Positions 1-37,547 of a DNA stretch of 37,547 bases are shown piece by piece. Origin of the DNA: a virus (lineage: Duplodnaviria > Caudoviricetes); the IMG/VR virus record IMGVR_UViG_3300044616_000283, positions 1 through 37,547 of that record; one strand, written 5' to 3'. A program made the position numbers and the translations under genes. How positions within the stretch are numbered: the first letter of the stretch is position 1; each line of letters opens with the position of its first letter. The notes below the pieces were generated by a model. That model was not told the origin of the DNA. It searched no databases and saw only the letters and a program-made list of their open reading frames with translations.

Positions 1-33
1 AACGGCTTCGGCGCTGAGTATGTTCAGGCCTAA
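1..33 (+). CDS. 3' end of upstream gene, probably major capsid protein (partial)
   Basis: Frame 1 reads NGFGAEYVQA-stop. It is followed by a terminator and then tail tubular protein A, the same order as T7 gp10-Tphi-gp11. The call rests on synteny only. Confidence 0.45.
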   Translation, partial: NGFGAEYVQA

Positions 34-105
34 TGATTAATTTATTCTCCATGTCTGTCTGCGAATTCTTATACGCCGATTGATAAGGAGGTGATCAAAT
101 CATCT

Positions 106-149
106 ACCCCCGGCCCCCTTAAGTGGGGGTCGGTGGGTTTTCTCTTTTT
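106..149 (+). terminator. Rho-independent terminator (Tphi-like position)
   Basis: ACCC-CCGGCCCCC-ttaagt-GGGGGTCGG-TGGGT hairpin followed by TTTCTCTTTTT. Confidence 0.8.
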
Positions 150-174
150 AATTTCTACTTTATAGGAGGCTACT

Positions 175-852
175 ATGGGCTTAATTACTAAGCTACAAGC
201 AATTAATCAAATGTTACTAGCTTCAGGTGAGAACCTTGTTGCTGACCTAGAAGGCGAATCTGGTATTGATACTGGAATTGCTGAGACAGTACTTGAACAA
301 ACAAGTATGGACTACCAACTGCGTGGTCTTGCGTCCAATAAGTTTATTCGTAAGTATGAACTAACTACTGATGGTAAGATTATTCTTCCTACTGCTGATG
401 CGGATGAAGAGGGTATTCTTGCTCTGGAGTTAGTTTCTCTTCACTACACTAAAGACGGTGACCAAATAAAGGCAAGAATTCTAAACAACTCTAGTCCCGC
501 TCGCCTATGGAATATCACACAAGATACTGATATCTGGACTAGTGCTGGTGGTCCTTACTATCTAGAGTTTACTATGAAGCTCCCTTGGGAGAATCTTGAG
601 ACTACCGCTCAGAGAGCTATTATGACCACAGCCATGCGTCACTACCAGAGCATCACTCAGGGTGATGATGTTACTGATGCATTCCTTGGCTATCAAGAGC
701 AGCTCTTTTCAATTAAAAATAAATCATCTGATATCAGTGACAAGAAGAAGAACATCTTCTCTTCCAATAATCTTTGGAGAGACAGTCGTTATCGTGCTCG
801 TTATTTCAGTGATCCAAATAGATTTCGGTACTGGAGTACCAGAGGTTATTAA
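175..852 (+). CDS. Tail tubular protein A (T7 gp11-like adaptor)
   Basis: N-terminal 'TKLQAINQMLLASGE' matches the gp11 'L.AVN.ML..IGE' pattern; size 225 aa; GGAGG RBS; position. Confidence 0.85.
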   Translation: MGLITKLQAINQMLLASGENLVADLEGESGIDTGIAETVLEQTSMDYQLRGLASNKFIRKYELTTDGKIILPTADADEEGILALELVSLHYTKDGDQIKARILNNSSPARLWNITQDTDIWTSAGGPYYLEFTMKLPWENLETTAQRAIMTTAMRHYQSITQGDDVTDAFLGYQEQLFSIKNKSSDISDKKKNIFSSNNLWRDSRYRARYFSDPNRFRYWSTRGY

Positions 853-3800
853 TGGCAATGCGAAGAAAAGGACCACAAGCTGGTTTCAATACAACTAAAG
901 TTCCAGTCTACATGACCAACAGCGTAGGGCGGCAGTCTCCTAATAGACGCCAGCCAAACGAAGCAGAGAACATTGACAATGCCCTAGTATCCCTAGAGCG
1001 TAACTTTGAAAAGCGTCCCGGCTTTGAGATTGTTCCCCAGAAGACCGCAGCCAATGCTACTTCATGGGACATTGGCTCTACCGCAACCAGACTAGATCTT
1101 CATACCCTAGCCAATGTAAACGCTAACCATGACCTATGGTACTATTGGTATAACATCAATGAAGATAACACCTTCTTGGTGGTCGTAGACTTTAGTGCTA
1201 CTAGTTCTTCTGAGAATTTATTCTATATCTTTAGAGTTTTTCCTACTGGAACATGGGAAGATCTAACACCAACCAATCAAAATACTGAAGCAGTTGTTTC
1301 TTCCACAAGCCGTGAATATCTAACTTACAATCCAAATAACAAGACAGCAAAGGAATCTCTTAAGGCTGTGTCTTTGGGTTCAAGCATTGTTGTATTAAAT
1401 ACCAATGTAAAGGCTGGCTTTAGTTCAGATACTGCTGGAAAGTTATTTGACCTTAGTGGTACTGCTACTGCTAATGACGATGTTCAAGGTCGCAAAGTTA
1501 CTTATTATACCGCTTCTAAAGTAATTAGAGTTTATCTTACTGGTGATGATGCGTTAAGTGGTACCGGAGATGATATCTTTTTAGGATGGCGTCCCGGTTA
1601 TATTTCTGGGGCTACTACTCAAAACGGTTCTGCAACCCATATCCACTTAGCTGAGAGTGCGTCTCCCATTGATGATACTTATAATAACATGGTTATTAAA
1701 GTTACATCTAAAACAACAGGAGTTGTACAAACTAGAACAATTTTAGATTATACTGGATCTACTAGACAAGTTACAATATCAGGTAATAGTTTTAATCCAC
1801 ATCCAAACACAGGAGATGGTTATCTAGTTGAAATTACAGGTGCTGATTATATTCCAGCAGAGGATTATTTTTATTCTGATGCTGCTAAGTCTTATCTTGG
1901 TCAAAAAGTAAACGACATCTCAGATATAAAGTTACCACCAGAAGCAGACGATTGGTTTGCAAATAATGAAAAGCTTACTACTACTACAGATAATAAAGCT
2001 AGGGAAATGTTGCGATTATTATACGATCCCGATACAACCTTAAATAATATTATTGATGGTCGTGGTAAAATTTTCTTTATGGTTAATCCATATCTAAATA
2101 CAACTTCAGGTTTCTATAGAGTTGTTTCTTGGAATCCTACAGATAAAACATTTTACTACGATTCTTCAAAGGTTATCTATACTACAAGTGGTTCTGGTCG
2201 TACCCTTATAACAAGCCAAGGGCGCCCTTATCTTCAAAAGGTAAGAACACCAGACGAACACTCTGTCATTGATTATCGAAGAATGCCTCAGAAGATTGTA
2301 GTATCTATTGATGCTTCTAATGTAACAAACTGGAAGATCGAACCAATTAAGTGGACGGCTAGAACAACCGGAGATAAAACAACTAATCCCGGTCCTAGTA
2401 TCTTTAAGACTGTAGATCGTAAGTCTCTTAGACATCCAAGTATCACTGGCCTCGCTGTCTTCAAGGATAGACTATGGTTCTCTGCTGACGATGTTATCTT
2501 CTGTTCACAAATGGGTGAGTATGAGAATCTATTTCTAGACGATCCTTCAAACATTGTAACTACAGATCCTATTGATATTCGTGTCTCTTCAAACAACTAC
2601 TGTGAAATTACCAGTATGACTCCCTTTGAAGAGTATATGTTTATCAATACCAAGGCAAACATTCAGTTCCAACTAATGACTGCCAATGGTCAAGAGATGT
2701 CTCCAACCAATGTGGCTATTGCCCCAGTAACATACTATGGCACTGCTCCTATTCTTGATCCACAGTTCATTGGCTCTCGGCTTTACTTCTTTGATTCTCA
2801 GCGGCTCTTCTTATTTACAGGTAAGGGTACCATGGGATATGCCTCAGCAGCCGAAGTATCCACAGGAGCCATGGGCTATCTACCAAAGAACTATAGAACT
2901 GCAGCTACGGCTCCTTCACAGGATACTCTGTTGTTCGTAGATGATGACAATCGAAACCATATCTATGGTTACATCAATAGATTCAGCGGTGACCGCGTTA
3001 TTCAAAATTCTTTCTATCGTTATATTCTTGCTGAAGAAGAGTCTATTGAAACTCTTAAGTGCTATAATAACTATATGTATGTTCTTAGTAAGCGAGAGAC
3101 TGCTGCTGGCAGTGGAACCTATAAGTACTACTTATACCGCAACTACATGATTACTGAAGATGTGTATGTTCCTCGTCTAGATCGAATGTTTAAGATGAAG
3201 ATCATTAACTCAGATAGTCAGCCAGTAAACTATAATGCTAAGTATGATCCTTATTCAGCAATGACTACTTATCGTATTCCCGGACATACCGATATTACAG
3301 ATATTGAAAAATATTTTGTTGTGCTATCTAAGGGATGGTATAATAATGGAAGTAGTAGTGAAGAAGATCTTAGCAATGTTGCTATTCAGCCTTATAGTGT
3401 AACAAATAAAACAGACGACTCAAATAATCCTTATACTGAGATTGTAGTTATTGGTGCAAATTACGCAATTGATGGTTACTATGTTTACATCGGTATTAAG
3501 TACAAGATGAATGTAGAACTAAGTACTCTCTTTGTACGCGATGAAAACAATAACATCATTGACGGTGTGTTGAATATCCGTAGTGCTATCTTCAGACATT
3601 ACTATACTGGTCCTTATGATATCGAAGTAACTCATCGTGGTCGAACAGCGTTTACCACTAGTTACATCCCAACAAGACCAGATTACACGGTCTACGAAGA
3701 TCCTCTTCCTTTGGAGATATTCCAAAAACAAGGAGAGTTTGTTTCCAAGATTGTTGGATACTCAGACTCCTTGGTAATTAAAATCACAAGTGAATATCCT

Positions 3801-3872
3801 ACTCCTGTTAATATTACAAACATGGAGTTCAAAGGAAAGTTCAAACAAAAGTATACAACAATTGATACTTAA
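852..3872 (+). CDS. Tail tubular protein B (T7 gp12-like nozzle)
   Basis: 'SVGRQSPNRRQPNEAENIDN...FEKRPG', 'WTARTTGDKTTNPGPS', 'FKDRLWF', 'DPIDI' and C-terminal 'SEYPTPVNITNMEFKG' resemble gp12-family motifs; translationally coupled to tubular protein A. Confidence 0.88.
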   Translation: MAMRRKGPQAGFNTTKVPVYMTNSVGRQSPNRRQPNEAENIDNALVSLERNFEKRPGFEIVPQKTAANATSWDIGSTATRLDLHTLANVNANHDLWYYWYNINEDNTFLVVVDFSATSSSENLFYIFRVFPTGTWEDLTPTNQNTEAVVSSTSREYLTYNPNNKTAKESLKAVSLGSSIVVLNTNVKAGFSSDTAGKLFDLSGTATANDDVQGRKVTYYTASKVIRVYLTGDDALSGTGDDIFLGWRPGYISGATTQNGSATHIHLAESASPIDDTYNNMVIKVTSKTTGVVQTRTILDYTGSTRQVTISGNSFNPHPNTGDGYLVEITGADYIPAEDYFYSDAAKSYLGQKVNDISDIKLPPEADDWFANNEKLTTTTDNKAREMLRLLYDPDTTLNNIIDGRGKIFFMVNPYLNTTSGFYRVVSWNPTDKTFYYDSSKVIYTTSGSGRTLITSQGRPYLQKVRTPDEHSVIDYRRMPQKIVVSIDASNVTNWKIEPIKWTARTTGDKTTNPGPSIFKTVDRKSLRHPSITGLAVFKDRLWFSADDVIFCSQMGEYENLFLDDPSNIVTTDPIDIRVSSNNYCEITSMTPFEEYMFINTKANIQFQLMTANGQEMSPTNVAIAPVTYYGTAPILDPQFIGSRLYFFDSQRLFLFTGKGTMGYASAAEVSTGAMGYLPKNYRTAATAPSQDTLLFVDDDNRNHIYGYINRFSGDRVIQNSFYRYILAEEESIETLKCYNNYMYVLSKRETAAGSGTYKYYLYRNYMITEDVYVPRLDRMFKMKIINSDSQPVNYNAKYDPYSAMTTYRIPGHTDITDIEKYFVVLSKGWYNNGSSSEEDLSNVAIQPYSVTNKTDDSNNPYTEIVVIGANYAIDGYYVYIGIKYKMNVELSTLFVRDENNNIIDGVLNIRSAIFRHYYTGPYDIEVTHRGRTAFTTSYIPTRPDYTVYEDPLPLEIFQKQGEFVSKIVGYSDSLVIKITSEYPTPVNITNMEFKGKFKQKYTTIDT

Positions 3873-3883
3873 CGGAGACATAC

Positions 3884-6800
3884 ATGGCAACATATGACAA
3901 TTTAAATATAGCAACAACAACGCTGACCTTTGATGGTAATGGAAATACTTCCGTTGCTTCGGGTACATTTGATTTAAGTACATTAAACTTTTTACCTAAT
4001 GTTCCTCTTATTGATCAGATTGAAGTAGAGCGTGTTTTTGATACAGGATATGACACTAAGTTTGGTGCTTATGCGTTTACTATTGCTGATCGTAGGCAGA
4101 TGTTTATCTTTCCAAAAGATTGGTATACAATCAATGAACAGACGAAAGTATTAACATTTAAAGATCTTAGTACCATTCCACTTAAGACTAGTAATAATTT
4201 AGATTATCCTTATTCTAGAACTTATACCTTAGTAAGTACATTGACAATTGATATTCCAGTTGTTCAAGCTTCTTACTCCAGCGTAAATGGTATTGTTAGA
4301 CAAGCAGATATAGTTTATATCCGCCGTAAGACACCCTCAATCAATAGTATTGTTACTTTTGCTCCCGGTACTCGCTTGACTACAACTCAGTTAAACCTGC
4401 AGTTTGATCAGCTAAAGTATATTGTACAAGAATTGGCAGCAAAGTTCCGTAATGAAGCTATTTTAAAGTATGATGAAAATGCTACAGATGGTCCCTTCCT
4501 TGGACAAGGCGATCTGAAGATGAATAACAACTATATTAAAGATGTTAATTCTCCAGCATTTACTCAACTTGGAACTTCTATTGCAGATAACACAAACACT
4601 ACTTTTAACGCTTCTACCTTCCTTATCAATTTAGATACATTAGGTGATGCGATTATTAATGGTACTCTGCATAGAACTGGTGTTGATAGTTCTCCTCCAA
4701 CATTTACTGGAGACTATACTGCAGGTAATCGTAAATTAATAAACTTAAGTGATGGTACATTAGTTACAGATGCAGCTACTATTGGTCAAATTCAAAACGC
4801 CAATAACATAACAACAGGCACACTTAGTGCTGCAAGAATTGGTGATGGTACTCTTTCTTTAGGAAAGCTTTCACAAGCGGCTGGTCAAAACTATGTCTTG
4901 CCTTCAGATGCTCTTCCTGTAGCAAACAGCTTGAGTTCAACTACAGCCTTTGGTGCTAGCACTGGTAGCAATACCAATAATATGCTATACGCATCTGTAG
5001 ATACTAAGGGAAGAATTACTTCTATTGGTCATCGCAGCCTAGTTACCGCAGATCTACCTGATACATTAGTAACCCCCGGAACCTATGGTGATGGTTCTAC
5101 AGTTCTTACACAGATAACCGTAGATAGCAAGGGCCGCATTACTGGGGCACAAGAAAGTTCTATTAGTGCTTCAAATATTACTTCTGTTAATGCTAGCGCA
5201 GTTACTGGTGCTCTTACTTCAGGTAACCTCCCATCGGGAGTAGTAACTGCGGGTGTTACTAGCATCCCCAATAGCATCACTGTCGATACCTATGGTCGTG
5301 TGACTTCCGTATCCGGCGGTAGTATTACAGCTAGTAATGTTTCCAATTTTAATAGCGCAGTCCAAACAAATAGACTTGATCAAATGGCGGCTCCTACAGC
5401 AGCTGTAAGTCTTAATAACCAAAAGATTACAAACCTAGATACACCATCTGCTAATGGAGATGCGGCTACTAAAGGATATGTAGATACAAACTTTACTAAA
5501 ACTGTAGATCTTAATACACCTATTGATAATCGTCTACAAACAAACTCTGTTTACTTATCAGCTACTGGTATATTAAATGCAGGTGGTAAACCAATTACCA
5601 ATGTTGGAGCCACAACCAACGCTAATGATGCAGTCACAAAGAGTTACTTAGAAGCCAATGCAATCTATGCAACTGGCACTAATCTAAGTGCGGGTAATAA
5701 ATATCTTACTGATTTAATTATGCGTCCGAGTGGCTCATTGTCAGCCAATGATGCAGTTAACTTTGGTTATATTGAAACCGCAATTTTAAATGCAGGAGGA
5801 CAACAACTAGTTGGTACTTCTTCTCCTCAGGTTTTCAAACAAACTTGGGCATCGGCTACTAATATCTCGGCATTCAATACTCCTTTTACTGGTTATTATA
5901 GATATCAGTTTAATTTTGTAGATCCCGGAAATCCATTATACGCAACTAGTGCAACAATGATGCTAGTTGAAGGTACTGGTGGTACTAGAGTCTTTACTCC
6001 TAATCTAGCTAATGCTACTGCTGGTACTGTCTATGATGGTTACTTCTGGTTAGATACTAGTGGTGGTACAACTAAAGTATTAAATGTATATGTTAATAGC
6101 ACACCAACAAATGATATTACAATTAGAAACTTTGGTTTATCTCGCATTGTAGCTGGTGGAACAGCCACAACTAGCTCAACTGGTTTAGTATCTATTGCTT
6201 CTGGTAATGATGGTGGTATTAGTGTATCTGGTGCGGGTGCTATTGCAATAATTCCTGCTACCTCCTCTCAACTTGGCGGTCTAAAGTTAGGCACAGGCTT
6301 AAGTGCAGGTACTGGTGGTACTGTAAATGTTGCTTTTCCAATCGCTAATAATACTACCCTTGGTCAAGTTTTTGTTCCTGCTGTTGCTACAAGTGGTCTG
6401 AATTTAAACACCACAACAGGTGCTCTATCTTTATCCACAGCATCCTCAACACAACTTGGTGGTGTTAGAATTGATGATACCGCTGGCTTGACAAATACAA
6501 GTGGTTTAATTTCAGTAACACGAAGTGATTCTACTAGTAGTACTTCTACTACAACACTAGCTAACTCTAAGGCAGTGAATGACCTGCGTGGCTTAACCGT
6601 GCTACGCGATGGTACTCAGGCTATGAGTGGAAAGCTAACCGCAGTTGCATCAACCACAAGCATTGCAAGTCTAAACTTGCCTTCAGGCGTGGCCCCAAAC
6701 TCTCCTGTTATTGGCGATGTTTGGAATCAAAGCGGTACACTAAAGTTACGCACTGATAGCAGCACAACCAAGGATATTGCTTTTACAGATAGTTCTATTA

Positions 6801-8296
6801 CTGGTAATGCAGCAACTGCTACTAAGCTAGCTGCTACAAAGAATATTACTTTGTCTGGAGCAGTAACAAGTAGTGCTACGGCATTTGATGGTTCAAGTAA
6901 TATTACAATATCTACCACTCTTGCGACTGGTCAGGCTGTTACAAGCCTAGCGTCTTCTGACATGACAGTCTCTGCTTCAACTGGATCAGTAACACTAACG
7001 CTACCTCAGAGCATCAGCACTTCTAGTAGTGTTACATTTAATAAAGCTACTCTTGGTAATATTCGTATTAGCAATACTGCAAATCAGATTGATACTTCTT
7101 CTGGTAATCTAATTTTAGATTCTACAGGCGGAACCACAACAATCAATGATAACACCAGTATTGCTGGTTCATTGGCTGTTACTGGTACTAACACTACTTC
7201 CCTTGGTGGTGCAGTGACTCTTGGTGATAGCCTTGCTTTAACCACAGCTGCTGCTAAGGTTGCCCTTGGTGGAACAGCCGCCGCAGCCACAACCTCCATT
7301 GAGCGTATTGGAACTGCTTCTGGTGTAGTTGGAGTTGGTGATATTGTTATGCGAACTCCTGCTAGCCGCAAAGCATATCTAGTATCAAATGATACACCTA
7401 CAACTGCAGCTACTGCTAATGATGTTATTATTACAGAAACTGCATTAGCAAGTAGAATTAGTGGCTTAAGTAGTACATACATGTCTAATGCTGGCGTTGT
7501 CAATAGTGCAGGAAGTCAAACTTTTGGTTCGTCTGCTTCCAGTGGTGCAGTGTTTATACAGACTGGTAATCCAACCCCCGCTACTCAAGTAACTGTTGCA
7601 GCTAATGGTAGCGTTACTCTTGAAAAAGCGCTTACTGTAGTAACAGGTGGTGTTGCAATTAACGCAGGTGGTCTAACTGTTGGTACTAGTGGTACTGGTA
7701 ATACAGCTACTGTTTATGGACCACTAGTTGTAAATGGAACAATCAGTGGCGTTTCAACACCCACTGCATCTGGTCATGCTGCTACTAAAGGTTATGTAGA
7801 TACTTATAATGACAGTGTTTCTATAGCTTCAGTATATACACCAGTGCGTAAAGCTTATTTAACGCAGCCTATTACTTCTTATAAAGTAGCGGCTTTAAAC
7901 CAAGCTAATGACATTACTATTAGTACTTCTGGTTTTACAATAGGTGTTCCAGAGTATTTTCCACTAAGACAAAGTGGTGGAACACGCACTGTTAGTTTAA
8001 GTATAGCTGCTAATCATAAGATTGTACTCCTCTATAAGTATTCTTCATCTGATCCCGTAAGTGGACTTGTACTTACTACTGCAACAGTGTCTGTTTTACT
8101 ACCAGATACTATTACAGGTTTATCAGAAATTTTAGCAAAAAGAACTACTTCTACTTCTGTTACTTCTGGTACATTTACTAAATTGTCTTTGGGTACAATT
8201 TGGGATGGTGGAGCAACCGGAACAACAGTTACTTTAGGAAGTGGTAGTATAAGTACTGCACACAACCATGATTTTGTTTTAATGCGTATTGCTTAA
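3884..8296 (+). CDS. Long tail fibre protein with T7 gp17-type N-terminal anchor
   Basis: 'YIRRKTP...VTFAPGTRLTTTQLNLQFDQLKYIVQE' is a gp17 N-terminal-like segment. Repeated DAATKGYVD/DAVN necks, VDxxGR(I/V)T repeats and AssxQLGGxxx repeats; S/T/G/A-rich. Confidence 0.85.
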   Translation: MATYDNLNIATTTLTFDGNGNTSVASGTFDLSTLNFLPNVPLIDQIEVERVFDTGYDTKFGAYAFTIADRRQMFIFPKDWYTINEQTKVLTFKDLSTIPLKTSNNLDYPYSRTYTLVSTLTIDIPVVQASYSSVNGIVRQADIVYIRRKTPSINSIVTFAPGTRLTTTQLNLQFDQLKYIVQELAAKFRNEAILKYDENATDGPFLGQGDLKMNNNYIKDVNSPAFTQLGTSIADNTNTTFNASTFLINLDTLGDAIINGTLHRTGVDSSPPTFTGDYTAGNRKLINLSDGTLVTDAATIGQIQNANNITTGTLSAARIGDGTLSLGKLSQAAGQNYVLPSDALPVANSLSSTTAFGASTGSNTNNMLYASVDTKGRITSIGHRSLVTADLPDTLVTPGTYGDGSTVLTQITVDSKGRITGAQESSISASNITSVNASAVTGALTSGNLPSGVVTAGVTSIPNSITVDTYGRVTSVSGGSITASNVSNFNSAVQTNRLDQMAAPTAAVSLNNQKITNLDTPSANGDAATKGYVDTNFTKTVDLNTPIDNRLQTNSVYLSATGILNAGGKPITNVGATTNANDAVTKSYLEANAIYATGTNLSAGNKYLTDLIMRPSGSLSANDAVNFGYIETAILNAGGQQLVGTSSPQVFKQTWASATNISAFNTPFTGYYRYQFNFVDPGNPLYATSATMMLVEGTGGTRVFTPNLANATAGTVYDGYFWLDTSGGTTKVLNVYVNSTPTNDITIRNFGLSRIVAGGTATTSSTGLVSIASGNDGGISVSGAGAIAIIPATSSQLGGLKLGTGLSAGTGGTVNVAFPIANNTTLGQVFVPAVATSGLNLNTTTGALSLSTASSTQLGGVRIDDTAGLTNTSGLISVTRSDSTSSTSTTTLANSKAVNDLRGLTVLRDGTQAMSGKLTAVASTTSIASLNLPSGVAPNSPVIGDVWNQSGTLKLRTDSSTTKDIAFTDSSITGNAATATKLAATKNITLSGAVTSSATAFDGSSNITISTTLATGQAVTSLASSDMTVSASTGSVTLTLPQSISTSSSVTFNKATLGNIRISNTANQIDTSSGNLILDSTGGTTTINDNTSIAGSLAVTGTNTTSLGGAVTLGDSLALTTAAAKVALGGTAAAATTSIERIGTASGVVGVGDIVMRTPASRKAYLVSNDTPTTAATANDVIITETALASRISGLSSTYMSNAGVVNSAGSQTFGSSASSGAVFIQTGNPTPATQVTVAANGSVTLEKALTVVTGGVAINAGGLTVGTSGTGNTATVYGPLVVNGTISGVSTPTASGHAATKGYVDTYNDSVSIASVYTPVRKAYLTQPITSYKVAALNQANDITISTSGFTIGVPEYFPLRQSGGTRTVSLSIAANHKIVLLYKYSSSDPVSGLVLTTATVSVLLPDTITGLSEILAKRTTSTSVTSGTFTKLSLGTIWDGGATGTTVTLGSGSISTAHNHDFVLMRIA

Positions 8297-8306
8297 GGAG
8301 TAAACA

Positions 8307-8561
8307 ATGACAGAGAATAACCTTGCACTATCTGTTTCGTTTATGCAGTTGGCTATTCTCACCATTGGTGTGGTCACTGTGATTGTCAGACTAGGTAAGC
8401 GAGAAGCCTTGATTGAATCTAATGCCGATGAGCTTAGACAACTCAAGGAAATAACCAAAGACTTAGTAAAGGCTGATATTGAAAATGGAAAGAGTATCAT
8501 AACCGTCATAGGAGATCTCAAGGCACTACGCTATCGTGTAGAAATGCTGGAGTCTAAGTAA
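8307..8561 (+). CDS. Small membrane protein (N-terminal TM + coiled coil), holin/lysis-associated candidate
   Basis: One hydrophobic helix (aa ~6-28) followed by heptad-rich sequence; AGGAG RBS; lies between tail fibre and terminase like T7 lysis genes. Confidence 0.5.
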   Translation: MTENNLALSVSFMQLAILTIGVVTVIVRLGKREALIESNADELRQLKEITKDLVKADIENGKSIITVIGDLKALRYRVEMLESK

Positions 8562-9031
8562 TGCGTTATCTATTCTGGTTGGTTGCTTTAGCTGGATGTT
8601 CTTCCACACAGGAGATATCCACAAGCAATCACTATATTCAACAAGAGGCTATGGCTATTATTCAAACCACGGATATCAAAGCTGCTCACAAGCATGCCCA
8701 CAATATCCTTGGTGAATCTACTGACATAGCAGGAGCCGTTGGCAATGTAAAAGACATCACGCCGTGGTGGGGAGATATGTTAAGCTATGGTTTCATAGCC
8801 TTGGCTATCATTGGTATCTGTGTATTGTTGTGGTACACAGGTATCGGAACTCTAATTCAAAAAATCGTTTATTCATTAGGTCTATTCATCCCAGAGAAGA
8901 AGATTCAACAGGCCAAGGTACTTGCCGAGGCCAAGGATGAAACAGACCCCACAACAATTCGTGAAGCAATTGCAGTACTACGGGCATCAGATCCCGCATT
9001 CAATGCTGCATATAAGAAAGTAGAAGGATAA
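8561..9031 (+). CDS. Lipoprotein with internal TM helix, spanin candidate
   Basis: Lipobox 'LAGC' after a short signal peptide (MRYLFWLVALAGC); second hydrophobic segment 'LSYGFIALAIIGICVLLWYTGI'. Confidence 0.6.
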   Translation: MRYLFWLVALAGCSSTQEISTSNHYIQQEAMAIIQTTDIKAAHKHAHNILGESTDIAGAVGNVKDITPWWGDMLSYGFIALAIIGICVLLWYTGIGTLIQKIVYSLGLFIPEKKIQQAKVLAEAKDETDPTTIREAIAVLRASDPAFNAAYKKVEG

Positions 9032-9036
9032 TAATT

Positions 9037-9150
9037 ATGGAATCATTCCTAGGTTCAGTTTGGTTTGCTCTCATGCTCTTCGTAGTAGGCTATGTTGCGG
9101 GTTCAGTCGTTCCCGTAAGTAAGCTTCCTGAGTTGTTCAAGAAGAAGTGA
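9037..9150 (+). CDS. 37-aa single-TM membrane protein (not in ORF track)
   Basis: MESFLGSVWFALMLFVVGYVAGSVVPVSKLPELFKKK; fills the gap exactly and its TGA overlaps the GTG start of the next gene; basic C-terminus. Confidence 0.6.
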   Translation: MESFLGSVWFALMLFVVGYVAGSVVPVSKLPELFKKK

Positions 9151-9371
9151 ATCCAGAACTAATCAATTTATTGAACTCTCGTCTTATTGAGCGTCTATTG
9201 GACGATCTCAAGGACGATACAAAGAGTACCCCCGGACTATACCAAGTCATTCGTGGCGTGGTAAACGACAACCGAGAGGTGCTAGATGGCATTCCCTCCA
9301 GTACCCTCAATACCCTTGAGGATACCATGAAGGCCAAGATGCCATTCAAGTTTAAGTCTACTCAGATTTAA
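9147..9371 (+). CDS. Putative terminase small subunit (T7 gp18-like)
   Basis: 74-aa helical protein 'LLDDLKDDTKSTPGLYQVIRGVVNDN' directly upstream of TerL; pattern resembles gp18. Confidence 0.6.
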   Translation: MNPELINLLNSRLIERLLDDLKDDTKSTPGLYQVIRGVVNDNREVLDGIPSSTLNTLEDTMKAKMPFKFKSTQI

Positions 9372-9377
9372 AGATCA

Positions 9378-9409
9378 CCCTAGGGGGCTTAATTGCTCCC
9401 TAGGGCTTT
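9378..9409 (+). terminator. Hairpin (possible weak terminator or processing site) between terS and terL
   Basis: CCCTAGGGGGC-ttaatt-GCTCCCTAGGG followed by only a short CTTT tail. Confidence 0.45.
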
Positions 9410-9491
9410 CCATGTGCCCAAGGCTACCCAGATAGCCTGAGGCTGTTAGAATCGTTTATAGGGCATTCTAGGCCCCGTAGAAAGGAAACCT

Positions 9492-11177
9492 ATGCAAGCC
9501 CCCAAGGAAGTGATGGAGGATTTCAGAAACCACCTCTACTTCAGTTTTAAGTACTTAGGTTTAGGTGAACCTACCGCCAAGCAATATGCCATGGCTAATC
9601 GCCTACAGGAAAATGCAATTGATTTTATTTTACAGGCTGGTCGTGGTGATGGTAAGTCCGTCATCATGGCAGCGTATGTATCTTGGCTCCTCCTGCAGAA
9701 ACCCAATACTACAATACTTGTATTATCTGCCACAGCGGACAAGGCCATCAAGTTCGTATCTCAGGTACGGGCAGTGGTTACCCTTGTTCCCTACATGAAG
9801 GCACTGGAGCCACAGGAGGGAGACAAGGACTCAGCCTTTGGATTCAATGTCCATAACCGTACTAAGTTTGGTCAGGATCTTTCAGTGACTGCCAGAGGCA
9901 TTACCTCCCAGATCACAGGTCTCCATGCCGATAAGATTGTGTGTGATGATATTGAAATCCCCGAGAACTCTGATACCCCACAAGCCAGAGAGAAACTCTG
10001 GGAGCGGTGCCTTGAACTGGAGAATGTAAAGAACAAAGTTCAGGATGCCACCATTCAGTTCCTTGGTACACCCCAGTCTAAGGACTCCGTGTACAACAAA
10101 CTAGGCGGCATTTATAAAATCATCAAGTTCCCTGCCGTCATGCCAGACCTAGACAATGCCGAGGATGTAGAGGATGTTGATCCCTACATTCTAGGACTAG
10201 GACTTGAAGCAGATGAGTCCACTCAGCCTGAACGGTTTACTACCGAGGGTATGAGAGAACTAGAAGGTAGGGTAGGTCCAGTTAACTTTGATCTACACTA
10301 TCGACTAAAGACAAGCAGTGCAGACAATAAGAAGTATCCACTAAGACTGGAAGATCTAATTGTGTTAGATGTAGATCCAGAAGTATTTCCCTTAAAGGTT
10401 ATCCATGCCAAGAAGGATGTCAATAGACGAGTCTCTTCATTTGGTATGAAGGGTGACCTTGTGTATGAACCCATGCACATTGAACCACAGTTTGTTCCTT
10501 ATACCCAGACTGCCATGTTCATTGACCCTTCAGGCCGGGGTGCAGACGAGACTGCTATTTGCATTGCCTCCTTTGCCCACGGTTATGTGGTCATTCATGA
10601 GTTGCTTGGTATCCAAGGTGGCTATGATACTCCTACACTAATGCAGGTATGCAAGTTAGTCAACCGATATAATATTAATCTTATTCGGTACGAGTCCAAC
10701 TATGGTGACGGTATGTTTGGCAAGATCATGCAACCAGTCATCAGTGAACACTGTGGCCCTGTAGCCATTGAAGAGTACCGAGTATCTGGTCAGAAGGAAG
10801 TTCGTATTGTGAATGCCCTTGAGCCTATTATGGCACAGCATCGCTTGGTGATGGACACCGAGGTATTGCTGAGCAAGGAAAACCAAATGCAGCTTACCCG
10901 TATCCAGACAAAGCGTGGGGCACTTAAGCACGATGACCGTGTAGATGTCCTCAGTGCTGCGGTATCCTTCTGGACAGATGCGCTTGCCATTGACCCTGCT
11001 AGGGAAATGGAAGTACGCAAGGAGCAAGAGTACAAAGAAAAGATAAAGGATTGGATGTCAAACAAGAGAGCCTTGGGTATTCTGGGTGAAAGAATCTCAG
11101 GTGCAGTTCTACTGAATGGCAAAGATCCTATAGATAAAAAGAATGCAAAATCAATTTTAAAAAGAGGTCGTAGATGA
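9492..11177 (+). CDS. terL: Terminase large subunit (T7 gp19-like)
   Basis: Walker A 'QAGRGDGKS', Walker B 'IVCDDIE', 'LGTPQ', nuclease motifs 'IDPSGRGADET' and 'HDDRVD'. Confidence 0.95.
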   Translation: MQAPKEVMEDFRNHLYFSFKYLGLGEPTAKQYAMANRLQENAIDFILQAGRGDGKSVIMAAYVSWLLLQKPNTTILVLSATADKAIKFVSQVRAVVTLVPYMKALEPQEGDKDSAFGFNVHNRTKFGQDLSVTARGITSQITGLHADKIVCDDIEIPENSDTPQAREKLWERCLELENVKNKVQDATIQFLGTPQSKDSVYNKLGGIYKIIKFPAVMPDLDNAEDVEDVDPYILGLGLEADESTQPERFTTEGMRELEGRVGPVNFDLHYRLKTSSADNKKYPLRLEDLIVLDVDPEVFPLKVIHAKKDVNRRVSSFGMKGDLVYEPMHIEPQFVPYTQTAMFIDPSGRGADETAICIASFAHGYVVIHELLGIQGGYDTPTLMQVCKLVNRYNINLIRYESNYGDGMFGKIMQPVISEHCGPVAIEEYRVSGQKEVRIVNALEPIMAQHRLVMDTEVLLSKENQMQLTRIQTKRGALKHDDRVDVLSAAVSFWTDALAIDPAREMEVRKEQEYKEKIKDWMSNKRALGILGERISGAVLLNGKDPIDKKNAKSILKRGRR

Positions 11178-11671
11178 GCATAGTTGTTGTGACTGGTGTG
11201 GGACCTAGAACCGGGACTTCCTTTGTAATGAAGAAAGCCAAGGATGCTGGTCTGCCAATCATTGGAAAACCTTTTGATAAAACTCTGGTACCCGAACATA
11301 ACCCTAACGGGTATTTTGAGACTACCTCAACAAAGCCAAAAGTTCTTAACAACCATGTAGTAAAGTTATGGTCTCCTGACTTAGCGTTAATACCTCCATT
11401 TCTAATTTCCAAAATCGTAATACTTGAGCGCAAAGATAAACTAGCGCAGATGCATAGTACATACAAGGTGTTTAAGGATGAATGCAAACTCATTCCTGAC
11501 CTAGCAAAAAAGTATAACCCATCTACCATTATCCAAGAACACGATGCGTATCTCAAGCAGTGGTCAAAACAATTTAATCAAAATAATATTATGCGAGTGT
11601 ACACCGAGGATCTAAACGATTCCATTGAGAGTATACTTAGCTTTTTAGAAAGAGGCTTAACATGGGCGTAG
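11174..11671 (+). CDS. Sulfotransferase-family P-loop protein
   Basis: 'VVVTGVGPRTGTS' resembles the 5'-PSB loop; also 'NPNGYFE', 'IVILER' and 'VYTEDL'. Confidence 0.65.
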   Translation: MSIVVVTGVGPRTGTSFVMKKAKDAGLPIIGKPFDKTLVPEHNPNGYFETTSTKPKVLNNHVVKLWSPDLALIPPFLISKIVILERKDKLAQMHSTYKVFKDECKLIPDLAKKYNPSTIIQEHDAYLKQWSKQFNQNNIMRVYTEDLNDSIESILSFLERGLTWA

Positions 11672-12420
11672 CAATCGCAATGGGCGGCATGGCATTAGCA
11701 TCAGGGATCATGGGAGCATTTGGTGCTTCTTCCCAAGCAAGTGCTCAAGCACAGGCCGCTGAGATTCAGCAGCGTAACCAGAACTTTCAGAACCAATGGC
11801 AAAAGGCTTCTCAAGATCGTAACACTATGCGCCAATTCCAAGCATCCTTGGAGCGCAATGCACAAATTGAAAAAGCAGCAAACAAGGAAAGAGCCATGTC
11901 CGAGCTATACTTGGACAAGACTTTCTCCAACCAGAAGAGCACTCTCAGCAAGCAGACAGCAGAAGTAAACTCACAGTTTATCTCTGCAATGTCTGGCAGA
12001 GGTGTTAATCAAAACAGCGGCACAGCCCGAGCACTGCTTCGCCAGAACATGGAAGCACTAGGAAATAACATGGCAGCTCTAAAGCTAAATCATCGTAGTG
12101 CTTATAATGATATCGTAAATCAACAACAGGCCAGACTGGCTCAGCGAAATAGTTCAATGTCCCCAGATCTTGGAGTATTCCTCCCTAGCACTGGCGGTAT
12201 TGCTGATAACTCTTCTACTGCTCTTACTACTGGTTTGATTCAGGCGGGTATTCAAGGTGCTGCAGTGGGTATCAATGCACAGCTCCAGTATGGCAAGCCA
12301 TCTGGTGGTGGCGCTCCAACTCCCGGAGGAACTTCTGGAGGTGGTGGAGCCAACTGGGCCTATGGTATTATGAACCAAGCATTTAATGCTGCTATTCCAT
12401 CAATGAAGATTGGAGGCTAA
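11662..12420 (+). CDS. Internal virion protein (T7 gp14-like)
   Basis: Hydrophobic Gly/Ala N-terminus, Q/A-rich coiled coil, 'MSGRGVNQNSGT' motif, Gly-rich C-terminus; first of a series of increasingly large genes. Confidence 0.65.
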   Translation: MGVAIAMGGMALASGIMGAFGASSQASAQAQAAEIQQRNQNFQNQWQKASQDRNTMRQFQASLERNAQIEKAANKERAMSELYLDKTFSNQKSTLSKQTAEVNSQFISAMSGRGVNQNSGTARALLRQNMEALGNNMAALKLNHRSAYNDIVNQQQARLAQRNSSMSPDLGVFLPSTGGIADNSSTALTTGLIQAGIQGAAVGINAQLQYGKPSGGGAPTPGGTSGGGGANWAYGIMNQAFNAAIPSMKIGG

Positions 12421-12421
12421 T

Positions 12422-13471
12422 ATGGCAAAAGATTTATTTTCTTCTCTGCAAAAGATTGCAGCAGAAGCCAAAGGCAGTATATCCACAAACGATACAGGCA
12501 ATGAGAAGTTAATCGACTCTCAGGATATCTCAAAGATTCAGAATGCAACTCAGATTGCAAACGACATGTATCCAGACCATGCTGCAAAGCGGTTTGACTA
12601 CTGGAAGAAGTCGGTATCTTTGGATGGCATGTCTAACAATGCTCGTAACGAGTACTGGAAGACTTATGAGAAGATGCATCCCCGTGGTCTTGATGGAGCC
12701 AAGAGTGATTTTATTAATGTTACTCTTAATGAAGTAGGTCTTGTCAACGGAGTCTCCAACAAAGAGTTCCTGTTGCGAGATCGTATCTCTAACTCTCCAC
12801 CTTGGGCCAATGATGTCCTTGGCTCAGAGCTTGCAAAGTATTCCACTGTGGTTGCCAATGCCAACATGAGCAAGGCCAGCCAAGTCTACGGCAAGTCTCT
12901 GCAGGATAAGATCAATCGCTTTGTGCATAGCGCAAGCCTTGATCCCGATGTCTCTGTAGATCAGCACACTTCAGACTTCCTTCGTATGGAACAACTAAAT
13001 CTGTTTGATGTTGCCTCGGTCAGCAATGGCCGTATTGGCGCACACGATCAGTCTGGTCAGTTTGTTCCCGGCTTTGCTATTGCAGACCGTAAACAAATCT
13101 TCCCAAAGGATTTCTATGGAACTCCATCAGTTGCTGAGCAGGTTATTGTACGAGATACTGCAACCAAGCCAATCAAGGATGCAGTCGAAACAAGAATCAT
13201 TAATCAGCGCAGCTCTATTTCCCGTCAGGAAAGACTGTCCGCCATGGAAGCCACAAAGCTTTTGGAGGCAGGTCATTACCCAATGGATCGTTGGGGCGAG
13301 GCGTTCTCAATCAATCCAGAGGCTAGCAAAGAAGATCAGATTTCCCGTGGTTTAAAGGGAGAGATTGCTGCTGGTCGAATTAAGTCTAATAAGGATTTAA
13401 TTGAAGGAATCTATACTGCAATGACAAAGTTCCCAACAATGTTTGGAGATTTAAATAATGGCGGAAGTTAA
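12422..13471 (+). CDS. Hypothetical protein, probable internal virion protein
   Basis: ATG at 12422 has GGAGG at 12412-12416; lies between the gp14-like and gp15-like genes. No motif recognised. Confidence 0.55.
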   Translation: MAKDLFSSLQKIAAEAKGSISTNDTGNEKLIDSQDISKIQNATQIANDMYPDHAAKRFDYWKKSVSLDGMSNNARNEYWKTYEKMHPRGLDGAKSDFINVTLNEVGLVNGVSNKEFLLRDRISNSPPWANDVLGSELAKYSTVVANANMSKASQVYGKSLQDKINRFVHSASLDPDVSVDQHTSDFLRMEQLNLFDVASVSNGRIGAHDQSGQFVPGFAIADRKQIFPKDFYGTPSVAEQVIVRDTATKPIKDAVETRIINQRSSISRQERLSAMEATKLLEAGHYPMDRWGEAFSINPEASKEDQISRGLKGEIAAGRIKSNKDLIEGIYTAMTKFPTMFGDLNNGGS

Positions 13472-16400
13472 AAATGAACTTAGTAAATTACTAGGCCAGA
13501 GAGGCTTAGATCCACTACAGCAAACTATATATGAACAGGGGCCAAAGAATTCCTTTGTTGCCCCTGAAGTACAGAATGTATATCAAGAAGGTAAAGTATA
13601 CTTCCCTTCTCCACAAGTTCAAGTAGAGAACAGTGATGTTGCATGGTACAAGCTCGGAGAGTTTGCCTTTGATGCAGCCCTGAAGACATTCACAAATGTT
13701 CAGGACTATCTAATTGACACTAAGCGCAATGGAATAGTTGATGCTAAGGATCAAGCGCAGACTGCGCTCTTTGATCTGGAGAGCAAGCTTAGCGTTGAAA
13801 GCTACAATGCTGGTGCCCAGAAAAGAGAAAAGCAAGCAGCCCTTATCGAAGATATGCAAGCTGAAGCTAAGCTCATTCGGAAAACCTATGCTGATAAAGT
13901 AAAGAATGTTTTAGGTGAGGATCATGATTTACTTTTGAATCCAAACCTAAACATGGGAACTCTCGGTCTTAAGTACCAGAACCTTGCTCTAACTAGCAGA
14001 GGAAGCGATAGAGATATCAGCCGTACAGCCAACCGAATGCTATATCAGCTTGAGCGTGTAAACAAAAACACCGAACAAGTCAATGATATGTCTAAGGCAT
14101 GGATGGCTGGTGCTGGTATTACAAAAGATAATATTTCTGCATTTCAGACAGGCCTTGCTCCCATTCCAACGAATGGTGGTGCTCCTGTCATTGGTGCTGA
14201 TGTGCAGCCAGACGGCTCCTTTAAGGTCAAGACAACCGTTATTGATAATAGAGAAGTTCCGTTGTTAATTCAACATGAAGGACAAGAAGGCTACTTCTTA
14301 AACTTACAAGCTATTGATGCAGCAAGTTGGGATGATCTACAGGGACTAGTAGTACTAGATCAGAAGAGCAGCTACTTAGCAAGTCCCGCTGCTAAGCAGT
14401 TTACCAAGACAACCGAAGATATTATTACTAATGTAGCCAATACTGAAGGCTCTTCCATGAGCACAGGCATGTCTGCGTATGCTGGCCAAGTCTTGGCACA
14501 GTTTTCAGACTCCGTAGCAGAACGGATGATCAATGGTCTGAGTGGATTAGGTACTGATGTTATTACCAAGGAAGGTGCGCGCATGAAGTTAATGATGCTT
14601 CGTGATGCGGCTATTCAGAGGATGCCTATTGAGCAAATCAATACCCTCACAGCAATGTCTAACCAGTCTCTTGGCCAATCTATTGATGGTCTGCGTAAGT
14701 TACAAGCATCTAGTGGTGGTTTAATATACGGCAATATCAGAGAAACTGGAAGAATGGATGAGCTTAATTTAGAAGCTGATGCAATCTTAAAAGTAATTGC
14801 TGGTATTAATCCAGAAGAACCACTACTCAAGCAGGACTTTAAGTTCAAACCTGATTCTACAGGTAGCGGCTTTACTACTGCTAATCCTAACAACGCTATT
14901 ATATTATCCCACTTCTTGCAAAAGAATCCCGGACTAATGCCAGTCGTTGCTCGGGTAATGGCTACAGCCAAAGACAATAGCGCACTATATACAAATGCAG
15001 ATGGCACTATAGATCCAGCAAAGCGTTCTGCTCTGCTAGGTAAGCTTCTACATGAACAAGTTAATTCATCTAATTATGTTAACCTAGGTGCTCAGGCTGA
15101 TGGCACTCCAACCTATATTTATAATCCCGGCTTGATGCATGTACAACAAAGCATGTCTGAGTTAGCCAGAGACACACAGAAGATAGCCGGATGGCCTACT
15201 GCACTTAAAGATTCTAGCAAGCATCAGCAGGTCATGGCACAGACTGCATGGTTCTCTACAGATATTGGTAGCACATCATCCAAGGCAAATATTATGGAGA
15301 TGTCTGCCGATCAGGCTTATGAAGCTGCTCGTTCTTTCATACCAACTGCAGATAAAGATTTATTTGTTAAGGGATGGGAAGCAATGCAAGCCGTTCAGGA
15401 TGATCCTGAGTACGGCTATCGCAGTGCAAGTCTACCTCCAATGGCTATGCTATACAGACTAGCCTTGGCTGCTACTCCAGCTGTTCAGGAAAAGTCTGGT
15501 GCTTTTGCTATGTTTAGCGTAGCATCACCAGAGCAGCGAGAGCAAGCCATGAAGCGTATCATGGATGACTTCCCCCTAGAAGTTGATCCTACTACTGGTT
15601 TTATGCCCGGTATTTCCATTGACATTGACACAGGAGCTTCTAGCCTTGACTTCATTGGGGCTGCCAATGGTGGCATTCCTATTGCCATTACGGGCATTAA
15701 GGGAAAGTCTGGTATTGATTATATGGACGCTGCTTACTCTATCTCAAGTAGAGTCAATGGCCGTGTAATTCCTAAAGGCAGCGATGGTATGCCATCTCTA
15801 ATGATTCATGCTAGCTCAGTCAATGATAAGAACCCTGAGTTCTCTTCTAATCTGAAGAGACTGGGCAGTGCTTATCGTGGAAACTTGGATATGTCCATTG
15901 CAACCAATGAAGACATGCCAAACGGAAACAGTCTTAATATTCGATCTGAAGAAATTCAGAATGTTATTAGTGCAACTACCACTCCATACCTACCAAAGAA
16001 AGCACAGGCAATCTTTGGTAATATTTTAATTGATCAACCACTAGTTAATGCAGAGACAGCTATTGCTTCTTTAAGCCGAAATGGTGTTGCTTTGCGTGAA
16101 GTAGTTGATAGTGATCCTCAGCTGAGCAAGGTAAAGAAGTTAATGTATGAAGTTGCAGATATCAATGGCAGAGGACCAGCTACGGTGGATAATCGTGTGC
16201 TCTTTAGCCCAGAGAATCTACAGCGTCTATATACGCAAGCAGTGGCCCGTGGAGCAAAGACACAAGGAGACTTTGTTGGCTTTGTGTTAGGAACAATGAA
16301 GACATTCCAAGAGAACAGGGCATCTCTAAAAGAGAGAGACTTTGTTGCTCAAAATCAAACTAACTCCGACACTACGCAAGACATTGTAATGCAGGGTGAA

Positions 16401-17819
16401 GAGCAAGGACGAATCCTTTGGAAGCCAAGCTCTCCTAGGTTCTTTGACTTTGTTACTGATCAAGCCCGACAAAGCAAGACAGTATACTCTGGTCCTGCTC
16501 CTGAAGATCCAGAGAACAAGACAGCATATTATGTTATGGATGCAGAGCAAGCTACTCAGCGTGGCTTGACTGTTGCCATTGACGCTACCATGCTTCCTGA
16601 TCTAGACGCCTCTCCCCGTGGTAAGTCACAGGCAAAGCGAAGACAGATTAATGCTACTCGGGATATTCTATTCCCATCAAAACCACAAGCAGATACGATT
16701 TCTCTGACAGAAATAGGTAGACAATCAACTCTTCCCTCTAACATGCAGAAGCAGTTTCAGGAAGACTTCAATGCCTTTGTGGCAAAGAATGATATCAGTG
16801 ACTTTGTAGACCTTCCCTTTATTGATCTATCTGGTTATTATACCGACAACGGTAAGATGCCTGACGATATCGCAAAGGTTCCTCAGAAGTATATCCTACC
16901 CGGACACAGTTCTACCAGACCATGGGTTGATCGGCGTGAGCGCAAGGATTCTTTTGGCCGTAAAAACGAACTGGTTCAGAATATAAAGGATACTACTAAG
17001 ACAATCCAGACATCTGGGTTCTCTGATGAACAGCTGCGTCAAGCAGAGGAACAACTAGGTTTTCCTGTTTATGTTCCCGGTAAGATAGCTAATGTTGTTA
17101 TAGAAGGAACATCTTCAATACTCGGCGGTCTCTTTGGATTTGCTAAGACTGTTGATGATGCTTTGTCCAAGGGCATGACTCAGGCTGGTGATAACCTCAA
17201 TGCAGACATTGAAAAGAATGCTATTGAAGTTCATAGACAGCAGACAATGGAACAGTACAACAAAGATCCTTATGCGTGGTACAACAAGGTCTTTGGTGGT
17301 GATGCATTAACCGCTCTCCGTAGAAACCCACCAAACAAGAATGAAGTTAAGGTTCCAGAAAAGTTCTTTAATTTTATTAATGCCGTGGTTGACTTTGGTG
17401 AGCCAATGGGTCCATCACCTTTCCATTACCTAGGCATTACTACAGATCGTCAAAAGAAGTTGATTAGCACAGGCTGGTCTACACTGGAAACTGAATATCA
17501 AATTCGTCTTGGTCTTAGCAATAAGTCAGACATTCTAGCCGATATTCATGAGACCATTGATAACTTAGAGCCAAATACTTTTAATCTTAGTTCTTCAGAT
17601 AGTGTAGCATTTGCCAGCAGTATATATGAAGCGGCTAAAGATACTGACAATCCTCTTACAAGAGAAGAGGCAAAGGTCCTTGCAGTTACACCTGCATGGA
17701 GACCTGACCTAAAGAAAGCATACTTCAATCTGAGTCTATACCCAGATGGCTATGCAGGTCACACTTACAAAACAACCCGTGAATCCATTGTGGATGCATT
17801 GAGAAAGTTGTTGAAGTAA
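13458..17819 (+). CDS. Large internal virion protein (gp15-like position), 1453 aa
   Basis: Long helical-looking ORF overlapping its neighbour, GGAG RBS; function inferred from synteny only. Confidence 0.55.
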   Translation: MAEVKNELSKLLGQRGLDPLQQTIYEQGPKNSFVAPEVQNVYQEGKVYFPSPQVQVENSDVAWYKLGEFAFDAALKTFTNVQDYLIDTKRNGIVDAKDQAQTALFDLESKLSVESYNAGAQKREKQAALIEDMQAEAKLIRKTYADKVKNVLGEDHDLLLNPNLNMGTLGLKYQNLALTSRGSDRDISRTANRMLYQLERVNKNTEQVNDMSKAWMAGAGITKDNISAFQTGLAPIPTNGGAPVIGADVQPDGSFKVKTTVIDNREVPLLIQHEGQEGYFLNLQAIDAASWDDLQGLVVLDQKSSYLASPAAKQFTKTTEDIITNVANTEGSSMSTGMSAYAGQVLAQFSDSVAERMINGLSGLGTDVITKEGARMKLMMLRDAAIQRMPIEQINTLTAMSNQSLGQSIDGLRKLQASSGGLIYGNIRETGRMDELNLEADAILKVIAGINPEEPLLKQDFKFKPDSTGSGFTTANPNNAIILSHFLQKNPGLMPVVARVMATAKDNSALYTNADGTIDPAKRSALLGKLLHEQVNSSNYVNLGAQADGTPTYIYNPGLMHVQQSMSELARDTQKIAGWPTALKDSSKHQQVMAQTAWFSTDIGSTSSKANIMEMSADQAYEAARSFIPTADKDLFVKGWEAMQAVQDDPEYGYRSASLPPMAMLYRLALAATPAVQEKSGAFAMFSVASPEQREQAMKRIMDDFPLEVDPTTGFMPGISIDIDTGASSLDFIGAANGGIPIAITGIKGKSGIDYMDAAYSISSRVNGRVIPKGSDGMPSLMIHASSVNDKNPEFSSNLKRLGSAYRGNLDMSIATNEDMPNGNSLNIRSEEIQNVISATTTPYLPKKAQAIFGNILIDQPLVNAETAIASLSRNGVALREVVDSDPQLSKVKKLMYEVADINGRGPATVDNRVLFSPENLQRLYTQAVARGAKTQGDFVGFVLGTMKTFQENRASLKERDFVAQNQTNSDTTQDIVMQGEEQGRILWKPSSPRFFDFVTDQARQSKTVYSGPAPEDPENKTAYYVMDAEQATQRGLTVAIDATMLPDLDASPRGKSQAKRRQINATRDILFPSKPQADTISLTEIGRQSTLPSNMQKQFQEDFNAFVAKNDISDFVDLPFIDLSGYYTDNGKMPDDIAKVPQKYILPGHSSTRPWVDRRERKDSFGRKNELVQNIKDTTKTIQTSGFSDEQLRQAEEQLGFPVYVPGKIANVVIEGTSSILGGLFGFAKTVDDALSKGMTQAGDNLNADIEKNAIEVHRQQTMEQYNKDPYAWYNKVFGGDALTALRRNPPNKNEVKVPEKFFNFINAVVDFGEPMGPSPFHYLGITTDRQKKLISTGWSTLETEYQIRLGLSNKSDILADIHETIDNLEPNTFNLSSSDSVAFASSIYEAAKDTDNPLTREEAKVLAVTPAWRPDLKKAYFNLSLYPDGYAGHTYKTTRESIVDALRKLLK

Positions 17820-17856
17820 TCCTATTTATGGCGCATTGCTCCCAGAAAGGGTAATA

Positions 17857-20800
17857 ATGTTTGATTTTGCACAAGGCTTTCCAAGCCAACCTTCGCTGCC
17901 TACTTCCGGGCCGTTGAACTACCAAGCCGAGAAGTTAATCCAAGTTCGTGGATTTGGCGAGATGGGCTTGAACCCAGTAAACATGGTTGGCGGTATGCTC
18001 AACCAAGTAGTCGGTGATGATTATGTTCGCGTTCTTGATGCCTCTGGTCTACGCGATGGAATTAACTGGACCCATGGTGAACTTCGCAAGGTAGCGGATA
18101 ACCGTGAGTATGGAAATCTTGAATACTTCATTAATACCCTTAACGGTGGTAAGCAAAACGATGCAGCAGTTGGCTTGGGATGGGCTTTAGAACCCTCCCA
18201 AGCCATGCTGTATCGCCAGATCATGGGTAATAATCCACTAGAGCCAGTAATGTTTGCTCCTAGTGAAGTTACCCCAGAGATCATGGCCGCTGAAGAACAG
18301 GAACTAAAAGGACTATTATCGACTGATGGTGTCTCAGAAGAGAACCAAAAGCGAGTACAAGAAATTTCAAACAAGAAAGCTTATGTCGAATCAAAGACAC
18401 AAGCTGACAAGAACCTAGGCTTTAACTGGTGGGATTGGTATAAGCAAACCAATGTGTTTAATGCTGCTTCCACTTTGGGAGTCAATGTTCTTGGTGATAA
18501 GGATATTATTGATACACTTACTGAGTATGATCCAAACTTTAAGTCAAACGATTGGTTTGATAATTTTGCTGCTGATCCAATTGTTAAGCAGGGTTTACTA
18601 GAAAACGGGATCACTGCAGATACTGTAGCTGAGTCTCCCAATGCTGACCATGCTTTTATGCGTATTAGCCATATGATGTATGAGTCCAATACCCAAAAGA
18701 GACTGGGTACCTATAAGCCAACTAATTATGACTTTGTAAAGAACATGGGTTCAGGCTTAGTTAGTTTTATGGTGGATACCCCAACAGGTGCTACTATTAT
18801 AACAGGAGCGGCTGTTACTACTGCAGCGTCAATTTTTAGCCCTGCTAACTTTGCTGCTGTAGGAGCCACTGCTTTAGGTGAAGCTGCTGTACTGGGAGAA
18901 AGCGCTGTTGCCACAAGCAGTACCATGACCTTCCTCAATGGAGCAAAGACACTAGGCGAAACTCTCTATAAGCTCCCACTTGGTATGGCTCCTCAGTGGA
19001 TGGAGGGTACTACCCTTTTATCAATGACTGCAGCTAACATAGCTTCCGGTGCTATTCAAGGAACAATCGGTTCTTACAATCAACAAGCCAATGAGATTTC
19101 CTTTGGTGCGGCTACTATGTATGTTAATCCTTCTGTTCGTAGAGAGATGGATTATAGTGAGGTAGCAATAGAAGCGCTGTATTCCGGTGTGATGATGGGT
19201 GGTCTATTTGGTTTGGGTGGTGGTCTTTTACGCTCTGTAAAAGGCATGACTGATAATGGACTCAAGGGACTAATCATTGATCCAGTAACAGGCAAGCGTA
19301 ATAGACTAGACCGTAGCTTTACTTTCCAAGATACGCCACTAGGTAATACACTCCAGATGCTCCATATCAAGGACTACGAAAGAAGTCTCATTGACCTGAA
19401 GCCAGTTGATGTTGTGCGTAATGAGGCCATCCTTGAGAAGACTGATCCCACTCCAGATCGCCTTGCTGCCGAGACAGAAGGCTACGCTGATAGAGCCGAG
19501 GCTAGAGAAGCGCTTAAGAATCCCGAAGCAGCAGAGGCTACCCCAGAGGATGTGGGCACTCGTAAGTATGAATCCGAAACAACAGAACAATATATTAATC
19601 GTGTGGCCCCAAGCCGCACTATCCGTAATCTACCTGAGCTGGTAACTGAGGTTGCTAGAAGAACACAGGTAGAAGGTGGGCGTATGATTTCTTCTACAGA
19701 AGAGTATCATCAGATGACCCCACAGGATCAGGCAAGAACGCTGATCCGCACACAGGCTGTTCTTGAGGCTGCTAAGAAGGCTGAAGAGAAGGCTGTGGGT
19801 CTACCAAAGGAACGCGAGCGTGTCTTTGAGCAGTTAGAGGCTTCTCGCAAGGAAGCTTTACGCCGCATTGGCAAGACTCTTACTCCAATTGAATTCAAGA
19901 GACTGAAGGCAGAACTCAAGGGTGATAAACCCAAGGTAAAGGGCAGTCTGCCTGAGCTGCTTACTGTAGCTAATGACAAAGCAAAGCCAATCGCAGAACG
20001 AAAGGCTAATGCTGAAGAAGCCGCAGGACAAATCCTAGAAACAGCCCGTGCAGTTATTAAGAATCCTGATAAGGCTAAGGTAATCAAGTCAAAAGTTCCA
20101 CAAGAAATTCTTGACAAGGTTGATGCTGTTGTTGTAGAAGAAGCTCTTACTGGTAGAGTCTCAGCAGAAACAGCAGAAGAAGTTAAGAGAAGTCTTTTAT
20201 CAGCCGAAGAACCTTTTACCTCTAGCCTTACCAAGCGTATTGAGCGAGCAGTAAAAGTCAATAGACTCTCTCCTGATCGCGTCGCTAGAATCAACGCAAT
20301 CAAAGAAGACCACACTCGCTTTGTGTCTCTAGTTAAGGGAAACAAGATGCGAGCACTGGCGCTGTACAACCACATCCACGAAGGCGTAGTTACTGGTGTA
20401 CTTACTGCAGAAGATCGTGTTCTTATCCTAGCTTCCGTATCACACCTTAACTTTGATCTTAAGGGTTTTGCGATGGAGTATGCATATAAGAACATGGACG
20501 ATGTTAATGTTGCAGGTGAATACAATGCCAAAACAAGAGTACTCACACTAAACACCAAGTCTACACCATCCAATAGAGCACATACAGTTCTCCATGAAAT
20601 TGGACATGCTCTCTTCTCAAACGACATGCGTGGTGAAGTATACCTTGAGAATCTCAAGCTGTACAACAGCATGCGCGAAGGTACTCCTCTTTCCAGTAAG
20701 GGTATTCAATTAATTGATCCTCTTACAGAAAACCTAGGCAAGTACCATCTTCAGAATGTTGAAGAGTCATTTGTTCAATTGTTCTCCAATGTAGTACTGG

Positions 20801-23800
20801 CAGAGACAGCACAGGTAATGACACCTATGGAATCCACAATGGTCCGTAAGACTTTTGCTTTCATTGAGAAGGCAATTCTTAATGCAACTATTGCTCTGGA
20901 TGAATCCAAGTATTACGAAAGAGCCAACGCTGTAATTAAGGCACTGACTGAAGTTGACAACAAGGTCATTCGCCAGAGCGTGTCTGTGTCTAGCCTTCTC
21001 CGCGCTATTGCAACGGCAGAAGAAGCAAGACCAAAGAATGTTGCTCAGTTTAACTTTGAAATTGCAAAGAGTCTGGGTGCTCGTCATCCAGAAGTTGATA
21101 AGGCTGTAATTAGAGAAACTTTTACTGATGCTGAATATAAAATGTTGTTCAAGCAGGTAAACGATCCTACCTCACTAGCAGCTTTTGCTATTACCCGAGA
21201 AAGCGGTAAGCCAATCGTTGATGAAGCAGGACGCTTCACTGTACATGCTCCTAAGTTCTTTGAGGCTTACTCAGAGTACAAGAAGGCGCAGTACAACTCA
21301 GCTGCAACCCGCGTTGCATATATGTTACGATCCATGTCTTACAAGCTTCTAACTGGTATGACAAAAGAAGAACGAGAGAACTTCTTTACTTATGAAATGT
21401 TTGATATTAATGCTAAGCAAGAAAAGGGATCACCTTATGAGAAGTCTTTAAATGACAATCTATCGGCTACCTATGAGGACAACCACCTTGCCAGCATGAA
21501 TCTTAATGGTGGTAACTATGCTACCGACTACCTGATGACTACAGCAGAATCCTTTGTGGAACTGCTGCAGGAAGATGGTATGAGTGATATTGCTCCATCG
21601 GCTATGACACTATCAGCCGCAGCGCGTGAAGCTCTCATCAGCCGCATTCAGGAAGATCCATATCTATCAAAGCCAATCATGGAACAACTCCGTGAGCACT
21701 TTGATAAGGCTGGTCTTACAAAGTATTATCAGCGCGCCTTTGATACAATGCAGAAGAATCTAATCCTTCGCATGTATGAAGAAGGTGTGTTCAGTATGAA
21801 TGACCTGAAGCTTGTCTGGGATACGCCAGAGTTCAAGCAGTACTTTGGGAATAGTAAGGTAGTAGATGAGAATGGTAATCCATTGATTATGTATCATGGT
21901 ACTTCAGACACAAATTCTATTTCTATCTTTAATTTTGATCAACATGTTGATAGAGACTGGGGAAGAAAAGCTGGATTAGTAAATTACTTAGGTCGTGTTT
22001 TTTATTTCTCAAAAAACGCTAAAGATGCTAGTGACTTTGCTTTATACGAAAGAAGTGGAGAAAACGCTTCAGTATATCCAGTTTATTTAAGAATTGAAAA
22101 ACCTTTTGATACTTCGGTTGAGTTTTCACAGAAAGATGCTAAAAAACTTTTAGTAGGTTTTTATGAGCAATTGTTAAAAGAAACCCCTGATAACAAAGAC
22201 TTAGCAGCTCAACTGTACTTTTTAAAACTTACACTAGTGGACTCTACATTAGGTAAAGATATTTATAAGCAACTGGCTGACATTGGAGGCCATGCAGATA
22301 GAGCAAATGCTTACTTGCAAACATTAGGTTATGACGGTATTATTGACATTTCATCAGATATGGGTGTTCAGTACGCTGTGTTTAAGCCTGAGCAAATCAA
22401 GTCTATCTGGAATGACGGTACTTTTAGTCGCACTAATCCAGACATCCGTAGAAGTATTAATCCAGAAGTATCTAAGAAGCGTGAAATGATTGGTGTTCTT
22501 CAGCAATTTATTGGTGATAAGAATGCCTTTAATGCCATGCCACTTGAAGATCTACTCCGTAATGTAATGGGCTTAGAAGAAACTCTAGTTGTCAAGTATA
22601 TGAACCTAGGCAAGTCTAATCCCATCAAGGCTCTTCAGGCTCTGCAGATTGCAGTTAGTAAAAACCTAATTGAGCATGATGGTGCTAACTGGATTCTAAA
22701 GGTAGAACAAGTTGCACCTAATGAACCTGTCCAACCTAAGATGCCTTCCCCTAAGAAAATAGCTATGGTTGAAACAAAAGCTAAGCTTGTTACTGCAAAG
22801 ACACTAGATGCTGAGCTTATGAACTATGCTGCTAAGGTTGATAGTGTTTCAAAAGAAATAACACAAGAAGCTTTACAAGAAGCTTTAGTTGCTTTCTTGG
22901 ATACAACTTCACCCCAGAGAGCGGCACTATTAGCTAAGCTTGAAGAAGGAATGACAAGCAAGGAGCTTGGTTATTACCTAAGACGCGCTGTAAAGAATAA
23001 TGAAATTTCAGAACAACGCAATCAAAATAAAAACCAAAATATTGAAACCGATGAAGGAAAACCCAAGGACGGAAAAGTTCGTCAAGCTATTGATACCACA
23101 AAGCAGCGCCAGTTAGATGCCAATATGTATTCTTTAATGCAGTTCCTGCATGATAAGTTTTTACAGAAGACTAATACTGGGCTGTTCAACGAAACTCAAA
23201 TGAAGACACTACTTACTTTGAGTAAGAATAGAACAGTTAAGCTAGCTAATGGTAAGGAAGAAGTTGCTCCACCAACGCTAGACGAAGCAGCTAAGCTTCT
23301 TGGTCTTAGCGGTAAGTCTGGTGTTTCTGAACGTATTAAAGCTATGAAGCGTACTATGCAAAAGAAACTTGGTCTTGCGGATAAAGACGTTGCTAAAATA
23401 TTTAGTAGTGAGAAAGAACTCACTAATAAAGAAAAGACTGTACTATTTGATAAACTTGAAGAAGCAATGGAGCGCTTAGTTGAAGCTTCTAAAGAGAAAC
23501 CAAAAGCTGATCCTGAGCCAGTATTGCCTCCTGCAGAAAAGCTAGTAGAAACAGGAAATCAAATCTTAGACACAATAAACCAAACAGCCAAGATGGAACA
23601 GAAGGCTGATCCAGTTGCTGTACCTAAGACTGAAGAATCCACAGGACACGCTACAGTAGATACTGGAGCTGAAGCACCAAAGGAAACTCCTAAGTTGGTA
23701 CACACAGAACCAGTGGCCGATGCTGTTGCCAGTGGTGAAACCAACATGACTAAGACAGCGGTACAGCTGGATATCAAGAAGTCATTCTCAATGAAGGGTA

Positions 23801-26800
23801 TATTCACCCAAGCATCGGATGCTCTTGATCGTCTCTTCAATGCACTGGCAATTGAATATCCTGATGAGGTCGTTAGCCTTAAGACGGTTAAGGATCAGCA
23901 TGCCTTTGTAGTTAAGCTACTGAAGGAAAAGGGATATGACTCTGTTATTGATGAGCGTGGTAATGTTGTTCCCCTCAAGGAACCCAAGGTAATTGGTAAG
24001 ACCAAGAAGCGAATCTCCAAGGAAGTTGCGGAGAAGCAGCAAGATCCTACCGTTGTTACTAAGGACGAAACAACATTCTCTACCGAAGACGGAGTTCCTG
24101 TGGCTACTACAGAGACTGTGGTGGAAACACCCAAGGCTCCTGTGGGACCAGTTGAAACTCCTGCTGGAGATCGTACTGTTGTTCCTACTCCTACTAAGAC
24201 TGTGAGTGATGTTGCAAAGCTACCTGAAGCAGAGACTTTAGAGCGTAAGGTAAATGAAGATCCAAAGCTACTCCGTAATAACGGCATGGATCGTAGTTTC
24301 CTAAAGCTCTTTACTAAGGCTTATTGGAAGTCCAAGATTGAAGCCAGTGCCAATGATCGTGCCATTGCTAAGATGGCCGAGGAATCTAATGGCGGCGCTA
24401 ATGCAGCCAATACTATGATGGCAAGGGCTTTCTTCAGTGGTACCAATTCAGTTAGTCACTCAATCACTGAGAAGTTTAAGACTGCATGGGGTGACTTTGT
24501 TCAGGTTAATCAGTTTATTGCTGAAGCAAATAAAAGAATGTTTGGCGAAGATATCATGGAACGCTTCTGGAAGAAGGTCGATGAGATTAACGCCGTAGAT
24601 AGAATTAGACCAAAGGCTGCTGAAGGTCCAGCAGGAATCAAACCTTTGACATATAGAGAAGTTCTTGACAAGGCTGCTGAGGCCATGAACGAAGAAGGCA
24701 AACCAGCCTTTGTTCGTCCATTGCTTCCAGATGAGATTAAGTTTGTCAAGGCCGATGAAGCTGGAAATGTTCGTCTATCCGGTAAGAACAAGCAGACCCG
24801 TGCCATTATTGATGCGGCTCTGACTGAAGCTGAAAAGGTAGAACCACCTAAAGTTGAAAAGGTATTGGATGCCGAAGGAAAGGTAGTACCAGAAGATACA
24901 ACCCCAGTAAAGCCTGAGGAGCCTACTCCACCTACAACCGAAGATCAAATGATTGACGCTGCGGTAGATGGTAGCGAATCAGCAACCTCCAGACCATGGA
25001 GACTAAATAACTTTGTTGGGCATCTGTTTGGTGGCGACAACACTGCTAATGCTACATGGTGGCGTAAGCAGATGGCTAAGCTTGCCAATGCAACTCAGAG
25101 TTCATCACAGCTTGGAAACACAATCCGAAGCTTTAATGATTCAATTGCATTTATTTCCCGATGGGCTGACGATACCCGAGCACAGACAGGACATGTCGTG
25201 GGTGTAGGCAAGACTCCTTTCAAGACCATGTTGCAAATCAAGATGGACGAAGGAAGAGTCATTACCCGAATCCTGCGAGCATACTCTGACTTTGATACCA
25301 CCCTAAGAGGTGCTAACAAGCCAGCTGTGCAATCCTATATCTACGACTGCTTGCGTAAGGGTGAGCAACCAAACAAGGCTGAGATGATCAAGCTAGGTGT
25401 TGGTGTGCATAACGCTGAAGCAGCAGTAAAGAAGGCGGGTTACTTACTGGAAATCTCCAGAGCAATCAATGACAAGATCCTCTACATGGAAAATACCACA
25501 GGTAGACTGGTCACCACTGATAAGCACGGCATGCCTCTTGATCCCAAGAAGTATGCCCCTGTTCAGTTTGATCACGAAGCTTTGATGCGTATTGCACCCG
25601 GAGAACACTCAAAGATCATTGATGCTATGGTAATTGCCCGTACTGCAACCAAGTTAAACGATCCACGCCTTGACAGAAACACAATGATTGTCATGGGTTG
25701 GATTGATGTTAAGTATAATAAAGAAACTGGTGGATACGAGTTCTTCTCTAAGGAACGCCAACTAAAGCATTCCGAAGGCGCCAATATGTTCGGTAACGAT
25801 ACCCTAGCCAAGCTGCAAGTCAGCAAGATTGCCAAAGAAGGCACAGGCGGTGACAAGGGTATCCTTAAGAACCTACTGCGTAAGGGAGATCCAAATAAAT
25901 ATTTCATCCTTGAATCAGATACAGAGTATACTGTATATCGTCTGCCTGAGGTTCTTGAAGACCTAGGCAATGCCGACAAGGCAAAGTATACAGAAGCTGT
26001 AAAGGGTAACACTGCTCATTACACCATTGATTGGCGTGAGCGTCTTGGTAACAAGAACCTAATTCAGCGAGAGATGGAAGAGATGTTTGCCTACAAGACC
26101 AAGAAGGCTCCTTATACGGATGACAGCTATGGTCTTGTTCGATCCATGTTTAAGATTGATGAGAATGGTCGAAGTGGTATTACAGTACCCGGCCTTACTC
26201 CCGAAGAGATGTTATCTGACCCAATGCTGGCCAAGCTATTGAGAACCAATCTGGCTGAAGCATACTTCCACTGGGTAAAGGGAAGATACTTTGATCTGAG
26301 CTTCCAACAGGAACTAGACAGAGTAATGGGAACCAAGGGCATCACTTGGGATAAGGTTACTAGCAGAGTTGCTAAAAGAGCACAAGATGATATTTCTAAG
26401 ATTGCAGTAGATAGTGGGTGGACTAGTAAGCAACTAGATAGTGCACATCGTGATATCAATAATGGTATCAAGAGACTGCAGGAAGAGTTCCGAGCTGGTG
26501 CTGAAACTCTACCCTTCTTTGCAAACAAGGGACCACTAGGATCAAGAGCTGCTAATGCTGCTATTCGATTCAAGTTCTCTGTTGGCTATGGTGTATCACA
26601 ATTTACAGAAATTCTTCAGGAACTTGTTAAGCACTCCCCAGAGTTCTATACAATGCCAAAGAATATCTTTGAAGCACTGCGCTATGTGGTTGGTGATTAT
26701 AGAATCTCCAAGAACAAGATGCTTATGTCTGAACTGGGTGATATGACCTTTGTGCTTGAAGCTTTCAAGACAGACCTATCAAACCGATTTATGGGTGAGA

Positions 26801-28317
26801 CTGGTTATGGTACACTTACTACAGATTCCAGAATGGGCACTCGTTTTGCAAAGGTTGCTCAGAATATCCGTAATGCCAATGGACTAGGGGAAACTCTGGT
26901 GACCATTGGTGAGGGTGCTGCCGAAGGTATGCAAGCCCTAGGCTCACTGTCGGCTCAGACACAAGCTGTGCGTGTACTGGGTAAGGTGAGAATGCAACGG
27001 TCTATCTGGCATTACTTTGAAAACGGTAGTGTGGAAAAGCTAATCACTAGACTAGAAGACCCAACGGTTGCTGCTGAGTTAGCTGAGCTTAACAAGGCTG
27101 CTGCCGTTGATCAAGCCCAACAGGTCAAACTATGGAAGCGCTTTGCTGGCGTTGCCAGAGAGAGTGGCTTTGGTATGGACCAGCATGATGCCATGATGTT
27201 CCTCAAGTACGGCTTTGGTGATGCTGAGACTGTCAAGGCCTTTAAGTGGGCCATGACCAAAGTCAAGCATGACAAGGGCCGTGTCAATATGAACCTCCTT
27301 TGGGATCTGGCTGATCAGGTTGCCCGAGAAGGCTCCAAGGAAGTAGACCCAGAGATTCTGGGTAATGCCCTATCAAATTATCAATTTATGTTAGAGGACA
27401 AAATTACCAAGGAAGTAGCAAGCGAAGTCCGTGGGTTAAACCGACAGACAGACCTTGAATCCAGAAGCGCTCTTGGGCGTCTATGGTATGCCTTGAGTTC
27501 CTTTACTCGTTCATATCAGGATAATGTGATTATGGGTTACGGTAGCAAGAGTACCATCAAGTACCTTGCTGGTGGTATCTTCTTGTACATGGCAGTGGAT
27601 GCCCTAACCAGTTACCTTAAGGAATATCTAGCAGGGCGTGACCACAAGGATATCCTACAAGAACTGGAGGATCGTCCAAGTGAGTTCATGATTCGTGGTG
27701 CTGCAAGAACCCCATTCATGGGAACATGGAATGGATTCTTGGAAGCTGGTCTAGCTGGAGCCTCGGCTCTCAACGGTGGAACCTATAAGTACTACGGGAT
27801 TCCCGGACTACCCGCAGGTGCCTCTGCTGGTGAAGCTGCTCTATCCGATATCTACAATAACACCAAGACATTGGTGGGTAGTGATTCTGACATGGGTAAG
27901 AGACTTAAGGCAGCTAGTGGTCTATTGGGTGTTTCAGATATAGTTAATCGTAGTCAGGCTGCTATTCCTATCCGTGTCCTACAAGACATGGGGGCCATAG
28001 AACAACAGTCTGCCGTAGGAACTTATTTGGATCTCATCCACAGAAAGCCATATCCCTACATGAAGCAGAATGCTAGTGCTGGTACTTATCAACCAATGGA
28101 CCCCAATGATTATCAGCCTACTCCAAGGAACTTTGCCAAGGAGGCTTCGCAATACGAGGCTGCTAAGCAGATGACCAAGCAGTTCCCGCTGCCACCAGAG
28201 AGAGTGGTAGTACCTAAGAGAACCGCAACATCTAGGGGTACGACCAGTCAGATGTTTAATTCGACTAGTCCCAATACAGGAGTGTCAGGTGAACTAGGGG
28301 ATCTCCTAGATCAATGA
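17857..28317 (+). CDS. Giant polyvalent internal virion protein (gp16-like position) with metallopeptidase, ADP-ribosyltransferase and ECF-sigma-like domains
   Basis: ATG at 17857 after GAAAGGG (track start is TTG 17836). HEIGH at 20593-20607; ART-PolyVal-like block 21811-22455; sigma region 2/4-like block 22801-23376; hydrophobic segments near both ends. Confidence 0.8.
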   Translation: MFDFAQGFPSQPSLPTSGPLNYQAEKLIQVRGFGEMGLNPVNMVGGMLNQVVGDDYVRVLDASGLRDGINWTHGELRKVADNREYGNLEYFINTLNGGKQNDAAVGLGWALEPSQAMLYRQIMGNNPLEPVMFAPSEVTPEIMAAEEQELKGLLSTDGVSEENQKRVQEISNKKAYVESKTQADKNLGFNWWDWYKQTNVFNAASTLGVNVLGDKDIIDTLTEYDPNFKSNDWFDNFAADPIVKQGLLENGITADTVAESPNADHAFMRISHMMYESNTQKRLGTYKPTNYDFVKNMGSGLVSFMVDTPTGATIITGAAVTTAASIFSPANFAAVGATALGEAAVLGESAVATSSTMTFLNGAKTLGETLYKLPLGMAPQWMEGTTLLSMTAANIASGAIQGTIGSYNQQANEISFGAATMYVNPSVRREMDYSEVAIEALYSGVMMGGLFGLGGGLLRSVKGMTDNGLKGLIIDPVTGKRNRLDRSFTFQDTPLGNTLQMLHIKDYERSLIDLKPVDVVRNEAILEKTDPTPDRLAAETEGYADRAEAREALKNPEAAEATPEDVGTRKYESETTEQYINRVAPSRTIRNLPELVTEVARRTQVEGGRMISSTEEYHQMTPQDQARTLIRTQAVLEAAKKAEEKAVGLPKERERVFEQLEASRKEALRRIGKTLTPIEFKRLKAELKGDKPKVKGSLPELLTVANDKAKPIAERKANAEEAAGQILETARAVIKNPDKAKVIKSKVPQEILDKVDAVVVEEALTGRVSAETAEEVKRSLLSAEEPFTSSLTKRIERAVKVNRLSPDRVARINAIKEDHTRFVSLVKGNKMRALALYNHIHEGVVTGVLTAEDRVLILASVSHLNFDLKGFAMEYAYKNMDDVNVAGEYNAKTRVLTLNTKSTPSNRAHTVLHEIGHALFSNDMRGEVYLENLKLYNSMREGTPLSSKGIQLIDPLTENLGKYHLQNVEESFVQLFSNVVLAETAQVMTPMESTMVRKTFAFIEKAILNATIALDESKYYERANAVIKALTEVDNKVIRQSVSVSSLLRAIATAEEARPKNVAQFNFEIAKSLGARHPEVDKAVIRETFTDAEYKMLFKQVNDPTSLAAFAITRESGKPIVDEAGRFTVHAPKFFEAYSEYKKAQYNSAATRVAYMLRSMSYKLLTGMTKEERENFFTYEMFDINAKQEKGSPYEKSLNDNLSATYEDNHLASMNLNGGNYATDYLMTTAESFVELLQEDGMSDIAPSAMTLSAAAREALISRIQEDPYLSKPIMEQLREHFDKAGLTKYYQRAFDTMQKNLILRMYEEGVFSMNDLKLVWDTPEFKQYFGNSKVVDENGNPLIMYHGTSDTNSISIFNFDQHVDRDWGRKAGLVNYLGRVFYFSKNAKDASDFALYERSGENASVYPVYLRIEKPFDTSVEFSQKDAKKLLVGFYEQLLKETPDNKDLAAQLYFLKLTLVDSTLGKDIYKQLADIGGHADRANAYLQTLGYDGIIDISSDMGVQYAVFKPEQIKSIWNDGTFSRTNPDIRRSINPEVSKKREMIGVLQQFIGDKNAFNAMPLEDLLRNVMGLEETLVVKYMNLGKSNPIKALQALQIAVSKNLIEHDGANWILKVEQVAPNEPVQPKMPSPKKIAMVETKAKLVTAKTLDAELMNYAAKVDSVSKEITQEALQEALVAFLDTTSPQRAALLAKLEEGMTSKELGYYLRRAVKNNEISEQRNQNKNQNIETDEGKPKDGKVRQAIDTTKQRQLDANMYSLMQFLHDKFLQKTNTGLFNETQMKTLLTLSKNRTVKLANGKEEVAPPTLDEAAKLLGLSGKSGVSERIKAMKRTMQKKLGLADKDVAKIFSSEKELTNKEKTVLFDKLEEAMERLVEASKEKPKADPEPVLPPAEKLVETGNQILDTINQTAKMEQKADPVAVPKTEESTGHATVDTGAEAPKETPKLVHTEPVADAVASGETNMTKTAVQLDIKKSFSMKGIFTQASDALDRLFNALAIEYPDEVVSLKTVKDQHAFVVKLLKEKGYDSVIDERGNVVPLKEPKVIGKTKKRISKEVAEKQQDPTVVTKDETTFSTEDGVPVATTETVVETPKAPVGPVETPAGDRTVVPTPTKTVSDVAKLPEAETLERKVNEDPKLLRNNGMDRSFLKLFTKAYWKSKIEASANDRAIAKMAEESNGGANAANTMMARAFFSGTNSVSHSITEKFKTAWGDFVQVNQFIAEANKRMFGEDIMERFWKKVDEINAVDRIRPKAAEGPAGIKPLTYREVLDKAAEAMNEEGKPAFVRPLLPDEIKFVKADEAGNVRLSGKNKQTRAIIDAALTEAEKVEPPKVEKVLDAEGKVVPEDTTPVKPEEPTPPTTEDQMIDAAVDGSESATSRPWRLNNFVGHLFGGDNTANATWWRKQMAKLANATQSSSQLGNTIRSFNDSIAFISRWADDTRAQTGHVVGVGKTPFKTMLQIKMDEGRVITRILRAYSDFDTTLRGANKPAVQSYIYDCLRKGEQPNKAEMIKLGVGVHNAEAAVKKAGYLLEISRAINDKILYMENTTGRLVTTDKHGMPLDPKKYAPVQFDHEALMRIAPGEHSKIIDAMVIARTATKLNDPRLDRNTMIVMGWIDVKYNKETGGYEFFSKERQLKHSEGANMFGNDTLAKLQVSKIAKEGTGGDKGILKNLLRKGDPNKYFILESDTEYTVYRLPEVLEDLGNADKAKYTEAVKGNTAHYTIDWRERLGNKNLIQREMEEMFAYKTKKAPYTDDSYGLVRSMFKIDENGRSGITVPGLTPEEMLSDPMLAKLLRTNLAEAYFHWVKGRYFDLSFQQELDRVMGTKGITWDKVTSRVAKRAQDDISKIAVDSGWTSKQLDSAHRDINNGIKRLQEEFRAGAETLPFFANKGPLGSRAANAAIRFKFSVGYGVSQFTEILQELVKHSPEFYTMPKNIFEALRYVVGDYRISKNKMLMSELGDMTFVLEAFKTDLSNRFMGETGYGTLTTDSRMGTRFAKVAQNIRNANGLGETLVTIGEGAAEGMQALGSLSAQTQAVRVLGKVRMQRSIWHYFENGSVEKLITRLEDPTVAAELAELNKAAAVDQAQQVKLWKRFAGVARESGFGMDQHDAMMFLKYGFGDAETVKAFKWAMTKVKHDKGRVNMNLLWDLADQVAREGSKEVDPEILGNALSNYQFMLEDKITKEVASEVRGLNRQTDLESRSALGRLWYALSSFTRSYQDNVIMGYGSKSTIKYLAGGIFLYMAVDALTSYLKEYLAGRDHKDILQELEDRPSEFMIRGAARTPFMGTWNGFLEAGLAGASALNGGTYKYYGIPGLPAGASAGEAALSDIYNNTKTLVGSDSDMGKRLKAASGLLGVSDIVNRSQAAIPIRVLQDMGAIEQQSAVGTYLDLIHRKPYPYMKQNASAGTYQPMDPNDYQPTPRNFAKEASQYEAAKQMTKQFPLPPERVVVPKRTATSRGTTSQMFNSTSPNTGVSGELGDLLDQ

Positions 28318-28360
28318 CATGCCGAATAGATGGGGCTATAGATATAATACTATAGATATA

Positions 28361-28533
28361 CCTAGGTTAACCTAGGGGAGTAGCTAAGCTACTCTCCTAG
28401 GCACCTAGGAAATTCCTATAGATTTTAGTTTAGGTTTTATTACTATGGATATAGCTTAGTCCCCTAGGTATCTCTCTAGTTAAAATCACAATAAATTATC
28501 CAACCTAGGTCCCATGGAAACATGGACCTAGGT
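28361..28533. repeat. CCTAGG array with palindromes and hairpins at probable genome end
   Basis: CCTAGG at 28361, 28371, 28396, 28404, 28463, 28504 and 28527; perfect 16-bp palindrome CCTAGGTTAACCTAGG; hairpins 28371-28401 and 28503-28533. Confidence 0.8.
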
Positions 28534-28698
28534 ATTATGCGTATCACTGGTCAACCTCCCCCCGGTCTTGCCGGGTAGGTCCCTTGTCGATTTCGGTAGC
28601 TGCCCCTCCCCGCTCACTGCCGGGGGAGCTCCCTTAGCTACGTTTGTTCCTGCTGGCCCTACGATGCCTCAGGAACGCTTCCTGAGAATCCAATGGGT

Positions 28699-28724
28699 CC
28701 AAGGGGCACCAAGGAGAGCCAAGG
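28699..28724 (+). repeat. Three CCAAGG copies at 10-bp period
   Basis: CCAAGG at 28699, 28709 and 28719. Confidence 0.7.
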
Positions 28725-28824
28725 CCCCATAAGCGATTCCTAAGAAAATCGACTTAGGGGTAAAAAATTAATAAATGACTATCCCCCCTAGGTCCCCCCT
28801 TCCCGCCCCCCGGTACCCCCGTGG

Positions 28825-28878
28825 GTCCGATAACCAAAGGTCCGATAACCTGAGTCCGATAACCTAGGTCCGATAACC
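28825..28878 (+). repeat. Four iteron-like direct repeats GTCCGATAACC
   Basis: Exact 11-mers at 28825, 28840, 28854 and 28868 (periods 15, 14, 14). Confidence 0.9.
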
Positions 28879-29018
28879 CAGATCTGCGGGGGGGTCTGAA
28901 CATTCCCCGCTGAACTCGTCTACTGGTGGCGGAGCGACCCGCCCTCTTTGACAATCCAACGGAGTGTTTCCCCGCGCGGCCATCATGCCATAGTGGAAAC
29001 TGGTTCTAACGAATCATC

Positions 29019-29471
29019 GAATGCCCGATCCCAAGTACGCTAGGTTACCATAGGGTAGCCAACGTAGCAAGCCGGACCCCTGAAAGGGGGTCGCGGGAAG
29101 TACGCCTAGCCTAACGGGAACGCAACCGGAACGATGAAACGAACGAACTGTAATACCTGTCGCCCCTTGGGTGGGGCAAGGTAGTGCGCGTATCCCGGAT
29201 GGCTAACGGGAACGCATGGACGGGAACGGTAGCACGTTCCACCCATGAAACAATAACTAACTTCCGATACCCTGCATTCTTTCCGCAGGGTATCGGCTAG
29301 AATTCTCCGTAGTCGTTAGGGCCAGCCTACCGCCTAGGACGCTATGTGTTATCGGTTCCGCCCATATTGGCCAGTATCCGATAAGTACCGCGTTACCTTG
29401 GCATCTATAAATGGTCCCTGAACTATGCGGAGGGTTCTAGCCGATCCGTCCAACGTGGACAATCGGGATTC
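29019..29471 (+). ncRNA. Candidate large structured non-coding RNA or early leader
   Basis: No credible ORF; many helices containing G-U pairs, a GAAA tetraloop (29075-29092) and a ~19-bp long-range helix (29293-29311 with 29426-29444). Confidence 0.5.
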
Positions 29472-29494
29472 AAGTTTACTGGAGATTGAACACA

Positions 29495-29941
29495 ATGGAC
29501 ATGCCTACTTTCGTTCGCGTTGCGATCGCTTGCAATCTTTCCGGCGCGTTCGCGGATTCCCTCAAGTCCCCCAAGTCATTCACGGCTACGGGGAAGGTGG
29601 ACTGCCGGAAGTTTCCGGCTTTGCTTGAGAAGGTTGCGTACATGTATAACAAGGAATGCACGCACAAGTTCTATATGCTGAACATTCTGTGCGGCAAGGA
29701 TGGCATTCCGATGAATGACATTCTAAACGATGAGAATGAGATCGTGCAGAAAGGTTTCCGGTGGCGCGGCAACGCTACGGAAGGTATCGAAGCCCATCCG
29801 GCGGCTGAAGTGTTTCAGGATCTTTGCACCTCCTATCTGCGTGCTAACTTTCCGAACCTGAATTGGGAGGTGGAGTCATCTGCTCCGCAGGTTCGCCGCA
29901 AGGATATCCCGTCCGATATCCTCGCCACGCTCGATATCTAA
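29495..29941 (+). CDS. First early gene, hypothetical protein
   Basis: GGAG RBS at 29481; ATG 29495 (track start TTG 29486); GC-richer codon usage than the late genes. Confidence 0.8.
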   Translation: MDMPTFVRVAIACNLSGAFADSLKSPKSFTATGKVDCRKFPALLEKVAYMYNKECTHKFYMLNILCGKDGIPMNDILNDENEIVQKGFRWRGNATEGIEAHPAAEVFQDLCTSYLRANFPNLNWEVESSAPQVRRKDIPSDILATLDI

Positions 29942-29947
29942 TCGGGC

Positions 29948-30020
29948 CGTCTATCCCCCGGCTTTGCCGCAGGGGATGGACGCTAGGGTATCCCCTGCGG
30001 GGGATGCTCTAGCGTCTATC
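29948..30020 (+). promoter_or_regulatory. Overlapping long hairpins (RNase III-like processing site or switch)
   Basis: GATGGACGCTAGGGTATCCCC-tgcg-GGGGATGCTCTAGCGTCTATC (21 bp with G-U) competes with hairpin 29948-29982. Confidence 0.55.
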
Positions 30021-30048
30021 CGCTCGCCATCAATCCGAAAGAATCCCC

Positions 30049-30369
30049 ATGAAGGCTTTCCAGAAGAATGTGCTTGAGATGTATGTCCGCCGTGCAATGC
30101 AGACGGGAACTATGGCAGATGCTGCCATTGCTGCGGACTATCTGTGCAAGGTATCCGGTAGTTCCTATGCGAACTGCATTGCTGCTCTTTGCAAGGCATA
30201 CGGTATCCGCCATGCGGATCGTATCTGCAAGGATCGTCCGGGCATGTATGTTTCCAAGAATCCTGCACGGGAATTGGCTGCAGGATGTATCGTCAAGTTT
30301 GATAAGGAAACTATCTCCGTGAAGCGTATCCCGGAGGTTGTCCCCGCTGCTATTCTCATGTCCATCTAA
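30049..30369 (+). CDS. Hypothetical early protein
   Basis: 106-aa ORF with codon style like its neighbours. Confidence 0.7.
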   Translation: MKAFQKNVLEMYVRRAMQTGTMADAAIAADYLCKVSGSSYANCIAALCKAYGIRHADRICKDRPGMYVSKNPARELAAGCIVKFDKETISVKRIPEVVPAAILMSI

Positions 30370-30382
30370 CCGGAGGTAAACA

Positions 30383-30637
30383 ATGACCACTTTCAAGTAT
30401 AACGGCAAGTCTTTGGTTTGCGTTGTTCAGTATAAGGATGTCAATGATTCGATGACATCTATGACTTGGTTTGAAACTTTCGATGGTAAGATTGTGATTG
30501 ATACGGAGAATGCCCACTATCCCGAAATGTATGGGTTGGCAATGGTTGATTACATCAACGATGCCAGCGCCCGTGAATGTCTCCATAAGTTTGCGGATAC
30601 TGCTAGGTTTGGCGCAGACTATGTGCTTGTTGGTTGA
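30383..30637 (+). CDS. Hypothetical early protein
   Basis: GGAGGT RBS; 84 aa. Confidence 0.75.
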   Translation: MTTFKYNGKSLVCVVQYKDVNDSMTSMTWFETFDGKIVIDTENAHYPEMYGLAMVDYINDASARECLHKFADTARFGADYVLVG

Positions 30638-30644
30638 ACACTTT

Positions 30645-30678
30645 GGTATGCCATAGGGAAACCTATGGTATGCCTTTC
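30645..30678 (+). terminator. GAAA-tetraloop hairpin, copy 1 (terminator or processing site)
   Basis: GGTATGCCATAGG-GAAA-CCTATGGTATGCC-TTTC. Confidence 0.55.
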
Positions 30679-30696
30679 GTCTGGCTTCTTTATCTA

Positions 30697-30721
30697 TCCG
30701 GCTATGCCGGGAAAGGTTTGA
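30697..30721 (+). repeat. 25-bp direct repeat, copy 1 (hairpin + RBS)
   Basis: TCCGGCTATGCCGGGAAAGGTTTGA, identical at 30950-30974. Confidence 0.9.
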
Positions 30722-30725
30722 GACA

Positions 30726-30974
30726 ATGGCAAACGCAATTAGACATTCATCTAACTTCAAGGATCGTACTGTTAGGGGAATCATTGGTTGTCAGGAAATC
30801 TTCTACTCTCGTTTGAAGGAATCCCTTCCTGAAGATAAGCACGGACTTCTTGAGTGTATGTTTCAGACAATGAATTACTTCGCTCAAGATCTAGAAGATT
30901 GTATGGAACAGAACAAGAATCTCCGCAAGGATCTTGAAGGAATGAACACTCCGGCTATGCCGGGAAAGGTTTGA
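30726..30974 (+). CDS. Hypothetical early protein
   Basis: 82 aa; GAAAGG RBS; bracketed by the 25-bp repeats. Confidence 0.7.
   Translation: MANAIRHSSNFKDRTVRGIIGCQEIFYSRLKESLPEDKHGLLECMFQTMNYFAQDLEDCMEQNKNLRKDLEGMNTPAMPGKV
30950..30974 (+). repeat. 25-bp direct repeat, copy 2
   Basis: Exact match to 30697-30721. Confidence 0.9.
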
Positions 30975-30975
30975 C

Positions 30976-31068
30976 ATGTCTACCTTTCTTCTGATTGGTG
31001 TGGCTTTGCTTGGAATCTTTGGTGTGTATATTCTTCTTTGGTGTGCTGAAGAGAATAAGAATCTTTAA
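30976..31068 (+). CDS. 30-aa single-TM peptide (not in ORF track)
   Basis: MSTFLLIGVALLGIFGVYILLWCAEENKNL, preceded by the repeat-borne RBS. Confidence 0.55.
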   Translation: MSTFLLIGVALLGIFGVYILLWCAEENKNL

Positions 31069-31079
31069 TAGGAGCTGAA

Positions 31080-31349
31080 ATGCGAGTCATCACTCTCTCT
31101 GATATGCTTGGTAATAACCGCTACAATCTTTGCATCCTTGGTGATAATAAGACAGGAAATGATTCTGTTAAGGATGCGATCAAGTCTGTTATTATGAGTA
31201 ACTATGAAAATTGTGAAGGTAATTATTCTGTTCATATTGAATCGGCAAAGTATGGTGATTATGTGGTAGTTATTACTACGGATCAATATGTTGAACCTGT
31301 TGCTGTTCGTTTGGCACTGATTCAAACTGTCCCTGTATACGGTACTTGA
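31080..31349 (+). CDS. Hypothetical early protein
   Basis: AGGAG RBS; 89 aa. Confidence 0.7.
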   Translation: MRVITLSDMLGNNRYNLCILGDNKTGNDSVKDAIKSVIMSNYENCEGNYSVHIESAKYGDYVVVITTDQYVEPVAVRLALIQTVPVYGT

Positions 31350-31363
31350 TCTAGGAGAAATAA

Positions 31364-31561
31364 ATGCGTACCTTCAAGGTAACTTGGGCATGTAATACCT
31401 GTTGTGGTATTTCTGTTTCTGTTACTGTGGAAACAATGACGAAACGGGAAAGCGAAAGAGAGCATGTGATTGGTATGGCAAAGCATAAGATGAATGTTTG
31501 TCGTATCAATGGTGATTGGTTTGATGCCATTGATTGCTCTGTTGTTGAAGTTACTACCTAA
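31364..31561 (+). CDS. Hypothetical early protein with CxxCC
   Basis: AGGAG RBS; 65 aa. Confidence 0.7.
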   Translation: MRTFKVTWACNTCCGISVSVTVETMTKRESEREHVIGMAKHKMNVCRINGDWFDAIDCSVVEVTT

Positions 31562-31751
31562 TCTATAGACCCTATATAGGAAGGGTAAGTCCTATCTTCC
31601 ATACCTTTACTTACTTGGGGGTATGTTTGTATTACGAGTAAGCGTAACATAACGAGAGGATGTGGTTTGGTGTAATCCTAAACACCATAAGCACAACTAG
31701 GCAAGCAATCAGATAGTGCAAGATGCACGGCGCGCAGATTGCCCGACTAGT

Positions 31752-31785
31752 GGTATGTCTTAGGGAAACCTATGGCATATCTTTT
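31752..31785 (+). terminator. GAAA-tetraloop hairpin, copy 2
   Basis: GGTATGTCTTAGG-GAAA-CCTATGGCATATC-TTTT. Confidence 0.55.
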
Positions 31786-31870
31786 GTCCACCTTGGTAAG
31801 TCCCGAATAGGCTTCGGCTGTGGCATTCTTCGGAATGTCTAGGGATTACTTTCTTTCTTTAGGAGAACTA

Positions 31871-32023
31871 ATGGAACCGTATGATATTGCTGTTGTTACT
31901 GGAGATGCTGCTGTGGTAGTTCATAAGGTTTATGCGGGTACTGAAGATGAAGCAGTGGATTCTATTCGCATCTTCTACAAGGATATTACTATTGTTGGTA
32001 TTATTCTTGGAGCTGAAGGATAA
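31871..32023 (+). CDS. Hypothetical early protein (50 aa)
   Basis: AGGAG RBS at 31861 favours ATG 31871 over track start 31820. Confidence 0.65.
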   Translation: MEPYDIAVVTGDAAVVVHKVYAGTEDEAVDSIRIFYKDITIVGIILGAEG

Positions 32024-32142
32024 TGTATATCCTCTTTATTGCTTCGGGTACTATTCTTTCTCTCTTGCTGTGTTGTTATCTAGACTATCTAGGTTTCTTT
32101 AATTGGATAAAGGAGATTATCAATGAGCGTTTCTACCGTTGA
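32023..32142 (+). CDS. 39-aa hydrophobic peptide
   Basis: MYILFIASGTILSLLLCCYLDYLGFFNWIKEIINERFYR; TAATG coupling to the upstream gene. Confidence 0.45.
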   Translation: MYILFIASGTILSLLLCCYLDYLGFFNWIKEIINERFYR

Positions 32143-32278
32143 ACATGTGTATGATGTGGTCGTGAATGGTATGTGCCTTGCTTCTTTCTGTAATAAGTAT
32201 GAGGCTAATAGGTACGCTATTGCCTACGCTTCTAATTACGCAGGATCTAATGTGCAGGTGATCTACAATGGCAAGTAA
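32123..32278 (+). CDS. 51-aa hypothetical protein
   Basis: AAGGAG RBS; MSVSTVEHVYDVVVNG... Confidence 0.6.
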   Translation: MSVSTVEHVYDVVVNGMCLASFCNKYEANRYAIAYASNYAGSNVQVIYNGK

Positions 32279-32483
32279 TGACTATCTGCATTATGTGTTT
32301 CAGCAAAACAATAGTGGTGGATATTATGTTGGGCCTGATGAGTTTGTTGTGACTGCCTTTAGTCTTGATGAGGCATGGGAAATTCTTAAGGCACAGTCTT
32401 GGTATACTGATGAGTACTGTGAGTGTTGTGGTACTCGTTGGAATAGTTGGGGACACATTTCTACTATGGAGATTGAGTACTAA
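32268..32483 (+). CDS. Hypothetical protein with C-x-CCG-x-RW motif (possible metal binding)
   Basis: 'FQQNNSGGYY...YCECCGTRW'; overlaps both neighbours. Confidence 0.7.
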   Translation: MASNDYLHYVFQQNNSGGYYVGPDEFVVTAFSLDEAWEILKAQSWYTDEYCECCGTRWNSWGHISTMEIEY

Positions 32484-32620
32484 TGGAAGACTATTACCCC
32501 GATGTGGATGCTATGTACGAAGAGCGTACCGAAGTTATCAATGAGTGGTATGATGCCATTGATGAAGTGATCAATACCTATTACGAGGATGACACCGATG
32601 AAGATTCATGTTGTGTTTGA
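32483..32620 (+). CDS. 45-aa very acidic peptide
   Basis: MEDYYPDVDAMYEERTEVINEWYDAIDEVINTYYEDDTDEDSCCV; TAATG coupling. Confidence 0.55.
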   Translation: MEDYYPDVDAMYEERTEVINEWYDAIDEVINTYYEDDTDEDSCCV

Positions 32621-32744
32621 GTTTCCCGATGTGAAGGATGTTGAGTCTACCGAAGCAGACTATACTCTTGAGTGTCTGTCTGATGACCTTAAGAAGTATG
32701 CCGGCGGCATGTGTGAATGGTACATTGACGATGTAACGGAATAA
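32598..32744 (+). CDS. 48-aa acidic hypothetical protein
   Basis: GAGGA RBS; MKIHVVFEFPDVKDVES... Confidence 0.55.
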   Translation: MKIHVVFEFPDVKDVESTEADYTLECLSDDLKKYAGGMCEWYIDDVTE

Positions 32745-32748
32745 ACAA

Positions 32749-33588
32749 ATGACTACTCTGCAAAAGAACTTTGTTGGTGAATTCACTACCGTTGTTCGTT
32801 CTCCTAAGTCCGCACCCTCTTTTGATGGACAGAAGTATACGCCTAAGCAGTATCTCTTTGATGCCGAGCTGAATGAGTGGGTATCTTTCTATTGGATTGA
32901 TGCTCCCTTCCATAGTGATGGTGGTGGAGCACAATGTATGTGGCTTAGTAATAATGCAGAAGAAGAGAATGCTGAAGAGTTTGGAATCAAACTTACCAGT
33001 CAGAACCTTGGTGATGGTAAGGCTAAGGCAGCAGCATTTGCTATGTATCAACGACAGAAAGCAGCAGCAGAAGAATTGTGTGCGCCTCCTGTGCATGGCA
33101 TGTGTTGCTTCAAGTATTATCATAAGGGTAATCGTAGTGTTACTACTTTTTGGGGCTACCTTTCTTGTGTAGCAGGTTGTGTTGGTGATATTGAAGAATC
33201 TGATGACTCTAAATGTGAGTATGATTCTTATGTTACTGAGCAGATGCATAAGTGGGATAAGTATGATGAGATTTCTGATCTCTTGGATGAGATGGGTGTC
33301 TATAGCCGTAGCATCCTAGGTCATATTGCAGTAGAGATTGGCCCCCATCCTGATGATTGTAACTACCATGATTGGTGTGATGACAATGGCTATGAACAAT
33401 ACTTTGGTAAGCAGGATCTTTATGAGAACCTGAAGAACATTGACATTAGTCATGTGCAAAATGACTGGCAATCCCTTGGTACTCCGGGATACCATCGAAA
33501 TATGGGTGGTGATCTTCATGCCCATAACATGGGCTACTGGAATGGTAACCTTGTGTGTATTGACTTTGGCTATCACTGCGTTCAGTAA
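32749..33588 (+). CDS. Protein kinase-like protein (analogous to T7 gp0.7)
   Basis: Gly loop 'DGGGAQC', beta3 lysine 'GIKL', catalytic loop 'DLHAHNMG' and Mg-binding 'CIDFG'. Confidence 0.82.
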   Translation: MTTLQKNFVGEFTTVVRSPKSAPSFDGQKYTPKQYLFDAELNEWVSFYWIDAPFHSDGGGAQCMWLSNNAEEENAEEFGIKLTSQNLGDGKAKAAAFAMYQRQKAAAEELCAPPVHGMCCFKYYHKGNRSVTTFWGYLSCVAGCVGDIEESDDSKCEYDSYVTEQMHKWDKYDEISDLLDEMGVYSRSILGHIAVEIGPHPDDCNYHDWCDDNGYEQYFGKQDLYENLKNIDISHVQNDWQSLGTPGYHRNMGGDLHAHNMGYWNGNLVCIDFGYHCVQ

Positions 33589-33596
33589 GGAAACAA

Positions 33597-33797
33597 ATGA
33601 ATAATTCTTGCTACACAATCGTTAAGGAGTATGACCTCAATGGAGTATGGTTCACTGTGTATGTGGGACAGCATCCCATTGATGGGTTCAGAGATCCAAA
33701 GGATGCCTATCTCTTTGGAGAATGGTATACAAATTCAAGTAAAGAAGATACCGATGAACGACACCCATGTATGGATAGCACAAGTACTAACCTATGA
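33597..33797 (+). CDS. Hypothetical early protein
   Basis: AAGGA RBS; 66 aa. Confidence 0.6.
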   Translation: MNNSCYTIVKEYDLNGVWFTVYVGQHPIDGFRDPKDAYLFGEWYTNSSKEDTDERHPCMDSTSTNL

Positions 33798-33894
33798 GTA
33801 TCCTTGTTGGACCACGGTATGCGCCGGGGAAACTCCAACGCTTGCACTTATGGCGGCTTGCCGAATATGTGGGGCTATGGATAGAATTCCATAG
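33754..33894 (+). CDS. Hypothetical early protein (46 aa)
   Basis: C-terminal part of track ORF 33631..33894, starting MNDTHVW; start uncertain. Confidence 0.4.
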   Translation: MNDTHVWIAQVLTYEYPCWTTVCAGETPTLALMAACRICGAMDRIP

Positions 33895-33974
33895 GACAAA
33901 ACCACCAATAACCCCACCCCTAGGGGAACCTAGGATCTATAGTTTGTGTAAATTATTTTTAGTATAGGATTACT

Positions 33975-34232
33975 TTGGAACGAACAACCCACCACTTTGC
34001 TAATATCCCAACAGATTCTTACGGTAATATCTCCGTAGAGTTTGGAGTTCTTTGGACTACCCATCATAACAACTGGTATCTTTCAGATATCTTTGTTGAG
34101 ATGGCGGAACCCGATGTTCTTTCTATGGAAAGACTTCGACATCTTGTGCTTGACTTTGTTGAAGTCAACGGTTACAATCCCACTACCCCCTATGAAGGAG
34201 AGTACGATGAAGAGACTAATGATGCTGATTGA
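33975..34232 (+). CDS. Acidic hypothetical protein
   Basis: TTG start after AGGA; acidic tail YEGEYDEETNDAD. Confidence 0.6.
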   Translation: MERTTHHFANIPTDSYGNISVEFGVLWTTHHNNWYLSDIFVEMAEPDVLSMERLRHLVLDFVEVNGYNPTTPYEGEYDEETNDAD

Positions 34233-34476
34233 AGTTGAGAATACGGAACAGCAACAGATGTTCTATGATGTACTTCAGGAGATGATTGAGGATCGTTCTC
34301 TTTGTGGTTACTTTACATTGGTCGATCATGGTGAGGGTATTGATGACCTGCCTGATTACATGGACTACGAAACAAAGCAGTTGATCCCATTGATTGCAGC
34401 GTTTGAACAAGAGTTTATTAATACTAACAAGCCAATGGACAATAAGCATGGATCAATCCACGACGATAATCTCTAA
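34219..34476 (+). CDS. Acidic hypothetical protein
   Basis: Start MMLIEVE preferred because it avoids a long overlap with the upstream gene. Confidence 0.6.
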   Translation: MMLIEVENTEQQQMFYDVLQEMIEDRSLCGYFTLVDHGEGIDDLPDYMDYETKQLIPLIAAFEQEFINTNKPMDNKHGSIHDDNL

Positions 34477-34663
34477 CAATATCGAACTGTTGCTTGAGGT
34501 CAAGGACAATATCCCTAACTGGATTCATAACTCAACCGCAAGGAATCAAGCGATTGATCTTCTGAATGATATGGATATCATGACCTATAGAAAGTTTTGG
34601 CTGACTGAAGAAGAGGAGTTTCTTCTTGACTATATCTCTAACACTATTGAGGCTTACTGCTGA
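34448..34663 (+). CDS. Hypothetical protein
   Basis: MDQSTTIIS...; TGATG coupling to the next gene. Confidence 0.55.
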   Translation: MDQSTTIISNNIELLLEVKDNIPNWIHNSTARNQAIDLLNDMDIMTYRKFWLTEEEEFLLDYISNTIEAYC

Positions 34664-34899
34664 TGACTACTGAGACTAATGCTATGACTGAGGCGCTTGC
34701 TGTTCTGTCTGAGGCTATTGCTGAACAGGTTACTAAGAATCTTAATGATGTTATTAACCTTAAGATCAACCGCGCTATTGAAGAGTACATGGATAATGGT
34801 GACTTCCTCTATAGCCTTGAGGATACCATCAAGGATAAGATGTCTGATATCGTGGACGATCATGTGAGCAACATCTCTCTCCGTATTGAGGTCGATTAA
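34663..34899 (+). CDS. Acidic helical hypothetical protein
   Basis: 78 aa; GAGG RBS; coupled on both sides. Confidence 0.7.
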   Translation: MTTETNAMTEALAVLSEAIAEQVTKNLNDVINLKINRAIEEYMDNGDFLYSLEDTIKDKMSDIVDDHVSNISLRIEVD

Positions 34900-35147
34900 T
34901 GAATAAGACATACGATATCTTTGGACCTATCGTGGTGAACTATTGGAAGGATTGCCTCAGTTGTTGGCAGATTAATCCTGATAAGATTAATGAGAGCGAT
35001 CTTACTGAGTGGATTAATACCATGGAATCTTTAGTGATGGATAATCTTTGTGATACAATCCCTGATGAATGGTATCCCGAAGATGATGAGGATGAAGATG
35101 ATGGGGAATGGGAAGACCTTCCTAATCATGATGATGAAGAAGACTAA
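34899..35147 (+). CDS. Very acidic hypothetical protein
   Basis: Tail EDDEDEDDGEWEDLPNHDDEED; TAATG coupling. Confidence 0.7.
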   Translation: MNKTYDIFGPIVVNYWKDCLSCWQINPDKINESDLTEWINTMESLVMDNLCDTIPDEWYPEDDEDEDDGEWEDLPNHDDEED

Positions 35148-35173
35148 CGCGGCTATGCCGTAAGGAGTTGGGT

Positions 35174-35413
35174 ATGCTAAATGGAATCTTGATTGCTGTT
35201 GGAATTACTTTACCTATTGCACTTCTTATGTATGACATGATCATTTCTAAGAAGCGGTTAGATATTCTTGAGACTGAGGTTACTACCTTGCGTACTTTAA
35301 TGCGTGAGCTTAATGTAAACAAGGATACTGAGAAGTTTAGCAAGGGTGACGAAGCGTATAATATTCTTCGCACCAATGCCAAGCGTATTGGACTGAGCCA
35401 TTGCTTTAAGTAA
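35174..35413 (+). CDS. Membrane-anchored coiled-coil hypothetical protein
   Basis: AAGGAG RBS; N-terminal TM segment. Confidence 0.65.
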   Translation: MLNGILIAVGITLPIALLMYDMIISKKRLDILETEVTTLRTLMRELNVNKDTEKFSKGDEAYNILRTNAKRIGLSHCFK

Positions 35414-35421
35414 TGGACATT

Positions 35422-35498
35422 GGAAGGGTGCCTGATAGATTGGTAAAAGGTCATCGCTTATAACGGTGCTAATGTGGGTTCGACTCCCATCCCTTCCA
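35422..35498 (+). tRNA. tRNA-Ile(UAU)
   Basis: Acceptor GGAAGGG/CCCTTCC, anticodon arm CATCG-CTTATAA-CGGTG, T arm GTGGG-TTCGACT-CCCAT, discriminator A; CCA not encoded. Confidence 0.88.
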
Positions 35499-35527
35499 TT
35501 CCCATATGGGATTACAAAGGAGATACT

Positions 35528-35902
35528 ATGAAGAAAGATATTGCTAAGATTTGGGTAGATGCTCTGCAGTCTGGTGAATATGATCAAGGATCTGAGTACT
35601 TGTGTGCAGGTGGTAAGTACTGTTGTCTTGGTGTTCTTTGTGATTTGTATGCTCAGGATACTGCTGACAATCTTCGTATTGTAGAAAAGGAGAAGGGTGA
35701 TAGTGGGTTTATTATTACCTACTATAATCATGACTCTGAAGTTCTTCCCGATGTTGTTCAGGAGTGGGCTGGTATGAGTACTAATACAGGTAAGTATCTC
35801 AGTGATTCCCTGTTTGAGTCTTCACTTGCTAGTGACAATGATCAAGGTGATACCTTTCATGAGCTGGCTAAGAAGATTGAATTGTATGCTGATGATCTGT
35901 AA
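35528..35902 (+). CDS. Conserved-looking phage protein (WxxALxSGxYxQ...CCLGVLC)
   Basis: AAGGAG RBS before ATG 35528. The track start 35474 lies inside the tRNA. Confidence 0.75.
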   Translation: MKKDIAKIWVDALQSGEYDQGSEYLCAGGKYCCLGVLCDLYAQDTADNLRIVEKEKGDSGFIITYYNHDSEVLPDVVQEWAGMSTNTGKYLSDSLFESSLASDNDQGDTFHELAKKIELYADDL

Positions 35903-35909
35903 TCTGTTT

Positions 35910-35985
35910 GCCCTAGTATCGGCTCACTCTTCTAAAGTGTAGTACCGTAATTGGATCTATGTTGGTTCGATTCCAACCTAGGGTG
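35910..35985 (+). tRNA. Atypical tRNA-Arg(UCU) lacking a D-arm
   Basis: Acceptor GCCCTAG/CTAGGGT, T arm GTTGG-TTCGATT-CCAAC, anticodon CACT-CTTCTAA-AGTG; only ~8 nt between acceptor and anticodon stems. Confidence 0.7.
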
Positions 35986-36062
35986 TGTTAAATCCGCTGC
36001 ACAGTAGGCTTTGTCCCTACCTCCCTTGAGGCAGTTAAGTATGATGATGGGCGGCATCGTAT

Positions 36063-36135
36063 GGCATCGTAGTCCAAAGGCAGAGACAGTTGACTTAAAA
36101 TCAATCAAGTGTGGGTTCGACTCCCACCGATGCTA
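36063..36135 (+). tRNA. tRNA-Leu(UAA) with short variable loop
   Basis: GGCATCG/CGATGCT, GTTGA-CTTAAAA-TCAAT, variable loop CAAGT, GTGGG-TTCGACT-CCCAC, discriminator A. Confidence 0.88.
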
Positions 36136-36151
36136 CTAAGAAAGGATACTT

Positions 36152-36478
36152 ATGGGACTTGATAGTTTTGCTATGCTTGAAGATTGTCCGATGGATAGTA
36201 AGTTGTTTGAGCACCTTCCTCCTGTGCTGTGTGGTGGTATGTTCAGTGATGGACATTCATCTATTCGGGGTAAGGTTTATAATGAACTCGTTGAATCCAC
36301 TAGTGGTATCTCTCTCTATCAGGAGAAGATCCCTAACTCTCAGGTTGCCATGATTGCCATGGCTCTTGAGGATGCAGGACATACTGGTTCTGGTTTGTCA
36401 AGTAAAGAATACACTACTCTAATCGAATGGTTCAGGATCATTCACAACAATGGAGGATACATCATTGGCTGGTGGTAA
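36152..36478 (+). CDS. Hypothetical phage protein (MGLD... N-terminus)
   Basis: AAAGGA RBS; 108 aa. Confidence 0.75.
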   Translation: MGLDSFAMLEDCPMDSKLFEHLPPVLCGGMFSDGHSSIRGKVYNELVESTSGISLYQEKIPNSQVAMIAMALEDAGHTGSGLSSKEYTTLIEWFRIIHNNGGYIIGWW

Positions 36479-36484
36479 CCGATA

Positions 36485-36817
36485 ATGCTAATAAACACAT
36501 TCACAAAAACGGTTGGATCTAATCCAAATTTATATTCGATTTTCCAGATGGCCCTTGACAGAGGAACAACGGCGTGGTATAATGGTGCAACGGAACAGCG
36601 ATGGGATGATAAACTCCATATCATGCTGTCGATGATTCAGGTTGATACTACACAAGGTATTGAGAATCGAATGATCAAACAGTACATTACTTATGAGGAC
36701 CTTAAGGAACTGAGCATGCTGTTATGGCAAGCACAGACTGCATATGAATCCAGACAGAAAGAACTCCAAGAAGAAACTCAAAGAGCAAGAGAAGCCGCGA
36801 ACGAAACCAAGGCTTGA
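36485..36817 (+). CDS. Hypothetical protein
   Basis: 110-aa ORF directly after the previous gene. Confidence 0.6.
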   Translation: MLINTFTKTVGSNPNLYSIFQMALDRGTTAWYNGATEQRWDDKLHIMLSMIQVDTTQGIENRMIKQYITYEDLKELSMLLWQAQTAYESRQKELQEETQRAREAANETKA

Positions 36818-36887
36818 TCCCTACAAGAGAAGTAAAGTTAAGAATAATGACCGCGTTGGTCGTTATGATTCACAAGATATAGATTAA
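36744..36887 (+). CDS. 47-aa basic peptide
   Basis: MNPDRKNSKKKLKEQEKPRTKPRLDPYKRSK...; fills the gap before the DUF932-like gene but overlaps the upstream ORF by 74 nt. Confidence 0.35.
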   Translation: MNPDRKNSKKKLKEQEKPRTKPRLDPYKRSKVKNNDRVGRYDSQDID

Positions 36888-36895
36888 GGAATAGA

Positions 36896-37547
36896 ATGGC
36901 TCACAATATTACGGATACCGATGGCGCTGTGTTTCACAAGGAAGCAGCATGGCATGGTCTTGGTCTCGTTATTCAGGATGATATGTCGCCTACTGAGGCT
37001 ATGAAGATTGCTGGTCTTGATTGGACTGTTAGCAAGGTTGGTCCTGTGTTTGCAGGTAATCCACTCTCTGTTGTTCCGTCCTCTGATGAGTACGCTGCCA
37101 TTGTTCGCAACGATACTAACACTATCCTTTCGATCCAGTCCCCTGACTATCAGATCGTACAGAATAGTGAGGTGTTTGATATGGCCTACAACCTTGGTGC
37201 TGATATCAAGGTTGAGTCTGCGCTCTCCATGAATGGTGGCAAGCGTATGGTTGTGCTGTGCAAGACTGGTACTATGGATGCTGGCAATAGCAATGATCCG
37301 GTGGAACAGTACATGGCACTGATCAATAGCCACGATGGTACGCTTGCTGAGCAAGCCCTGCCTACCTCTGTCCGTATCGTGTGTCAGAATACTCTGAGCA
37401 TGGCTATGGCTTCGGGTGCTAAGAAGGCTTTCCGTATCGTGCATACTGGTGATATGAAGAAGAAGCGTGAGGCTATGGCCGATGCTCTCAAGTTCTATGC
37501 CAAGACTGGCAAGCTCTTTGAGGAAAAGGTTGATACCCTTGTCCGCA
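36896..37547 (+). CDS. DUF932-family phage/plasmid protein (partial, runs off the window)
   Basis: MAHN...AWHGLG...AGLDWTV...YQIVQN...GGK...NSHDG...TSVRIVCQNTL...HTG; AAGGA RBS. Missing from the track because it has no stop. Confidence 0.88.
   Translation, partial: MAHNITDTDGAVFHKEAAWHGLGLVIQDDMSPTEAMKIAGLDWTVSKVGPVFAGNPLSVVPSSDEYAAIVRNDTNTILSIQSPDYQIVQNSEVFDMAYNLGADIKVESALSMNGGKRMVVLCKTGTMDAGNSNDPVEQYMALINSHDGTLAEQALPTSVRIVCQNTLSMAMASGAKKAFRIVHTGDMKKKREAMADALKFYAKTGKLFEEKVDTLVR

Follow-up and report, generated by a model that had tools for sequence, protein, structure and literature searches.

Why does a giant phage protein carry, embedded in its length, a stretch that reads like a bacterial sigma factor? 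The question arises from 37,547 nucleotides of DNA, here called the window, whose record is 58% complete and represents a T7-like phage with detected tube, nozzle, fibre and T7-type terminase genes. A preliminary description recognized an apparently complete ECF sigma factor at residues 1656-1847 of a 3493-residue ORF, and the strings it quoted do lie there, encoded at 22801-23376. It further proposed that the phage may inject this factor to redirect host RNA polymerase (RNAP) to its first promoters in place of a T7-type RNAP. The sigma-like nature is supported and a candidate promoter is present, whereas replacement of the T7-type enzyme is not supported.

The region 22603-23482 is covered by contigs of run X8, a run not flagged as a possible source, with 0 letters differing. 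All listed public runs carrying window DNA are lake, freshwater or unlabelled metagenomes, and none listed is an RNA run. A scan of genome contigs finds no prophage copies of the module and so gives no host clue. Relatives were collected through the conserved C-terminal part of the giant protein, yielding 24 homologous proteins of 1962-4160 aa and 19 viral plus 23 metagenome loci; module-based scans of viral and metagenome contigs gave 0 loci, and among GenBank phages the ART part of the protein is the sole match.

The giant protein and its sigma-like module

Table 1. Features of the window, in order of position.
Feature	Position	Strand	Remarks
Weakly T7 gp14-like ORF	11662-12420		PF24072 E 0.075, phrog_805 E 0.0098; opens the putative internal-virion block
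ORFs between gp14-like gene and giant gene	12410-13471, 13458-17819		Part of the three-large-gene block
Giant multidomain polyvalent-type protein	17836-28317	+	3493 aa; closes the block
Zincin-type HExxH metallopeptidase motif region	20491-20616	+	PF06114 E 0.009; candidate for module release
ART-PolyVal ADP-ribosyltransferase cassette	21865-22416	+	PF18760 E 1e-20; optional
Winged-helix-like segment	22483-22731	+	Directly before sigma2; label by eye only
Sigma2-like domain	22789-23037	+	aa ~1652-1734; Atlas Sigma70_r2 clusters, VIA, predicted beta' docking
Region-2.2 QE (Q1681, E1682)	22876-22881	+	
Linker plus helix joining sigma2 to sigma4, low confidence	23038-23178	+	pLDDT <50 at module positions 81-105
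Sigma4/LuxR-type helix-turn-helix (HTH)	23179-23376	+	aa ~1782-1847; clade-specific beta-hairpin insertion in the model
Candidate phage-RNAP promoter CCGAATAGWTGGGGCTA (repeat D10)	28322-28341; 33861-33880	+	Second position is the second copy
Array of four GTCCGATAAC copies	28825-28877	+	Starts 28825, 28840, 28854, 28868; the window's only copies
Candidate cognate promoter TGAAC-N15-CGTCT	28897-28928	+	~0.55 kb past giant gene; -35-like TGAAC 28897-28901, 15-nt spacer, -10-like CGTCT 28917-28921, predicted start near 28927-28928
BoxA-like CTCTTTGACAA	28944-28954	+	CTCTTTAACAA in G001; after the element, in some leaders
Conserved hairpin	29262-29299	+	Precedes first early gene 29495-29941
Perfect sigma70-type site TTGACA-17-TATAAT, extended -10	36555-36583	+	Precedes the last ORF; 7.7 kb past the element

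The giant protein has the make-up of a polyvalent protein, with MPTase and ART-PolyVal domains in one large multidomain phage protein. Residues L919, H920, E921 and H924 of the HExxH region are invariant in 20 of 20 proteins, and the ART-PolyVal cassette occurs in 10 of 26 scanned and is swapped between close relatives (32-67% identity to G001, the rest of the protein mostly 95-100%). The winged-helix-like segment has no informative Pfam or NCBIfam match and co-varies with the module. Neither single sequences nor a 20-sequence profile match any solved or PHROG ejection protein; such proteins can diverge beyond detection (PMC13434306). Because homology to known ejection proteins is lacking, it is gene context that places the protein, with good probability, in the virion, and that makes its ejection with the DNA likely. 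Self-cleavage that frees domains has been proposed for polyvalent proteins (PMC5512222), and the HExxH peptidase may possibly release the module in this way.

This copy of the module escapes family models. Single-sequence scans find no match in Pfam, NCBIfam, PHROG or PDB sequences; the Pfam comparison suggested in the preliminary description (Sigma70_r2, Sigma70_r4) leaves it unmatched, and none of PF04542, PF04545, PF08281 and TIGR02937 matches it. Among 22 members, Sigma70_ECF matches two (best E 0.0028) and Sigma70_r4 one (E 0.0018), with whole-protein scores below curated cut-offs. Four more distant modules show no sigma match in Pfam, NCBIfam or PDB, and a five-sequence module profile has one chance match in PDB.

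Profile-profile comparison, likewise suggested at the outset, bears out sigma4: a C-domain profile from 21 homologues aligns with 27 bacterial ECFs at an HH probability of 93.6% and a score of 35.7, against a null of 114 windows whose best score outside the module is 19 (5 near-duplicates were dropped from the modules). The whole module aligns globally with the ECF profile over 173 columns (Prob 84%), and the N-domain against a sigma2 profile alone scores 15.1, which is not significant (null mean 10.9, maximum 19.2), in register at regions 2.3-2.4. The C-domain profile also matches LuxR/GerE/YlxM chains in the PDB (E ~1e-3), and on sequence the sigma4 HTH taken by itself is inseparable from a LuxR-type HTH. 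When the 93-aa N-domain is searched in the ESM Atlas without the HTH, its first matches (0.95 and 0.94) are Sigma-70 region 2 clusters, and 20 of 30 matches belong to the PF04542 set, with 120-135 shared features, which is the distant range. The whole module scores 0.95-0.96 with small proteins that bear partial Sigma70_r4_2/r2 labels.

Across the 22 aligned members, the region-2.2 QE is kept in only three or four (Q in 4, E in 4); the acidic residue three places before QE is kept in 18, and of regions 2.3-2.4 the Y is kept in 17 and the N in 16. The sigma4 recognition helix is intact across nearly all members. Both domains are very probably of sigma-70 ancestry, which would make the module a very diverged sigma2 and sigma4 pair inside the giant protein. 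Because no curated model matches, the sigma2 profile score is non-significant and QE is rarely kept, "complete ECF" is true of the architecture only and does not extend to membership of the ECF family, whose curated cut-offs the module stays below.

Structural modelling used a five-sequence model (pLDDT 70.5), the single-sequence fold (pLDDT 56) being set aside. Foldseek finds no match for it among PDB and viral structures at E<=0.001, whereas VIA, with all scores below the tool's Z 8 caution level, returns RpoE sigma2 (5uxx; Z 6.5, rmsd 3.0, 76 aligned), ShbA (Z 6.0, rmsd 6.1, 90 aligned) and SigH spanning both domains (Z 5.4), its first row being a designed protein (Z 6.6). Six of the best 11 VIA rows are sigmas if 9m98_F is counted as one, and fold matches are enriched in sigmas across both domains.

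Co-folding of the N-domain with a stand-in beta' fragment (G020) gives 0.71, while the best of three controls stays at 0.00. The docking mark is reached by 116 of 157 solved pairs compared with 2 of 215 mismatched pairs; contact agreement between runs is at least 64% and partner pLDDT at least 77. The predicted interface pairs fragment residues 253-284, presumably equivalent to about 267-298 in E. coli numbering, with module residues Q30, E31, Q34, E35, L37, V38 and L41, and the predicted complex sets Q1681 and E1682 on the beta' clamp helices. These helices are the known docking site of sigma2 (10.1101/534826). Since the predicted interface is the textbook sigma2.2 site, the pass shows likeness to solved holoenzymes, not binding. 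The co-fold with the clamp helices, also proposed in the preliminary description, thus predicts docking through QE but may reflect such likeness. The module is accordingly only predicted to bind host core RNAP at the clamp helices, and since most homologues lack QE, such binding may be restricted to part of the family.

The module is retained in nearly all homologues and changes fast. An iterated profile, grown from these same proteins, finds it in 26 of 26 proteins. Of 33 loci covering its position, counted with duplicates, 30 contain it (two of them by the N-part only); in the other three, which represent two distinct proteins, visual inspection reveals sigma-like text there. A sigma2 profile built from bacterial ECFs only has its sole match, in the 3498-aa protein of L048, at the module's place (i-E 0.024). 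Every homologue found has the module embedded in the giant protein, and no free-standing relatives of 91-403 aa appear among 7604 candidates, a search of limited sensitivity. ART and module are the variable parts of the protein: module identity is 44-55% to P0002, with 66-97% elsewhere, and 59-83% to G001, with 93-100% outside the ART-to-module stretch. In lake variants ART and linker are replaced in place, the linker letters being swapped in two of them, X15 and X22 (joints 23037-23227/23230).

The presumed leading-end leader and its promoter-shaped element

By T7 gene order, the non-coding stretch after the giant gene would be both the genome end and the leading end. T7-like phages normally carry a host-driven promoter at this end (PMC12455610). 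Within the 28.7-29.5 kb fragment that the preliminary description singled out lies the candidate cognate promoter, 20-50 nt downstream of the GTCCGATAAC array. All 11 relatives scanned have a cluster of one to four GTCCGATAAC copies in the corresponding position (12 of 12 records with the window), and some relatives have scattered single copies elsewhere. The array was rejected as the module's target because it stays constant while the module varies.

In its general form the element reads T-[pentamer]-WTY-N12-[pentamer]-N5-T-G, with fixed geometry and clade-specific pentamers. It was placed by eye in 19 leaders, in 12 of them at equal distance from the last array motif. Anchoring on the inverted array motif alone, which has no copy in the window, gives the exact register in 11 of 16 distinct leaders, a register within 2 nt in three and one further off in two. 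G001 keeps both pentamers unchanged while 5 of 12 spacer letters differ, and variant X22 changes one spacer and one discriminator letter; among the rows shown no pentamer changes. The pattern TGAAC...CGTC resembles what we take to be an ECF consensus. Exact copies number one per record in 11 of 12 records and two in the window, where the second TGAAC-N15-CGTCT, at 9172, probably arose by chance, since G001 has one mismatch there and two matches turn up in 4 of 100 shuffles. Several private-promoter copies, like T7 A1-A3, were not found. Rigid spacers are characteristic of ECFs (10.1101/534826).

No sigma70 site of at least 9/12 occurs in 16 of 17 distinct leaders, a scan made with the E. coli consensus and with no T7-type positive control. 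Five of 19 leaders have a TAnnnT hexamer ahead of the conserved G, which leaves room for recognition by a host sigma. Further along the leader, positions 28944-28954 hold what we take to be a boxA, and the hairpin, presumably RNase III-site-like by analogy with T7, recurs as CCCTGCNTTCTTTC downstream of the array in 26 of 43 loci. Rfam over 28200-37547 reports tRNAs only.

Does the element track the module? Kin share labels, which makes the discordant cases the informative ones. In trees of 15 rows (L024 and duplicates left out), the C-terminal backbone between module and element groups L032 with L008 and L029 (100/99) and leaves L007 out, whereas by module it is L007 that groups with L008 and L029 (85/82). 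The -35 pentamer follows the module, being TGCCG in L007, L008 and L029 and GACCG in L013 and L032. L010 has the backbone of the L008 clade (72% to L008), a module of 19% identity and a different element. Particular helices pair with particular pentamers: for the -10 and the sigma2 helix, YIHxTAxN with (C/T)CCTT, (R/K)LAxT with CGTT, AI(K/L) with (C/G)CCCC and YY(L/I)RR with CGTCT; for the -35, RTAGNYR with TGCCG and STAxRYR with GACCG.

Given the backbone, the -10 and the sigma2.3-2.4 helix correlate at a partial Mantel r of 0.43 (p about 0.0005; 14 related sequences). For this analysis the boundaries were set visually. The module is also tracked by the 15 nt that precede the element (r 0.40, p 0.007), and the -35 correlates more closely with the backbone (0.50) than with the module (0.20). 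L022 and L023 have an identical leader with modules only 47% identical and different recognition helices, and L019 and L020 share a common element despite 45% module identity. Module-element covariation is therefore suggestive but weak, with two or three independent events behind it, and the pentamers follow the module rather than the backbone only in part. The rapid change of module and promoter may reflect an arms race against host defences or adjustment to new hosts.

Phage RNA polymerase and possible routes to the first transcripts

The idea that an injected sigma wholly replaces a T7-type RNAP can hardly be upheld: PF00940 is missing from the window and from G001, both partial (58% and 82% complete), yet it is found in 6 of 6 near-complete relatives just past the place that corresponds to the window's end, and the window itself contains candidate phage-RNAP promoters. 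Over all related viral records PF00940 is present in 12 of 18, including every record at least 90% complete, and both positive controls are positive. In eight of nine mapped relatives the distance from the giant gene to the RNAP start is 8.0-10.0 kb (the ninth wraps the contig end), and the window ends 9.2 kb after the giant gene; a 2479-nt contig of run X1 extends 2.1 kb beyond position 37547. The last ORF of the window, which is cut off and which we take to be DUF932-like, has a homologue 0.5-1.3 kb ahead of RNAP in all 5 records that match both. The search for an RNAP gene urged in the preliminary description is thus negative in the partial window and positive in near-complete relatives.

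Within 2 mismatches, CCGAATAGWTGGGGCTA has one to five plus-strand matches per record in 12 of 12 records and three minus-strand matches in all. Since this different, conserved multi-copy motif suits the part of phage-RNAP promoter, that part was rejected for the leading-end element. The presence of RNAP in relatives together with this motif indicates that the module would act beside, not instead of, the T7-type enzyme. From the site at 36555, transcription of the RNAP gene by host holoenzyme may occur as well in the window's phage; a sigma70 site of at least 11/12 is absent from the early region of 11 relatives scanned.

On balance, we consider it somewhat probable that an injected sigma drives host core RNAP at the leading-end promoter until T7 RNAP is made. 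The giant protein would be packed in the particle and ejected together with the leading DNA end. Its module, tethered or freed by the peptidase, would load onto host core RNAP, which would then open the single private leading-end promoter, and the array upstream may bind a constant factor. The transcript would proceed through the early genes towards the RNAP gene, so that early transcription could run without a host sigma until the phage enzyme appears. Transcription would probably also aid DNA entry, a pulling role that host RNAP plays in T7 (PMC13434306).

The main rival, which we regard as unlikely, is a sigma mimic that occupies or tethers core RNAP, either against host sigmas or as a DNA-pulling motor at the ejection channel, while a host sigma reads the element. 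The core-binding surface is what passed the co-fold, T7 gp16 is described as a recruiter of host RNAP (PMC13434306), the ART neighbour points towards an attack on host RNAP, and both the TAnnnT-like hexamers and the leaders shared by modules of 45-47% identity fit a reading by host sigma. A mimic, though, has no need of a clade-specific, fixed-geometry element that follows module swaps, as in L007/L032 and L010, and nearly all members keep the sigma4 recognition helix intact.

That the giant protein is not injected appears less probable still. It would be made late, with the module acting then on concatemers or in host transcription shut-down, or being non-functional. The position of the giant gene after a gp14-like gene in a block of three large genes argues against this, as do the MPTase and ART domains, which are the make-up of injected polyvalent proteins (PMC5512222), and a size like that of N4 vRNAP (PMC13434306); retention and fast change speak against a relic. 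Consistent with a protein that is not injected are the missing homology to known ejection proteins, a block that follows the terminase, unlike in T7, and a single hydrophobic 19-mer above 1.4.

A purely DNA-binding module is a slightly poorer account. Here the HTH, perhaps with the winged-helix-like segment, grips or protects the leading end, for instance at the GTCCGATAAC array, and the sigma2-like part is a relic. The HTH alone is significant by profile, with LuxR/GerE-type chains as best PDB matches, and every one of the 12 records scanned has the array at what is presumed to be the leading end. That array is constant, however, while both candidate DNA-binding parts vary to below 20% identity, and the N-domain maps to Sigma70_r2 with predicted docking at the sigma site.

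Relation to known systems and significance

The closest architectural parallel is with ECF sigmas (group 4; E. coli RpoE, M. tuberculosis SigH, Bartonella RpoE 5uxx), which likewise arrange sigma2, linker and sigma4 in about 200 aa. Further likenesses are a predicted docking at the beta' coiled coil and the rigid spacer of the candidate promoter. Unlike them, the module is embedded in a 3500-aa protein, falls below all curated cut-offs, has an eroded region 2.2 in most members and a hairpin insertion in sigma4, and has no anti-sigma gene in sight. Because it is embedded and under the cut-offs, the module is not filed as an ECF, though we propose that it works like one.

Phages also possess free-standing sigma factors, among them T4 gp55, SPO1 gp28 and phiEco32 gp36, and jumbo phages encode sigmas as well (PMC7824862). 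Like the module, these are phage-coded, with recruitment of host core RNAP as the proposed shared role. They serve middle or late genes and are synthesized once infection has begun, whereas the module is part of a putative virion protein and would pair with the first promoter. N4/DEV inject a whole polymerase, and the crassvirus vRNAP is another; here the specificity subunit alone would enter, with the catalytic core borrowed from the host. The N4/DEV virion RNA polymerase resembles the giant protein in its ~3500 aa and its MPTase domain, and also in the place as third ejection protein and the part in early transcription that the giant protein would have (PMC13434306).

With T7 and the Autographiviridae, the phage shares a T7-type terminase, tube, nozzle and fibre, its near-complete relatives share the RNAP too, and host RNAP is expected at the leading end (PMC12455610, PMC13434306). 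Differences are family records of 60-67 kb, leaders without E. coli-type sigma70 sites, no detectable homology to gp15 or gp16 of the gp14-16 ejectosome, and an internal-virion block after the terminase. Polyvalent proteins offer the same MPTase and ART-PolyVal pair, very large size and swappable cassettes (PMC5512222, Iyer et al. 2017); "sigma" is absent from the main text of that paper, whose supplements might list a sigma-like domain.

In the open-access literature, no description of an injected sigma was found. What is new is that core contact is predicted, that a candidate promoter matching the module comes with natural swaps, and that a T7-type RNAP coexists with the module in the family. 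Phage transcription otherwise starts with the host holoenzyme, a modified host enzyme or an injected polymerase. A tentative view, held with rather less assurance than the injected sigma itself, is that an injected private sigma with its own single leading-end promoter is a fourth way, an orthogonal lock and key that change together and power entry, with the family as a library of at least six specificities.

The accepted view has T7-like phages relying on the host housekeeping holoenzyme both to make their first transcripts and to draw in their DNA. If the injected sigma is real, entry would be independent of the host sigma supply, which is relevant to starved lake bacteria, and the first promoter would be hidden from host regulators and anti-sigma control. 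Such a phage would form a bridge between T7-type and N4-type strategies. The system is small: a module of 200 aa, a promoter of 60 bp and core RNAP make it up, and natural swaps provide the controls. Its matched module and promoter pairs could provide data on how sigma2 and sigma4 read DNA, and could serve as orthogonal transcription parts.

Repeat array and leader at the presumed leading end

A family-wide cluster of GTCCGATAAC copies, in which the final copy is usually inverted, lies at the presumed leading genome end of the window and 11 relatives (see table). The cluster is constant across the family, whereas nearby proteins vary. The non-coding leader that follows the giant gene also contains a hairpin-rich cassette that yielded no Rfam match. 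This cassette is partly common to the leaders of the related loci L022 and L023, despite a backbone likeness of just 36-38%. Other relatives have cassettes of a different origin here, 90-570 nt in length. Such cassettes are possibly structured RNAs. Conserved long hairpins around the early genes are RNase III-site-like or terminator-like.

Features of the window (window positions)
Feature	Position	Remark
Putative internal-virion block	9492-28317	Downstream of terminase
165-aa ORF	11174-11671	Between terminase and gp14-like gene
Predicted ART-PolyVal cassette	21865-22416	
Candidate phage-RNAP promoter CCGAATAGWTGGGGCTA	28322-28341, 33861-33880	
GTCCGATAAC copy cluster	28825-28877	Mixed orientations across the family; same place in 11 relatives
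Hairpin-rich non-coding leader cassette	~28990-29260	
Conserved long hairpins	29262-29445, 29971-30024, 30645-30674, 31751-31788	Before and between early genes
Exact 25-nt repeat TCCGGCTATGCCGGGAAAGGTTTGA	30697-30721, 30950-30974	Ahead of two early start codons
Three tRNA-like genes	35421-35499, 35910-35985, 36063-36136	ARAGORN, Rfam
Perfect sigma70 consensus, extended -10	36555-36583	Inside ORF 36485-36817; E. coli-type consensus

Promoter-like sites and tRNAs

One CCGAATAGWTGGGGCTA copy lies immediately 3' of the giant gene's stop, a placement resembling T7's right-end promoter, and the other lies within the early region. Early regions scanned in 11 relatives held no site equal to the sigma70-type sequence. 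ARAGORN calls Ile(TAT) and Leu(TAA) tRNAs; the third is seen by Rfam only.

Gene order and giant-protein modules

In T7, the internal-virion block precedes the tail fibre, whereas the putative block here is placed after the terminase. By eye, the 165-aa ORF resembles a sulfotransferase-type P-loop protein; Pfam, NCBIfam and PHROG scans returned no family match for it.

Within the giant protein, the ART-PolyVal cassette is carried by 10 of 26 proteins, and a different ART replaces it in the close relative G001 and in metagenome run X15. The most distant giant proteins (L043, L048, L049 and L051; 25-31%) gave no curated sigma match. Their region 2.2-2.4 text is more ECF-like than that of close giant proteins, and, judged from sequence, their modules are possibly nearer the ancestral sigma.

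Follow-up and report, generated by a model that had tools for sequence, protein, structure and literature searches.

The window, by which we mean the whole stretch of 37,547 nucleotides that was analysed, is a 37.5-kb piece of a T7-like phage that has not been cultured. The late genes, also T7-like (tail tubular proteins A and B, tail fibre, terminase and internal virion proteins), occupy positions 175–28317 on the plus strand and served as the late set in codon comparisons. The early region, in which 23 ORFs were counted, extends on the same strand from 29495 to 37546, with a DUF932 gene at its far end. Between the two lies a non-coding junction (28317–29495) with short repeats and GC-rich hairpins, the probable genome end region. 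Relatives of 62–67 kb are common in IMG/VR, and five of them (G001–G005) were read whole or nearly so; their gene calls are automatic and noisy in the early regions. The closest relative, G004 (terminase 98%), is without the tRNA region. Among cultured phages the closest terminase is only 37% identical to that of the window, and the homolog and cluster listings of the window phage give no host organism.

The tRNA cluster lies on the plus strand within the early region. Its first gene, tRNA-Ile(UAU) at 35422–35498, is called by ARAGORN and Rfam as an ordinary cloverleaf with a large D-loop; it has discriminator A and no encoded CCA, and it is present in every related locus that extends to it. 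The UAU anticodon would read AUA without lysidine modification. Downstream are a 124-aa ORF (35528–35902) matching phrog_18067, of unknown function, a tRNA-Arg(UCU) at 35910–35985, and tRNA-Leu(UAA) at 36063–36135, which ARAGORN and Rfam find in ordinary order with a short variable loop. The same short loop occurs in the tRNA-Leu of L003–L023 and L636–L655, and the tRNA-Leu anticodon across related loci is UAA in 16 and CAA in 16. A preliminary description of this DNA had listed three tRNAs reading ATA, AGA and TTA. All three are real, but the UCU gene is not an ordinary tRNA: our parser and a family model (R1) identify it as a non-circularly permuted tRNA-Arg. In four metatranscriptome runs, 7–8% of sampled words were present; the assembled contigs leave 35832–36023 uncovered, one contig overlaps the tRNA-Ile gene, and the tRNA-Leu matches are mostly to other tRNAs.

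The blocks of the permuted gene follow the order 1–9, 22–47, 10–21, 48–73, which places the 5' strand of the D stem and the D-loop after the anticodon arm. The 5' strand of the acceptor stem, seven nucleotides pairing with 35978–35984, is joined by U8 and A9 at 35910–35918, as read from the sequence. The block that is normally the second of the exchanged pair (35919–35944) comprises the D-stem 3' strand (35919–35922), position 26, the anticodon arm (35924–35940, with the anticodon TCT at 35931–35933) and a 4-nt linker. The relocated block (35945–35959), delimited by covariation, contains the D-stem 5' strand (35945–35948) and a D-loop carrying A14, A15, G18 G19 (35953–35954) and A20 (35955). 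U48, a 5-bp T arm, the acceptor 3' strand and G73 follow at 35960–35985, as seen in the sequence and by Rfam. Just 5 nt separate A9 from the anticodon stem, and the D hairpin (10–25) ahead of the anticodon arm is absent.

As in a cloverleaf tRNA, the window copy has a 7-bp acceptor, a 5-bp T stem, a TTCRA loop and a 7-nt anticodon loop with U33 and R37. It also keeps U8, A14, R15–Y48 and G18 G19 in permuted order, several of these being required by the parser. The discriminator is G (G73), and CCA is not encoded. The gene carries the bacterial tRNA-Arg identity set (A20, C35, U/G36, A/G73), with A20 at 35955, the anticodon UCU and G73; A20 and U20 are listed as Arg and Ile identity elements in PMC9976931. 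ARAGORN calls no tRNA at 35910–35985, and in Rfam the gene reaches 30.6 bits, the alignment lacking a D arm and containing a 17-nt insertion. With R1, which was built partly from the window copy, it scores 82 bits, permuted members scoring 60–86 bits and canonical tRNAs 17–35. An assembly artefact is ruled out by L002, an independent contig that carries this gene too, with a compensatory replacement of A-U by G-C in the stem of block 35919–35944.

Five pattern scans of IMG/VR, together with flanking copies, yielded at least 199 distinct permuted sequences after three mis-parsed canonical tRNAs had been dropped. Conservation among the pooled copies is inflated, since the search pattern itself specified part of the D stem in three scans and the anticodon or A20 in two. 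The least biased set consists of 47 rows in which neither the D stem nor the anticodon was fixed, parsed without scoring D-stem pairing and including two mis-parses. Pair 11–24 forms in 45 of these 47 rows (shuffled mean 20.7) and pair 12–23 in 46 (shuffled mean 29.8), in tests that ignore relatedness among the sequences; all four Watson–Crick types are seen. Pair 10–25 forms in 24 of the 47 rows and in 151 of 201 pooled rows, and position 13–22, with U-U or U-C in most rows, pairs in 20 of 201, so that the D stem amounts to 2–3 bp. Among the matches listed, pair 15–48 is A-U in 194, G-C in 5 and A-C in 2 of 201 rows, all 177 Arg copies have A at position 20, 21 of the 22 Ile/CAU copies have U there, and the T stem is fully paired in 187 of 199 copies. 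The acceptor, anticodon and T stems and the rewired D stem all show paired variation across the family.

Folding was explored on a 36-sequence MAFFT alignment picked for diversity. RNAalifold, unaided, recovers the three-way structure from it, and 96.8% of cells are paired, against at most 46% for slid partners. When the blocks were swapped back in silico, ARAGORN called the right anticodon in 134 of 174 sequences, compared with 0 of 174 in native order, although this is an undemanding control, since ARAGORN also makes a call in 678 of 1740 sequences (39%) whose moved block was shuffled. In single-sequence folding the D-stem pairs have a median probability of 0.05 (0.48 in the window copy), exceeding 0.5 in 18 of 199 sequences. 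In this family the conserved segments follow a non-circular order and the helices covary, the combination by which a non-circular RNA permutation is recognised. We regard the identification of 35910–35985 as a permuted tRNA-Arg, in the structural sense, as well supported; that it is a working tRNA is probable.

The permuted family comprises, among the matches listed, 177 Arg copies and 22 with UAU, CAU or GAU anticodons (at least 199 in total), nearly all from phages. The CAU anticodon in permuted copies is compatible with Ile2 or Met. By anticodon, the Arg copies among the matches listed divide into UCU (119), ACG (21), CCU (19), UCG (13), CCG (3) and GCG (2); their discriminator is G, A, U or C. 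CCA is encoded in 105 of the 201 permuted rows among the matches listed. The anticodon-free scan gave UCU 49, CAU 9, CCU 7, UAU 4 and CCG 2 among the matches listed, and the scan that left both D stem and anticodon free gave, likewise among the matches listed, 42 Arg and 3 Ile copies in 47 parsed rows. A narrow first pattern matched three loci. Scanning for non-A20 loops mainly picked up normal type II variable arms, along with nine permuted Ile/CAU copies among the matches listed. Tandem sets of two or three different permuted anticodons occur at 14 loci, some of them redundant. In L201, L176, L216, L168, L268 and L558, two to three neighbouring permuted tRNAs with different Arg anticodons lie in one phage. 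A divergent, permuted-looking Arg(UCU) gene at 2981–3064 of L024 has a longer linker and loop and scores 21 bits with R1.

Unannotated copies in wV8, phi92, PAK_P2, Wildcat and DC31 were confirmed with R1, the last three being R1 training sequences. One permuted copy used as a BLAST query found matches covering 80% or more of the query in 229 phage records, two of which were checked with R1. Some GenBank records under related matches are annotated as tRNA-Arg or tRNA-OTHER; such copies may therefore have been called with their order unnoticed. With the patterns tried, the permuted tRNA is rare in cellular genomes: one narrow pattern found three matches in 185,579 prokaryote genomes, one of them a true permuted copy, and a model search around that one genome found a permuted copy in 2 of 41 genomes.

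The position of the gene was compared across 46 rows, of which 14 stop short of the Arg(UCU) slot. A canonical Arg(UCU) gene is found in this cluster at 30 related loci, whereas the window and L002 have the permuted gene instead. In G002 a canonical tRNA-Arg(UCU) comes immediately after the homolog of ORF 35528–35902; in the window the permuted gene takes that place. At none of 51 loci of at least 2.5 kb (some redundant) was a canonical tRNA with the same anticodon found beside the permuted copy, and in a Chloroflexi MAG array with 28 called tRNAs the permuted copy fills the Arg(UCU) gap. Because the permuted gene of the window is unlike the canonical gene of its relatives and resembles the permuted copies of unrelated phages, the sequences suggest that it arrived as a replacement by transfer. 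The order itself may have originated when the inner part was duplicated in tandem and two deletions then removed the surplus.

To our knowledge, the cloverleaf order has been treated as universal outside mitochondria. The gene shares with canonical class I tRNA-Arg(UCU) (RF00005; L003–L023) the 7-bp acceptor, U8 A9, the 7-nt anticodon loop, the 5-bp T arm, A14, R15–Y48, G18 G19, A20, C35, a length of about 76 and the same genomic slot; it differs in its exchanged blocks 10–21 and 22–47, its three-way junction, the missing D hairpin and its escape from ARAGORN. Circularly permuted tRNA genes also depart from the cloverleaf order, with 5' and 3' halves swapped and the normal tRNA restored by processing (PMC10085705). 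The gene is not of this kind: its acceptor 5' strand comes first and its 3' strand last, with the inner blocks exchanged. Eckert et al. (2023, PMC10085705) describe type SGC hammerhead ribozymes as the first case of non-circular permutation in nature, and the tRNA examples listed in that paper are all genes whose transcripts return to the standard form. As in those hammerheads, conserved inner segments are reordered and the core is kept (PMC10085705); unlike them, the permuted RNA here is a tRNA, and its activity is predicted from the sequence. Allo-tRNAs of the 8/4 and 9/3 types (Mukai et al., PMC5389517) are likewise non-canonical and missed by annotation, some of them with AGA- or AUA-reading anticodons, but they are described there as keeping the D hairpin and a long V arm with altered acceptor and T lengths. 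An allo-tRNA, which would have a long D stem capped by a tetraloop, is ruled out by the 7/5 branch, the lack of a D hairpin and the pairing of the relocated segment with positions 23–25. Bacterial Y RNA (circular) and the tRNA-like structures of TYMV and BMV (non-circular) reach a tRNA shape through other backbone connectivity (PMC11472068); these mimics are parts of other RNAs, unlike the permuted tRNA, which has a gene of its own within tRNA arrays and a complete anticodon arm. We found no description of the permuted topology in open-licence full-text literature; subscription papers and supplements (for example those of PMC5389517 and PMC10085705) could hold one.

Codons were counted in the 23 early ORFs (2214 codons) and in 12 late genes (9269 codons). 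Among Ile, Arg and Leu codons, ATA, AGA and TTA account for 18 of 366 in the early ORFs and 335 of 1700 in the late genes (p 4e-14), and each codon follows the trend: ATA with 2/140 against 55/534 (p 2e-4), AGA with 9/68 against 132/407 (p 9e-4) and TTA with 7/158 against 148/759 (p 6e-7). The early avoidance survives composition control in the form of a GC-neutral comparison with the T-ending synonym. The preliminary description had reported that the three codons are absent from 29495–29941, from the gene at 32749–33588 and from the visible part of the DUF932 gene, that late genes use them freely, and that codon 3 of tubular protein A is TTA, with an in-frame ATA-AAG-GCA-AGA at 466–477; the recount agrees on each point. 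The avoidance extends to A-ending codons with no phage tRNA: CTA, CCA, ACA, GTA and TCA fall from 940/3181 in late to 60/634 in early genes, a gradient of -2.0 log2 odds for these five unserved codons against -2.25 for the tRNA-matched ones. GCA, GGA and CGA show no early drop, and A at the third position makes up 13% in early and 26% in late genes. Early intergenic DNA has about equal A (263) and T (255); given this, and with GCA, GGA and CGA undepleted, a mutational bias of the strand is ruled out as the source of the early loss of third-position A.

Three relatives (G001, G003 and G005) have four tRNAs each, with Leu(CAA) as the sole Leu tRNA. Leu(CAA) cannot read UUA. TTA is nevertheless scarce in their early genes (6/117, 2/122 and 3/120, respectively) against 241/960, 313/1039 and 142/937 in late genes. 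In the window, AAA stands at 12/118 in early and 142/586 in late genes, though the cluster lacks a Lys(UUU) tRNA; late AAA use is 25% in the lineage without tRNA-Lys(UUU) and 47% with it, as a contrast of one lineage. Late AGA use is 32% in the window lineage compared with 42–47% in relatives with the canonical gene, and the sequences leave room for the view that this could mean weaker decoding by the permuted tRNA. The major capsid gene of four relatives takes ATA, AGA, TTA or AAA at 8 of 329 chances, and uses CTA at 42/133 and CCA at 47/64; the capsid assignment comes from a Pfam Gp10A-like match in G004 with an E-value of 3e-7, below the single-stretch cut-off, and the capsid gene of G002 stays inside its late set in the codon counts. 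A 177-aa middle gene, taken for an SSB with no Pfam match, likewise avoids tRNA-matched codons. Highly expressed genes avoid these codons whatever their timing.

The codons served by the tRNA set are those that the capsid shuns, and the lineage without tRNA-Lys has less AAA in its late genes. ATA, AGA, TTA and AAA are therefore probably slow in the host, and the phage tRNAs probably compensate; the host itself may be GC-rich. The preliminary description had gone further and proposed a timed early-to-late translational switch by phage tRNAs in a GC-rich host, like the bldA control of TTA codons. The strong early depletion of the three codons, which outlasts GC control, and the many such codons in the RNA polymerase, terminase and virion genes speak for a switch, as does a report that a scarcity of Leu(UAA) in the host can stop a cyanophage (PMC11726456). 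Such a switch does not fit the equal gradient of the five unserved codons, the TTA gradient in the three relatives that have Leu(CAA) only, or the AAA gradient in a cluster without a Lys tRNA. Furthermore, the capsid, which is the late protein made in the greatest amount, has little need of these tRNAs, and 11 codons of this type occur ahead of the first tRNA, within early genes. We consider the switch improbable. Late genes may depend on the tRNAs; a timed switch is not needed. Ordinary compensation together with translational selection fits the codon pattern better, and the pattern is nothing beyond known phage codon compensation, in which few tRNAs for A-ending codons and early/late codon differences have been described (PMC5683454, PMC11726456, PMC10264068); early/late differences were reported in half of 14 phages (PMC5683454).

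Other readings concern the permuted gene itself. The rewiring may have been selected to escape a host enzyme that cleaves or modifies tRNA-Arg or tRNA-Ile through the D arm or core, in a tRNA that still translates. The near confinement of the form to phages (one true copy in three matches from 185,579 prokaryote genomes, with a narrow pattern) and the restriction to Arg and Ile/CAU anticodons among the matches listed are in keeping with this, and phage tRNAs have been proposed to evade host tRNases (PMC10264068). However, the anticodon loop, the place where known nucleases cut, is ordinary, and close relatives do fine with a canonical gene, so that we hold escape from an enzyme to be a tentative idea. 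Equally doubtful, on the sequences at hand, is the broader proposal that working three-way-junction tRNAs are widespread in phages, would be accepted by synthetase, EF-Tu and ribosome, and would be shielded by their core from defences against Arg and Ile tRNAs. A weak D stem could instead point to a non-translating mimic that lures a nuclease or synthetase, or to a pseudogene in decay; such a gene would hardly be expected to show covariation in every stem, to keep six Arg anticodons with canonical loops, to replace canonical genes or to occur in tandem isoacceptor sets (14 loci, some redundant), and we judge this unlikely. Least plausible, and very unlikely in our view, is a tRNA that lacks a D arm and has a long variable arm, resembling mitochondrial tRNA-Ser or an allo-tRNA, which would be charged with serine and act as an AGA missense tRNA. 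The Rfam alignment without a D arm and with a 17-nt insertion, G73, a hairpin of at least 3 bp in the segment in 122 of 199 sequences against 99 of 199 shuffles, and the existence of allo-tRNAs with Arg-codon anticodons (PMC5389517) would agree with it. Against these stand the covariation of the segment with the strand ahead of the anticodon arm, the presence of A14, R15 and G18 G19 in the segment, a position 20 that tracks the anticodon, the 7/5 rather than 8/4 or 9/3 branch, and a discriminator that varies (G, A, U, C) in Arg copies.

The best explanation, to which we assign a probability of about 0.72, is a permuted Arg tRNA that folds directly, is charged by arginyl-tRNA synthetase and reads AGA, contributing to codon compensation rather than to a switch. 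Its transcript would fold into a tRNA-like L shape with no need for re-splicing. The D stem and anticodon stem would form one continuous helix, turning the four-way junction into a three-way one, with the backbone passing from A9 to 22, from 47 to 10 and from 21 to 48. In solved tRNA structures the points 9/22, 47/10 and 21/48 adjoin in the core. The relocated D-loop would dock on the T loop as usual, and host enzymes would trim the transcript and add CCA. The host arginyl-tRNA synthetase, reading A20 and C35, would likely charge the permuted tRNA, and AGA would likely be read. With Ile(UAU) and Leu(UAA), it would likely top up host tRNAs for slow A-ending codons in AT-rich, moderately expressed middle and late genes, the early and highly expressed genes shunning such codons through ordinary translational selection and not through timing. 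The permuted form may be kept as a tolerated variant spreading through phage tRNA arrays or, as a possible though less than even prospect, for escape from defence.

If this explanation is true, the translation machinery reads shape and identity bases and not backbone order, and tRNA becomes a second RNA class with natural non-circular permutation. It would also offer a new scaffold for engineered tRNAs, and phage tRNA inventories, along with arguments from a 'missing' Arg or Ile tRNA, would be incomplete. The copies in phi92, wV8, PAK_P2 and Wildcat, cultured phages that infect laboratory hosts, make it directly testable.

The early region holds several further features. The preliminary description had named the gene at 32749–33588 a kinase; a kinase-like C-terminal motif is visible in the sequence of its 279-aa product, with no Pfam or PHROG match to back the name. 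One low-depth metatranscriptome contig skips 242 bases at 35148–35391, most of ORF 35168–35413, and probably represents a strain without that ORF. A sigma-70 consensus promoter (12/12, with TG extension) at 36555–36583 lies inside ORF 36485–36817, downstream of the tRNAs and upstream of the DUF932 gene and, in relatives, of a probable RNA polymerase gene; the exact consensus occurs at this place only in L001 and L002. A Pistol ribozyme (38.9 bits, above gathering) is located at 4317–4388 of L011, upstream of the early genes of that relative; none is found in the window between 28200 and 37547. In the closest relative, a middle gene (L143, 933–1505) has a weak match to a citrate synthase C-terminal domain (E 1e-7).
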